Below are positions 1 to 64,000 of a stretch of 64,000 bases of DNA, piece by piece. The position numbers and the translations under genes are program-made. Origin of the DNA: an uncultured cyanobacterium (GTDB lineage Bacteria > Cyanobacteriota > Cyanobacteriia > Cyanobacteriales > CAWUOF01); contig CAVUSO010000001.1 of NCBI GenBank assembly GCA_963744145.1, positions 3,168,001 to 3,232,000 of the forward strand. The letters are read 5' to 3'. A model generated the notes under the pieces. It was not told the origin of the DNA. It searched no databases and saw only the letters and a list, made by a program, of their open reading frames with translations. How positions within the stretch are numbered: position 1 is the stretch's first letter; each line of letters begins with the position of its first letter.

Positions 1-135
1 TTTGATAGCTAAATGATGGATAAGAGTTGATTGTTTTCATTTTAATTACCTCAATGAGCTAGACGCTTGAATTTGATAACCATGATTTTTTTCTGAACTA
101 GCTTTTCAATTTGCAATCCTCTATTCAAAAATTAA

Positions 136-2692
136 TCATCGCTGCCAAAGGATGCGTGTGTCTTCCAACGGGAGCGTCATGCCGTTATAGTGCGGTAGGA
201 TGCGTGCCGTATAGTCCGTGGCTGGGCGTGTGGTGGGCACCTGTGCGCTAAAGCTGTAACCGTTTACCCAACCGTTGACCTTGTCCAATGGCTGATCGCG
301 TTTCATCGCCCGCAGTTCCGTCTCGCTGTTGTTTACTCCATTGGCGTATAGTTCTACCCGTACACTCGTGGGGTCAAGGCTGCCGCAAGAGACCTCGACT
401 GTGAATGTGTGCATCTCTGCGTCGCTCACCACCGTCATGGCGCCGAAACGCAGTGTATTCCATTGCTGTTCCAGCTTGTGCTGCCAGGTGGCGATTTGCT
501 TGCCCACTGCGCCGTTGTTCGCCGCGCGATCGCGGTAGGTCGTTGCCGCTGGAAGGTAGTATTGCTCCGTATATGCCTGCACCGTGCGATTGGCGGAGAA
601 GCGGGGTGTCAATTGCGCCATGCTGGCTCGCATCCGCTTGACCCAGGCAATGGGGATACCACTATCGTCACGGGTATAAAACTCCGGAATCACTTCCTGC
701 TCTAGCAAGTCGTAGAGCGCATTGGCTTCCACCGCGTCCCAGGCAGGATCGTCGCCATGTTCCTGACCGTCACCCAACGCCCAGCCCACATCAGAACTGT
801 AGGCTTCCGCCCACCAGCCATCCAACTCAGAGATATTGATGCCGCCATTGACGAGCACCTTCATACCACTCGTACCGCAAGCTTCCCAGGGTCGTCGTGG
901 CGTGTTAATCCAGACATCTACCCCCTGCACCAGATGCTCGGTCAAAAGCATGTCATAATCACTGAGAAAGATTGCATGGGGGCGCATCCTGGGCTGCCGG
1001 ATGAACTGTACCCACTCCTGAATTAGGGCTTGCCCCGCCTGGTCTGCCGGGTGCGCCTTGCCAGCGATGATCAATTGTACTGGGCGCTCCGGATTGCTCA
1101 AGAGACGCAACAGGCGATCGCGATCGTGCAGCAGCAGGTTTGGTCTTTTGTAGGTCGCAAAGCGGCGGGCAAAGCCCAGTGTTAAGGCATTGGGATCAAA
1201 GAGATGCCTCGCCTGCTCAATCGTCTCAGGCAACTCACCCGCAGCAGCATAGTGCTGGGCTAAACGCTGGCGCGCATATACTACTAGAGACTTGCTAGCA
1301 GCAAGGCGAAATTGCCAAAGGGTGTTGTCGGAAACGCAACGCATATCCTGTTCGAGGGTTTCCGTCATGCCCAGCCAGCGGTCTTTGCCACAGAACTGAG
1401 TCCAGAGATCATCGGACGCAGACGAGTCCCACGTCGGCATGTGGACTCCGTTGGTCACATAACCAATGGGCACTTCGGACTCCGGCCAGCGGGGAAAAAG
1501 CGGCTCAAAAAGTTGCCGACTGACTTTTCCATGCAAGCGACTCACGCCATTCACTGCCCCGCTGCCACGGATTGCCAGATAAGCCATGTTGAAAGGCTCC
1601 GACGAATCATGCGGATTCTGGCGACCCAGAGCCAGCAAGTTGTGGACTGTAATGCCTAGCTTGTCTTGGGCATAACTACCGAGGTATTGTTTGATGATGG
1701 CTGGATCGAAGCGGTCAAAGCCAGCTGCCACTGCCGTGTGGGTGGTGAACAGGTTCCCCGATCTCGTGGCAGACAGTGCCACGTCAAACGGCTGCGCGTT
1801 TGCTTGCATGAAGCAATGGGCACGTTCCAAAATGGCGAAAGCCGCGTGTCCTTCATTGAGATGGCAGACTTCTGGCTGGATGTCGAGTGCGGCGAGCAAT
1901 CGCCAGCCACCAATGCCAAGCAGCATTTCCTGCTTGAGGCGTAACTCTGATCCGCCACCATACAGCTCGCTGGTAATGCCTCGATGGGCGGGAAAGTTGG
2001 CCGCGTCATTGCTGTCTAGCAGATAAAGTTTGACTCTGCCGACCTGAACCTGCCAGGTGCGTAGCCAAACCGAGTAACCGGGCAAGACGATCTCCAACCG
2101 CAACCACTCGCCGTTTGGGTGGCGTAACGGTGAAATTGGCAACTGTCCTGGGTCATTGTAGGGATAGAGGGCTTGCTGTGCGCCGTCCTTGTCAATCACC
2201 TGACGAAAATAGCCCTGCTGGTAGAGCAACCCTACACCAACCACTGGCACGCCCAGGTCACTAGCGGCTTTGAGCTGATCGCCAGCAACATTGCCGAGTC
2301 CGCCTGAGTAAATGGGTAACGCTTCACTCAGCATGAATTCCATACTGAAATACGCGACACATTTCAAGGGAGACTGCGGATATCGCAGCTGAAACCAGGC
2401 AGGTGCCGCTGCCCTTCTGATGCCTGATAAGTAACAGATCATCTACCTGCTTACGGAAGGCTGGATTGGCTAACAGACGCTGGAGTTTAGCCCTTGAGAC
2501 AGTCTGTAAGACTGCCCAAGGGTTTTTAGTGTACTCCCAAAGCACAGCATCAAGCTGCCGCCATACTTCATCGGTGGCATGATTCCACGCCCAGCGCAGA
2601 TCCAATGCCAGTTCAGCCAGGGCATCGAACCCCTCGCTTTCTGTAGGTAGAAGATTGTCAATGGGGTGGCTCCCACGATGATGACTGCTCAT
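136..2692 (-). pseudogene. glgP: Alpha-glucan (glycogen) phosphorylase, split by one frameshift
   Basis: ORF 2324-2692 has the N-terminus (LALDLRWAWNH); ORF 136-2442 has YFSMEF, YSGGLG, ARRFATYKR and EACGTSGMK (PLP Lys). The frames join at about 2412-2414 if one base is removed. Confidence 0.9.
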
Positions 2693-2794
2693 GTTTTCTC
2701 CTTGGGTTAGCGATTGGACAGAATCTCCAGCTACTGCGGATATATCAAGCCCATTAGTGGCTCATTGCCTGTGACCGGATGCTGCTCCAATGTT

Positions 2795-4506
2795 TCAGGC
2801 TGGTTGCCTGTTGGCACCTTCTTTCTCCTTGCGGTTTGGCTCGGAGGCGATCCCTGCCTTATGTGGTGCTGCTAACGTAGCCATGACGATCGTTTGTGCT
2901 GCCTCAAGGATTTGGCGCAGATGCTCTGCTCCCTGGAAGCTCTCCGCATAGATTTTGTAAATCGGCTCGGTGCCTGACGGACGCGCTGCGAACCAGCCGC
3001 TTTCGGTCACTACTTTCAATCCACCAATGGGAGCACCATTACCTGGTGCATGGGTGAGTATCGTCTGGATTTTTTCGCCCGCTAGTTCGGTGATCGTCAC
3101 CTGGTGTGGTGAGAGGTTTGCCAACCGTTTCTTTTCCTCTGGCGTAGCAGGTGCCTGAACGCGATCATAGGCAGGCTCGCCAAACTCCTGCGTGAGTTTG
3201 CGGTAACTTTCGCCGAGATCGTGATCCGTCCGCGCTGTGATTTCCGCTGCCAGCAAACAGGGAACAAAGCCATCCTTGTCCGTTGTCCAGACGCTGCCAT
3301 CCAGACGAATAAACACCGAACCCGCACTCTCTTCGCCCGCAAAGCCCAGCGAGCCATCCAGCAAGCCTTCCACGAACCACTTAAAGCCAACTGGCACCTC
3401 AAAGAGCTTCCTGCCAAGCTTGACTACAAGTCGGTCAATCATCTGGCTGCTCACGATCGTTTTGCCGATCGCCACTGATTCGTGCCACTGCGGTCTGTTT
3501 TGAAAAAGATAGAAAATCGCCGCACAGAGGTCGTGATTAGGCGGCAGCAAGCCCTCGCTTTTGGTCACAATCCCATGCCGATCGTGGTCGGTATCGCAGG
3601 CGAAGGACAGATCAAAACGATCCTTCATCCCAAGCAGTCGTTGCATCGCATCGGGCGAAGAGGGTCGATCCGAATCTGACCATCCCAATCCACCGTCATA
3701 AAACGAAAGGTGGGATCGATCGTTTCATTGACAACCGTTAGGTTCAAACCATAGCGCTCCGCGATTCGCGCCCAGTAGTGGACACCAGCACCGCCAAGTG
3801 GATCAACGCCGAGATGGATCTTTGCACTGCGAATACTGTCCATGTCGATCACATTGCCCAGGTCGTTGACGTAGGCGGTCACATAGTCGTGTCGATGCGT
3901 CGTGGCATTACGCAGAGCCCGCTCGTAGGGAATACGTTTCACTCCCTGGAGTCGGGCTTCGAGCAGCACATTTGCCGTCGCTTCAATCCAACCAGTGATG
4001 CTAGTGTCGGCTGGTCCGCCACTGGGTGGGTTGTATTTGAAGCCACCGTCATGGGGCGGATTGTGGGAGGGGGTGATCACAATCCCATCGGCGCATCCGC
4101 TTCTTCGCTGGCGGTTGTAGGTCAGGATCGCATGGGAAATCACTGGAGTTGGGGTGTATTCATCGCCTTCAGCAAGCATCACTTCGACGCCATTTGCCGC
4201 CAGTACCTCAAGGGCAGTGGCACAAGCCGGAACGGAAAGTGCGTGCGTATCAATGCCGAGATACAGCGGTCCAGTGATTTTTTGTCGCATACGATAGAGA
4301 CAAATCGCCTGGGTAATCGCGAGAATGTGCCATTCGTTGAAAGTCTGCTGGAACGATGAGCCACGATGTCCTGATGTGCCAAACGCCACTCGTTGTTCTG
4401 GTAGGGATGGGTCAGGGACTTCAGTGTAGTAGGCGGTGATGAGCCGTGGCACATCGACTAATATTTCCAGTGGCGCAGGCTTTCCGGCCAGGGAACTGAT
4501 TTTCAT
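2795..4506 (-). pseudogene. pgm: Phosphoglucomutase, split by a 1-bp deletion near 3662
   Basis: FGTSGHRG and TPSHNP in 3625-4506; [14 protein letters not shown] and RPSGTE in 2795-3688. The DPSSP motif is broken across frames. Confidence 0.9.
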
Positions 4507-4886
4507 GATGCTTTCCTCAAAGTCCGTGATGACCGCTCATATCCTGGGTGTCGGCGTGGCTATCGGCGATCGCCTACTCGAAGGTGGATGGATTCGATGT
4601 CATCCCCCACCCGCTATCCTTCACAATTAAACGCCGCTTGCTCCCTTCTCCTTGGGGGAGAAATGCTGGGGATGAGAGCAAAGTTAGCAACTTACGAAAG
4701 TGATATGCTCCCGTGAAAATGCTTGCTGCTATCTACTTAAAAGATGCTGGGTGAATAGGAATTATCCTGACATTTATTTCTCATTTCCATTGTTTGATTT
4801 GTTTGATTTGCTTAATATCTTGATTTTTATTGATATTAGAAATCAAGGATTCACACTCTAGGCAGAAAGTCCATTAAACATTAGTC

Positions 4887-5145
4887 CAGGACTTACGCAA
4901 CTGGCACAAATCAAATCGGTTAATAAAAGGAAAGTGAAGGTGGAATTGACATTAAAATGAAAGTATAGTAAAGTAGCCGGCCTATTTAGAAAAAAAACTA
5001 TCCATCCAGGTTGAAACGGAAATGAAATTTAGCAAATTAGATTACTGCCGCCAATATTTAATCAGTAGCCAAATCAACTATACCTTAACTGACCTAGCTG
5101 AACACTTAGAAAATATTAGCTATGACAAAATTAACCGCTATATCA
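4887..5145 (+). mobile_element. Truncated IS701-like element: left end plus transposase N-terminus
   Basis: Terminal-repeat-like CAGGACTTACGCAACTGGCAC at 4887; the ORF at 5022 begins MKFSKLDYCRQYLISSQINYTLTDLAEHLENISYDKINRY, as in cyanobacterial IS701-family transposases, then the similarity ends. Confidence 0.7.
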
Positions 5146-5174
5146 ATACTTTGATGTGGATAATCGACAAAAAA

Positions 5175-5247
5175 AAGTTTGTAACGATTTGCAAGTTTTT
5201 AGAACTAAATATACAAATTATACGCTGAACAAACTATTAGTTAAACA
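5175..5247 (+). promoter_or_regulatory. Copy 1 of a ~73-bp upstream element with an HLR1-like direct repeat
   Basis: Aligns with 10096-10168; TTTGTAAC-GA-TTTGCAAG at 5178-5195. Confidence 0.55.
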
Positions 5248-5637
5248 CGACTTCTAATCGAAGCATGTTATTACTTTAACAAGTAGTTATTAGATATAAC
5301 GGAAGTTTTACGTTGAATGGAAACAATAAATAAAAGTGGTTGGCATGATTGGCAAAACTTTGTAGTTGAGCGAAAAGTAGAAGAAAGTGGGTTTTTAGAT
5401 AAACCCTCGAAAAGGGGGAATAGGGAAAATGTAGGCTCATGCCTTGGTAAACAGACAGATAATAGCATCCACATAACCAGTCTCAAAAAGTTTACTTTCT
5501 GAGACTCACCCAAATCATGTCTCTTTTCATATCTCAAAATAGAATTCTCTCAAAGTCTAAGGAATTATGAGACATGAATCCACCACTTTTTAGCCATAAA
5601 ACTCTTAATCCCCCTTTTCGAGGGGTTATGCAAACAA

Positions 5638-5720
5638 CCCCAACCCCAGTGATTCCCCATCCGATCCTAACCTACAACCGCCAGCGAAGAAACGGATGCG
5701 CCGATGGGATTGCGATCACG
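5638..5720 (+). repeat. Inverted partial copy of pgm coding sequence
   Basis: Encodes TPTPVIPHPILTYNRQRRNGCADGIAIT, matching pgm TPTPVISHAILTYNRQRRSGCADGIVIT (about 4072-4157, minus strand). Confidence 0.9.
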
Positions 5721-5916
5721 CGCTTCAGGGCGAGTACAAGGGCGCGATCGCCTCTCCAAGATGACAATACCGAAAAAACAAGAGACGCAATAAAGACAAT
5801 CCTCTAAAACAATTGGGAACCCTCGGCTTGGGATGAAAAAGCAGCCTTGAACCACAGTGACTAAAATCTATTCCCCCTAACCGTTCTATTAAAAAAATGC
5901 CAAAGGAATACCCATT

Positions 5917-8427
5917 ATGAAACCCGTTGCCGATCGACCCAAAGCTACCAAAGCAAGTCCTGATCCGAAGGACGATCTGAAAACCCTGCCTATAGAACAA
6001 CTAAAGGCAAAACTGGAATCGTCGCCAGAGGGACTCAGTCAAGACGAGGCGAGTAAACGGCTGAAGCACTATAGCCCCAACGAGATAAAAGAAGAGAAAA
6101 CCAATCCATACCTGAAATTCCTCAGCTATTTTTGGGGACCCATTCCATGGATGATCGAGGTAGCGGTGATTCTGTCAGGTGTGGTTCGGCACTGGCCGGA
6201 TTTTTTCATCATTCTGGTGTTGCTGGTTTCCAATGCCGTGGTCGGCTTCTGGGAAGAACACGAAGCAGGGAATGCGATCGCCGCACTGAAGGCCAAGCTG
6301 TCCGTCAAGGCGCGGGTGAAACGGGATGGTAAGTGGATCACCCCGCCATCCCGTGAATTGGTACCGGGCGACGTGATCCGCTTGCGCTTGGGTGACATTG
6401 TGCCGGCAGATGCCCGCCTGTTGGAGGGTGACTCGGTAGAGGTAGATCAGTCGGCACTTACGGGCGAATCCCTGCCTGCCACTCGTAAACCAGGCGAGGC
6501 TGTCTTTTCTGGTTCAATCATTCGTCAGGGTGAAATTGATGCGCTCGTCTATGCTACGGGCACGCATACCTACTTCGGTAAGACGGCACAACTGGTGCAG
6601 ACGGCACACACCGTCAGCCATTTTCAAAAGGCGGTTTTGAAGATTGGTAATTACCTGATTCTCCTAGCTCTGGCGCTGGTGACGTTAATTATGACTGTCG
6701 CGATTTCCCGAGGAGATCCGATCCTCACCACCTTGCAGTTCGCTCTGGTGTTGACCGTGGCTGCGATTCCGGTGGCAATGCCAACGGTGCTATCGGTGAC
6801 GATGGCAGTGGGTGCGCGACTACTCGCAAAGAAACAAGCGATAGTGAGCAAGTTAGTGGCGATCGAAGAATTGGCAGGCGTGGATATGCTATGCGCGGAC
6901 AAGACGGGCACGCTGACCCAAAATAAGCTGACCCTGGGCGATCCGTTTTGCGTGAACAATATTTCCGCCGAGCAAGTAATTCTCAATGGCGCGTTGGCAT
7001 CGCGCAGTGCCAACAACGACACCATTGATCTGGCAGTTATCGGTGGACTAAAGAGTAAAGACGCGTTGCAGGGCTATCAGATTGAACATTTTCAGCCCTT
7101 CGATCCGGTGCATAAACGCACTGAGGCCACCATCAAGAGCAAGGATGGCAAAGAATTCAAAGTGACGAAGGGTGCGCCGCAGGTGATTCTGGCTCTGGAC
7201 GATAATGCAGGGCAGGTGAAGTCCGTTGTCGAAAAGGCGGTCAACGACTTCGCTGCGCGTGGCTTTCGGTCGTTGGGCGTGGCGCGAGCTGAGGGTGACG
7301 GTTCATGGCAGTTTGTGGGTGTATTGCCATTGTTTGATCCGCCCCGGGACGATGCCAAGTCAACCATTGCCACCGCCGACAAGATAGGCGTTCAGATCAA
7401 GATGGTAACGGGGGATGCCCTCGCGATCGCGCATGAAACGGCTACAAAACTGGGGATGGGTGCAAACATCCTGGATGCTAGCAGCCTAGGTGACGTTAAG
7501 CAACAGGAGACGGCTGAGTCTACGGAGTTGATCGAGAAAGCAGATGGTTTCGCCCAGGTGTTCCCCGAACACAAGTTCCACATTGTAGACGTCCTGCAAA
7601 AGCAAGGACACATTGTCGGCATGACGGGTGATGGTGTGAATGATGCTCCGGCGCTGAAGCAAGCCGATTGCGGCATTGCCGTTTCAGACGCGACCGATGC
7701 AGCGCGGGCAGCGGCAGACATCGTCTTGATGACACCGGGACTGTCGGTGATTATTGACGCGATCAAGGAGAGCCGCCGCATTTTCCAACGCATGAACAGC
7801 TATGCGATCTACCGCATCGCCGAGACACTGCGCGTGCTGTTCTTCATGACGCTGGCGATTCTGGTCTTCAATTTTTATCCCTTGACGGCAGTGATGATTG
7901 TCATGCTGGCGTTGCTCAACGACGCTGCCATCCTGTCCATCGCCTATGACAATGTTCATTACCGGGATAAGCCCGAGACATGGAATATGCGCTTGGTGCT
8001 GGGGATCGCTACGGTGCTGGGCGTCGTCGGTCCCATCGCTGCATTTGGCCTCTTCTATCTCGGTGACCAGGTTTTCCACCTTGATCGTCCCCATATTCAG
8101 ACACTGATGTATCTCATGCTGTCCGTGGCAGGACATCTGACGATCTTTCAGGCACGTACACGCGGCCCTTTCTGGTCTGTCTGTCCGGCACGGATTCTGT
8201 GGGTTGCGGTAATTGGCACGCAGATGCTAGCGACATTAATTGCGGTTTATGGGCTTTTTATGACACCGCTTGGTTGGGGCTGGGCGCTGTTCGTCTGGGG
8301 CTATGCCGTGGTTTGGTTTCTGGTGACTGACCGCGTGAAACTGCTCGCTTATTGGCTTTTGAGTGCGTCACGATCAAGACGCCAGCGTTCTCTAAAAGCA
8401 ACTTCAGTCTTCGATATTGGACTGTGA
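5917..8427 (+). CDS. Plasma-membrane proton-efflux P-type ATPase (type IIIA, Pma1-like)
   Basis: TGES, IPVAMP, DKTGTLT, KGAP and MTGDGVNDAPALK motifs; YRIA and LLND positions typical of P3A H+ pumps. Confidence 0.92.
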   Translation: MKPVADRPKATKASPDPKDDLKTLPIEQLKAKLESSPEGLSQDEASKRLKHYSPNEIKEEKTNPYLKFLSYFWGPIPWMIEVAVILSGVVRHWPDFFIILVLLVSNAVVGFWEEHEAGNAIAALKAKLSVKARVKRDGKWITPPSRELVPGDVIRLRLGDIVPADARLLEGDSVEVDQSALTGESLPATRKPGEAVFSGSIIRQGEIDALVYATGTHTYFGKTAQLVQTAHTVSHFQKAVLKIGNYLILLALALVTLIMTVAISRGDPILTTLQFALVLTVAAIPVAMPTVLSVTMAVGARLLAKKQAIVSKLVAIEELAGVDMLCADKTGTLTQNKLTLGDPFCVNNISAEQVILNGALASRSANNDTIDLAVIGGLKSKDALQGYQIEHFQPFDPVHKRTEATIKSKDGKEFKVTKGAPQVILALDDNAGQVKSVVEKAVNDFAARGFRSLGVARAEGDGSWQFVGVLPLFDPPRDDAKSTIATADKIGVQIKMVTGDALAIAHETATKLGMGANILDASSLGDVKQQETAESTELIEKADGFAQVFPEHKFHIVDVLQKQGHIVGMTGDGVNDAPALKQADCGIAVSDATDAARAAADIVLMTPGLSVIIDAIKESRRIFQRMNSYAIYRIAETLRVLFFMTLAILVFNFYPLTAVMIVMLALLNDAAILSIAYDNVHYRDKPETWNMRLVLGIATVLGVVGPIAAFGLFYLGDQVFHLDRPHIQTLMYLMLSVAGHLTIFQARTRGPFWSVCPARILWVAVIGTQMLATLIAVYGLFMTPLGWGWALFVWGYAVVWFLVTDRVKLLAYWLLSASRSRRQRSLKATSVFDIGL

Positions 8428-8545
8428 ACGGGAGCAAGGCACTGAAAAGCCCTTCCAGACAAGTAGAACATCATCTTCGAGTCCCGCTAGAACAAAGCCC
8501 TGCTGACAATGCTTTCACTATCACCACTTTGGAGCGCAATACTTT

Positions 8546-9112
8546 ATGTCTCACTACCTGGAAGCAAATGCTCATCCTTCAGACCAACAGCAAGCCGCTA
8601 AGTTACTGCGATGGCTGGGCTGGGCTGGTTTTTGGCTACAGCTTGTTTTAACCGTTGTTTCTGGACTGATTTTAGGGTTTGCGGTGCTAGATCCAAATCT
8701 CAACCTCAACCTCAAATCGGGCATCGGTTTGCTGTCCGTGCTTGGGGGCATAGCGGCGTTAGGCTTCAGCCTCTACTGGTGCTTTCGCTATGTTCGCCTT
8801 GGGCGGCAATTGGATGCAACAGAGCCTGCTTTACATCCTGGTCGCAAGGAAACCATTCAAGTGTTGCAGCTCGGTGTTTTAGTCAACTTGATAGCGATGT
8901 TATTGACGTTAGTCAGTATTGAAACGATTGTTGGCAGCCTGCTGCTCAAAACGCTATCGTTGCCACAAGGTGCGGCTGTCTATCGCACAGGGCAACTGAT
9001 TGAGCCGATCGATATTTTTGTTGTCCAGGCAAATATCAGCATGATTATGGCTCAATTTGTGGGCATCAGCATTCCCTTTTGGTTGGCAAGCCGTGTGGAA
9101 CACCGCTTATAG
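8546..9112 (+). CDS. DUF3611 family membrane protein
   Basis: GWAGFWLQLVL...IEPIDIFVVQAN pattern; about four TM helices. Confidence 0.75.
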   Translation: MSHYLEANAHPSDQQQAAKLLRWLGWAGFWLQLVLTVVSGLILGFAVLDPNLNLNLKSGIGLLSVLGGIAALGFSLYWCFRYVRLGRQLDATEPALHPGRKETIQVLQLGVLVNLIAMLLTLVSIETIVGSLLLKTLSLPQGAAVYRTGQLIEPIDIFVVQANISMIMAQFVGISIPFWLASRVEHRL

Positions 9113-9274
9113 CGATCGCTATGAGCGCTTTAATCGTGATTGCGTTGAATAATTTTCTAAGGTACTCCCTGACTGAATATAAACTATGCAACAGAGAGTA
9201 CTGTAGGATTGATTGATAAGTTATCTTAATGGCTTCATCAAGGTAGTTGAGGGGCACCACCGATATTTACCGTT

Positions 9275-9823
9275 TTAATTTGATGGTTGAGAATGAGTTT
9301 TAGGCTGTTGTTCATGTTCTTGTTTTTGTTCAGGTGTTAAGATTGCATTAAGTTGGCTTTTTTCATTTTCGTAAATTGTTTTGAGTTCTGATTTTTGGGC
9401 ACTCGTAAGAGTTAGATTAGCCTTGCGATGTTGTTTTCTAGCAATCTGAAGCTGTGTTTTTTGTTCAGCAGTAAGAACAACTGCTATTTTTTCGTGAATA
9501 GACTCATGAATTGATTTTACTTGTGATTTCTGATCATCACTCAAGTTGAGGTCAAATTTTTGTTCTGGTTCTACTATAGGTTCAAGCTGTGCTTTTTGTT
9601 CAGCAGTGAGAACAGCATCCATTTGTTGCCGAGTAGACTGATAAATTGATTTGATTTGTGATTTTTGATCGTCGCTCAGATTCAGATTTTTGAATTCATC
9701 AGCTTGTTCATCTATATGAGCTGATTCTACAATAGCAAACTCAGTGAAAGAAAAAATCACAGGTACAGCAGTAATATTTAAATCAATTACACTGGGTAAT
9801 AGAAAATAAGTTTCAAGTTGCAT
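9275..9823 (-). CDS. Spy/CpxP-like LTXXQ-repeat protein
   Basis: Three LNLSDDQKSQ...VLTAEQK-type repeats; signal region looks eroded. Confidence 0.75.
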   Translation of the reverse strand: MQLETYFLLPSVIDLNITAVPVIFSFTEFAIVESAHIDEQADEFKNLNLSDDQKSQIKSIYQSTRQQMDAVLTAEQKAQLEPIVEPEQKFDLNLSDDQKSQVKSIHESIHEKIAVVLTAEQKTQLQIARKQHRKANLTLTSAQKSELKTIYENEKSQLNAILTPEQKQEHEQQPKTHSQPSN

Positions 9824-10095
9824 GGTAAAAATCCTAATATCTTTAACCTACTTTATATGATAGTTGTTTAAATCTTTAAGCAACAGATTAAAAAGTAATT
9901 ACTTCAATAAGTAGAAAGGTCATATCTAATAGTAATAATGCAATATTTTGTACTAAATATATAGCGGGTTTACATTCTAACAATGTCAAGAAAGAGTTTA
10001 GTTATTGGGATTAAAATAATCGGAGGAAGAGGGCAGATTCTCTGGCTACAATATTCTAGCCCATCAATGGATTACACAATTGTAATTCATTGATC

Positions 10096-10168
10096 AAGTT
10101 TGTAACGATTTGTAAGCTTTTAATACTAAGTATACAAATTATACACTCATCAAACGTTTTGTTAAACA
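10096..10168 (+). promoter_or_regulatory. Copy 2 of the upstream element, before the N-ATPase operon
   Basis: TTTGTAAC-GA-TTTGTAAG at 10099-10116; reverse complement CTTACAAA-TC-GTTACAAA is one mismatch from the HLR1 consensus. Confidence 0.6.
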
Positions 10169-10284
10169 TTATTTATAACAGAAGTGTGTTAGACTGATAT
10201 TCTATTAATAAATTGATCAGACCTATTTTGTTTGTAGCAGTGCAAAAATATCCTTGCTCAAACAGCCATCTTAAGAGTTTTAAC

Positions 10285-10590
10285 ATGAACAGTCTCTTTT
10301 TTTTACCAGTTACTTTAGGATTAGGAATTTTAATAGGAAATTTTTTCTTTCGTAGTTTGTGGATGACCATCCAGAAATTACCTACAACCCAAAGCCCAAT
10401 TTTATTAACATTAGGCAGCTTTTTTGGACGGTTAGCGATCGCGATCGCTGGATTTATTTTAGTGCTAGTGATCGCTCAAGAAAACGCACTTTGGCATCTT
10501 CTCGTTTGTTTAGGTGCGTTCATTTGGGTACGCAATCACACTATTGAAAAGTTGCAGCGGAAATGGTCAAGGAGACTCAATGCAGATTAG
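10285..10590 (+). CDS. atpR: N-ATPase subunit AtpR
   Basis: Small hydrophobic protein with FFFRSLWMTIQKL and SFFGR; overlaps the atpB start. Confidence 0.8.
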   Translation: MNSLFFLPVTLGLGILIGNFFFRSLWMTIQKLPTTQSPILLTLGSFFGRLAIAIAGFILVLVIAQENALWHLLVCLGAFIWVRNHTIEKLQRKWSRRLNAD

Positions 10591-11257
10591 TCCGGATCAG
10601 ATCGTATTTTACCAGCAGGGATTTGTGTCGATTAATGCCACTCTGGTTTTTACATGGATGATCATGCTGCTGTTAGGTGTTGGTGCTTGGTTAGTGACGC
10701 GCAAACTCTCGACAGACACACAGATATCCCACTGGCAAAACCTCCTGGAAGTCTTAGTGATCAACTTACGCGATCAAATTCAGCAAACCAGTGGACAAAA
10801 TCCCGATCGCTATTTGCCCTTTGTCGGAACCCTGTTTGTTTTTATTGCTACCTCCAATCTATTAGCGATCGTTCCTGGTTATCAGGCACCTACTGCTTCA
10901 CTCTCCACCACTGCTGCTCTCGCAATCTGTGTATTTTTTTCCGTTCCTGTTTTTGGAATTAGTCAGCAAGGAATCTGGAAATATCTGCACCACTATATAG
11001 AGCCAATCCCCATCTTATTTCCCTTTTATCTAATTAGTGAACTCTCACGGACCTTAGCTTTAGCAGTACGGTTGTTTGGGAATGTGATGAGTGAAGGGAT
11101 GATTGGAGCGATTTTACTATCAATAGCGCCATTCTTCTTTCCAGTCATTATGAAGGCTTTAGGCTTATTGACAGGTTTAGTTCAAGCATATATTTTCGCA
11201 ATTTTAGCAGTTGTTTATATTGGTTCTGCCAGGAGTGAAGAAGATGGCTCAAAGTGA
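10580..11257 (+). CDS. atpB: N-ATPase subunit a
   Basis: MQISPDQIV start after AGGAG; LAVRLFGN and QAYIF motifs. Confidence 0.95.
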   Translation: MQISPDQIVFYQQGFVSINATLVFTWMIMLLLGVGAWLVTRKLSTDTQISHWQNLLEVLVINLRDQIQQTSGQNPDRYLPFVGTLFVFIATSNLLAIVPGYQAPTASLSTTAALAICVFFSVPVFGISQQGIWKYLHHYIEPIPILFPFYLISELSRTLALAVRLFGNVMSEGMIGAILLSIAPFFFPVIMKALGLLTGLVQAYIFAILAVVYIGSARSEEDGSK

Positions 11258-11552
11258 ATCACTATCTCTGATATTGGGAATTATTGGCCCCGTATCAATC
11301 TTAACCGCAGGACTGACTATGGCGATCGGATCAATCGGTCCAGCTCTCGGTGAAGGTAAATCCGTTGCTCAAGCCCTCAGTTCGATCGCTCAACAACCCG
11401 ACGAAGTAAATACCATTACCCGCACCTTATTTGTGGGATTAGCTTTTATCGAATCCGTCGCGATTTATTGCTTTGTCATCGCGTTAATTATTCTGTTTGC
11501 TAATCCATTCTGGAGCTATGTGGTCGCAGCGATCGCTAAAGCAGGAGCGTGA
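11244..11552 (+). CDS. atpE: N-ATPase subunit c
   Basis: AGGAG RBS; IGPALGEG, AQQPD, FIESVAIY and FANPF. Confidence 0.95.
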   Translation: MAQSESLSLILGIIGPVSILTAGLTMAIGSIGPALGEGKSVAQALSSIAQQPDEVNTITRTLFVGLAFIESVAIYCFVIALIILFANPFWSYVVAAIAKAGA

Positions 11553-11556
11553 GCAA

Positions 11557-12360
11557 GTGGAGATTAACTGGTTTACCTTCTTCGCGCAAATCCTCAACTT
11601 TTTTGTGTTGATCTTTGTGCTGCAACGTTTCCTATATAAACCGATTACCCAGGCAATGGCACGCCGCGAGAAGACCATTCGCGATCGCTTGTCATCAGCA
11701 GCTCAACAACAAGAAGAAGCTGAAAAAGAGGTCAAGCATAATCAGGAAATACAACAGAAATTCGCAGATCAAAAGACCGAATTGCTAACTCAAGCAAAAT
11801 CAGAAGTGGAGAAAACCCGCCAAAATTTGTTGAAAGAAATGCACGAGTCAGTAGCTAAAGAGCGATCGCAATGGCAAACCAATTTACAACAGCAAAAAGA
11901 TGCTTTTTTGCGCGAGGTGGGCGATCGCACGATGCAGGAATTACAGACAACTGTGCGACGAGTATTAACAGACTTAGCAGAGTCAGACCTAGAAACACAG
12001 ATTGCTAGGGTATTTTTGCAGAAGTTGCGCGATCTGACGGAAACAGAACGTGCCGATCTGACGACGGCTTTAACTACTTCGACAAAAGACAGCATTCCGT
12101 TGATATTAGTTAGTACATTTACCCTACCAACGGATATTGGTGCAGCGATCGCTCCTGTTTTGCAAGATTACTTCAACGCAGTAGGTTCAGCCAAAATCGA
12201 GCTAACTTATGAAATCCAATCTAGTCTAATTTGTGGGATCGAAATACGCGGTACAGGATACAAATTAGCGTGGAGTATAGACACTTACTTAAATACCATC
12301 ACCGAAAATTTAGTTACAGTTTTTGCTCAAGAAACGAATCAGAAATTAGAGGAAGCATGA
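11557..12360 (+). CDS. atpF: N-ATPase subunit b with delta-like extension
   Basis: GTG start [21 protein letters not shown]-terminal LICGIEI..GYKLAWS. Confidence 0.9.
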
Positions 12361-12361
12361 G

Positions 12362-13891
12362 GTGGAAAAAGAAGAAGCTTTACAAACAGTTTTACAAGAT
12401 ACTTTTGAAATTTATGATCGAGTTCTCGATCAGTATAAAGCGAAATTGCGATCGCAGGAGATCGGGATTGTCCAATCGATTGGGCAAGGAATTGCTCAAA
12501 TTATCGGTTTGCCCCATGTACAGTCAGAGGAAATTGTCCGTTTTACTGGTGGTAGCCTAGGATTAGTGTTTAACCTCGATCCTGAAGAAGTTGGGGTAGT
12601 TTTGCTCGATTCTAGCCAGCACCTCCAATCAGGTACGGAAGTGCAACGCACGGGTAAAATTCTTGATGTACCTGTAGGTGATGCACTGTTAGGAAGGGTG
12701 ATCGATCCTCTCGGTCGTCCCCTTGACGGCAAAGGCATAGTGCGAACCTCACAACGCTATCCCGCTGAACGTAATGCTCCTGCGATCATGGATCGTGCAT
12801 CCGTAAATGTACCATTGCAAACTGGAATTAAAGCGATCGATGCCTTAATTCCAATTGGACGCGGACAAAGAGAATTAATTTTAGGCGATCGCCAAACGGG
12901 TAAAAGCGGTCTTGCTCTTGATACAATCATCAATCAAAAAGGTAAAAATATTCTCTGTATCTATTGCGCGATCGGACAGCGTAGTGCAGCTGTTGCCAAG
13001 CTAATTGCCGACCTCAAGGAACATGAAGCAATGGCATACACAACAGTTGTGATGGCAGCAGGAGAAGAGGCACCAGGATTACAGTATATTGCTCCTTATG
13101 CTGCTACGGCAATGGCAGAATATTTTACAGATCAAGGGCGCGATGTACTAATAGTTTACGATGACCTCACCAACCATGCTCGCACCTACCGAGAAATCTC
13201 TCTCTTAATGCGTCGTCCACCTGGACGGGAAGCCTATCCAGGGGATATTTTTTATATTCACTCGCGCTTACTTGAACGCTCTACCCATTTCAACGCAAAA
13301 CGAGGTGGTGGTTCCTTAACTGCGCTACCAATTATCGAAACAGAAGCACAAAATATTGCTGCATATATCCCAACTAATCTAATTTCAATTACCGATGGAC
13401 AGATTTATCTTTCACCCAGTCTGTTTCAAAAGGGAGTATTACCTGCAATTGATGTTGGTAAGTCGGTTTCGCGGGTGGGTGGCAAAACCCAACTCCCTTC
13501 CTATCGCAGTGTTTCAGGGGATTTACGTCTTTCCTATTCTCAATTTGAAGAGCTAGAGTCTTTCTCTCGCTTTGGTACGCGCTTAGAAGAATCAACTCGG
13601 ATTACTTTAGAACGCGGACGAAGGGTGCGCGAGATTCTCAAACAAAAGCAATATGTACCCATGTCGGCTGCTGTACAAATAGCTGTGTTGCTTTCGGTGA
13701 CAACAGGGTTACTCGATCCCGTGCCGATCGCTAAAATTTCCCTAGCTGAACAAGCGATCGCCAAAGCCATATCTACTCAGTTAGCCGATCTTTGTTTGCA
13801 AATCGAAAGTGGAGTTGTATTGAATGATGCCGATCGCGATACCTTACTGAAAATTGCCAAAACAGCGATCGCTACCGTGATCAAGGAGTAG
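12362..13891 (+). CDS. atpA: N-ATPase subunit alpha
   Basis: [20 protein letters not shown] and SITDGQI motifs. Confidence 0.97.
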
Positions 13892-13893
13892 CT

Positions 13894-14904
13894 ATGTCAT
13901 CCATTGAGCTTCTCCAACATCAAATCCATACTGCCCAAGACCTCCAATCTGTGGTGAAAATGATGAAAGTATTAGCGGCGTTAAATATCCACCAATATGA
14001 ACAAGCAGTTACATCTCTTGCTGAGTATAATCATACTATCGAAATGGGTTTGCACGTTGTCCTAAAAGCAGCACATAATTATGATGCTTCTACTCAAGAT
14101 GTTAACAATAATCGCTTCACAACCTATCCACAATCCCTTGCAACGGATCTTGGTCGTTGCGGTGTAATTATCTTTGGCTCTGAGCAAGGGATGTGTGGTC
14201 AATTTAATGAACAGATTAGCCACTATGCGATCGCTGAATTAGAAAAATTGAAGATATCACCCGAAAATCTAGCGATTTTCGCCATCGGAGCGAGACTTAT
14301 CCCCCATTTAGAAACCACAGGCTATGCGATCGAGCAAACTTTCAATATGCCTAGTTCATTAACTGGAATCACGTCAATGGTTCAAGAGATTTTACTGCAC
14401 ATTGACACCTGGCGCGATCGCGGTTCGACTCCGCTCACCGACCGCGGTTCGACTCCGCTCACCGACCACGGTTCGACTCCGCTCACCGACCACGGTTCGA
14501 CTCCGCTCACCGATCGCCAGCAAATTACCCAAATTCTTTTGTTTTACAACCAATTACATTCCAATACGTTATCTGATCCGTACAAACTGCAACTGTTGCC
14601 ACTTGATCACATATGGTTAGAACATATTGAAAATCTAGCATTGAAATCGCGGACTCTACCCACTTTTACAACGCCGAGGGATGTTTTAGTTGCGTCTCTA
14701 TTACAACAATATTTCTTTATCTCGCTCTATCGCGCTTTTGGTGAGTCCCTTGCTAGTGAAAATGCTAGTCGTCTTGCTTCTATGCAAGTAGCCGAAAAAA
14801 ACATCGAAGATCGGATCACAGAGTTTACTGGTCAATTTCAGCAACAACGCCAAACTGCAATTACAGATGAATTGTTAGAAATTATTTCAGCATTTGAGCT
14901 GTAG
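13894..14904 (+). CDS. atpG: N-ATPase subunit gamma with a 32-aa repeat insertion
   Basis: GSEQGMCGQFN, SENASRLASM and RQTAITDELLEII motifs. Confidence 0.95.
   Translation: MSSIELLQHQIHTAQDLQSVVKMMKVLAALNIHQYEQAVTSLAEYNHTIEMGLHVVLKAAHNYDASTQDVNNNRFTTYPQSLATDLGRCGVIIFGSEQGMCGQFNEQISHYAIAELEKLKISPENLAIFAIGARLIPHLETTGYAIEQTFNMPSSLTGITSMVQEILLHIDTWRDRGSTPLTDRGSTPLTDHGSTPLTDHGSTPLTDRQQITQILLFYNQLHSNTLSDPYKLQLLPLDHIWLEHIENLALKSRTLPTFTTPRDVLVASLLQQYFFISLYRAFGESLASENASRLASMQVAEKNIEDRITEFTGQFQQQRQTAITDELLEIISAFEL
14416..14517 (+). repeat. 4 x 24-bp in-frame tandem repeat inside atpG at a HIP1 site
   Basis: Unit GA(T/C)C(G/A)CGGTTCGACTCCGCTCACC x4 followed by GATCGC; encodes (D[R/H]GSTPLT)4. Confidence 0.97.
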
Positions 14905-14914
14905 ATGATTGATC

Positions 14915-15107
14915 TGTGGGTGGGGGCGGGTTTTTAGAATTAGTTGCTAGAGCTGCAAGTTACTGGTGAACCCGTCCCTACCATGATGGCCAAATTGAAG
15001 ATCAAATTAATCCTCACATAGTTGATCAAATTTGTAGGGGCAGGTTCACCGATAAATTTGGTTACCAACAGATAACTATTATAAACCTGCCCCGGCCTCA
15101 CAGATCA
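14915..15107. repeat. Two REP-like palindromic elements between atpG and atpD
   Basis: GGGGCGGGTT...AACCCGTCCCTAC and GTAGGGGCAGGTT...AACCTGCCCC; the first recurs at 18646-18717. Confidence 0.75.
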
Positions 15108-15254
15108 GACTCAAATTAACTGCAATTTCATAGTTAATTGGGATAACTGAGATATAAAAATCGATAATTTATATATAACTCTGTGCTTCTGCGGTTCGTT
15201 CAAAAAATCCTGTTCACAAACAAAATATACTCGCTATACATAGGTCAACTTTAA

Positions 15255-17094
<1,840 letters not shown>

Positions 17095-17095
<1 letters not shown>

Positions 17096-17466
17096 TGAAA
17101 ACTCCACTCTCTCCCTCCCGTAAGTCGCGATTACAAACGGATCGCTTTCAATTGGCGATCGCTAATAAAGAACGTCGCAAACTTTATGCTCGTCAAGCAA
17201 AACCTTATGGTGGTGTTTGGTTTGGTTTGGGTTTTGCAGGTTTAATCGGTTGGTCAGTTGTCGTACCTACTTTGTTAGGAATGGCACTAGGGATCTGGAT
17301 CGATTCCCAATTTCCCAGTCAGTTCTCATGGACATTAGCTCTAATTCTGGCAGGTTTAACCATTGGTTGTTTGATTGCATGGGAATGGGTATCGCAGGAA
17401 CAGCAACGCATGGCAAAAGCTCAACCACCCAATGATTCCTCTGAATCTCCAACTATTAAGAAGTAG
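17095..17466 (+). CDS. atpQ: N-ATPase AtpQ (AtpZ/AtpI family)
   Basis: WFGLGFAGLIGWSVVVPTLLG...WID...SWTL...GC..AW.W pattern. Confidence 0.88.
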
Positions 17467-17563
17467 TCATTTTTATAAATTAGTCTTGTCATGAGTAGGC
17501 GATCGCATCCTGATGCTCAACTTGATGATAAAATTCGATGAAATATCAGGTGCTAAAATCTCA

Positions 17564-18497
17564 ATGACACGACAGCCTCACGACCAATTTGCCAAACAGT
17601 ATTTAGCCGAACTACTTGCACCATTAGGGGAGGTTAACATCAGCCGCGAAGTCAGTGGCGAAGTTCGCCAAATCGATGTCTGGTTTGCCCCCGCATCCCC
17701 ACCTACTGCTGATCAAAAAATCTTAGGATTACTAGGTAGAATAGTCACAACGCCCTGTTTGTTGGAACCTTTTCGCAATCAACCCAGCAAAACAGAGATT
17801 CGCAACTGTATCCTCAAACTATTTTCCCTACAAAGCGAATTGCAGTCGGCAAGCTAGACGAGTGGAAGATCCGGTGATGGAAAATGAGTTACCTCAATTG
17901 TGGATTTTGGCAACTTCGGCTTCAACTACCCTACTCGATAGTTTTCGATTTAAACTAGAGTCAGATAATTGGTGTTCAGGAGTTTACTTTCTAGGGGAGG
18001 CAATGAAAACCGCAATTGTGGCGATTAACCAATTGCCAACTACACCAGATACCCTATGGCTGAGAATGCTTGGCAAAGGGACAACTCAGCAGCAAGCGAT
18101 TGAAGAAATTATTGCACTCCCAGAAACAAATCCCTTACGCACTAATATTTTGGCCCTGGTTTCTACCTGGCGAGTTAATCTACAAACCAAACAAGATTTA
18201 ACCGAAGAAGATCGGGAGTTAATTATGAATTTAACACCAGCATATATCCAATGGCGAGAAGAAACTCTGCTACAAGGACGGCAGGAAGGACGGCAGGAAG
18301 GACGCTTTGAAGAACGGCGGATTCTTGTAGAAAATTTGTTAATAGCCAAATTCGGCTCTATTGATGAGCGACTGTCAGAAGTGATTCAACCAATAATTGA
18401 ATTACCGCCACAAGAATTAACTCGAATCATGCTTAACTTATCAAATCTATCTCACGCAGATTTGTTAGCTAGGTTTGAAAATAGGGAGCATCAATAA
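17564..18497 (+). pseudogene. Rpn-like/PD-(D/E)XK cyanobacterial protein with a 1-bp insertion
   Basis: MTRQPHDQFAKQY...RQIDVWF...LLEPFRN; removing the T at about 17846 reads QRQARRVEDP into ORF 17862-18497; QEGR repeats near the C-terminus. Confidence 0.75.
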
Positions 18498-18645
18498 TCA
18501 ATAGTAAAGTACACCCATTCCCCAGGACAGGGCAATGCCATGTCCCTACTTTACACCTTAATTTTACCTCGGTAAATCTATTGGCCGATCGCCATCAATC
18601 CTCATTATATCGTTAAATATAAGATGGAACTGTTGACGATTGATA

Positions 18646-18717
18646 TGTGGGTGGGGGCGGGCTTTTCTAATTAGTTGGTAAAGCCGCGAGTTACTGATGA
18701 CCCCGTCCCTACCATGA
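18646..18717. repeat. REP-like element, copy of 14915-14986
   Basis: TGTGGGTGGGGGCGGG...CCCGTCCCTACCATGA at both loci. Confidence 0.8.
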
Positions 18718-18948
18718 AGATCAAATTCATCCGAAAATATGTCATCAAAAAAGAGAATTATGCTAATACTTGTAATTATTACGACAGATAGTCTATATAT
18801 GAGGTGTAGTGCCAATTTATGAAACTGATATTTTTCTCCAAAAAAGATTAGAAAAATATATTGGTGCTATTTGATATTTTATCCACCAGTATAATTATTA
18901 TCTAGCAGTATAAGCTAAACAATAGGTAATTTGTGTATTTTTAACATT

Positions 18949-20365
18949 TTAGAGAATACCATGACGTGCAAATAGTTTTTCAAAGAAATCGACAATAGTT
19001 GTACTAATAGTATCTTTTGTAAACTCTTCACCTCCAAAACGATATATTTCATAACCGAGAAGTCTAATTCTTCGATCCTCAGCAACCATTTTAGCATAGA
19101 GTTCTGGTGAAGCAAATTTGTTTTTAGAATAATGATGAATGCCATCAATTTCTATAATAACTCGACTTCTATTGCGAAGAAGTATGAGAAAATCCAGCCG
19201 TTGTCTAAAAAGTATTGGTTCTGTGCGATCCTTCTGATTAATGGGATCATAATGTAGGTAAATCTGTGGCAATAATGCTGGGAGGTTATCGTGCAAACGT
19301 CGAAAAAAATTATGAAAATAGGTAGAAAAAAACAATTGTTCAGGGGTTTTTTTGTCTTCTTGTTCAGAATCTTGTTTTGCGAGAGAATCATACAATCGCA
19401 TTCCAAGCTCATTCCTCATCTCCTGATCTATGGAGTTTAGTCCTTTAAGTCTACGCTCACCACTCTAAAAGCATTCCCCAAGTAAGATCATCATTAGTCG
19501 GAGGCTGATCATAAACTAGACTATCCCTATTATTATTATCGGCAAAACTAATATCCATATTCACTGTATCAGTAATTAAAATATCAGGTTTAAGTCCAGT
19601 GGATGCAAAAATTATGTATTTGGGTGTCCCCGATACTCCTGTTGATCTTTTCCGGACTTTATATATAGGAAGTCCTCCTTGTTTACCTTCTTCACATAAT
19701 TCAAAGTCATTCTGTTTAAGCAACGCATTAATTAGTGTTATAAGATGTTGTTGGTCTGATGATGTTTGAATTTCTGGATGGACGATACGCTCAATTAATA
19801 AGCAAAAGCGTTGGTCTGGCCATTCAGATAAATTTAGTAGATTAAAAAGTTCTGTAACTGATAGTATTTTCCTTGAGGTATATGATTCTTGATATATATT
19901 TCCATCAGAATCAGTCTTCATATTGTAATATAAACTTGTATTAGGAATAACCAAATTAAAAATATCTCTAAGTGTTGATCTTCCCCAAAATTTAACTCCT
20001 TTTAAATTTTCCACAATCCTGATTCGCGTAACATTGTCAATATGCCGAACACCCTTATTTTCTATCCACCAAAGATTATCTTGAATATCTTGGATATCAT
20101 TGTCTGATAATTTATTACTCTTGATGCTTGGATAAGATTCAATCATTTTTTTAGCAGCATTAATGATAACTTCATTACTAGCATTATTTGTTATTTTAGT
20201 AAGGTATTTCTGTTTGCCCAAATTGCCTTTTTCGACATCTGGTAATCCAAGAGCATTTTTGACATTATCAAGAGTATTCCAAGTTTCTAAATTTGAAATA
20301 ATCATAACAATTTTGGAACGGAGATTATCAAATGCTTGCTGTATATCAACCATAGATATAACCAA
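18949..20365 (-). pseudogene. AbiJ-N-terminal-domain plus DUF559-like nuclease, putative defence protein, split by a 1-bp insertion
   Basis: RIVHP...KYIIFAS..KPD...LVYD..LTW in the first ORF; LLPQIYLHYDP, QRLDFL, IEIDGIHHY and DRRIRLLGYEIYRF in the second. TGG TGA G corrected to TGG TGG restores one frame. Confidence 0.7.
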
Positions 20366-20691
20366 TTTGCGACTAGAAAAATGAAATCAAAAACAAAAGC
20401 ATTATAGCTCAAATCTTAAGTATCTGGTTATGACTGTTTTTCAGCCCTTTTTCTAGCTCTATACTCGCGTTATTTTGCGGCTAGATAGGATTTTCACACG
20501 TCAGTATAACGGTTAGTAGCTCTAAGGGCTTTTAAGATACTTATCCGGTTGATTAGTTTTGTAAGACTCTTCAGACTAAATCAGCAAGTCTAGCAAGTAG
20601 GGAGAATGCAAAATATTTCCCTACTCTGGATACCAGACAAGAAGTTTCCATTTAGCTAATTGCCCAGGTTGATAGGATAATCAGCTTATGA

Positions 20692-20901
20692 CTAGGTATT
20701 AACCTCAGAAACAATCCAATCTTCGGGGACTGAAATTTGCCCTCTACCATCATCAGAAAGTAATAAATAGGTATAGCCATTGCCATTAGGGATGTGGTGG
20801 ACTATTTTCCCATATTGTAGTTTTTTATCTGGATCAGTAGCGTCGATATAGGATATCAGGCTATATTCAGCGAATTTTGGTTGCATTTGAGGCATTCTCA
20901 A
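20692..20901 (-). CDS. Small hypothetical protein
   Basis: 69-aa ORF with protein-like composition; no motif recognised. Confidence 0.4.
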   Translation of the reverse strand: MRMPQMQPKFAEYSLISYIDATDPDKKLQYGKIVHHIPNGNGYTYLLLSDDGRGQISVPEDWIVSEVNT

Positions 20902-21037
20902 ATAAATGAATAATTTATTATATAATACAGCCGCACGATCAACATACTACAGTCAAGAAAAATGATTTGCTGGCGATCACATGACCAATTAGTCCAGCTT
21001 AGTTTTTGCACTGTCCAGATAACGACTACGCGATCAC

Positions 21038-21410
21038 CTAAACCAAACCAGCAATTAACCCAGATATCTCAAGCTGGTGCTGTTGCCGATTGTCATCATA
21101 AATTAGCAATGTGTCTGTCTGTTTATGTCGTGAAAAATTTCTGGACTCTGCGAATATCACCATTAGTAGAATCGAGTGCAGCGGCGATAGATGAGTGTCT
21201 GATTCTGTGTGGACTCATCAGTTTCTTAATCCCAGCTTTCCCACAGCATTTCAACATAATTAATCATAGACTCACCGTAATCTCAGGGTTGCATGGTCGC
21301 GTTTACCTGCTAGAGTATCGCAATCGCAAATCGCAACAACCAGCAAGAACTTTCTTGAAACGTTCAACATCGATGCCAGTCGGATCTCGGTAACGCTCTA
21401 CTTTCTCACT
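21038..21410 (-). pseudogene. Tyrosine recombinase remnant A
   Basis: Manual translation: EKVERYRDPTGIDVERFKKVL ... KAGIKKLMSPHRIRHSSIAAALDSTNGDIRRVQKF[frameshift]SRHKQTDTLLIYDDNR...LIAGLV*, with catalytic HxxR, H and Y. Confidence 0.85.
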
Positions 21411-21606
21411 GGCGATCGCAGTAAAAATTAGTTGATGATTCTCATAGCACATTTTATAGATATAAATTGTAATTAATGGGATCACTTATCAATCAACAAC
21501 GTTGAGGTATAACTTCCCCAATACACTGGACTCAAATAACCTTTTACAAATCGATTACAAGTTGGATACATTCTGGGATATTAAGATTGTTAGGCGTCAT
21601 GATTAT

Positions 21607-23088
21607 TCAAGGTAGTATCTTAATGCAGTCACCAATGATCTTGTTCATCTGACTAGCCTTTGAGAAGTATTCCAATCTATGATTTCGACTAATTTTAGTT
21701 GCTCCACGAGTCCCTACTGCCGCTGCCCACGCCAGCCAATCTGATTTACCATTACGAAGATGTTCATCTCGTAATTCAATCATGCCAAATCTTTTTTCAG
21801 GTATCTCTAAAATTTTGGCACGAGATATTAAAGTTGCATTTGAATGCTCATAAAGCTCGAGCAAAATATTTGGGTAATAATGGATATCAGAGAGATAATC
21901 TTCTGCAAGTTTAGCCATCCAGAAAAGCTGATATTCAGTGATATTCTGACCATTTTTAATAAAATCGAGAATTAGAAATGCAAGGGATTCTTTATCATCC
22001 ACATATCGGGAAAAATGGTATATGTTCTTACTTAAACTTGGAAATCGGTTCAGAAAAATCTGCATTTGCTCGAGAACCTGAGTTCCATTGTCTCGAAGTA
22101 GTACCAGAATCAATTCTGCATCCGATTCATCAATATCAGGGTCTTTGAGTAGATTTAGTAAGTACTCAATTTGTTCAGGAGTCAGATTATCGTAATATTC
22201 TTCTTGCGGAAAGTTAATTTCTCCATAGGTTTCAACAATTGTTCGCCGAATCCTCAGTAAATCAGCCTTTATTTTGACAACTTCCTTTGCTACATCAATT
22301 TCATTCACCTTACCAATGATGGTCTTTGTAGGGTTTAATGAAAGTCCTTTGTCACCAAGTAACCGTTGAATAGTAAGAAAATCATCAATTAGCACACTTT
22401 CTTCATCGGAAAAGAGATAGAAATCATCCATAAATCGAAGCAGTAAGCTACATCGTAGTTTCATAGAGTTATCAATAAATTTCAAAAATTCTGCACCGAT
22501 CATCTTACAAGAATGAATACCTTGAGGTAAACAATCTATTGAAATTCCTGCATTTGCTTGTCTAAGAAATTGTCCAAGATAGCTAACATCATTTTCCGGT
22601 GCATCAATGTCACTGAACCAACTAACAATATCATGATGATATAATGAGTTGAAATAGGTAGCTATATCAAATTTAAGAGCAAATTTATATCTTTTTTTTG
22701 CAGAAGCAATATGTTTTTTGAAATCTTCATAGCTTCTAGATGAAGGTATGGGTTTTCCCTTCTCAAATTGATAACCAAAGCTACGCCGAGTCTTTTGAAA
22801 ATCTTTTCTAAAGAGGTTTCGATTTCTATAAATAATATCGTAAATAAATAACTCAGCAATAGGATCAAGTTTTACTGTTCGACGCAAATGAAAGCCCTGC
22901 TTTGAAGCATAACACCTAGTTTGTGATAAAAAAGAGTGTTGAGTATTTTTTATATCTAGCACTTTTTCATAGACATATTGAAGAGTTTCTTTTCCATGAT
23001 TCTCTGCAATCACTTTTGTAGTTGAGAGTGGAAATAGAGTTTTAGGATAGTCGTCTATAATATACTGAATACTTGTATAGTTGTTCAT
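21607..23088 (-). CDS. drt5: Defence-associated reverse transcriptase, most like DRT type 5
   Basis: KFDIATYFNS, LPQG and RFMDD RT motifs; N-terminal TLFPL and HLRRTVKLDP.AE; helical C-terminus; 493 aa. Subtype assigned from recalled similarity only. Confidence 0.7.
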   Translation of the reverse strand: MNNYTSIQYIIDDYPKTLFPLSTTKVIAENHGKETLQYVYEKVLDIKNTQHSFLSQTRCYASKQGFHLRRTVKLDPIAELFIYDIIYRNRNLFRKDFQKTRRSFGYQFEKGKPIPSSRSYEDFKKHIASAKKRYKFALKFDIATYFNSLYHHDIVSWFSDIDAPENDVSYLGQFLRQANAGISIDCLPQGIHSCKMIGAEFLKFIDNSMKLRCSLLLRFMDDFYLFSDEESVLIDDFLTIQRLLGDKGLSLNPTKTIIGKVNEIDVAKEVVKIKADLLRIRRTIVETYGEINFPQEEYYDNLTPEQIEYLLNLLKDPDIDESDAELILVLLRDNGTQVLEQMQIFLNRFPSLSKNIYHFSRYVDDKESLAFLILDFIKNGQNITEYQLFWMAKLAEDYLSDIHYYPNILLELYEHSNATLISRAKILEIPEKRFGMIELRDEHLRNGKSDWLAWAAAVGTRGATKISRNHRLEYFSKASQMNKIIGDCIKILP

Positions 23089-23144
23089 GTTTCAGAATAT
23101 AAAAGTAAAATCTGTTGTCCTTGAGGAACTGGCTAGGCAGCATC

Positions 23145-23360
23145 TCAGTTTTGCAAAAACACTGCATAGGGAAAACTACGCAAGTTTGGTACTAAATAAG
23201 CACGACTACGACCAATCTTGGGATTGATAGCTAGTTTTTCCATACACCCATGTAAATTTCTGATCAATGTGATCGCTCGCTCAAAATTATCCACAGCGAT
23301 GTAGTCAAAAATATCAGTCAGGTCGGTAAAAGCCTGTGGTCTAATAATTACCTTGACCAT
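23145..23360 (-). pseudogene. parE: ParE/RelE toxin, C-terminally truncated
   Basis: AFTDLTDIFDYIA...NPKIGRSR...LRSFPY, then an early stop; final strands missing. Confidence 0.85.
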
Positions 23361-23620
23361 TTAATTAGCCTTTGTCTGTTGAGTATAGCGTTGTCTGCCT
23401 CGCTCAATAAAATCTTCAACATCAAAAGGCTGAGGTTCACCGCTGTCAATACCAGCTTGGACCTGCACTCGTAATTCATTCAGGCGGATCTGCTTTAAAG
23501 CATCGTGATCTTTCAGAAGCCTTAGCCCTTCTCGGATGACTTCACTAGCGGAGTTATAATATCCGCTTGCTACCTTGTCGGCTATATACTTTTCTAATTC
23601 TGGTTGAGTGAAACATTCAT
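23361..23620 (-). pseudogene. parD: ParD (RHH) antitoxin, frameshifted after codon 5
   Basis: MNVSL[frameshift]PELEKYIADKVASGYYNSASEVIREGLRLL...GIDSG; its stop abuts the parE ATG. Not in the ORF track. Confidence 0.88.
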
Positions 23621-23727
23621 AGATTCTTGCTCCTGTGCATCTACTTTTATTTTACATTGAATAACCAGAAATAGCAATATTTGTTATTCTCCTAAACCGA
23701 CTCAGCAATCAAACTATTTTTATATTG

Positions 23728-23755
23728 CAACACTGCCGCGATCGCGGCAGTGTTG
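23728..23755. repeat. Perfect 28-bp palindrome centred on HIP1
   Basis: CAACACTGCCGCGATCGCGGCAGTGTTG. Confidence 0.95.
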
Positions 23756-23962
23756 ATTCAAGGCTCAGAACCGAGCGATCGCTTCACTCCTGGGGTCACC
23801 ACTTTCTACCCGTCTGCGGACTCGTGCGATCACAACTATCCCCAACATCCAGATAACCACTTTTCAAGAAATCAAGTAATTCCAAATATCCAGACCAAAA
23901 CTGGATAGCATAGGTCACCATCAGCCTACTCTGAACACTTATCAACCGGATAAAATTGAGCC

Positions 23963-24361
23963 ATGACTAAAATCAATAAAAATACTATAGATTCGGTTCG
24001 TGATCTATTTATTAGAGGGACTCGATATATTAGTGGTATAAAATTAAAAGTAGCGCAATTAGTCTCTGGTATTGAAACACAGCGACTAGCCCGCAATTAT
24101 CAAGTAGAACGGGTGTTGCGTTGGTATGAAAAACAGGGTGACGCGCTAGTTGGCGAAAAAGTGTTGAGTAACATAGAATTGTCCGAACTTCAACAACTAT
24201 TTGATCAACCATTAGATAATTTGATGTATGAGTGTTATTTGGTGACAGACGAGCAAGTGAATTATCTTCAGGAAAGGCTAAACCAAACCTTTGATCTGCA
24301 ATCCTATGAATATTTTGTAGACTGTGATGTAGTATGCGAGCTAAACCAACCCAGCAATTAA
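23963..24361 (+). CDS. Small protein with a colicin E3 immunity-like C-terminal domain
   Basis: LRWYEK...GE...CYLV...YLQ..LNQTFDL..YEYFV pattern; start uncertain. Confidence 0.55.
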   Translation: MTKINKNTIDSVRDLFIRGTRYISGIKLKVAQLVSGIETQRLARNYQVERVLRWYEKQGDALVGEKVLSNIELSELQQLFDQPLDNLMYECYLVTDEQVNYLQERLNQTFDLQSYEYFVDCDVVCELNQPSN

Positions 24362-24625
24362 CCCAGATATCTCAAGGCCATTAATTCCGAGCTCGATAAT
24401 TTTGAGCTTTCAGAAATTGAGCCAATGAAGCTAATCGAGGCAGCAATTCACCCTAGCAATCACATCCTAGTCCTAACGCTAATGTTCTAGCCCAAAGTAG
24501 GATCAGGATCGCATAGTTCTGTTTACCTACAACTCGATCGCGATCACACCATCCAAGCACTTTCTTGAAACGTTCAACATCAATGCCAGTCGGATCTCGG
24601 TAACGCTCTACTTTCTCACTGGCGA
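24341..24625 (-). pseudogene. Tyrosine recombinase remnant B
   Basis: EKVERYRDPTGIDVERFKKVLGWCDRDRVVGKQNYAILILLW and the same LEISGLIAGLV* tail as remnant A. Confidence 0.8.
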
Positions 24626-25004
24626 TCGGATCACCTCTAATCGCCGAATATATGGACAAATGTGGACTCTTGCGATCTTAATCAAAAAAAAAGAACACCT
24701 TTGCGCCTCAAAAGTGGTGATTCTCTCTGGCAGATCTGCTGGCATTACAGATAGAAGCTACGATATTGTTCTTTTCAGACCCGCCTCGACGTGGCGTTTA
24801 AAACTCTGATTGCTCAGGCTGACCGTGAGCGTAGTCGAATGGTAATTGTTTCCTCGTCAATGTTACTTAGGCTTGTTCGGTTCAGTTCACTTTCTTGAGC
24901 TTTATAGGAATGTTTAAAACTGAACGGCAGAGCTACAAGCTGGAAAGCACTCGCAGGTTTACCCTGAGCGGAGTCGAAGGGTGCCATGACCTAAATAACG
25001 TAGC

Positions 25005-25030
25005 AGGGGCGTATAGCAATACGCCCCTAC
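25005..25030. repeat. GTAG-family REP-like hairpin
   Basis: AGGGGCGTAT-AGCA-ATACGCCCCTAC; near copy at 44253-44280. Confidence 0.8.
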
Positions 25031-25210
25031 ATAGACTGGCCATCTCTACACTTTATGTACTGGTTGTCCAGATATGAAAGCGTGTTTAGCGGATCGCAGT
25101 AAAAATTAGTTGATGATTCTCATAGCACATTTGATAGGTATAAATTGTAATTAATGGGATCACTTATCAATCAACAAGGTTGAGAATCTGAAAATTTTTT
25201 CCAAAACCAC

Positions 25211-25240
25211 TAGACAAATAATTTTTGATATTGTTATAAT
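25211..25240 (+). promoter_or_regulatory. Sigma70-type promoter of tRNA-His
   Basis: TAGACA-18 bp-TATAAT with extended TG, just upstream of the tRNA. Confidence 0.7.
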
Positions 25241-25252
25241 GGATAACGCGAT

Positions 25253-25326
25253 GGCGAGCGTAGCCAAGTGGTTAAGGCAGTGGATTGTGGTTCCACCACT
25301 CGCGGGTTCGAGTCCCGTCGTTCGCC
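25253..25326 (+). tRNA. trnH: tRNA-His(GTG)
   Basis: Acceptor GCGAGCG/CGTTCGC, anticodon arm GTGGA-TTGTGGT-TCCAC, T loop TTCGAGT, G-1 and C73; CCA not encoded. Confidence 0.97.
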
Positions 25327-25350
25327 CTTATTAATGGGGATCATCTTTTT

Positions 25351-26658
25351 TTAGTGGATCGCATCTGGTAACTCTTGTTCAATCAGTTGTAAACGTGGGT
25401 TTTGAAAACCTTTGATGGCGATCGCAACTGTTCCCATCCCCATTAAGATCAAAAGAAAGGCAATTCCTCGTCCTGGACCGACTCCGACTAGATGTCCAAT
25501 CGTACCAGCTAACCAACCATTTTGGGCTAATAGGGGTTCAAAAATTAAATCGGCTAATGGACCAGCAAGAAAATAAGCGATCGGTACAGGTATCCAAGTT
25601 ACCATCCAACGGACCGAAAAGACTCTTCCCTGGACATCAGCAGGAATTTTACTTTGCCAAATGGCATTATTGGAGCCAATAATAAAGGGAGCACTAAATA
25701 ATCCGACAAAGCAAAAAAAGGCAATCCAACCCACGGAACGACTTAAACCCACAGCAATAATTGATAATCCTAATAATAATTCAAACCCCAGAATCCCATA
25801 GACTCGTTTTTTTGGCCCGCCCCAGGTACTCATAATGATTAGTCCGCTCATCATGGCAATTCCTGCTGCTGTAAAAACTATACTAAGTTCTTTAGTAGTA
25901 GCAAAACTTAAGATCATGGGCACCATTAATACTTGAGAAATGCTAACCATAAAATTAGTTAAGGCTAATAAAATTACTAATGCTAATAAACCAGGGTATT
26001 TGGCAATATAAGTCCAACCATAAACTGCATCTTTTAAGATCGAACTCTGCTCATGTTGACCTGAAGAAGTTTTTTCATGTTTGCTAAATCTCGCTAGTAA
26101 TAAAGTCACCACAGAAAACATAAAGCTGGCTAAATCCAGCACTAAAATTCCTTTAATTTTAATTTGTGCAACTAAGAGACTGGCTAAAATTGGTGCTATT
26201 AATTTTTCTGCTGCGTAGGGAACTTGAATCATTCCACTCACTCGACCAAAATGTTTTTTTGGCACCATTTGGGTGATCGCGGCACAATATGCGGGCCATT
26301 GGAACCCTTTAAAAATAGAAGTGGTAGCAGCAGCAATATAGATGGGCCATATTTCATGGCGATCGCCTAAAATTAGGGCAATAATTAGCAAAGAGCCAAA
26401 AGCTGCGCCAATTTCACTGACAATCATAATAGTACGACGGTTAGCACGATCAGCCAATGCTCCTGCAAAGGGCGATATTAATATTCCTGGTAATTCACTG
26501 AATACATAAATCAGGGTAAATTCGGTAACAACTCCAGTAGTTTGATAGATCCAGATCCCCATCGCAAAACCAGTTAGACCAGAGCCAAGTAAGGAAACTA
26601 CTTGACCCAACCAAACCAAAGCAAACATTTCCATCCCTTTGGCTATGGGGCGTTGCAT
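25351..26658 (-). CDS. MFS exporter (DHA3/macrolide-efflux-like)
   Basis: WLGQVVSLLGS, GALADRANRR and QGRVFS motifs; many TM helices. Confidence 0.9.
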   Translation of the reverse strand: MQRPIAKGMEMFALVWLGQVVSLLGSGLTGFAMGIWIYQTTGVVTEFTLIYVFSELPGILISPFAGALADRANRRTIMIVSEIGAAFGSLLIIALILGDRHEIWPIYIAAATTSIFKGFQWPAYCAAITQMVPKKHFGRVSGMIQVPYAAEKLIAPILASLLVAQIKIKGILVLDLASFMFSVVTLLLARFSKHEKTSSGQHEQSSILKDAVYGWTYIAKYPGLLALVILLALTNFMVSISQVLMVPMILSFATTKELSIVFTAAGIAMMSGLIIMSTWGGPKKRVYGILGFELLLGLSIIAVGLSRSVGWIAFFCFVGLFSAPFIIGSNNAIWQSKIPADVQGRVFSVRWMVTWIPVPIAYFLAGPLADLIFEPLLAQNGWLAGTIGHLVGVGPGRGIAFLLILMGMGTVAIAIKGFQNPRLQLIEQELPDAIH

Positions 26659-26676
26659 ATTTTCCTTTTTCCTAAA

Positions 26677-27588
26677 CTATGAAACTTTCCCAATTTTACT
26701 GAGTGCTTGAACATGAACTTCGATCTGATCTGCTGAATCTGTAATTAAATCTTCATCAAAAACGATCGCACCTGGTTCAAATAGTAATACTACGGTAGAC
26801 CCTCCAAATTTAAAATAACCTTTTTCTTGTCCTTTTTTCACCTGACCAGGAGTAAATGTTTGGATAATGCTACCAACGCAAATAGCACCTACTTCTATAT
26901 AAGCAATTTTTCCGAAATTTTGAGAATCAAACTCAGTCACACTACGTTTATTGCGACAAAATACATCCGGGATCTTAGTTAAAGCGATCGGATTGACTGA
27001 ATGATATTCTCCTTTAATATTTTGAGTGGGTTGAGCTAACCCATCATCAGGAAAATGAAACCGATGATAATCATAAGGAGCAAGACGAACTATCAATGCT
27101 GATCCATGATGATAGGGTTTGGCTAATTCGGTTGATGCTAATAATGATTCAATGGTAATTGTAGCTGTTTTTACTGGTAAATGGGTGGCGGTGGTTAATC
27201 TTGGATAAACTAATACTTTCCCTTCTGCTGGAGCGCAAAATATAGATGAGTCTTGGGGAATTGGTCTAGCTTCGGGTTTGAGTTGGCGATAGAAAAAAGC
27301 ATTATAATGGGGATAGTCAGCGATCGCTAATTCTGCTTCTTCCATCTTAATTTGATATTTAGCCACAAAATCGGGGATTTTTTTGCGACTACTGGGTAGT
27401 TCTTGTAATTTTCCATATAACCAGCAAAACACTTGGTGATTGAGGAAATACTGAAAAACTTGAAACCCGAGAGAATCTTCATACAACCAGCGTAAAGTAT
27501 TTTCAGCAAAAATATTTTCAGTAATCAGTTTACGAGTTTGGCGATCGCGATAAATAACTGCTGTCTGGGGATTAGCAATAAGAGTCAT
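26677..27588 (-). CDS. psd: Phosphatidylserine decarboxylase proenzyme
   Basis: NAFFYRQLK, RLAPYDYHRFHFP, SVNP and GYFKFGGST (self-cleavage Ser). Confidence 0.92.
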   Translation of the reverse strand: MTLIANPQTAVIYRDRQTRKLITENIFAENTLRWLYEDSLGFQVFQYFLNHQVFCWLYGKLQELPSSRKKIPDFVAKYQIKMEEAELAIADYPHYNAFFYRQLKPEARPIPQDSSIFCAPAEGKVLVYPRLTTATHLPVKTATITIESLLASTELAKPYHHGSALIVRLAPYDYHRFHFPDDGLAQPTQNIKGEYHSVNPIALTKIPDVFCRNKRSVTEFDSQNFGKIAYIEVGAICVGSIIQTFTPGQVKKGQEKGYFKFGGSTVVLLFEPGAIVFDEDLITDSADQIEVHVQALSKIGKVS

Positions 27589-27617
27589 TCAATCCTCTCT
27601 CCTCCAACTGATTTAGA

Positions 27618-28256
27618 CTAAAAAATCTCTACTCTACCAAGTATAGCCCAAATATAAATACCTGTCAGCCCTAATGCTCCCAATCCAAATAACCCGTACC
27701 AGATCCCCCGGATTTTCACCATTTGAAAATTAGCTACCATCGCTATAGCTAAGATGAAATATATCCCAGCTAAAACCCATTTCATTATTTCCACTGGTAA
27801 CACAAAACTTGCTGTAAATGTCAAGGGGATGAATAAAGCTGCATAAGTTACAGGTAATCCCGTAAAATACTCATTATTGCCAGTTGTAGTTAAACCTGTA
27901 CTATTAAAATAAGCTAACCGCAATACATTCGCACTAATATAGATCATCAATAAAGCGATCGAGAATAGATCTTGTAATCCATAACAATAAGCAACGATCG
28001 CTGGACTGAAACCAAAAGAGCATATATCGGCTAAACTGTCAAGATGTTTCCCGACCTCAGCTTGCAATTCAGTCCGTTGCATTTTGCGAGCAATAAATCC
28101 ATCAAATAAATCAATTATACCTGCATAAATCAGACAAATCATTGCCGCATAAAAATTTTGTTCGATCGCAAATATTACACTCAAAAAACTTAATATTAAT
28201 CCAGTTAAAGTCAGAGCATTCGGGAAATCAAGTTGACGAATAATAGGACTGAGCAT
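27618..28256 (-). CDS. pssA: CDP-alcohol phosphatidyltransferase, PssA-like
   Basis: PNALT, DLFDGFIAR...GKHLDSLAD, LRLAYFN and FTGLP motifs. Confidence 0.82.
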   Translation of the reverse strand: MLSPIIRQLDFPNALTLTGLILSFLSVIFAIEQNFYAAMICLIYAGIIDLFDGFIARKMQRTELQAEVGKHLDSLADICSFGFSPAIVAYCYGLQDLFSIALLMIYISANVLRLAYFNSTGLTTTGNNEYFTGLPVTYAALFIPLTFTASFVLPVEIMKWVLAGIYFILAIAMVANFQMVKIRGIWYGLFGLGALGLTGIYIWAILGRVEIF

Positions 28257-28263
28257 AGTTATT

Positions 28264-29136
28264 TTAGGGGATAGCTAAATTAGTGCTATGTTGAGTGATT
28301 ACGATGGGATTTTTCGATAAAATTTGCAGAATTATATCAAACATCTCTTGTTGAATATAAGCATCTTGGTAAATAGCATTTTTACCCGCGTGGGTGATAA
28401 TTTGGGGTTGATTAGGATATTTTAAAATCGGTGATCCATCAGCATTGTATCTATAGGATTGCTCTTTTTGATTAGAATAGCTAGCAGGATAAACTGCTGT
28501 TATTTCTCCACTATCTTGGGGGTTCATTGGAGCTCCAATATAATACCCAGTTCCAGGTATGGGTAATGCTGGAATTCCTCCCGGAAGAGATGAATATTTT
28601 GTCCAACGATTATAAAAATAGCCGATATTTTCCGCAACTGCTTCAGTAGTTCTGCGGTATTTTTGGTTAACTCCATCTAATACTGCTAAAAAAGTAATTT
28701 GACGTGAACCGATTTGGTGAGCTAGTTTGAGCAGAGCATTTCCTCCAAAACTATGTCCGATTAAAATTATTGGTCTACTGGGTGCGATCGCGGGGATCAC
28801 TTCCTCTACCATTTGACGAATAAATTTCCGATCGTCTAAATCTGAATATGCTGATCTCCGTCTGATATAAATATTATTCCAGTCTAAATCATAAACCGCT
28901 ATCTTTTTTTCCCTTAACTTTTTTTTAAGTTCAGGGGTCATACAAGGAGCACAACCACCGAATCCATTGACTAAAAAAACTATTGGTCCATCACTGGTTT
29001 TGATTTCTTCCCAGTTAATACTGGTCCCACTTGGATCAATTTTACCACAATTGCCACCCAATATGCTAAATCCACTAGATATTACGGCGATCGCGAAGTT
29101 TTTTGTCCAAGCTGTAACTAAATTTCCTAGTTTCAT
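28264..29136 (-). CDS. Alpha/beta hydrolase (lipase/thioesterase-like)
   Basis: VFLVNGFGG oxyanion region, GHSFGG nucleophile elbow and LAVLD. Confidence 0.7.
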   Translation of the reverse strand: MKLGNLVTAWTKNFAIAVISSGFSILGGNCGKIDPSGTSINWEEIKTSDGPIVFLVNGFGGCAPCMTPELKKKLREKKIAVYDLDWNNIYIRRRSAYSDLDDRKFIRQMVEEVIPAIAPSRPIILIGHSFGGNALLKLAHQIGSRQITFLAVLDGVNQKYRRTTEAVAENIGYFYNRWTKYSSLPGGIPALPIPGTGYYIGAPMNPQDSGEITAVYPASYSNQKEQSYRYNADGSPILKYPNQPQIITHAGKNAIYQDAYIQQEMFDIILQILSKNPIVITQHSTNLAIP

Positions 29137-29147
29137 GGTGCTAACAT

Positions 29148-30014
29148 TTAACTAATATTAATTAAATTATGGATGAAAAGTAAGTAGATAATCGGGGAAG
29201 TAAAGAGAAAATTATCAAATCGATCTAATATACCCCCATGACCAGGTAATAAATTACTAAAGTCCTTAATTCCTAACTTTCTTTTTAATGAAGACAGTAA
29301 CAAATCTCCAGCATTACCAAAAAACAAAATCGCGCTAAATAGCAGAAAGTCTTGATAGATATTATTTGCACTTAAAACTGGAAGATATGTATGTAAAATC
29401 ATGATCCCTAAAATAATCCCTACTCCTCCAAATAAATAACCTTCCAGGGTTTTCGACGGACTAATTTTTTTAAATAAATGGATTTTCCCAAAAGCTTTCC
29501 CAAATAAATAGCCAAAAGCATCATTCAGTTGTAAAAGTAATAGTAGCATTACGATTGTTTCTGGTTGGATTTCCATTAATTCCACCAAAAAATTTGCGGA
29601 AGGAATCAGAAAAAATAAGGAAAATGCTAATAAATATCCGGGTTGCCTGATTAATTTAGAATTACCGAGGAAAGTGACTAAACAAATACAAGTAAATAGG
29701 GGAATTGTAAAGATGATCAATTGACTATTCAAAAGTAAATAGACAAAAAACATGATTTGCGAAATTCCAAATAAACTTAATAAAGTTTGATTAATCGCAT
29801 AATTCTTAGCTACTTCATATAACGCGAATAAAAAAATAAAAGACGCTAAGATTGTAAAGGACATAGTACCATTGACGATCGCGAAACAAATAATATGTAA
29901 TAACATTACTAATGTTATTGATCTAATTATAGTTTCTTTCTTTTTCTGGAAAATAGAAATTCCTAAGACTGTCAAAATTAGAGCTAGGGATAAACAATAA
30001 AAAAGAGTTAACAT
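29148..30014 (-). CDS. cdsA: Phosphatidate cytidylyltransferase family protein
   Basis: ISPSKTLEG and IKDFSNLLPGHGGILDRFD signature. Confidence 0.9.
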   Translation of the reverse strand: MLTLFYCLSLALILTVLGISIFQKKKETIIRSITLVMLLHIICFAIVNGTMSFTILASFIFLFALYEVAKNYAINQTLLSLFGISQIMFFVYLLLNSQLIIFTIPLFTCICLVTFLGNSKLIRQPGYLLAFSLFFLIPSANFLVELMEIQPETIVMLLLLLQLNDAFGYLFGKAFGKIHLFKKISPSKTLEGYLFGGVGIILGIMILHTYLPVLSANNIYQDFLLFSAILFFGNAGDLLLSSLKRKLGIKDFSNLLPGHGGILDRFDNFLFTSPIIYLLFIHNLINIS

Positions 30015-30112
30015 TGTTAATGATTTGTTAATAATTTTGGACTGATGACGATCTGTCTGTTTTGGTAACAGCTTGAAGGAAATTTAATTGTCAAGGAAAA
30101 ATAACGACCTAT

Positions 30113-30877
30113 CTAGATTTTTTTCGTCAATAGGATAGTACCCCTAAACTCATCTTCTAAGGGGAAAATTCCTGGAGTCTGAGAAATAGTATCAATTTGT
30201 GCTTGGGTAAGAACTGAGAAATATTGAGTTAACCATCCTGATTTAAGTCCCCAATTATATAATTCTGAGAAATCAGCAAATCGCACTTTTTCCTGAAGAG
30301 TTACATGATCAAGAATTTCCAAACCTACCATTTTTAAAAGATTTTTTAAAGCTGTGGGAGTTGCTGGAACTTGAGCCATTTTCTTAATATCTTCGATCGA
30401 CATAAAATTTTGGGCTAAAGATTGCATGACTTGAAAGCTTTCATAGGTAGATGTAGCAATAGAACATAATCCACCTGGGTGCAAAATTTTAGCAGCATCA
30501 GTAAGAATTTTTTCTGGCTCGACATAACTCAAGATAAAATGAATCAATACTAAATCAATCCGATTTGGTTCGATGTAATTAAGGACATTATTCACATCAT
30601 CATGAAAGGTAGTAATTGCCATTTTCTTTTTGGCAATTTCAATCATATTTTTGGAGATATCAATCCCATATAAATCCGCATCAGGATATAATTCTTTTAT
30701 TTCTAAAAGTATTTCTCCCGTACCTAGAGCCATGTCTAAAATGCTATGAATCGATCCAGTCACAGATTGATTTTTTAATTGGCTCACAACTAGATGACGA
30801 GATTTACTTAATAACTCAAATTGGTCATAATCGTAAGACTCGGCAATTAATTCATCATACATATTCGCAATATTCAC
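30113..30877 (-). CDS. Class I SAM-dependent methyltransferase
   Basis: ILDMALGTG, GIDIS and LHPGG; AGGAG before the GTG start. Confidence 0.9.
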   Translation of the reverse strand: MNIANMYDELIAESYDYDQFELLSKSRHLVVSQLKNQSVTGSIHSILDMALGTGEILLEIKELYPDADLYGIDISKNMIEIAKKKMAITTFHDDVNNVLNYIEPNRIDLVLIHFILSYVEPEKILTDAAKILHPGGLCSIATSTYESFQVMQSLAQNFMSIEDIKKMAQVPATPTALKNLLKMVGLEILDHVTLQEKVRFADFSELYNWGLKSGWLTQYFSVLTQAQIDTISQTPGIFPLEDEFRGTILLTKKI

Positions 30878-30928
30878 AATTTCATCTCCTGATTGACTAA
30901 AAAAACTATTTACCGTTAACCTCTTTGC

Positions 30929-33749
30929 TCAATTTCCTAAATTTTCCACTGCTTCTCTTAGACATTGAGTGAGTTGATTTTCAGCAGCCCAACCTTCTAC
31001 TCCCGAAGGAGGTAAAATTGGTACACCAAAGACAATCCGCAACTTTTGACGTTGAAATTTAATCTGACTAAATAGGTTGGGGATACGTCGATGAGCAGGA
31101 AAAATTGAGTAAGCACCAATAATTCGGACTGGAATTAAGGGAGCACCTGTCGCTAAAGCTAGTTTAGCTGGACCACGACGAAACGGTAAAAGTTCTCCTG
31201 TCCGAGTACGTGTTCCTTCTGGATGAATTAAGAGAGGACGACCAGCACATAAAGCTTTATGTCCAGCACGAATCGCTGGTAAAACATCCCCCTGACGATC
31301 GATGGGAATACCACCAGCAATACTAGCAAATAAACGGGTAGAAAGGTGATCGAAATGTTCCCGTTTAGCAAAACTGCATAAATTACGTCGGACAGAAGGA
31401 TGTAAACAAGCAGCAATCCAAAAAACATCTAGATGAGATTCATGGTTAGGACAAAGAATAAATGGTCCTGTTGCTGGTAAATGTTCTAATCCACTTACTT
31501 CTAATCCCCATACCATCTGAGAAATTAGACGAAAATAAGATAAAGTTAAACGAGTCAAAAAACCCCGTGGTGGGGGGACTTTTTCCATCCGATCACCACC
31601 TAAAAGATCCTCTGCTAAGGATGATTTTACGATCGGAGTATTTTTACTTGTTAATGCTTGACGGACTGCTGCGACCAAATCACCAACACTGTGAAAAATT
31701 GGGAGATTTTGTTCATCTATTTTAATCCCAAATGCCCTTTCTAACTTAGCAGCTAATTCCACTACTCCCAGGGAATCAAGTCCGAGATTAGATTGCAAAG
31801 TTGAATTGAGATTAATCTGAGAACATCCTCCGATCTCCTGCATTGCTTCATTCAAGATTGTGATTACACCGATCGCAATTTCATCTTGATTTTTATCCGT
31901 CGTCGCGATCGCTGGTAAAACAGATGTTTCTCCCCTCTCGATCGCCCGCGCTAGACCACTAGTAAAAACCACATCTAAACTTTGTTGCAAAAATCCAGTT
32001 CGACAAGCATGACGCTGAATCTTACCACTAGAAGTCTTAGGAATACTCCCAGGTTTAATTAATAAAATCTGATCAACTTGTAATTGATGATGTTCAACTA
32101 CTGCTTGTCTAATTATTGATGCAATTGATTCTAACTCTGTCTGAGATTTACTGGGCTCGTTCGGATTAGTTTCCGACTGATTAGAACGACGACGTTCTAG
32201 ATACTTCCGTTCAACCTCAGCGACAATAATTAAACGTTCCTGTTCATCTAAGTCTACCGCAAACGCTGCTACCAAACCAGTTCTAATGGCTGGTGAACTT
32301 TTTTCTACAGTTGCTTCTAAATTCTTGAGGATAATGGTTACGACCTCTGATAATAATTAAATCTTTAATCCGACCAGTAACAAATAATTCACCATCTTTG
32401 ATAAAACCTAAATCACCAGTTCGCAGAAATGGACCTGCTCCCGTTTCTACTTCATAAGCTTGGAAGGTATTTTTAGTAGCGATCGGTGCATTCCAGTAAC
32501 CCAGAGCGACACTTGGACCAGCAACCCAAATCTCACCTACGCGCTCTGCTGAACATTGCATCTGGGTATGGGGATCAACAATGATCGTTTTTTGATCCAG
32601 CCAATTTTGACCACATCCCACTAAAGTTCTGGTATCATTATCCATTTCAGTGGCGGCGATCGCCCGATCTTGACTTAATTCCGTCCCCTTAACCTGATAT
32701 ATAACTGGAGTAACTCCTTTAGCACTACCACATACTGCTACAGTTGACTCAGCTAACCCATAACAGGGAGAAAAAGCTGTCGGACTGAAACCACATTCAG
32801 CAAAGATTGAGGTAAACTTCTCTAAGGTTTCCGAACGAATTGGTTCAGCTCCATTAAAAGCAACCTTCCAACTACTTAAATCAAGATTGATTCTTTGTTG
32901 AGCAGTAATTTTTTGAATACAAAGTTCATAGGCAAAATTTGGCCCACCACTAGTATGGGCTCGATAACGAGAAATTGCTTGTAACCATCGAACCGGACGC
33001 TGGAGAAAAACCACAGGGGACATCAGAATTGCTTGGGAGCCAATAAATAAAGCTTGAATTGTATTGCCTAAACCCATATCATGGTATAGGGGCAACCAAC
33101 TAACATAGCTAGATGTCTGATTATGCTGACAAGCTGTCTGAATAATGCGTTGATTGTGGATTAAATTACCATGACTAATCATTACCCCTTTCGGAGCTGA
33201 AGTTGAACCAGATGTATATTGGAGAAACGCTAGGGTTTGTGCATCAATTGCTGGTTCTTCCCATACTCCCGTGAAATTAATTTGATCTGTAGCGAACCAG
33301 GACATGGCTTGCAGATCAGAATACTGAGTAAACTGTCGTTCAATCTGAGCTAAGATGCTACTCGTGGTCAGACTAATCGTTGCTTGAGCATCAGCCACAA
33401 TTGCTTGTAAACGCTTGAGCGACTGGTTCAGTCGCGGTGGATAAGCAGGAACCGCCACCACCCCAGCATATAAGCAACCAAAAAATGCCACAATAAATTC
33501 TAATCCTGGAGGATAGAGCATCAATGCCCTTTTCCCAGTTGCGTTCAGACTTTGTAGTAGTCCCGCGATCGTCTGGGCTTGTTGATCCAATTCTTGATAA
33601 GTTAGACTAGTTTCTTGGTTTTCTCCGTCTTCGAGAAAGATAAAAGCAATTTCTGTGGGCTGAGTAATTGCTCTAGAACGTAAGAGTTCAACTAGCGTAT
33701 CAAACTCAAGAGTAGGAATTGGGTCGCAAAGCGTAATATTCATCGACAA
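30929..33749 (-). CDS. Fatty acyl-AMP ligase-ACP-PlsC-type acyltransferase fusion, interrupted by a 1-bp insertion at about 32322
   Basis: LQYTSGST, YGLAE, LRTGD and GRNHYPQ; removing one A gives DLEATVEKSSPAIRTGLVAAF, then PKTSSGK, ACP LGLDSL, and acyltransferase NHESHLD and HPEGTR. Confidence 0.88.
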
Positions 33750-34127
33750 TTCAAAATAAGTAAGGTTAATAGTAATTTTCTGGCGGGAAATTCACAGTGG
33801 CAAAGGTATTTACCCTGAATTTAGTTTAAACTTGGATTCAGTCTTAACATTGCATAATTTACTCATCACTTGATTGAGACTGAGGATATTGGCCACTCGG
33901 AGGACTGATCTATGTTTTAATTGGGATCACTCATTATATCTTCTCACCAGATTATTTAAGTTAATCTTAACCTTTTTTTACCATTTAGTCACAAATTGAT
34001 CAGACTTAATTTTTAAATAGTATTCACAAAAATCTTCGCATATTGCTTTAAACTAGCCAAAAATGGTTTGACCGCTCACTGACAGGGGATCAAGTGATCA
34101 AAATGTTGTTTCAAAATTGATAGGGTA

Positions 34128-35894
34128 ATGTTACTATCCCTGCGGATTGAAAATTTTGCTCTGATTGACCATCTGGAGTTAGAATTTGGTCATGGGTTAA
34201 ATGTTCTTACTGGTGAAACTGGAGCTGGTAAGTCAATTATCCTGGACGCATTAGATGCAGCATTAGGAGGGAAACTCACCTCAAGAGCAGTTCGGACTGG
34301 TGCAAATCGCTCCTTGGTAGAAGCAACTTTTGAATTGAAACCAGATGTAGCCCAATGGTTGCGGAATCAGGAAATTGAGCTGTTAGAAGAGACATTAGTC
34401 GTCGCAAGTCGGGAACTGGTTTTAAGTGTAGGGGGAGTCAGAAGTCGCTCCCGTCTCAATGGTGTATTGGTGAATCGTCAATTGATGGATCAATTGCGCG
34501 ATCGCTTAGTGGAAATTACCGCTCAAGGTCAAACCAGTGGTTTAGGAAAAGCGGCTTTACAACGAGACTGGTTAGATTTATATGGTGGTCAGATCATCCT
34601 TCAGCAACGTCAAACTGTCGCTGCGGCTTTTGCTGCTTGGACTTCGGCTCGATTAGCTTTAGAAAAGAGAAGACAATCAGAACAGCAACGTCTCCAACGT
34701 CTAGATTTGTTGACTTATCAAAGTCAAGAACTGAGTACCGCTAATCTCACGGATATCGATGAATTAGAACAACTTGAGCAAGAACGTAATCGTTTAAGTC
34801 ATGTAGTTGATTTGCAAAAAGAAAGCTATCAAGTCTATGCAAATTTATATGAACAAGAGAACGGCGATCGAGCTGCCGCAGACTTGATTGGTCAAGCAGA
34901 AGCCACTTTAAGCGATATGGTGATTTATGATAGTCAATTACAACCCATTCTCGAAATGGTGCGAGATGCTTTAGCTCAAGTAACCCAAGCAGGAAGACAG
35001 CTAGCTAGTTATGGTGCTAGTCTAGAAGCTGACCCAGAAAGATTGAGCGAAGTAGACGAGAGAATTCGGGAATTAAAACAAATTTGCCGTAAATATGGAC
35101 CGACATTGACCGAAGCGATCGCATACCGCGATCGGATTCAAGTCGAATTGACCGAACTCTGGTCAGATGGTCAGTCCCTGGATACCTTAGAACAAGCGGA
35201 ACAAATTTGCACTGCTCAATTAATTGCAGCTAGTGAAAAACTGACTAAGTTACGTTGTGCTAGTGCCAATCAACTAGAATCCCATTTAATTGCAGAACTG
35301 AAACCTCTAGCTATGGCAAAAGTTCAGTTTCAAGTAGATATTATGCCCTGTACCCCCACCGCAGCAGGAGCAGACCAAATTACTTTTAGTTTTAGTCCTA
35401 ATCCTGGTGAACCCATGCAACCTCTAGGTGCGATCGCTTCGGGAGGAGAAATGAGTCGCTTTCTCTTAGCACTGAAAGCTTGTTTTTCCCAGGTTGATCA
35501 AGTACCTACTTTAGTCTTTGATGAAATTGATGTGGGTGTGTCTGGTAAAGTTGCTCAGACGATCGCCCAAAAACTTTATCAACTCAGTGATCACCATCAA
35601 GTTCTCTGTGTTACTCATCAACCAATTGTCGCTGCTATGGCTGATTGCCATTTTCGGGTCAACAAACAAGTCATCGAACCCTCACAGATCGGAACAGAAA
35701 ATTTTCTCCCGGTTTCTGGGCCAAATGATTTACGAACCGTTGTGCGAGTGGTAACTTTAGATCATCAGCAACGCCGGGTCGAACTGGCCCAATTAGCTAG
35801 CGGACAGTCAGACTTAGAAGCGATCGCTTTTGCCGAATCTCTGTTAACTCAAGCAGAACATTTGCGGCAAAAACCAAATTCCCATTTGGCTTAA
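34128..35894 (+). CDS. recN: DNA repair protein RecN
   Basis: GETGAGKS, ASGGE and FDEID motifs. Confidence 0.97.
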   Translation: MLLSLRIENFALIDHLELEFGHGLNVLTGETGAGKSIILDALDAALGGKLTSRAVRTGANRSLVEATFELKPDVAQWLRNQEIELLEETLVVASRELVLSVGGVRSRSRLNGVLVNRQLMDQLRDRLVEITAQGQTSGLGKAALQRDWLDLYGGQIILQQRQTVAAAFAAWTSARLALEKRRQSEQQRLQRLDLLTYQSQELSTANLTDIDELEQLEQERNRLSHVVDLQKESYQVYANLYEQENGDRAAADLIGQAEATLSDMVIYDSQLQPILEMVRDALAQVTQAGRQLASYGASLEADPERLSEVDERIRELKQICRKYGPTLTEAIAYRDRIQVELTELWSDGQSLDTLEQAEQICTAQLIAASEKLTKLRCASANQLESHLIAELKPLAMAKVQFQVDIMPCTPTAAGADQITFSFSPNPGEPMQPLGAIASGGEMSRFLLALKACFSQVDQVPTLVFDEIDVGVSGKVAQTIAQKLYQLSDHHQVLCVTHQPIVAAMADCHFRVNKQVIEPSQIGTENFLPVSGPNDLRTVVRVVTLDHQQRRVELAQLASGQSDLEAIAFAESLLTQAEHLRQKPNSHLA

Positions 35895-35971
35895 CTCATT
35901 TCCCGAGAATTAAACAATCAACTAAACCCTTGCTTAGAGTAAAACTTTTATAATACTGCTTGGACTCGCCT

Positions 35972-38656
35972 ATGACAGCCGCATCTACCTCCTATCCGCG
36001 AACAGCATGGAACCACTCGGACACCGTCATTGAGGTTGTCGCCCAAAGAGTAACGGAAACACCTCCTCTAACAGTGGAGAGTATTCCTACCCTAGATGAA
36101 ATTACACCGCAACCGCAAGAGAGTCAACCATCCCAACCTCCGAATAACTTTGCCAATAGTAATCCAGGTAGTGCTTTAACTACCACAAAAGGCAGTTTTT
36201 CGGATTTTCTCGCTCCCTTAAGTAAAGATACTTTCAAACAAGTCGTTACTGACGTTGAAAGTAAACTTCAGGTAGTGAATCAAACCCTGTCAATGCTCGA
36301 TATGATTGACTCCCAGGGGTTTGATGCGATTTTAGATGAAATGTTGCGCTCGATTACCCTCAAAACCGGAGAATTATTAAACGCCGATCGCACGACCATT
36401 TTTTTATTAGATGAAGAAAGAAATGAATTATGGTCAATTGTCGCTAAGGGAGAAAATGGGCTGCCTTTAGAATTAAGAATTCCGGCTGATAAAGGGATTG
36501 CGGGTGAAGTAGCTACTGAAAAAAGACTAGTTAACATTCCCTATGATTTTTATAGCGATCCACGTTCAGCTTTTGCCCAAACGCAAGAGAAAAAGACCGG
36601 ATATCGCACCTATACAATGCTAGCATTACCGCTGTTAAATGACGAGGGAAATTTAGTAGCAGTTATTCAATTGATCAACAAATTAAAACCTGTTAATGAT
36701 CCGATCGCAATTTTATCAGAACGAATAGATATTAACGGTTTTACCGCCATTGATGAAGAAGTTTTTGCTCAATTTGCTCCTTCAATTCGGCTGATTTTAG
36801 AATCGTCTAAATCGTTTTATAAGGCAACTCAACGTCAGCGAGCAGCCGCAGCATTGATGACCGCAACCCAATCTCTGAGTCAAAGTAGTTTAGATTTAGA
36901 AGATACTTTGACCAAGGTGATGGATGAAGCGAAAAAATTAATGAACGCCGATCGCAGTACCCTGTGGTTGTTAGATAACGATCACGAGCAATTATGGACG
37001 AAAATCCCAATTAATGGTAGTTTAAAAGAAATCCGGATTCCCCGGAAGGCAGGTTTTGCTGGTCAAGTTGCGACATCTGGTGAACCCCTAATTATTGGAT
37101 TTGATATCTACGATCATCCTGGTTCAGAAACATCTAAACAAACAGACCAAAGAACTGGCTATCGCACCTGTAGTCTGTTGTGTATGCCAGTATTTAATGC
37201 TGATAAAGAATTAATCGGCGTCACGCAGTTAATTAATAAGAAAAAACAAGGTGATTTTCCGGCTTACGATCCAGCAGATTGGCCAAATGCTCCCGAATGT
37301 TGGCGATCGAGTTTTAATCGCAGCGATCTAGAATTTATGCAGGCATTTAATATCCAAGCAGGAGTAGCCCTGCAAAATGCCAAACTATTTGCCACCGTCA
37401 AACAGCAAGAACAAATGCAGCGGGATATTCTCCGCAGTTTGAGCAACGGTGTGATTTCCACCGATAAAGCTGGCAATGTTATAGCAGCTAATGAAAGTGC
37501 GAAAAAATTATTAGGACGTAGTGAAGAAGAGCGGATTGAGGGTAAATCAGTTCAGGAATTAGTCCGACTCGAAAAAGGTGATTTCTCCAAATGGTTTACA
37601 GATGCTTTAGCCGCTGAATCGGAAAAATCCAGACAGCAATATTATCCCGAACAAACTTTATTATCCCAGGGAGAAGAACAACATAGTATTAATTTGTCGA
37701 TCAACTCGATCGCTGATGCGGCTGACTCTAATAATGTCTATGGTGCATTAGTAGTAATGGAAGACATCAGTAACGAGAAGCGACTCAAGAGTACCATGTA
37801 TCGTTACATGACCCAGGAAGTAGCAGAACAGTTACTAGCTAGTGGAGATACGGGATTAGGAGGTAAACGCAAAGAAGTTACTGTATTGTTTTCCGATATT
37901 CGTAGTTATACCACTTTGACCGAAGGAATGGAAGCGGAAGCAGTGGTAGCGATGCTCAATGAATATTTCGAGTCAATGGTAGATGCGGTATTTCAATATA
38001 AAGGCACTCTCGATAAGTATATCGGTGATGCAATTATGGCCGTATTTGGGTCACCCTTACCCTTAGCAGACCATGCTTGGATGGCAGTGCAAACTGCGGT
38101 AGAAATGCGTCATCGTTTAGAGGATTTTAATAAAAAACGGGTGTTTGAAAGTAAGCAAACAATTAGTATCGGGATTGGTGTTCACTCTGATGAAGTAGTG
38201 AGTGGTAATATTGGTTCGAGCAAACGGATGGAATTAACTTCGATTGGGGATGGTGTTAACCTGGGATCGCGGTTAGAAGGAACCAGTAAGATGTATGGTA
38301 CGGATATTGTGATTAGCGAAAAAACCTTTCTACCTTGTAAGGACAAAATATATGTCAGAGAACTAGATTTTATTACAGTTAAAGGTAAAAATGAACCAGT
38401 AAAAATTTATGAACTGGTGGGACTTCGTTCTGAACCAGTAGCACCGGAAAAGTTAGAAATCATGGAACATTACGAAAAAGGACGACAATATTATCGCAAC
38501 CGCAACTTTATCCGTGCTTTAACTGAATTTGGTCAAGTTTTGGCAATTGATACGAAGAATAAAGCAGCCGATTTACATATAGATCGTTGCAACTACTTCA
38601 TCGAACATCCACCTGACGAAAATTGGGATGGGGTCTGGAGACTGACCGAAAAGTAG
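35972..38656 (+). CDS. cyaB: GAF-GAF-PAS class III adenylate cyclase (CyaB1-like)
   Basis: Two GAF domains with QLINK; PAS; FSDIRSYT, DKYIGD and TSIGDGVNLGSR; TPR-like tail. Confidence 0.9.
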   Translation: MTAASTSYPRTAWNHSDTVIEVVAQRVTETPPLTVESIPTLDEITPQPQESQPSQPPNNFANSNPGSALTTTKGSFSDFLAPLSKDTFKQVVTDVESKLQVVNQTLSMLDMIDSQGFDAILDEMLRSITLKTGELLNADRTTIFLLDEERNELWSIVAKGENGLPLELRIPADKGIAGEVATEKRLVNIPYDFYSDPRSAFAQTQEKKTGYRTYTMLALPLLNDEGNLVAVIQLINKLKPVNDPIAILSERIDINGFTAIDEEVFAQFAPSIRLILESSKSFYKATQRQRAAAALMTATQSLSQSSLDLEDTLTKVMDEAKKLMNADRSTLWLLDNDHEQLWTKIPINGSLKEIRIPRKAGFAGQVATSGEPLIIGFDIYDHPGSETSKQTDQRTGYRTCSLLCMPVFNADKELIGVTQLINKKKQGDFPAYDPADWPNAPECWRSSFNRSDLEFMQAFNIQAGVALQNAKLFATVKQQEQMQRDILRSLSNGVISTDKAGNVIAANESAKKLLGRSEEERIEGKSVQELVRLEKGDFSKWFTDALAAESEKSRQQYYPEQTLLSQGEEQHSINLSINSIADAADSNNVYGALVVMEDISNEKRLKSTMYRYMTQEVAEQLLASGDTGLGGKRKEVTVLFSDIRSYTTLTEGMEAEAVVAMLNEYFESMVDAVFQYKGTLDKYIGDAIMAVFGSPLPLADHAWMAVQTAVEMRHRLEDFNKKRVFESKQTISIGIGVHSDEVVSGNIGSSKRMELTSIGDGVNLGSRLEGTSKMYGTDIVISEKTFLPCKDKIYVRELDFITVKGKNEPVKIYELVGLRSEPVAPEKLEIMEHYEKGRQYYRNRNFIRALTEFGQVLAIDTKNKAADLHIDRCNYFIEHPPDENWDGVWRLTEK

Positions 38657-38840
38657 TATTCTGATGTCAGTTTGTCTACCTCGAATCGTTGAGTTAGGTG
38701 AAAAGAGGTTTCTGATCCGTTCCTCGCCAAAAAGCTAAAAACGGATGACAAATTACTGGAAAGCTTTCCCTAGAAGCATTCCCATCCTGCAACTCCCTTG
38801 TGATGGAGTCGCCTTACCCTCGCCGAAGACCGGATAGAAT

Positions 38841-39737
38841 ATGCAATTAGGTAGCCAGGAAACCAACTTTTCTGACATTGGTGCTGCAAAAAGCTTAACG
38901 TCTCTTGACCAAGCACGGGCAACCGGCGATGATAAAGACGTTTCGGTTTTGTTTTCGGATATTAGCGGCTACACCAAATTAATCAAAACTTTAGAATCAG
39001 AAGAGCTAGCCGATCTGCTCTCTGACTACTTCGATGCGATGGTGCAAGTCGTTTCTAAATATAAACAAACTCTCAATCAACAATTAGAATCGGCTTGTAT
39101 TGCTAATCGGATTATTACTCTGTTTGGTTCCCCCTTACCTTTGCCAGACCATGCTTGGATCGCCCTCAAAACAGCTCGGGAAATGTGCGATCGGTTGGCC
39201 AGTTTTAATGAAAATCGTCTGAAAACCCAAAAACCAGAGATTAAAATTGGAATTGGGATTAATTCAGATCGGGTCAACCCTCATGCTGTTGGTGCTACTC
39301 AGGGGATGGAATTTATGGCCATTGGTGCTGGCGTCCATCTGAGCTATCGTTTGGAAGGTGTTTGTAAGCAATATGGCTGTAAAGTTGTTTTGAGTGAAAA
39401 TACTTATAAACTTTGTCAAGATCGGATCTGGATTAGAAAACTAGACTCGATTCGGCTCCAAGGAAATAATCGACCCGCGATCGCTATTTATGAATTTCTT
39501 GGTTTCCGCAATGAACCAATTTCTGACCAAAAACAGCAAGTGATTGAACACTACGATAAAGGTAGGGAATATTACTTAAATAAAAAATTTGCGATCGCCA
39601 TGGGAGAATTTGCCACAGTCATGGAAATTGATAGCAGTGATAAAGCTGCGGCAATTCAATTAGCCCGTTGTCAACATTGGCTGAAATCACCTCCGACGGA
39701 GGAATGGGATGGCTCATGGACAATTGGTGATAGCTAA
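38841..39737 (+). CDS. Degenerate adenylate cyclase domain protein
   Basis: Paralogue of the upstream catalytic region (FGSPLPLxDHAW, WDG), with catalytic residues altered. Confidence 0.8.
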   Translation: MQLGSQETNFSDIGAAKSLTSLDQARATGDDKDVSVLFSDISGYTKLIKTLESEELADLLSDYFDAMVQVVSKYKQTLNQQLESACIANRIITLFGSPLPLPDHAWIALKTAREMCDRLASFNENRLKTQKPEIKIGIGINSDRVNPHAVGATQGMEFMAIGAGVHLSYRLEGVCKQYGCKVVLSENTYKLCQDRIWIRKLDSIRLQGNNRPAIAIYEFLGFRNEPISDQKQQVIEHYDKGREYYLNKKFAIAMGEFATVMEIDSSDKAAAIQLARCQHWLKSPPTEEWDGSWTIGDS

Positions 39738-39871
39738 AATTACCAAGAAAATCTAGTTGGTGGTGAACCGAATCTGTTTTAAAATGCTATTCGGAGCTTT
39801 CCTGTGATCGCCTTTTCCTCTAGACAAAGGCGGTGACAGTCGCGCAAAAATATTTCAGATGGAGAATGGTT

Positions 39872-40393
39872 TTGGATTTATCGCGTATTCCCCCCCAACC
39901 TAAACCGGGTCTAATCAATGTTGTGATTGAAATTCCCGCAGGTAGTAAAAATAAATACGAATTTGATAAAGATTTGCAAGCTTTTGCCCTGGATCGGGTT
40001 TTGTATTCCTCAGTTCAATATCCTTATGACTATGGATTTGTCCCCAATACCCTCGCAGATGACGGTGATCCTCTAGATGGAATGGTAATTATTGGTCAAC
40101 CCACCTTTCCTGGTTGTGTAATTGCTGCCCGTCCGATTGGAATGCTGGAAATGATTGATGGGGGCGATCGGGACGAGAAGATTCTTTGTGTGCCCGACAA
40201 AGATCCGCGTTATACCCAAATCAAAAGTATTCATGATCTCACCCCCCATCGCTTAGAAGAAATTGCCGAATTTTTCCGAACTTACAAAAATTTAGAAAAG
40301 AAAACCACAGAAATTCTGGGGTGGCAAGAAGTAGGAAAAGTGCTGGAATTAATCGACAAGTCCATTAAAGCACACAATGCTCAGCCCAAGTAA
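39872..40393 (+). CDS. ppa: Inorganic pyrophosphatase
   Basis: KYEFDK, YGFVPNT and DGDPLD; TTG start after GGAG. Confidence 0.96.
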
Positions 40394-40446
40394 GTAAAAC
40401 CAGTCAATTTTGGTTTAGACCATCTCAGTTCATAAGTTTAGGTTCT

Positions 40447-40471
40447 GGCTGATCTTGGATTGAGATCAGCC
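40447..40471. terminator. Hairpin after ppa
   Basis: GGCTGATCTT-GGATT-GAGATCAGCC; no U-tract. Confidence 0.4.
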
Positions 40472-40666
40472 CGAGCGGATCAAAAAAGTCGCTCATATAA
40501 ATAAATCAACCGAGCAAAATTATTAATTCTGGCCAAAATGGCATAGACTAGCATTAATGGGGAAAATTAGATATAATTTTCATTATTGCACTTGCCAATC
40601 AATACATTTTGGCTAAAGGTTAGTTAACTTTCCCACGATCTCCCTTGGAGTTATTTTCAAATTACT

Positions 40667-41062
40667 ATGCAACGACCCCTCCTGTTGGCCAAGATTCCCA
40701 GTTGTACATTAACGGCTGTTAATTTGGATTACAGGGATAGCATCAGTATTGCTCAAACACTATTGGACGCTGCTGGTATTTTAGTATACGAGCAAGTACA
40801 AGTAGTGAATATCACCAAGGTCGAGCGTCTGATTACTTATGCACTTTCTGCTCCAGCGAATTCGGGTGCGATTAAACTTAATGGTGCAGCCGCCCGGATG
40901 GGCATGAAGGGCGATCGCTTAATCATCATGTCATATTGTCAACTAGCTGGGGAAGAACTAAAAAATTATTCGCCCAGGGTCATTTTAGTAGACGAACAGA
41001 ACCCTGTTGTAGAAGTTCGGACCTACACTGACTTGCTAACATTAGGCCATCCTGAATCTTAA
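40667..41062 (+). CDS. panD: Aspartate 1-decarboxylase, probably inactive
   Basis: [16 protein letters not shown] and LNGAAAR; cleavage motif reads YRDSI rather than Y-x-G-S-I. Confidence 0.88.
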
Positions 41063-41065
41063 AAG

Positions 41066-41974
41066 ATGCCAGATAAACATCAGACTGTAAATCCTTCAGA
41101 ACCTGCTGAGGGGAAAGCCATCAGCCAAACTAGCCCAAGTGCTGAATTCAGCGTCTATTTTTGGGGAGTAAGGGGCAGCATTGCTACTCCTGGAATCGAA
41201 ACAGTTCGTTATGGGGGCAATACCTCTTGTGTGGAAATGCGGGCAGGAGGTAAACGCTTAATTTTTGATGGTGGGACGGGATTGCGGGTATTGGGGACAA
41301 CTCTGCTCCAGCAGATGCCCGTCGAAGCATATATGTTTTTTACCCATTCCCACTGGGATCATATTCAAGGGTTTCCTTTTTTTGTACCAGCATTTATCCC
41401 AGGTAATCGTTTTAATATTTATGGTGCAGTTGCTCCCAATGGTGCAACCCTGAAACAACGTCTATCTGATCAGATGCTCCATCCCAACTTCCCTGTCCCG
41501 CTTCGGATTATGCAGTCTGAATTAAACTTTTATGATCTTCACCCAGGTGATATTATTCATCTAGATGATATTGAAATTGAAACAGCCCACCTCAACCATC
41601 CCAGTGATGCGATCGGCTATCGTGTGACTTGGCAGGGACACACAGCCGTATACTGTACAGATACAGAACATCCCCAGGAAGGTTTAGATCAGAACATTGT
41701 ACATTTAGCCCGGAATGCCGATGTTTTTATCTATGATGCAACTTACACAAACGAAGAATATTATCATCTCAAAACTCCGAAAATGGGCTGGGGACACTCT
41801 ACTTGGGAAGTAGGAGTAGAATTAGCTAAAGCCGCAGGAGTTAAACGTCTACTGATTTTTCATCATGATCCCGCTCATAATGATGACTTTTTAGATCAGG
41901 TCGAAGCCCAGGTCCAAGCGATCTTTCCCAATGGGTTACTAGCTCGAGAAGGGATGATCCTGAAGTTGGTTTAA
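41066..41974 (+). CDS. MBL-fold metallo-hydrolase
   Basis: WGVRGS, YGGNTSC, HSHWDH, GHST and FHHDP motifs. Confidence 0.92.
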   Translation: MPDKHQTVNPSEPAEGKAISQTSPSAEFSVYFWGVRGSIATPGIETVRYGGNTSCVEMRAGGKRLIFDGGTGLRVLGTTLLQQMPVEAYMFFTHSHWDHIQGFPFFVPAFIPGNRFNIYGAVAPNGATLKQRLSDQMLHPNFPVPLRIMQSELNFYDLHPGDIIHLDDIEIETAHLNHPSDAIGYRVTWQGHTAVYCTDTEHPQEGLDQNIVHLARNADVFIYDATYTNEEYYHLKTPKMGWGHSTWEVGVELAKAAGVKRLLIFHHDPAHNDDFLDQVEAQVQAIFPNGLLAREGMILKLV

Positions 41975-41995
41975 TTATTGTTTAGTGGTGATGAA

Positions 41996-42036
41996 GCGGC
42001 GATCGGTTTGGTTAAATCGATCGCCGCACTTATTTT
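41996..42036 (+). terminator. Putative intrinsic terminator
   Basis: GCGGCGATCG...CGATCGCCGC stem followed by ACTTATTTT. Confidence 0.6.
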
Positions 42037-42181
42037 GAAGATAATCATACTTGACTATTATAACTGAATAGCTATAAAGTTTTTTTCAAATAGGAGCAGG
42101 CCGATCGCAACTAGTCATAGTTGAGGGATCTGGTGCAGCCATTTAATCATAAATAATTTACTCAATTCAGGAGTATTAATT

Positions 42182-44242
42182 ATGCGTATCCTGATGATTC
42201 AACCTAACTATCATTCTGGAGGGGCAGAAATTGCCGGAAATTGGCCCCCTAGTTGGGTGCCTTATGTCGGTGGAGCTTTAAAAACGGCTGGTTTTACCGA
42301 AATTCGCTTTATTGATGCGATGACTAATCATATAGAGGATGGTGAATTAGGGGAACAGATTAAAGCCTATCAGCCAGATGTGGTGCTAGCGACAGCCATC
42401 ACCCCGATGATCTATAAGTCTCAGAGTACCTTAAAGTTAGTCAAAGAAATTGCACCCCAGGCAAAAACAATTATGGGGGGAGTGCATCCCACCTATATGT
42501 ATCGAGAAGTGCTGCATGAAGCCCCCTGGGTTGACTATATTATTCGGGGAGAAGGAGAAGAAATTACGGTCAATTTGCTCCGAGCGATCGCTAATGGTAA
42601 GGATCAAAGCGATCGAAGGGATATTTTGGGAATTGCGTTTTTGGAAGAGGGTAGAGTGGTTGCGACACCAGCTCATCCACCGATTAAGGATCTAAATACT
42701 CTTACTCCCGATTGGAGTCTGTTAGAGTGGGAGAAATATATTTATACCCCGCTCAATACAAGAGTGGCTGTGCCTAATTATTCTCGGGGATGTCCATTCC
42801 GTTGTCGTTTCTGTTCCCAATGGAAATTCTGGCGCAAATATCGTTCCCGAACCCCAAAACATTTTGTTGATGAAATTGAACAGTTGGTGAAAGAGCATCA
42901 AGTAGGCTTTTTCATTTTAGCTGATGAAGAACCGACGATTAACAAATCTCGCTTTGTGGCTTTGTGTCGTGAGCTGGTTGATCGTAATCTTGGAGTGCAT
43001 TGGGGAATTAATACTAGAGTTACCGATATTCTGCGGGATGAAAAAGAATTACCACTCTATCGTCAAGCGGGATTGGTTCATGTATCTTTAGGAACGGAAG
43101 CAGCAGCCCAATTAAATCTGAATTTATTTCGGAAAGAGACAACGATCGCGGATAATAAGCGAGCTGTACAACTATTGCGTCAAAATGGGATTCTGGCAGA
43201 AGTGCAGTTTATTATGGGACTGCCCAATGAATTGCCAGAAACAATTGAAGAAAGTTATCGGATGGCCCGAGATTGGCAAGCAGACATGACCAATTGGAAT
43301 ATGTATACGCCCTGGCCCTTCTCCGAACTGTTCCAGGATTTAGCTGATCAAGTGGAAATTCGGGATTATTCTCACTATAACTTTGTTACACCCATTATCA
43401 AACCACAGCAGATGACGCGGGAAGAAGTCCTGAAAGGGGTACTGCGTAACTATGCTCGTTTTTATTCATGGAAATTTTTAGAGTATTGGTTTGAACCAGA
43501 TGCGTTTAAGCGTCGTTATTTACTGGGATGTCTCTGGGCATTTGTGAAGACAACACTGAATAAACGTTTTTATAACCTGAAACGGGTAAAACAGAAAGGA
43601 CTGCGAACAGAAATTGAGTTTGGGTTTGATGAATCGAGAATTTTAAGTACCGAGCAGATGGCTCAATTGAAACGCGATCGTCCGGTAGATATTGATTTTG
43701 TTGGCACAATTTCGGCTTGTGGTGGTCCAAATGATCTGCCTGATTACCAGACTCATACGAGTCTAACTCAACAACTCCATGAAGTGATTCAGGTGGCGAT
43801 CGTGGAAGATGATGAACAAATTCGCATTAATTTACGAGTGAATTTGCGTGATGAAGCTCAAAAAGTTTCTACCCATCAGCGGATTGAGGTTGCGAGTGAA
43901 GCTACTAATGGGGAAACTGGTTTAGTCTTGCTCGAATCGATTGATGTCGATGTCGCAGTGGTTGATGCTACTCTACCAGATCTGGATATAGCCAAATTTA
44001 TTCGCATGGCCCGGAAAGTCCAAGCAGGTTCTTATGTGACTTCATCGCGAATTTTGGTTTTAGCACCACCAGAACAGCAAACTCTTTTAGCCGATGCTCT
44101 GAGTGCGGGAGCGGATGGAGTTTGTTTAAAGGATGCACCAATTGAAAAATTAGCAGATGCCATCCGAACTGTCTATCAAATCGGAAGTTATCGGGATCTA
44201 GCGATCGCAAATCTTCCGGGAGTAGTTTCTCAAGCTGGTTAA
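42182..44242 (+). CDS. bchE: Anaerobic Mg-protoporphyrin IX monomethyl ester cyclase with C-terminal receiver-like domain
   Basis: PNYHSGGAEIAGNWPP, CPFRCRFC, LADEEP and NWNMYTPWPF; tail AIVEDD...VVD...LKD. Confidence 0.92.
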   Translation: MRILMIQPNYHSGGAEIAGNWPPSWVPYVGGALKTAGFTEIRFIDAMTNHIEDGELGEQIKAYQPDVVLATAITPMIYKSQSTLKLVKEIAPQAKTIMGGVHPTYMYREVLHEAPWVDYIIRGEGEEITVNLLRAIANGKDQSDRRDILGIAFLEEGRVVATPAHPPIKDLNTLTPDWSLLEWEKYIYTPLNTRVAVPNYSRGCPFRCRFCSQWKFWRKYRSRTPKHFVDEIEQLVKEHQVGFFILADEEPTINKSRFVALCRELVDRNLGVHWGINTRVTDILRDEKELPLYRQAGLVHVSLGTEAAAQLNLNLFRKETTIADNKRAVQLLRQNGILAEVQFIMGLPNELPETIEESYRMARDWQADMTNWNMYTPWPFSELFQDLADQVEIRDYSHYNFVTPIIKPQQMTREEVLKGVLRNYARFYSWKFLEYWFEPDAFKRRYLLGCLWAFVKTTLNKRFYNLKRVKQKGLRTEIEFGFDESRILSTEQMAQLKRDRPVDIDFVGTISACGGPNDLPDYQTHTSLTQQLHEVIQVAIVEDDEQIRINLRVNLRDEAQKVSTHQRIEVASEATNGETGLVLLESIDVDVAVVDATLPDLDIAKFIRMARKVQAGSYVTSSRILVLAPPEQQTLLADALSAGADGVCLKDAPIEKLADAIRTVYQIGSYRDLAIANLPGVVSQAG

Positions 44243-44252
44243 TATTTTCCTG

Positions 44253-44280
44253 GTAGGGGCGTATTGTAATACGCCCCTAC
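44253..44280. repeat. GTAG REP-like palindrome between convergent genes
   Basis: GTAGGGGCGTATT-GT-AATACGCCCCTAC. Confidence 0.85.
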
Positions 44281-44329
44281 AGTATAATGGGAGCGATCGA
44301 CGCCTGCTGACAGCCCTTCTATGAGGCAA

Positions 44330-45145
44330 TTAAGCAAGTTGAGTCTGTAATTTCTGGACTTGCTCTAGAGATAACCCTGTCAAAGCAATTACTTGCTCTA
44401 TGGTCATACCAGCTTTGAGCAGATTAACCGCTATTCTTTCAGTTGCTTGTTGGATACCTTGTTGGATACCTTGTTGGATACCTTGTTGGATACCTTGTTG
44501 CAAACCTTGTTGCAAACCTTCTTCCACGATCGCTTGATAGAACACTGATTCTTTCATAATATCACTCCTTAATAATCTGTTGATGACTTCTTTGTGTAAT
44601 CTTAAGCCAGCGATAATTGCTGTAAAAGCGTAGATGTTACTTTTCACATTCCGCTCTGGGATTTGGTCAATGTTCCGAGCTACCTGGCTTAATACTTGTT
44701 CTGGTTCAGTTGTATCACTCAACACCGCAAAAGGTAATAGTCCTGGTGTTGATAAAAATAGCTCTGTTGGTTGTTCCCAGAGTCTAATTACATCAAATTC
44801 ATGTTGAGTTCGAGTTAATCTAAATGTAGTTTGTCGAACTAAGTCCGAATTTGTCCGTTTTAAGTATACCACAATTTGACGCATTTCTTTATGGGGAAAG
44901 CGACGATAACCCCTGACTCGATAATCGAGCATCCGGAAGGGAATGGTTTCATCGGGTTCAGTTTGAAATTCCGTATGTAAGATCAAATTTTCTGATTGTC
45001 TTAAAATTAGAGCATCAGTCCGAATCGGCTCTAGTAATAGTTCTCCTGGTTGTAGTTCGGTTAACTTGACCGGAGTGCCCAATAACCAACTGGCAATATC
45101 ATCACTAAAAGTTTCCGCAATCAATTTGCAAATATTATCGTACAT
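44330..45145 (-). CDS. Rpn family nuclease/putative transposase
   Basis: MYDNICK, HTEFQT and PFRMLDY; 12-bp repeats encoding QQG[I/L] at about 44447-44519. Confidence 0.85.
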   Translation of the reverse strand: MYDNICKLIAETFSDDIASWLLGTPVKLTELQPGELLLEPIRTDALILRQSENLILHTEFQTEPDETIPFRMLDYRVRGYRRFPHKEMRQIVVYLKRTNSDLVRQTTFRLTRTQHEFDVIRLWEQPTELFLSTPGLLPFAVLSDTTEPEQVLSQVARNIDQIPERNVKSNIYAFTAIIAGLRLHKEVINRLLRSDIMKESVFYQAIVEEGLQQGLQQGIQQGIQQGIQQGIQQATERIAVNLLKAGMTIEQVIALTGLSLEQVQKLQTQLA

Positions 45146-45246
45146 TTTCCCACCTGGCTAGAATTGAGGAGGTGATTTAACTCTCCTCCATCATTGGTTC
45201 AGGTAAGTTTAGCAGATCCGAGCTAGATTTTTTGAGTGCAATCTGA

Positions 45247-47028
45247 TTAGATTAGTGGTAGCGATCGCGAGGTTTCTTGTAACTGACAACGTTTGAGATA
45301 TATTTGAGCAACTGAATCTCTGGGATTCACACTTAAAACATAAGCAAATCGTTTTGCTGCTTCCCGAAAAAATTGCTGATAGAACATAAATAACCCTTCT
45401 TCAAAACAGGTTTTCGTTACTAATTTTCCCTGTCTTATTTCCGTTGCATCTCCATCAAACACTTCAAAAACACCCACAGCTTTTGATTTTCCCTTGACAA
45501 TAGCTTGCTCAATAAAACGGATATTATATACTGTGGGATTTTGCAAACGTGCTAAAGTTTGGTGAGAAATTAATAAGGATACTCCATACTGTTTTGTTAG
45601 TTCTTCTAAACGAGCAGCTAAATTAACGTCATCGCTAATTACTGTACTATCCATTCGATTAGTTCCCCCAACAGTTCCTAACATCAAAGAACCTGTATTA
45701 ATCCCAATCCCAATCTTAATCGGTAGATAACCAGAATTGAGTCGATGGTGATTATATTGATGCAGGATATTTAACATCGAAAGTCCGGCTTTGAGCGCAT
45801 CATCAGCTATCCCATTAAATAAAGCCATAATCCCATCACCAATATACTTATCAATAAAACCCTTATTTTCCAAAATTGCCGGTTCCATGCGGCTGAGATA
45901 AGCATTAATAAATTTAAAATTATCTTCTGGTGTCATACTTTCCGATAGAGCAGTAAATTCCCGAATATCGGAAAAAAGAATTGACATTTCGAGCTGAACT
46001 GCATCACCTAATTTGACATCAAGGATACTTTCATAATTTAACAAAGATAAAAATTGATGAGGGACAAAACGACCGTAGGCATCAGTTAGGTTAAATTCGG
46101 CTTCTAATGATTGCTCTAATTCACAATTAACTTTCGATAATTGATTAATAAATTCTGCTCGTTCTGCTTCAGATTTACGTCGATCGGTAATATCTTGAAA
46201 AGCAGCTATAGCATAAGCAACTTGACCAAATTCATCATAAATTGGTGTTCCCCAAGTTTCAATCGGAATAATTTGGTCTCCTCGGTGGATTTCAATATCA
46301 TCAGCATTAGTACGTTCCCCATTTAATGCTCTGAAAATTGGTAAATTTTCCGTTGGATATATATTATTAGTTCCGGCAATATAATTTTGATATATTTCGG
46401 CAATTTGCTCGGGTTTTATTTCTGGTATAATCTCGTGAGCAAGTAACTCCTGCGCCCTTTGATTAATATAATATGGATTCCTCTGAGCATCAAACACTAC
46501 TACTCCTACGGGCATAGCTTCTAAAAATTGCGTCCAGCGATGTTCTTTCTTATGTAGCTGGGCAATCAAGAGTGATTGTTCCTGGTTTAATCGCTGAAGT
46601 TGGAGATTTTGTTCGGCCAGCTTTTTATCCTGAAGATAGCTATATATTGCTTCTGTTACTGTCAATTTTAAGTCTTCAGCTTGCCAAGGTTTGGCCAGAT
46701 AACGATAAAGTTTAGCATAATTAATTGCATTACTTACTGCTTCAATTGTTGCCTGACCTGTTAACATAACTTTAACAGTTTTTGGGGATATTTGATGGAC
46801 TCTTTTTAATAATTCATCTCCCCTAAGATCAGGCATAATATAATCAGAAATAATCAAAGGAACTTCATATTCATCATCTAATAATTCTTGCAATAATTCT
46901 AAAGCGTCAACTCCGGAGTCTGCACTTTCAATCAGGTATTCATTGCCGAAAGCTTCTTTCAGTTCAGCTTTAAGACTTCTGAGTATAGTTGCTTCATCAT
47001 CAACACAGATAATTACCTGTTTGGTCAT
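45247..47028 (-). CDS. REC-PAS-adenylate cyclase
   Basis: CVDDE, ISDYIMP and KPW; FSDIREFT, DKYIGD and TVISDDVNLAARL. Confidence 0.92.
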   Translation of the reverse strand: MTKQVIICVDDEATILRSLKAELKEAFGNEYLIESADSGVDALELLQELLDDEYEVPLIISDYIMPDLRGDELLKRVHQISPKTVKVMLTGQATIEAVSNAINYAKLYRYLAKPWQAEDLKLTVTEAIYSYLQDKKLAEQNLQLQRLNQEQSLLIAQLHKKEHRWTQFLEAMPVGVVVFDAQRNPYYINQRAQELLAHEIIPEIKPEQIAEIYQNYIAGTNNIYPTENLPIFRALNGERTNADDIEIHRGDQIIPIETWGTPIYDEFGQVAYAIAAFQDITDRRKSEAERAEFINQLSKVNCELEQSLEAEFNLTDAYGRFVPHQFLSLLNYESILDVKLGDAVQLEMSILFSDIREFTALSESMTPEDNFKFINAYLSRMEPAILENKGFIDKYIGDGIMALFNGIADDALKAGLSMLNILHQYNHHRLNSGYLPIKIGIGINTGSLMLGTVGGTNRMDSTVISDDVNLAARLEELTKQYGVSLLISHQTLARLQNPTVYNIRFIEQAIVKGKSKAVGVFEVFDGDATEIRQGKLVTKTCFEEGLFMFYQQFFREAAKRFAYVLSVNPRDSVAQIYLKRCQLQETSRSLPLI

Positions 47029-47420
47029 ATTTTTTCTAAACCAGATTTAATCGTTGCTAATAATTCTGCTTCTGACCAAGGTTTAGATAAACAACAATGC
47101 AGATTTGCCTGCTCTTGAGCCCGAATAATTGCTTGTGGATCAGCTTGACCCGTCAGCAGAATTTTAATTACCCTCGGAAACTGTTCGTGGACACGAATAA
47201 GTAGCTCATCTCCTTTCATTCCAGGCATTAACCAGTCAGAGACAATTAAAATTATGGTGGTTTCATCCTGATTAAGTTCATTGATTAATTCTAAAGCATC
47301 ATTCCCGTCTTCAGCAATTTCATAGATATAGGTATCACCAAATGCTGCTTTGAGTTGCGTTTTCAGACTATGCAAAATTACTTTTTCGTCATCGACACAC
47401 AAAATTACGGGTTTAGACAT
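47025..47420 (-). CDS. Single-domain response regulator
   Basis: CVDDE, VSDWLMP, LLTG and KPW motifs. Confidence 0.93.
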   Translation of the reverse strand: MSKPVILCVDDEKVILHSLKTQLKAAFGDTYIYEIAEDGNDALELINELNQDETTIILIVSDWLMPGMKGDELLIRVHEQFPRVIKILLTGQADPQAIIRAQEQANLHCCLSKPWSEAELLATIKSGLEKI

Positions 47421-50400
47421 GATACAAGCTCCTGATCAGGTTGAATAGGGAGAAGGATGTGAAAGGTTGTCCGTCCTGGTTCGCTGTTTACGGTAATCTT
47501 ACCAGAATGTTTACTAATGATTTTTTTGACGATATCTAGTCCCAACCCACTCCCCTCTCCTGGGGGCTTAGTGGTAAAAAATGGCTCAAAGATTTTAGCT
47601 TGAATTTCCGTTGGTATTCCTGGACCAGTATCGCTGATGCTGATTTGTACTTGTGCTTCTGAGTGGGTAGTTTGAATGATTAAAGTCCCACGATTATCCA
47701 TGGCTTGTAACGCATTATGAATGATATTCGTCCAGACCTGATTCAATTCATCTGGATAACAGGCGATCGCGGGTAAATCTCCATAGTTTTTGATCACCTC
47801 AACCCCCTGCTTAATTTGGTTTTGATAGAGGGTTAGGACGTTGTCTATGCTATCATGGATCTGGGTAGAAATCAATTCACCTGAATGATCATAACGAGCA
47901 TAACTTTTGAGGGCAAACACAACTTTTGATGCTCGTTCTGTGGCCATAGTAATTGTTTGGGTTCCGCGTTGTAATCCTGATAGTTTATAGGCAATTTCTA
48001 AGATCTGCGTAGCATCGGGTCGGTGGAGTAGCACGGTAAAAGGTTCGATATCTTCATAAATCCCCATATCAACTAAAGTATCTGCTAGCACATCCGCATC
48101 TTTAAGCTGTTGAGATGAGAGTTGTGCGACTAAACCTCGCTTGATTTTTCGTTCTTCTTTGGCTGATAAATGGGAGTGGTGATTTAGCGATCGCTGCAAT
48201 AAAGCTAAGAAATCCTGGACTTGATCAGCAGTAAGAGATTGACACAAGATCGGTAGCTGTTCTAAGGTTTGAGTTAAGAACTTAGAGATATTACCTGCGG
48301 ATGAATGAATTGCTCCTAAAGGGGTATTGATTTCATGGGCAATCCCGGCAATTAATTGTCCTAATGCGGCCATTTTTTCCGATTGAATTAATTCTGTTTG
48401 CGTCGCTCGGAGGTCATCAAGAGCTTGTGATAATTCTTGTGTTCGAGCCGCTACTTTCATTTCCAAAGTTCGATTTGACTCGGCTAAATTAGCATAAAGT
48501 TGAGCATTTTCGATCGCGATCGCTGCTTGGGATGATAACATTTTTAAAAGTTCCAATCTGTCGGGAGTAAATGCTCCTGTCATCAGATTATTTTCCAAAT
48601 AAACCAGACTCACCAGTTGACCTTGGCTAATCAAAGGAACACATAAAATAGATTTCGGTTGATTTGCTTTAATGTAAGGATCATTCTGAAAATTTCCCTC
48701 ACGACTAGCATCATTTAACACTACACTTTCACGGGTCCGGACTACATAATTTAAGATTGATGCTGGTAGATGATGGTCAATTGGGATTAATTGACCAACT
48801 ATAATCTGTTCCACATCTACTTTTCCTTGAGCCGCAATTAGTAATTCACCTGCTGTATTAATAAAAATGAGACTACCCAACTCAGCTCCAGCATTTTCTA
48901 GGAGAATTTTCATCAAAGCACTGAGTAACTTCTCTAAGACAATTTCACCAGAAATCGCTTGGGATGCTTTCATCACTGTCGCTAAATCTAACACTTCTCC
49001 TGATGAGCGATCGCTATTGGAAATATTAGTAATAGTTGTGCGCGGGTCTATACTATGACTAACCGTTGATACTTTAGTAAGTAAATGGGGATATTTTTCC
49101 TCCAAATCTTCCACTTTGCATTTAGCACCCCAAAGCTGGTAGCAATAGTGAGCTTTTTTTAGGTAAATTTGGGCAAATTCCTGCTTACCTTTATTTAACC
49201 AAAATTTTGCTGCTAGCTCATTACCTAAAGCTTCATCCTGGATAAAATCATTTGCTTGAGCAGAAGCGATCGCTCGATCATATAAATCCATTGCTTCTTC
49301 CCTTTTTCCAGAAATTCGAGCCATTTCTGCTGCTACCAAAAGATACTTATGCAAAAAATTCTCTGGACAGTTATCTGCCCAAATTTTCATCTGGTTTTGC
49401 TGAGATTCTAACTGGTCCCAATATTGTTTTTGCTCTGATATTGAAACCTGTGGATATAATCCAACGAGAATAAGTGAGGAATAAAAATTATACTCAGCAA
49501 GTTGGAAATGTCCCAAAATATAACTGATGAATTTTGACGCTACTACTGTACATTTTAATGCTTCAGTTAGCTGACCATAGAAATAGAGAATCTGAGATTT
49601 AAAAATATTATAAGTACAAATCCAAGCAAAACTTTTATGTAAAGCACAAGTTTCTAGAAATTGTTCATCATTAATTTTATCATTACAAAAGATTAATTTC
49701 CCCGGGGTTCTACCAGTTAAATTCAAGAGGATTAGTTGGAACCCGATCATCCCATCAGTTGCCCATTGATTTTTAGTTTTTTGGCTAAACTGTAAGAAAT
49801 TAGCCACATTGGGAATCAGCGTTTCTAAATTGTTTCCCTGATAGAATAAATAACGCAATTGGTGTTCGAGAGCATATCCAGAATGTCGTAACTCTCCAGA
49901 TTCTAAACCAGCTTGATAAGACTCATTTAAAATAGCCTCAGCCCATTTGATTGGTTTCACCCAATGATTCAAATGACCACCCAAAACTAAACAAGCACTG
50001 CATTTCTGACTCGAATTATTAAATTTTTCACTTAGTTGCACCGATAGTTTACCAAATTCATAGCCAGATTGATAATCACCTAAAATAGAACCAAGGATCA
50101 TCCCGTAGGTAACAAACCCTTTTGACGATTCAGCGATATTGCCGTATTGTAAAGAAATATTAGCATTATTTAAAACAATAATACCATACATTTCTTGATT
50201 AGCAAAATAGGCAGGTGGATCAGTATTTACTAGCAATTGGATAGCCAGTATTTTATGGGGATCTGTTATTTCTGGTGCATCGATCAACGAAGAAATTTCG
50301 CGATCGCCCAAATTTTCTTTAGCCCGGGCAACTTCAATTGTGAACGCTTTTTTAAAGTCAGCATCGGGTAAGAAAATACCTAACAAAGAAAGCGCCTTCC

Positions 50401-52981
50401 GACCAATTTTTATTGCCTCTTCATATTTAGCACTTAGAGTGTATTGGATCAGTAACAGATTATAAACTTCAGCCTTCTCTATATCTGATTTTACTCTTTG
50501 CAAACTCAGGTCAATTAATGCTTCTGATTCTCGAAAATTTCCATTCAAATATTCAACCTCTGCCAGTTGCTTATGCAAGGTTAAAGCTAATTCATAATGC
50601 TCTGTCCAATCATCTCCTCTTAAACAATCTAAGCCCACTCTCAAATATTGCAATGCTGCTGCAAAAGCTGCCGCATCTTGGGCTTTCTTACCTGCTTCTA
50701 AATTCCATTTTGCTAATTCAATTCTTTCGGAATCATTAGTAATCAAATCCTTACCTAAATTCAGATGATCTACTATTTCAAAAATTCGTAATTCTCGTTC
50801 ATCTGGAGGGATATTTTGCATCAATAACCGCCCAATTTTGAGATGAATTACCCTTTGGGAGTCATCATCAATCAAAGCATAAGCCGCCTGTTGTACCCGG
50901 TCATGGAGGAATTTATAATCTTGAATTAAAAGTTGAGCATCTAATTCTGATCTAGTTAAAATTAATCCAAACTGTACTGCTACTACCAAATTAGCAAATA
51001 TTTCAGCAGGTGATTTTTCCCTGACAATAGAAAGAGTATTCAAATTAAAATCAGCCCCGATACAAGCTGCTAAAGTTAATACTTCTTGTGTAGATTCTGG
51101 CAATTTCTTGATTTTGCCAATCATCAACTCTACCACATTATCAGTGATATCTTTTGCGGCAATTTGTTCCACATCCCATTGCCAGGAACGAGAAGGAAAA
51201 TCAAAAGTGAGCAAGTCTTCTGAATAAAGAGTTTTGAGAAATTCATTCACAAAAAAAGGATTGCCTTCGGTTTTCTGTACTACCAATTCCGCTAAGAATT
51301 TTACTGCATCTGGTGTACTTTTTGCAGTCTCAGCAATCAGATGACTAATTGGCTCTAATGCTAAAGGTGCTAAGTGAATAGAATTGATAATTGCCCCTTC
51401 TTTTTGTAATCCATTTAGAGTCATCATTAACGGATGGGTGGGGTTGACTTCGTTATCCCGATATGCTCCAATCAGAAACAGATATTGCAAATTTGTATCC
51501 GTCATCATTACTTCAATTAACTTCAGCGTCGCCGAATCTGCCCATTGTAAATCATCTAGAAAAATGACTAAGGGATGTTCGGCTGAACAAAATACCCGAA
51601 TGAAGTTTTGAAAAACTAAATTAAAGCGATTTTGAGACTCTTGTGGGCCTAGTTCTAACACCCCTGGCTGTTTACCTATAATCAGTTCCATTTCTGGAAT
51701 CACATCAATAATCACCTGACCGTTCGGATTAAGTACAGTTAAAAGTTTTGTTTGCCATTGATTAAGCTGTACTTCACTTTCGGTTAAAAGTTGTCGTACT
51801 AATCCGGTGAAAGAGTTAACTATAGCTAAATAGGGAATATTCTGCTGAAATTGGTCAAATTTACCAGAGATAAAATAGCCACGTTTTTTGGTAATCGGTT
51901 TATAAATTTCTTGTACTAATGCTGATTTACCAATCCCAGAATAACCCGTCACCAACATCATTTCAATCCCCCTCTCGCTCTCCTGATTAGGGGTGGATCT
52001 TTCTCCTGCTACACGCTCAAATGCTGCTAATAAGGTGGCAACTTCCATCTCACGTCCATAGAGTTTTTGGGGAATTTGAAACTTGTCAGAAATATCTTGC
52101 TTGGCGAGGGGAAAGGAAAATATCTGCCCATCATTTTGTAATTGAGTTAAGCAATTTTCTAAATCTGCTTTAATTCCCCAAGCACTTTGATATCTTTCCT
52201 CAGCAGTTTTTGCCATCAATTTCATCACAATATCGGCAACTGCTTTGGGAATATTATGATTAATTTGCTCCAGAGGTACTGGTTGTTTAGCAATATGACA
52301 ATGAACTAATTCTAAAGCATCAGTGGTCGGAAAAGGAAGTTGACCAGCCAGCATTTCATAGAAGGTAATACCGAGGGAGTAAAAATCTGTACGGTAATCT
52401 AGTGCGCGATTCATCCTACCAGTTTGCTCTGGGGACATATAGGCTAATGTACCCTCTAAAACATTCGGATTTTTGAGAGTGGGATTTTCGCGGTTTAATA
52501 CAGTAGAAATACCAAAGTCGATGATTTTGATAATTCCAGTTTTGGGGTTAAAGACGATATTGGCAGGGTTAATATCTTTGTGAATAATATTAGCCAAATG
52601 AATTTGGCCTAAAATATCAGCAGTCTTCAGAGCTATTTGCAGAAATTCAGCTAAATTAAACTTAAATTCTGCATCGGATTGAGCGATATAGTTATTGAGC
52701 AATATTTTTAAAGAATCACCACCGAAATCCTCAAAGATAATCACTATGATCTGATTATATGATTCTAAACAGTAAGCTTTGACTACGCCATCTAGATTTA
52801 GGTTGCGAATGATTTCATATTCTTGTTTGTAGCGAGTAATTTCTTGTGGTGTTGGATAGTCTTGTTTGAGAACTTTAATAATAACTATTTGCTGATCTGA
52901 CTGACGTATACCACGATAAACTTCGGAATTAATGCTTTCGTAAATTTTGCTGTTGATCTGATAACCAGGAAGATTAATCAT
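47405..52981 (-). CDS. Ser/Thr kinase-AAA ATPase-GAF-histidine kinase
   Basis: HKDINP, DFG, GYSGIGKS and AHEINTP, plus G boxes. Start set at MINLPG by comparison with the paralogue. Confidence 0.93.
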   Translation of the reverse strand: MINLPGYQINSKIYESINSEVYRGIRQSDQQIVIIKVLKQDYPTPQEITRYKQEYEIIRNLNLDGVVKAYCLESYNQIIVIIFEDFGGDSLKILLNNYIAQSDAEFKFNLAEFLQIALKTADILGQIHLANIIHKDINPANIVFNPKTGIIKIIDFGISTVLNRENPTLKNPNVLEGTLAYMSPEQTGRMNRALDYRTDFYSLGITFYEMLAGQLPFPTTDALELVHCHIAKQPVPLEQINHNIPKAVADIVMKLMAKTAEERYQSAWGIKADLENCLTQLQNDGQIFSFPLAKQDISDKFQIPQKLYGREMEVATLLAAFERVAGERSTPNQESERGIEMMLVTGYSGIGKSALVQEIYKPITKKRGYFISGKFDQFQQNIPYLAIVNSFTGLVRQLLTESEVQLNQWQTKLLTVLNPNGQVIIDVIPEMELIIGKQPGVLELGPQESQNRFNLVFQNFIRVFCSAEHPLVIFLDDLQWADSATLKLIEVMMTDTNLQYLFLIGAYRDNEVNPTHPLMMTLNGLQKEGAIINSIHLAPLALEPISHLIAETAKSTPDAVKFLAELVVQKTEGNPFFVNEFLKTLYSEDLLTFDFPSRSWQWDVEQIAAKDITDNVVELMIGKIKKLPESTQEVLTLAACIGADFNLNTLSIVREKSPAEIFANLVVAVQFGLILTRSELDAQLLIQDYKFLHDRVQQAAYALIDDDSQRVIHLKIGRLLMQNIPPDERELRIFEIVDHLNLGKDLITNDSERIELAKWNLEAGKKAQDAAAFAAALQYLRVGLDCLRGDDWTEHYELALTLHKQLAEVEYLNGNFRESEALIDLSLQRVKSDIEKAEVYNLLLIQYTLSAKYEEAIKIGRKALSLLGIFLPDADFKKAFTIEVARAKENLGDREISSLIDAPEITDPHKILAIQLLVNTDPPAYFANQEMYGIIVLNNANISLQYGNIAESSKGFVTYGMILGSILGDYQSGYEFGKLSVQLSEKFNNSSQKCSACLVLGGHLNHWVKPIKWAEAILNESYQAGLESGELRHSGYALEHQLRYLFYQGNNLETLIPNVANFLQFSQKTKNQWATDGMIGFQLILLNLTGRTPGKLIFCNDKINDEQFLETCALHKSFAWICTYNIFKSQILYFYGQLTEALKCTVVASKFISYILGHFQLAEYNFYSSLILVGLYPQVSISEQKQYWDQLESQQNQMKIWADNCPENFLHKYLLVAAEMARISGKREEAMDLYDRAIASAQANDFIQDEALGNELAAKFWLNKGKQEFAQIYLKKAHYCYQLWGAKCKVEDLEEKYPHLLTKVSTVSHSIDPRTTITNISNSDRSSGEVLDLATVMKASQAISGEIVLEKLLSALMKILLENAGAELGSLIFINTAGELLIAAQGKVDVEQIIVGQLIPIDHHLPASILNYVVRTRESVVLNDASREGNFQNDPYIKANQPKSILCVPLISQGQLVSLVYLENNLMTGAFTPDRLELLKMLSSQAAIAIENAQLYANLAESNRTLEMKVAARTQELSQALDDLRATQTELIQSEKMAALGQLIAGIAHEINTPLGAIHSSAGNISKFLTQTLEQLPILCQSLTADQVQDFLALLQRSLNHHSHLSAKEERKIKRGLVAQLSSQQLKDADVLADTLVDMGIYEDIEPFTVLLHRPDATQILEIAYKLSGLQRGTQTITMATERASKVVFALKSYARYDHSGELISTQIHDSIDNVLTLYQNQIKQGVEVIKNYGDLPAIACYPDELNQVWTNIIHNALQAMDNRGTLIIQTTHSEAQVQISISDTGPGIPTEIQAKIFEPFFTTKPPGEGSGLGLDIVKKIISKHSGKITVNSEPGRTTFHILLPIQPDQELVSCLNP

Positions 52982-53029
52982 GGTAAAAAATTTCTGAATT
53001 TTTGCTGGTTTAATTGATAATTTTCTGTT

Positions 53030-53169
53030 ATACCAATTTAATGTAAAGTTGCACAGATCTCGATCCCCCTCGCATCCCCCTTTTTTAAGGGGGACTTTCA
53101 ATTCTTGCTCCCCCTTGTTAAGGGGGTTGGGGGGATCGGATTATATGCAACTTCATCAAAAATTGGTAT
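53030..53169. mobile_element. 140-bp MITE-like element
   Basis: Imperfect ~37-bp terminal inverted repeats ATACCAATTT...AAATTGGTAT around CCCCCTT..AAGGGGG hairpins. Confidence 0.75.
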
Positions 53170-53346
53170 TACTTCAATCCTTCTACAGGATTTATGCACC
53201 CAAGCGGTCAAATATAGATATTAAATCTATACCAAAATTGTTAACCCGATGACAAGCTAGCAAACGAGTGATCGGAGTTGGATAGTAGAGATCAAGAAAA
53301 TTATTGGCTGTGAGATTTTGCTAGAACTACCCACTCAATGCTTGGT

Positions 53347-56300
53347 TTAGACATGATTAAGCTCCTGATCAGGTTGAATGGGGAGAAGGATGTGAAAGGT
53401 TGTCCGTCCTGGTTCGCTGTTTACGGTAATCTTACCAGAATGTTTACTAATGATTTTTTTGACGATATCTAGTCCCAACCCACTCCCCTCTCCTGGGGGT
53501 TTGGTGGTAAAAAATGGCTCAAAGATTTTAGCTTGAATTTCCGTTGGTATTCCTGGACCGGTATCGCTGATGCTGATTTGTACTTGTGCTTCTGAGTGGG
53601 TAGTTTGAATGATTAAAGTCCCACGATTATCCATGGCTTGTAACGCATTATGAATGATATTCGTCCAGACCTGATTCAATTCATCTGGATAACAGGCGAT
53701 CGCGGGTAAATCTCCATAGTTTTTGATCACCTCAACCCCCTGCTTAATTTGGTTTTGATAGAGGGTTAATACATTATCTATGCTATCATGAATTTGGGTA
53801 GAAATTAATTCACCTGAATGATCATAACGCGCATAACTTTTGAGGGCAAACACAACTTTTGATGCTCGTTCTGTTGCCGTAGCAATTGTTTGAGTTCCCC
53901 GTTGTAATCCTGATAGTTTATAGGCAATTTCTAAGATCTGCGTAGCATCGGGTCGCTGGAGTAATGAGGTAAAGGGTTCAATGTCTTCATAAATCCCCAT
54001 ATCAACTAAAGTATCTGCTAGCACATCCGCATCTTTGAGCTGTTGAGCTGAGATTTGTGCGACTAAACCTCGCTTGATTTTTCGTTCTTCTTTGGCTGAT
54101 AAATGGGAGTGGTGATTTAGCGATCGCTGCAATAAAGCTAAGAAATCCTGGACTTGATCAGCAGCAAGAGATTGACACAAGATCGGTAACTGTTCTAAGG
54201 TTTGAGTTAAGAACTTAGAGATATTACCTGTAGATGAACGAATTGCCCCTAATGGGGTATTGATTTCATGGGCAATCCCGGCAATTAATTGTCCTAATGC
54301 GGCCATTTTTTCCGATTGAATTAATTCTGTTTGCGTCGTTCGGAGGTCATCAAGAGCTTGTGATAATTCTTGGGTTCGAGCCGCTACTTTCATTTCCAAA
54401 GTTCGATTTGACTCGGCTAAATTAGCATAAAGTTGAGCATTTTCGATCGCGATCGCTGCTTGGGATGATAACATTTTTAAAAGTTCCAATCTGTCGGGAG
54501 TAAACGCTCCTGTCATCAGATTATTTTCCAAATAAACCAGACTCACCAGTTGACCTTGACTAATCAAAGGAACACATAAAATAGATTTCGGTTGATTTGC
54601 TTTAATATAAGAATCATTCTGAAAATTTCCCTCACGACTAGCATCATTTAACACTACACTTTCACGGGTCCGGACTACATAATTTAAGATTGATGCTGGT
54701 AGATGATGGTCAATCGGGATTAATTGACCAACTATAATCTGTTCCACATCTACTTTTCCTTGAGCCGCAATTAGTAATTCACCTGCTGTATTAAAAATGA
54801 GACTACCCAACTCAGCTCCAGCATTTTCTAGGAGAATTTTCATCAAAGCACTGAGTAACTTCTCTAAGACAATTTCACCAGAAATCGCTTGGGATGCTTT
54901 CATCACTGTGGCTAAATCTAACGCTTCTCCTGATTGAGTCCTAGTTAAAGTGCTAGCTTGTCTGTGGGATTGTGTGAGCCGAACTGTCGTGGTTACATGG
55001 ATGAGTAATTGGGGATATTTGCTTTCCAAATGCTTGACTTTAGCCTTAGCTCCCCAGCGCATATAATTATAGTAGGCTTCAGTCAGATAAATTTGGGCAA
55101 TAGTATTTTTTCCCCATTGCAAGTAAAATTTAGCTGCGAGTTCATAAGCAAGAGCTTCTTCTTGGATATATTGGTTGGCTCTAGCTCCAGCGATCGCTCG
55201 ATCATAATATTCTATTGCTTCCACATAAGACCCTTGCAACCGATAAATTTCTGCTTTCACTAGATCCAATTTATGGCTATAATTCATCGGTGCATGATGG
55301 GCTAATTTTTCCATCTTTTCCTGATTACTTTTCACTTGCACTAGATTATTTTCTAGGGCAGATTTTGGCTCTGATGTCTGTGCTACCAATCTGACTAAGG
55401 AATCATAAAAGTAAAATATAGGCACAGTAATAAAACCAGTACATACATTTATATATTGGGTAAATTTTTCCACATTTTCTTGTGCTTGACTGATCTCTCC
55501 AAACAGATAGCAAAGAATAATTTTGTGTAAATAGAAAAAATGAAGTGCTACTTGATCATTTGCCGCTAAATGCAGCGGTATAAATTTCTCCTCGTTGTAA
55601 GCTTCATCACTTAAGAGACAAGGATTTTTAGTCTGACCAAGTAAGTTCAAAACTACCTGCTGAAATAGTTGATTATAATTAAAAGAAATCTCCTGCTTAA
55701 AATGAGATAGAGCTTTACTGTAATTCGCTATTTCTGTTGTAAGTTCTGTCAATTCTAGACCGCTAAAGTAAGCATATTGACTTTGATTCATTGCTGCATA
55801 ACCAGCAAATTCCAAATCTCCATTTTCGATCCCACTTTGATATGCTTGCTGAAAAAGAGGTAAAGTTTTGCGGATGTGTTCTTTTCCATGAATAATAAAT
55901 ACTGCAACCTGATTGATAATTTTAGCTTTTAGAGCTTTAGTATTTAACTTTTCTGCTAAATTTAAAGCCAAATTACCAAATTGATAAGCTTGCTCAATAT
56001 CCTGAAAAACACCATTTAAAATAGCTGCATAATTAGCATAACCATAAGCAGAAAAATCAGAATTACCATACTGGAGCGATAAATTTACCTGTTCACAAGG
56101 AATCAGTGGTAATAATTCAGGTACAGCTATATAAACAGGAGAAAATAAACTCGATAGCATCCTCATTGCTGCTAGTTTATAGACATCTATCATTGGAGGT
56201 AGATTCAGCAATTCCTCCATCTTTTTCCCGGTCAATAAAGCTTTTGTTTCTTCCAGTCCAGACTGAATATCTAAAGAAGTCGGTGACTCTGGTAAGTTGA

Positions 56301-58935
56301 CTCCTAATAATTCTAGCACCTGTATCCCAATTTTGACTCCTGCGATTAATTGGGATTGAGCCATACAAGTTTGAATTTTGGTTTGATAAACTTTCAATCT
56401 GTCTAATAAATTTTTGGCTTTTAACAGAACAATTTTAGACCATTGTTCCATCCGCTCAAAATCACTACAAATATAAGCAACTTCTACTGCTTCTTCATAT
56501 AGAGCTAAACTCAGTTGATAAAAATTTTGCCAACTATCATCACCCAAAAGTTGAATACCTGTATGTAAATAGGCGATCGCTACTCCATAAGCTGTTGCTG
56601 CTTTAGCTTTGTGACCTGCGGTTAAATTCAATTTTGCTAATTCTATTCTTTCGGTATCTGAGCCAATCAAATCTTTTCCCAAATTCAAATGATCAACAAT
56701 TTCAAATATTCTTTGCTCCCGTTGATCTGGGGGAATATTCTGAATTAATAAGCGTCCAATCTTCAAATGTACTGCTTGTTGAGAGTCGTCATCAATCAGA
56801 GTATAAGCTGCTTGTTGAACGCGATCGTGGAGAAATTTATAATTCTGGATTAACAATTCAAAATCTAACTCTGATGTCGCTAAAATTAACCCACCTTTAA
56901 GTGCTAATAATAAATCAGCAAATAAAGTAGTATGTGACTTTTCACTGACGATCACAAGAGTATTTAAGTTAAATTCAGTGCCGATACAAGCAGCTAAATG
57001 CAATACTTGCTGGGTTGCTTCTGGCAATTTCTTCACCTTACTAATCATTAACTCTACCACATTATCAGTGATATTTGTTGCGGCAATTTGCTCCACATCC
57101 CATTGCCATGAGCGCGATGGAAAATCAAAAATCAGTAAGTTTTCCGAGTGCAGATTTTTGAGAAATTCATTGACAAAAAAAGGATTACCTTCTGTTTTCT
57201 GTACCACTAATTCAGCTAGGGATTTGACTGCGTCTGGCGTACTTTTTAGTGTTTCCGCAATCAGATGACAAATTGGCTCTAATTCTAAGGGATCTAAATG
57301 AATCGAATTAATCCTTGCACCTGCTTTTTCTAATCCATCCAGAGTGATCATTAATGGATGAGTAGGACTAACTTCATTATCCCGATAAGCTCCAATCAGA
57401 AACAGATATTGCATATCTGGATCAGTCATCATCAGTTCAATTAACTTCAAAGTAGCGGAATCTGCCCATTGTAAATCATCAAGAAAGATAACTAAAGGAT
57501 GTTCTGGTGAACAAAATACTCGGATAAAGTTTTGAAAAACCAAATTAAAACGATTTTGTGACTCTTGTGAACCTAGCTCTAATAAATCTGGTTGTTTACC
57601 GATAATCAGTTCTATTTCTGGAATTACATCAATAATCACCTGAGCATTCTGACCAAGTGCAGTTAAAAGTTTTATTTGCCATTGATAAAGTTCTATTTCA
57701 CTTTCTGTTAACAGTTGTTGTACTAATATACTGAAAGCTCTCACAATAGCTGAGTAGGGAATATTCCGTTGAAACTGGTCAAATTTACCAGAGATAAAAT
57801 AGCCACGTTTTTCAGTAATCGGTTTATAAATTTCTTGAACCAAAGCTGATTTACCAATCCCAGAATAACCCGTTACCAACATCATTTCAATCCCCTCCCT
57901 ACTTTGATCACCCTGAACTAAAACCCCCCTAGTGAAGGAGGGTTGGGAGGATCTTTTTCCTGCTACACGCTCAAATGCTGCTAATAAAGTTTTAACTTCC
58001 ACCTCACGTCCGTATAGTTTTTGGGGGATTTGAAACTTGTCAGAAATATCTTGCTCTGCGAGAGAGAAATCTAATATATTGCCATCAGATTCTAACTGAG
58101 TCAGACATTTTTCTAAATCAGCTTTTAATCCCCAGGCACTTTGATATCGCTCCTCAGCAGTTTTTGCCATTAGTTTCATGACTAGATCAGAAACAGTTTT
58201 GGGAATTTCTGAATTGATTTGATCTGGTGGAATTGTTTTTTTTGCAATATGACAATGGACTAATTCCATGGCATCATTTGTATTAAATGGTAGTTGTCCT
58301 GTCAGTAATTCATAAAAGGTAGCACCCAGAGAGTAGAAATCTGTACGGTAGTCTAGACAACGGTTCATTCTTCCTGTTTGCTCTGGCGATATATATGCTA
58401 GTGTACCTTCTAGCACATTGGGATTTTTTAGGGTGTGATTTTCGCGATTTAATAAAGTAGAAATTCCAAAGTCAATGATTTTGATAACTCCTGTTTCTGT
58501 GTTAAAAACAATGTTAGCCGGGTTCAGGTCTTTGTGAATTATATTAGCCTCATGAATATGTCCTAAATTGTCAGCAATTTTAATGGCTATTTGCAGAAAT
58601 TTATTTAAGTTAAGTTTCGGCTTTAAATCTAGCTTAGGGATTTTTTCATTAATCAATACTTTCAAAGATTCACCACCAAAATCCTCCAGGATAATTGCTA
58701 CAGTCTGATCAGATAATTCCAACCCGTAAGCTTTGATTACCCCATTGATATTAAGGTTGTGGGTAATTTCATATTCCTGTTTGTAGCGGGTAATTTCTTG
58801 TGGTGTTGGATAGTTTTGTTTGAGAACTTTGATAATAACTGGTTGCTGATCTAAGTGACGAATACCGCGATAAACTTCGGAATTAATACTTTCGTAAATT
58901 TGGTTGTTAATCTCGTAGCCAGGAATAGTAATCAT
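53347..58935 (-). CDS. Ser/Thr kinase-AAA ATPase-GAF-histidine kinase (paralogue)
   Basis: Same architecture and motifs as 47405-52981. Confidence 0.93.
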   Translation of the reverse strand: MITIPGYEINNQIYESINSEVYRGIRHLDQQPVIIKVLKQNYPTPQEITRYKQEYEITHNLNINGVIKAYGLELSDQTVAIILEDFGGESLKVLINEKIPKLDLKPKLNLNKFLQIAIKIADNLGHIHEANIIHKDLNPANIVFNTETGVIKIIDFGISTLLNRENHTLKNPNVLEGTLAYISPEQTGRMNRCLDYRTDFYSLGATFYELLTGQLPFNTNDAMELVHCHIAKKTIPPDQINSEIPKTVSDLVMKLMAKTAEERYQSAWGLKADLEKCLTQLESDGNILDFSLAEQDISDKFQIPQKLYGREVEVKTLLAAFERVAGKRSSQPSFTRGVLVQGDQSREGIEMMLVTGYSGIGKSALVQEIYKPITEKRGYFISGKFDQFQRNIPYSAIVRAFSILVQQLLTESEIELYQWQIKLLTALGQNAQVIIDVIPEIELIIGKQPDLLELGSQESQNRFNLVFQNFIRVFCSPEHPLVIFLDDLQWADSATLKLIELMMTDPDMQYLFLIGAYRDNEVSPTHPLMITLDGLEKAGARINSIHLDPLELEPICHLIAETLKSTPDAVKSLAELVVQKTEGNPFFVNEFLKNLHSENLLIFDFPSRSWQWDVEQIAATNITDNVVELMISKVKKLPEATQQVLHLAACIGTEFNLNTLVIVSEKSHTTLFADLLLALKGGLILATSELDFELLIQNYKFLHDRVQQAAYTLIDDDSQQAVHLKIGRLLIQNIPPDQREQRIFEIVDHLNLGKDLIGSDTERIELAKLNLTAGHKAKAATAYGVAIAYLHTGIQLLGDDSWQNFYQLSLALYEEAVEVAYICSDFERMEQWSKIVLLKAKNLLDRLKVYQTKIQTCMAQSQLIAGVKIGIQVLELLGVNLPESPTSLDIQSGLEETKALLTGKKMEELLNLPPMIDVYKLAAMRMLSSLFSPVYIAVPELLPLIPCEQVNLSLQYGNSDFSAYGYANYAAILNGVFQDIEQAYQFGNLALNLAEKLNTKALKAKIINQVAVFIIHGKEHIRKTLPLFQQAYQSGIENGDLEFAGYAAMNQSQYAYFSGLELTELTTEIANYSKALSHFKQEISFNYNQLFQQVVLNLLGQTKNPCLLSDEAYNEEKFIPLHLAANDQVALHFFYLHKIILCYLFGEISQAQENVEKFTQYINVCTGFITVPIFYFYDSLVRLVAQTSEPKSALENNLVQVKSNQEKMEKLAHHAPMNYSHKLDLVKAEIYRLQGSYVEAIEYYDRAIAGARANQYIQEEALAYELAAKFYLQWGKNTIAQIYLTEAYYNYMRWGAKAKVKHLESKYPQLLIHVTTTVRLTQSHRQASTLTRTQSGEALDLATVMKASQAISGEIVLEKLLSALMKILLENAGAELGSLIFNTAGELLIAAQGKVDVEQIIVGQLIPIDHHLPASILNYVVRTRESVVLNDASREGNFQNDSYIKANQPKSILCVPLISQGQLVSLVYLENNLMTGAFTPDRLELLKMLSSQAAIAIENAQLYANLAESNRTLEMKVAARTQELSQALDDLRTTQTELIQSEKMAALGQLIAGIAHEINTPLGAIRSSTGNISKFLTQTLEQLPILCQSLAADQVQDFLALLQRSLNHHSHLSAKEERKIKRGLVAQISAQQLKDADVLADTLVDMGIYEDIEPFTSLLQRPDATQILEIAYKLSGLQRGTQTIATATERASKVVFALKSYARYDHSGELISTQIHDSIDNVLTLYQNQIKQGVEVIKNYGDLPAIACYPDELNQVWTNIIHNALQAMDNRGTLIIQTTHSEAQVQISISDTGPGIPTEIQAKIFEPFFTTKPPGEGSGLGLDIVKKIISKHSGKITVNSEPGRTTFHILLPIQPDQELNHV

Positions 58936-59484
58936 AGTAAAAAGCTGCTAAGTTTTCTGTTAGGTTTAAATCAGGGAAATAATCAGTAGTTATTCCTAAT
59001 TTTTTGTTGTCTAATTAAAAATATGTAAAGTTTAGTTCAATCTGGATAAAAAGTCAAGGATTGACAGCAGAACTGCCAAAAGCAGTATTTAATTTGCAGA
59101 AAAAATATTTAACTAAATTATGACAGTGACGAGCAGTGAAATTCAAGTCAGTAGATTTACCTGTTTCTCATAAATGGATAAATAATGCCGTTTGATCTCC
59201 TCCAGGTAAAATAATTGGTGATCTGATGGGTGTGCCGAAGAAATTACCCTAATCCTAGCAAGTACAAGTATACGACAGTCCGCTGAAAGTTTAGCGATCG
59301 CATTTTAAGTTTATTGTCAGAGTTTAATCAACTTGGGATCATCAAATTGTTGGCAGAAAATCAAATTACCTGTTCACCATAAATTTTTTGGTCTAAGTCT
59401 GATCCGCAGAAAATCATTAATTATGATTCTGATTCAGTCGAGTTATCAGGCATAATTGCTATATGTCTTCAGTTACATTTTTCT

Positions 59485-62253
59485 ATGAAATACAAAAAAG
59501 CTTTTTTCTTACTTTTTTCAATATTAGCCCTGACTGTACTCAACTGGTTCATCTTCACCCTGCACTCTCCTCATGTTAATGCGTTTGACCATGATGTAGT
59601 TTTAACTACACAGCAAAGCGAATATGATCTAGGTACTTATCTAGAGTACCTAGAAGACCCAACGTCCAAGTTAACCATCGAACAAATCACTCAATCTACC
59701 TTTAATCATCAATTTATCCCGAGTCAAACCAAAGTTCTCAAATTGGGCTATACTAACTCAGCCTATTGGGTCCGTTGGCGAATTAATAATCAGTCTAATA
59801 TTAATAACTGGGGGTTAATCTTTAGCGATCGCTTGACGAGCAGCATCGATCTCTATTTTCCCTCCTTATCACCAAACTCGTCGATCGGCAAATATGAACA
59901 TACACCGACCGGTATCGATTATCCCTCTAACAGTCGAAATATTCCTAATGGAGATTTTATTTTTCAACTCCATCTTCCCTCTCACACAACCCAAACATTT
60001 TATCTGCGAGTAAAAACCAAAAATCAATTGAAAGTTCCCCTATCTTTAGCCACGATGGAAGTAGTGACACAACAACGTTTAACTACTCATTTACTGTGGG
60101 GTTTTTTTTATGGATTTATGTCGATTATGATTAGCTATAACTTTTTTCTCTGGGTAATTTTACGCGATCGCATTTATGGCTACTATGCTCTATTTTTAAT
60201 CACTATTATCTTCGTTCGTAGCATTTTAGATGGAATAGGGGCACAATTTTTATGGGCAAATTTTCCTCAATTAACTTGGCCATTTTTATTAATTAGCTGC
60301 AATCTATCTTTATTGATATATTTCCAATTCACTTTGAGTTTTTTCAATTTAAAATCCTGCGCTCTCCAATGGCATTTAAACTTCAAATATTTGCAAATTT
60401 TCCTTAGTATAATTTCGTTAATTAGTTTATTTGTATCAATTCCCTGTGCCCTTTTCACTTTCGTATTTTCTGCCCTGATTATCCAGACAATTATTTTACT
60501 AATTACCGTAATTTTTTGGTTAAACAAACACCGAGTTGCTCCCTACTTTTGCCTAGCTCAAATTATCGCATTTATCGGTCTATTATTGCGGATTTTTTCA
60601 GAAATTCTCCCGCTCCAAATACCGATTCAAGACTTAGGTGGTTTAAATTGGTTCCCTCTAGTTCTTCTCCTTGCTTTTGCTCTAGCAGATTATATTAACC
60701 AGATCAGAAAAGAACGTACTGAAGCTCAAATGGAAGCGATCCGTTATCAAAATGAACTTACCCAAGCACTCCAAGAAACCAACCGTGATCTAGAAAAAAA
60801 AGTCCGAGAACGCACTAATGAACTGCTCCAAGCAAAAGAAGCAGCAGATAGTGCTAGTCAAGCTAAAAGCGATTTTATTGCTAATATGAGTCATGAATTA
60901 CGCACACCTCTTAACGGGATTTTAGGCTATACTCAAATTATGAAGCGTGCTAGTGACCTGAATCAATATCGACAAGGTATAAAGATCATTGAAGAATCAG
61001 GGTTCCATCTCCTCACGCTAATTAATGACATCCTTGACCTCTCAAAAATTGAAGCTGAAAAACTGGAATTGCTACCAAAAGAATTACATTTACCATCCTT
61101 TTTAGCTGGAGTAGCAGAAATTGCGAAAATCCGAGCTGATAGTAAAGGTATTATTTTCCATTTTCTGATTCCAGACAATTTACCAATAGGAGTCATTGTC
61201 GATGAAAAACGCTTACGGCAAATTTTACTAAATTTACTCGATAATGCGATTAAATTTACTGAGCGAGGTAGTGTTACTTTTAAAATTGAAGTTATGACCA
61301 GCAATTCTCTCCCACTCAATATTAATAAAATTCGCTTTACCATTCAAGATACAGGGATAGGAATTCCTCCCGAAAAATTAGAAAAAATCTTTATCCCCTT
61401 TGAACAAGCTGGGATTAGGTCAAGACGTGGAGAAGGAACTGGATTAGGATTAGCAATTAGTCGTAAGATTGCTACCATGATGGGTAGTGAAATTCAAATT
61501 AGTAGTAGTTTGGGAGAGGGAAGCACCTTTTGGTTTGAAGTTGATTTACTCCTAACTAATGAATGGATTAATCCGGCAATTTCATCAGTCCAAGGGAAAA
61601 TTATTGGTTATTTAGGTGAACGTAAGAAAATTTTAATTGTTGATGATAAACAAGTACATAGATTTGTAATATCAGCAGTTTTAAACCCCTTGGGATTTAT
61701 AACTACTGAAGCAGAAAATGGTAGAACAGGATTAAACAAATTGGCTGAATTTACCGCTGATTTAGTCATTACTGATATTGCTATGTCCGAAATGAATGGT
61801 TATGAACTTACTCGCAATATTCGTTATTCCTACTCTCAAGATTTACCAGTAATTGCCATTAGTGCTAGTGTGTCTTTAGCTGATCAAAGTTTAGCGATCG
61901 CGGTCGGTTGTAATGATTTTCTGGAAAAACCCCTAGATTTAGAAAAGTTACTGATCACTGTGCAAAAATATCTGAATGTGGAATGGATATATGAAGACTA
62001 TCAAACTGGATCTCGTCCTGAACCACAGGAACTAATTTTTCCCACTTTAGCTGAGTTAAAAGTCCTCTACCAAGCTAATAAAATTGGGGATATTGCAGTA
62101 GTAGAAACCGAAGCAAAACGATTAGCTAAACTCAATCCCCAGTATCAGGAATTTTGCGATCGCGTTTTGGCTTTAGCGTTAGAATTTAATGAGGAAGGAA
62201 TCTTACAATTATTAGAAAATGGTGTGATTGGTTTATCCCAAACTATGAGCTAA
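59485..62253 (+). CDS. 7TM-DISM hybrid sensor histidine kinase
   Basis: YLEDP..LGYT.SAYW sensor region, 7[13 protein letters not shown] boxes and a receiver domain. Confidence 0.9.
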
Positions 62254-63464
62254 ATTTTTTCTCTTTTTCTTTTTCTGGTAGACAATTCTGTGGGAGGATT
62301 GGGAATTGGTTCTCGTCGGAGAGATACTACTTCAGCTTCACTACTTTCTCGAGCAACACGAATCAGCAACCCAGCACTTAACATACTAGCAACCATCGAA
62401 CTACCACCATAACTAAATAACGGTAGTGGTAAACCAGTTGTGGGTAAAACTCCCGTAGCTACACCAATATTTAATAATGACTGTCCTACCATTAAAATGA
62501 TCGCTCCCACCGCAACTAAGCGATGAATCTGATTCCTAGCTTTAATCGCCACAAACATTCCTAAAGTACCATAAGCCACTAGAAACAGCAATAATAATAA
62601 ACTACCTAAAAACCCAAACTCTTCAGCAAATACAGCAAAGATAAAATCTGTAAATTGAATTGGTAAATAATATAGTTTTTGTTGAGATAACCCTAACCCA
62701 GTTCCAAAAGTACCACCAGATCCGACTGCTAGTAAACTTTGAATTAGCTGATAACCATCTCGGAGCGGATCAGCCCAAGGATTCAGAAAAGACATGATGC
62801 GTCGGCGCTGATATTCTTTAATACTAATACTTAAAGTTGCTAAAATTAAGCCTAATGCTGCTGTTCCTCCTAAATAAGTAAAAGGTAACCCAGCTGCTAG
62901 AGCAATTAACCAAATCGTCATCCCACATAAAGCAGTTGTGCTTAAGTTCGGTTGGATTAAAATTCCCATTAACACTGTGCCAAAAATTACCAACCATCGA
63001 CAACGAATGCTCCACTTTAATCGATCCCATTGAGCAAAAATCCGAGCGCTTTGGAGAACCAGAAAAGGTTTAATTAACTCCGATGGTTGCAGAACTGGTA
63101 CAGGACCAATTGCAATCCAGCGAGTTGCACCATTAATTGATGTACCCAGTCCGGGAATTAAGGTAAACAAGATTAACCCTAAGAATAACACCAAAAACCA
63201 ATGTGCCATTCCCAGAATATAACGTAGGGGAAAATGCACGACTAAGTTAAATCCCAGCCAACCAAATAAGATCCAGATGAGTTGACGTTTAAAGTAATAT
63301 AAACCATCACCAAACTCCGCATCAGCAATGGGATAAGAAGCTGAAAACATCGTAACTAAACCGACAAATAACCACAGTAGGGTCATCCACCGTAACCATC
63401 GAGCTTCTAGAGCCCATAACTGAATAGCAGGATCGAAAAAAGGAATCAGGGAACGCAAATTCAC
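62250..63464 (-). CDS. ftsW: SEDS family protein FtsW
   Basis: NGATRW, QPSE, TDFIF and [10 protein letters not shown] motifs. Confidence 0.9.
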
Positions 63465-63495
63465 GGGCTAATCATCTATAATTAGAGGTCATCAT

Positions 63496-64000
63496 TTAAT
63501 GGGAGAAATTGGGCGGTAATTCCAGGGGAATTGGGCCAAGTAAACCTTTGCGAAAATCTGTTAATAATTGTCTAGCTGTACGTTCTACATCTCCTTGAAA
63601 GCAATTACGGGCTAAATAATCCAGATATTCTGCCCCAGTGATCGTCATGGGCTCAACCTCATAACGCGATCGCAAACCTGCTACCGATATTAATCCATTG
63701 CTAGTTGCATCCAAATAAGTGAGTAAATCCACCAGCGCGATCGCTACTAATTGATAATCATAAGCCGCAGCACCAATATCATCACAGATCGCTAATTTCA
63801 CGGCATTTTCTTGGTCATTAATTTTCACCGGAATAATTCCAGGAGTATCCAGTAGTTCAATTTCTTCAGAAATTCGCACCCACCGCAATTGCTTAGTTAC
63901 TCCTGGACGGGCTGCACTTTCGACCGCACGTCGTTTGACTAACCGATTAATTAAAGCCGATTTACCCACATTAGGAAACCCAATCACCACAGCTCGAACA
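63496..64000 (-). CDS. ylqF: Ribosome biogenesis GTPase YlqF/RbgA, 5' end outside the window
   Basis: GFPNVGKS, PGVT, DTPG and DFRKG motifs. Confidence 0.92.
   Translation of the reverse strand, partial: VRAVVIGFPNVGKSALINRLVKRRAVESAARPGVTKQLRWVRISEEIELLDTPGIIPVKINDQENAVKLAICDDIGAAAYDYQLVAIALVDLLTYLDATSNGLISVAGLRSRYEVEPMTITGAEYLDYLARNCFQGDVERTARQLLTDFRKGLLGPIPLELPPNFSH

Follow-up and report, generated by a model that had tools for sequence, protein, structure and literature searches.

A seven-gene cluster in an oxygenic cyanobacterium that may encode an additional phospholipid route from free fatty acid to phosphatidylethanolamine

Seven co-oriented genes on the minus strand of the window (the whole 64,000-nucleotide stretch of DNA analyzed), at positions 25351–33749, combine an acyl-loading fusion protein with CdsA-, PssA-, and Psd-like enzymes, a methyltransferase, an alpha/beta hydrolase, and an MFS transporter. 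We consider it somewhat probable, based on sequence comparisons, that this cluster encodes its own dedicated pathway, starting from free fatty acid and leading through phosphatidic acid, CDP-diacylglycerol, and phosphatidylserine to phosphatidylethanolamine (PE). The arrangement exceeds chance, with the identical set and order in a second, sister genus of the same family (G403) and in Symploca sp. SIO1C2. What was observed is which genes are present and in what order, their intact motifs and paralogs, and how they are conserved and distributed; all substrates, the product, and its destination are inferred.

The tight spacing and shared orientation that the earlier note had described beside tRNA-His were confirmed at the same coordinates: the intergenic gaps calculated from ORF coordinates measure 51, 98, 11, 7, 29, and 18 nt, and tRNA-His(GTG) lies on the plus strand at 25254–25327, 23 nt past the stop of the MFS gene. 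At the other end, a divergent intergenic region of 378 nt (33750–34127, from ORF coordinates), presumed to be the promoter region of the cluster, separates it from a recN-like gene, a divergent neighbor that is kept in G403 (69% identity). This region includes one weak sigma-70-like site (33803–33775, minus strand), and a scan of it returned no excess of such sites over shuffled sequences. The protein families originally assigned from the letters alone were correct according to Pfam and NCBIfam, with Pfam matches above curated cut-offs for all cluster proteins except the hydrolase.

The FAAL–ACP–PlsC tridomain gene (30929–33749, minus strand), delineated by Pfam, NCBIfam, and alignment, is split in the assembly into an N-terminal FAAL part (32283–33749, 488 aa) and an ORF comprising the FAAL C-subdomain, ACP, and PlsC (30929–32275, 448 aa), with an apparent frameshift directly after the FAAL NHYPQ motif (32320–32322). 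Removing one base joins both halves into a single 939-aa frame, 65–66% identical to the intact 936-aa protein P0001 and to a 936-aa ORF (L157:2695-5505), and the G403 ortholog is a single unbroken 936-aa ORF. Contigs from the public run X1 matched window positions 25200–34200 at ≥99%, and the only differences listed over these 9 kb were 32320 A>G and one base absent at 32322. Translated by hand, the X1-corrected minus strand reads P-Q-D-L-E in frame, a conserved FAAL motif (PQDIE in P0001), although the frame-correcting contig has a depth of only 4.9. Since these independent same-strain contigs read through in frame, the break is probably an assembly consensus error, and the repair that the earlier note had foreseen for this gene is apparently not needed. 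The fusion matched AMP-binding (224 bits), PP-binding (37.7 bits), and Acyltransferase (93.1 bits) in Pfam, its top NCBIfam models were fatty-acid--AMP ligases (PRK05850, 407 bits), and both the ACP Ser168 (LGLDSLG) and the PlsC residues H278-x4-D283 and E353-G-T-R356 were invariant across a 14-sequence alignment. An Sfp-type PPTase is encoded elsewhere in the host genome, and one adjoins the cluster in G403. Fusions of this type are common (807 long proteins at E ≤ 1e-10), and the CdsA–hydrolase–PssA–Psd–MFS set adjoins them in only one of the 80 retained genome loci (Symploca). An excerpt of a previous study names a FAAL–lysophospholipid acyltransferase fusion, a domain organization common to the window protein, as uncharacterized, and gives neither function nor gene context there (PMC8460268).

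The CdsA paralog (CDP-diacylglycerol synthase-like; 29148–30014), the PssA-like CDP-alcohol phosphatidyltransferase (type II phosphatidylserine synthase-like; 27618–28256), and the phosphatidylserine decarboxylase proenzyme (Psd; 26677–27588) are all encoded on the minus strand. The first was identified through CTP_transf_1 (144.8 bits) and displays the C-terminal motif (26 residues), with a score under the cut-off of the CdsA equivalog model (67 vs. 385 bits). The PssA-like protein matched CDP-OH_P_transf (62.1 bits) and includes the motif DLFDGFIAR...G...D...D, while Psd matched PS_Dcarbxylase (189 bits), scored over the cut-off of TIGR00163 (134.4 vs. 111.75), and contains the self-cleavage motif G-S-T at residues 263–265. 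Because the equivalog cut-offs for CdsA, pssA, and DHA3 were missed, substrates are assigned from family and neighborhood only. The host is oxygenic, as psaA/psaB are present, and its genome encodes a separate CdsA at C1:3514042 that outscores the cluster copy (221 bits). A transferase of the PgsA type (145 bits) and further PlsC genes are also present outside the cluster, so that the cluster represents an extra route. The seven genes form a second phospholipid gene set: the housekeeping CdsA, PlsC, and CDP-alcohol transferase are duplicated, and the cluster Psd is the sole PF02666 match of the genome, a family that was absent from the Synechococcus elongatus control. Cyanobacteria are not known to produce PE-type lipids.

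The remaining three genes, also on the minus strand, are predicted to serve methylation, hydrolysis, and transport. The class I SAM-dependent methyltransferase (30113–30877) was assigned by Pfam (Methyltransf_25, 54.3 bits, and also Methyltransf_31/11), and its AF2 model (pLDDT 85) yielded Foldseek matches to generic small-molecule methyltransferases. It belongs to a small clade largely bound to this cluster type, with only 13 proteins at E ≤ 1e-10 among 5.8 billion, including one from Symploca; a 64% identical protein occupies the same cluster position in G403, and the methyltransferase was not found in Symploca SIO1C2. Head-group N-methylation, which the earlier note had entertained, is not indicated by these generic fold matches or by the score on the Legionella PmtA model (27.8 bits vs. 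a cut-off of 390). The divergent, lipase/thioesterase-like alpha/beta hydrolase (28264–29136) falls under the Abhydrolase_6 cut-off (21.6 vs. 26.3 bits), and was recognized from its nucleophile elbow GHSFG and predicted fold (AF2 pLDDT 80), with weak Foldseek matches (TM 0.3–0.57) to AroC, B. subtilis LipA, thioesterase domains, APT1, and Lp-PLA2. Its family is rare (29 proteins at E ≤ 0.001), the close set carries no precomputed Pfam domain, and residues S129 (GHSFG), D154, H249, C62, and C65 are invariant. Finally, the DHA3/EntS/Mef-like MFS transporter (25351–26658), assigned by Pfam and NCBIfam, matched MFS_1 (106.9 bits), MFS_3 (44.2 bits), and TIGR00900 (DHA3; 167.8 bits, under the cut-off of 319.6), and its orthologs (43–55% identity) adjoin PssA/Psd in G403, Symploca, G617, and G676. 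It is predicted to be a lipid or lysolipid translocator.

We next considered how widely these genes occur together. The G403 cluster shares the same genes in the same order at 56–75% identity and spans two contigs, while the one in Symploca sp. SIO1C2 shares set and order at 48–67% identity, with a KS-AT-ACP-PlsC protein (a PKS loader) in place of FAAL–ACP–PlsC. Four further oxygenic genomes have PssA–Psd linked to other lipid genes, including CdsA in three and the ether-lipid enzyme AGPS in two. In G617, G676, and G407, CdsA–PssA–Psd stand beside other enzyme sets, among them a megasynthase ending in ACP–PlsC with a DAG kinase, and a FAAL–ACP–reductase with PlsC and AGPS (E 8e-162 vs. mammalian AGPS). 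Judging from their families, these neighbors would provide a phosphatidic acid-type intermediate, and such arrangements fit a PlsC feeding CdsA. PssA and Psd are neighbors in all seven oxygenic loci, the seven Psd sequences form one group in the tree (support 85/79), and a search of 400 other genomes from the order gave strong Psd matches in 5. The conserved co-occurrence on which the earlier note had made its reading depend was thus found, in six other oxygenic genomes, and its view that the layout is undescribed agrees with a literature search in which no description of such a cluster was found. Overall, its proposal of a PE-like lipid operon stands with respect to families, paralogy, sole Psd, and co-occurrence, but not with respect to N-methylation and FAAL repair.

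In the proposed pathway, FAAL would adenylate a free fatty acid and load it onto its own ACP, from which the C-terminal PlsC would move the acyl group to a lysophospholipid; in the simplest case this acceptor would be lysophosphatidic acid, and a private pool of phosphatidic acid would result. The CdsA paralog would then make CDP-diacylglycerol, the PssA-like enzyme would add serine, and Psd would decarboxylate the product to PE. The methyltransferase may act on the head group or on the acyl chain, and the lipase-like hydrolase and MFS may act late, through deacylation and/or movement of the lipid or its lyso-form across the cytoplasmic membrane; hydrolase trimming and MFS export are plausible. 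CdsA, type II PssA, and Psd constitute the bacterial route to PE, e.g., in Bacillus subtilis. The cluster has the same three families with intact motifs, in adjacent genes apart from a hydrolase gene between cdsA and pssA. It differs in that CdsA and PssA miss equivalog cut-offs, and in that the oxygenic cyanobacterium carries these genes in addition to its housekeeping CdsA and PgsA. They are also joined to an MFS, to an acyl loader that depends on a carrier protein, and to a methyltransferase and a hydrolase that are both rare. PUFA synthases reportedly carry AGPAT domains (PMC6731297), and the fusion resembles these and myxobacterial ElbD in that its C-terminal PlsC/AGPAT domain would receive the acyl chain straight from the carrier. 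Both ElbD and agps count as ether-lipid enzymes according to PMC13159169. ElbD-like proteins typically have a reductase (NAD_binding_4), and so do the relatives in G617 and G676, whereas the window fusion has no reductase domain according to Pfam, so that its product is expected to be an ester and not an ether; the cluster also lacks elbB/C/E-like genes.

Other readings of the cluster have to be weighed against this dedicated route. In E. coli, Aas is an acyl-ACP synthetase/2-acyl-GPE acyltransferase and LplT an MFS flippase, and the fusion is similarly a single protein, encoded beside an MFS gene, that unites adenylation with a step on a carrier and acyl transfer by a PlsC-type domain. The cluster might therefore serve lysophospholipid re-acylation, with CdsA, PssA, and Psd merely supplying the starting PE, the hydrolase making lysolipid outside the cytoplasmic membrane, the MFS flipping it inward, and FAAL–ACP–PlsC re-acylating it with free fatty acid. 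The PlsC domain indeed fits the acyl-[ACP]--phospholipid O-acyltransferase model PRK08633 (71 bits) about as well as a model for LPA acyltransferases (72.7 bits), so that its acceptor could instead be lyso-PE, and the hydrolase–MFS pair is kept as its own unit in G586, where the cluster Psd query retrieved no Psd, indicating that the pair need not act on PE. However, the Aas/LplT-type models PRK08043, PRK08633, and PRK06814 scored far under their cut-offs (39 vs. 886, 71 vs. 1221, and 43.7 vs. 1349), the domain order is opposite to that of Aas (PlsC maps to 3–170 of 719 in PRK08043), and the fusion has a built-in ACP and FAAL-type adenylation. The MFS, although it has a slight match (29 bits) to the MFS portion of PRK08633, a fusion model that includes LplT, fits DHA3/Mef/EntS far better (168 bits), and variant clusters without the hydrolase keep CdsA beside PlsC-type enzymes, which is better explained by de novo synthesis. 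We thus regard remodeling as unlikely. Similarly doubtful is a secreted metabolite rather than a membrane lipid, in which the hydrolase would deacylate a PE-type product and the MFS would export the resulting lysophospholipid, methylated or not, for a signaling or allelopathic role. In its favor, a FAAL–ACP loader with a DHA3/EntS-like exporter is a natural-product cluster pattern, the distribution within the order is patchy, and the rare methyltransferase and hydrolase families largely co-occur with this cluster type; moreover, certain hydrolase relatives carry fused ricin-type lectin domains, suggesting an extracellular location. Yet the hydrophobic N-terminal extension of the hydrolase is not kept in the Symploca relatives (82–84% query coverage), and the sequence does not reveal the direction of MFS transport.

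A head group other than serine or ethanolamine, with the PssA-like enzyme using another alcohol and the Psd-like protein acting on that product, seems improbable to us. It would be in line with the missed pssA cut-off (TIGR00473, 79.9 vs. 107) and the narrowly missed PRK00723 cut-off for Psd (363.9 vs. 371), but serine-synthase models (archaetidylserine synthase, 97.5 bits, and pssA, 79.9 bits) outrank Pcs (45.9 bits) and PgsA (29.4 bits) by a wide margin, the only solved relatives found, which are also the closest structures, are phosphatidylserine synthases (7pow and 7b1k), and both the TIGR00163 score with the cleavage motif and the constant PssA–Psd adjacency argue for the serine route. 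Least probable is a decaying relic whose loader is a true pseudogene: the assembly frameshift and a GmrSD gene interrupting the G403 cluster after the hydrolase would suit it, while the frame is restored in contigs of the same strain, no catalytic motif is damaged, the six other genes are unbroken, and a second split gene within the window, a phosphoglucomutase (2795–4506), would fit scattered assembly indel errors.

The dedicated route from free fatty acid remains the reading we favor. If true, it would mean that an oxygenic cyanobacterium has an extra phospholipid route, with a PE-type product built from free fatty acid.

Eight minus-strand ORFs at 25351-33749 correspond to seven genes, separated by gaps of 51, 98, 11, 7, 29, and 18 nt, with the final stop located 23 nt from a plus-strand tRNA-His(GTG) (25254-25327). 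Domains were called with Pfam and NCBIfam models by comparing bit scores to curated cut-offs, and both the families and their catalytic motifs agreed with the description of the cluster in the earlier note. From gene 1 to gene 7, these encode a fatty-acid–AMP ligase (FAAL) domain with its C-terminal subdomain fused to a phosphopantetheine-binding domain (ACP) and a PlsC-type acyltransferase, a class I SAM methyltransferase, a CTP_transf_1 (CdsA) protein, an alpha/beta-hydrolase with a GHSFG motif and sub-threshold Pfam hits only, a PssA-like CDP-alcohol phosphatidyltransferase, a phosphatidylserine decarboxylase (Psd), and an MFS transporter closest to DHA3, Mef, and EntS. These are textbook enzyme families. 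Promoter and terminator scans yielded sites no more numerous than in shuffled sequences (24 vs 30.5; 6 vs 6.7).

The first gene, likely a fatty acid loader, is split in the assembly into 32283-33749 (488 aa) and 30929-32275 (448 aa), with the break directly after NHYPQ. The top NCBIfam models for its adenylation domain were all FAALs (PRK05850, FadD21, FadD32, and PRK12476), with the phosphopantetheine-binding domain next; PRK05850 reached 407 bits vs a cut-off of 775, scored on the N-terminal 488-aa piece only because the assembly splits the gene. The ACP Ser168 is intact within LGLDSLG, and the PlsC domain (PF01553, 93.1 bits vs 23) carries motifs H278-x4-D283 and EGTR (353-356) that were invariant across a 14-sequence alignment.

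The earlier note had considered the FAAL gene broken and in need of repair, a view which public sequencing data led us to drop. Run X1, a soil metagenome stored as contigs, contained 87% of the sampled words of the stretch and may be the sample behind the genome assembly, while runs X2 and X3 contained next to none; no RNA run was among those matching the locus. All 15 X1 contigs over 25200-34200 were ≥99% alike to the window, and the only differences listed over these 9 kb were an A>G change at 32320 and one base missing at 32322, both also recovered in a separate 1-kb comparison. Read by hand on the minus strand, the X1 version gives cct caa gat cta gaa, i.e., the conserved FAAL motif P-Q-D-L-E, which is PQDIE in the close database relative P0001. 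Since 33749 − 32275 = 1474 = 3 × 491 + 1 and the two ORFs lie one frame apart, one base fewer yields a continuous gene of 2820 nt and 939 aa, its closest relatives being 936–938 aa long. The correcting X1 contig has a depth of 4.9, so that the restored frame is not proven; a chance error falling exactly at the break and restoring both the frame and the conserved aspartate is nevertheless very unlikely, and a pseudogene reading was thus rejected. The window has one more apparent frameshift, in a minus-strand phosphoglucomutase/phosphomannomutase gene (2795-4506) that is found as two overlapping ORFs with domains I–II in 3625-4506 and domains III–IV in 2795-3688. This is possibly another assembly indel, and would fit scattered indel errors.

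The next lipid genes can be assigned with varying precision. Cluster CdsA scored 144.8 bits vs 24 on PF01148 and includes the C-terminal signature motif of this family; it misses the equivalog PRK11624 (67.1 bits vs 385) and is a divergent paralogue. The PssA-like protein passes PF01066 (62.1 bits vs 22) and falls below the PssA equivalog TIGR00473 (79.9 bits vs 107). Its best models were archaetidylserine synthase (97.5 bits) and PssA (79.9), ahead of phosphatidylcholine synthase (45.9) and PgsA (29.4). It displays the CDP-alcohol phosphatidyltransferase motif D-x2-D-G-x2-A-R...G-x3-D-x3-D, which aligns to the phosphatidylserine synthase 7pow. This model ranking and the neighboring Psd suggest that it uses serine. 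Psd itself is above cut-off on both PF02666 (189 bits vs 22) and TIGR00163 (134.4 vs 111.75), narrowly misses PRK00723 (363.9 vs 371), and includes the G-S-T self-cleavage site (GGST, residues 262-265).

The roles of the three other proteins are less readily read from their families. The methyltransferase clade is very small: a search of 5.8 billion proteins gave 13 at E ≤ 1e-10. Several of these relatives are on contigs with lengths of 9754, 9863, and 56352, values also reported for hydrolase or PKS-ACP-PlsC relatives, which suggests, without proving it, that these are the same contigs. The predicted structure (pLDDT 85) is similar to those of small-molecule O-, N-, and S-methyltransferases (HvrF, OxaG, BioC, GtmA, and JHAMT), with phosphoethanolamine N-methyltransferase not before rank 32, and the Legionella PmtA model NF045882 was missed by a wide margin (27.8 bits vs 390), UbiE and BioC models scoring higher. 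Given this missed equivalog and these generic fold matches, head-group N-methylation, which the earlier note had envisaged, was considered and not adopted. For the hydrolase, 29 family members were detected at E ≤ 0.001, the named ones being mostly cyanobacterial and some fused to ricin-type lectin domains. The invariant residues S129, D154, and H249 would form a triad; C62 and C65 are invariant as well. Its model (pLDDT 80, residues 1–37 disordered) had weak fold matches to minimal lipases, thioesterase domains, acyl-protein thioesterase, and Lp-PLA2, its best sequence matches to the PDB were at E 0.03–0.05, and a metagenome search with its alignment retrieved two short loci (2.0 and 3.4 kb) devoid of usable context. 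Searches of the ESM Atlas with the methyltransferase and the hydrolase returned generic clusters only. The MFS protein passes the Pfam MFS_1 cut-off, with TIGR00900 (DHA3) as best model yet below its cut-off (167.8 bits vs 319.6), and had no match in the PDB by sequence. An MFS gene is found beside PssA/Psd in 5 of 7 oxygenic loci. In another genome of the order (G586, L175/L176), a gene is cut by two contig ends (C31 end, C58 start), and a hydrolase relative there is directly followed by an MFS gene 53% identical to the one in the window. No PlsC, CdsA, PssA, or Psd was found near this pair, nor any Psd in the G586 genome with the cluster Psd as query; hydrolase and MFS thus form a sub-module of their own.

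We next considered the cluster within its host genome (G000, 7.7 Mb, 4 contigs; the window is C1:3168001-3232000), an oxygenic cyanobacterium given the presence of psaA and psaB on the same contig. This genome encodes elsewhere a second CdsA with a higher score in the same search (221 bits vs 144.5), a PgsA-type transferase (145 bits), three other PlsC-family genes, and an Sfp-type PPTase, while the cluster Psd is its sole PF02666 match; a Synechococcus elongatus control had none. Taken together, the cluster thus represents an additional, self-contained route rather than the housekeeping one. According to textbooks, phosphatidylglycerol is the only phospholipid of cyanobacterial membranes. Composition gave no support to a recent horizontal island (cluster GC of 0.378 vs a genome mean of 0.394, sd 0.019, i.e., the 17.5th percentile), and the neighbor on the recN side is conserved in G403, a genome from the same family and another genus. 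Elsewhere in the window, positions 1-4000 and 6001-8000 are compositionally foreign blocks (GC of 0.54–0.55 vs 0.39 for the genome), including a glycogen-phosphorylase-like gene (136-2442), the split phosphoglucomutase, and a P-type ATPase (5917-8427). They are followed on the plus strand by a co-oriented F-type ATPase array (10213-18497: a, b, alpha, gamma, then beta, epsilon, and an AtpQ/AtpI-like ATPase_gene1, plus two small ORFs lacking an assignment), possibly an N-type (second) ATPase operon. Between these genes and tRNA-His lies a defence/mobile patch (18949-24361) with AbiJ_NTD3 (19457-20365), a reverse transcriptase (21607-23088), a ParE toxin (23145-23360), and DUF7683 (23963-24361). 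Further away, two tandem minus-strand genes of ~1900 aa (47405-58935), both combining Ser/Thr protein kinase, AAA_16, GAF, and histidine-kinase ATPase domains, have several cyclase and response-regulator genes on either side.

Comparison with sampled genomes recovered the seven-gene set in G403, the set with a PKS-type head in Symploca, and PssA–Psd linkage in four more oxygenic genomes. In G403, a divergent recN-like gene on contig C7 (69% identical to that of the window) precedes an uninterrupted 936-aa FAAL-ACP-PlsC gene (65–66%), methyltransferase (64%), CdsA (74%), hydrolase (57%), and a GmrSD restriction gene on the opposite strand, while the start of contig C194 carries PssA (75%), Psd (69%), MFS (55%), and then a PPTase. 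The defence gene in G403 is thus inside the cluster itself, in contrast to the window. Symploca sp. SIO1C2 displays the same order with a different head, i.e., KS-AT-ACP-PlsC, CdsA, hydrolase, PssA, Psd, and MFS (48–67% identity), with a CMAS-family methyltransferase upstream; no window-type methyltransferase was found in this genome. In the four further genomes, PssA and Psd were linked to other lipid genes, including CdsA in three. The G617 locus comprises FAAL, a megasynthase (ACP, luciferase-like monooxygenase, MT, reductase, ACP, PlsC), HAD, ADH, a LarA-like protein, DAG kinase, CdsA, PssA, Psd, and MFS. G676 (L128, C13:36000-49661) encodes an FA_desaturase-family protein, SDR, CdsA, PssA, an FAD oxidase, PlsC, FAAL-ACP-reductase, MFS, and Psd; G407 (L129, C28:22000-38465) a desaturase, SDR, CdsA, PssA, the same FAD oxidase, and Psd; and G514 PssA and Psd on a 6.3-kb contig. 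Both psaA and psaB were present in all five genomes of the order tested (G403, G617, G676, G407, and G514). The G676 oxidase matches mammalian alkyl-DHAP synthase (AGPS; E 8e-162), and both G676 and G407 harbor an apparently complete oxygen-dependent ether-lipid route beside CdsA-PssA-Psd. These AGPS-homologue loci suggest that oxygen-dependent synthesis of ether (plasmalogen-like) lipids may occur in cyanobacteria, on which we found no paper, and would predict alkyl or plasmalogen-type phosphatidylethanolamine (PE) in these organisms.

Across broader samples, the distribution of Psd was patchy. Within the order, 16 of 401 genomes including G000 had a match at E ≤ 1e-10, and strong matches (E ≤ 1e-100, 55–69% identity) were detected in 5 of the 400 other genomes. 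Ten oxygenic genomes (L116-L125) had weak matches only (28–34% identity, ORFs of 394–463 aa), which appear to be a different, longer Psd-like protein. In the phylum sample, 32 of 401 genomes had a match, and the 31 besides G000, all labelled “same phylum”, belong to 12 families (31 of 225 genomes matching), all outside those of the window's order; none of 30 other families listed by name had a match, and psaA/psaB were detected in none of the five holders tested. One non-photosynthetic member (L132, G070:C23:16000-35999) carries CdsA, PssA, and Psd on one strand, separated by ~370-aa ORFs with no Pfam hits and adjoined by HMG-CoA reductase and a desaturase-like gene. In a Psd tree of 33 rows (fragment L108 dropped, built without an outgroup from other phyla), a branch (support 85/79) sets the seven oxygenic sequences apart, next to sequences from these non-photosynthetic families. 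A single origin with later loss or lateral spread would fit this pattern, although the tree does not point to a donor. The fusion architecture itself is widespread, with PKS- and NRPS-headed forms among the 807 long proteins that matched at E ≤ 1e-10. An ACP-PlsC alignment search of genome contigs, covering the best 80 of at least 508 relatives (at least 600 stretches) and not including the close relatives P0001 and P0002 (65–66%), retrieved the full neighbor set in one locus only (Symploca), along with one other locus with a CdsA match and one with a Psd match. A match to the fusion at E ≤ 1e-20 was present in 64 of the 401 genomes sampled from the order, full-length only in G000 and G403, the remaining matches being to the FAAL C-subdomain or to the PlsC part (G617 and G618).

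Based on family membership and gene neighborhood, from which every chemical step is derived, we lean towards a cluster that builds a PE-type lipid de novo, starting from a free fatty acid. FAAL would adenylate the fatty acid and load its own in-cis ACP, PlsC would pass the acyl group to lysophosphatidic acid (LPA), and CdsA, PssA, and Psd would then act in turn on the product. The methyltransferase may tailor the lipid, on its head group or acyl chain, and hydrolase and MFS would act late, in deacylation and/or translocation. The main argument for this PlsC to CdsA to PssA to Psd direction is that each of the variant sets, as annotated by family, would lead to a phosphatidic-acid-type intermediate with CdsA adjacent. 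The main rival, a re-acylation cycle similar to Aas-LplT, draws support from a PlsC domain scoring equally on LPA- and phospholipid-acyltransferase models, and from the independent existence of the hydrolase-MFS pair. However, Aas and LplT-Aas models scored far under their cut-offs on cluster proteins (39.2 vs 886, 71 vs 1221, and 43.7 vs 1349), the fusion has the opposite order to Aas, in which an N-terminal acyltransferase precedes the synthetase, and the MFS is DHA3-like, hence we regard such a cycle as unlikely. The end product may stay in a membrane or be secreted, and a secreted lipid seems similarly improbable.

A broader and more speculative possibility is that these loci form an undescribed class of “designer aminophospholipid” clusters in oxygenic cyanobacteria. 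A common head-group cassette (CdsA-PssA-Psd and MFS) would be plugged onto interchangeable chain-loading modules, i.e., FAAL-ACP-PlsC here, PKS-ACP-PlsC in Symploca, and FAAL-ACP-reductase with AGPS, SDR, and desaturase elsewhere. The PE would accordingly be ester-linked in some cyanobacteria and ether-linked, of plasmalogen type, in others, and the rare hydrolase and the MFS encoded in the window would release a lyso form to the envelope or medium. The window's fusion lacks the NAD_binding_4 reductase that lies between carrier and acyltransferase in the ElbD-type ether-lipid synthase; this domain is found in the G617 and G676 relatives.

Previous reports mention the FAAL-lysophospholipid acyltransferase fusion as an uncharacterised architecture (PMC8460268), ElbD and AGPS routes to ether lipids in myxobacteria (PMC13159169), and, in a 2026 sponge-symbiont preprint, CDP-alcohol transferases near elb clusters (10.64898/2026.06.23.733905). 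In line with the earlier note, which knew of no described cluster with this layout, we found none in the searchable full-text literature, nor any paper on a gene cluster for PE or ether-PE in these oxygenic organisms; as the search did not extend to subscription journals or to MIBiG/antiSMASH, a prior description is possible. Overall, were a few oxygenic lineages to have a conserved and apparently intact PE-type route, the lipid repertoire known for the phylum would broaden, lipidomics would gain a concrete gene set to test, and a carrier-protein loader would be seen to channel a chosen fatty acid directly into a phospholipid.
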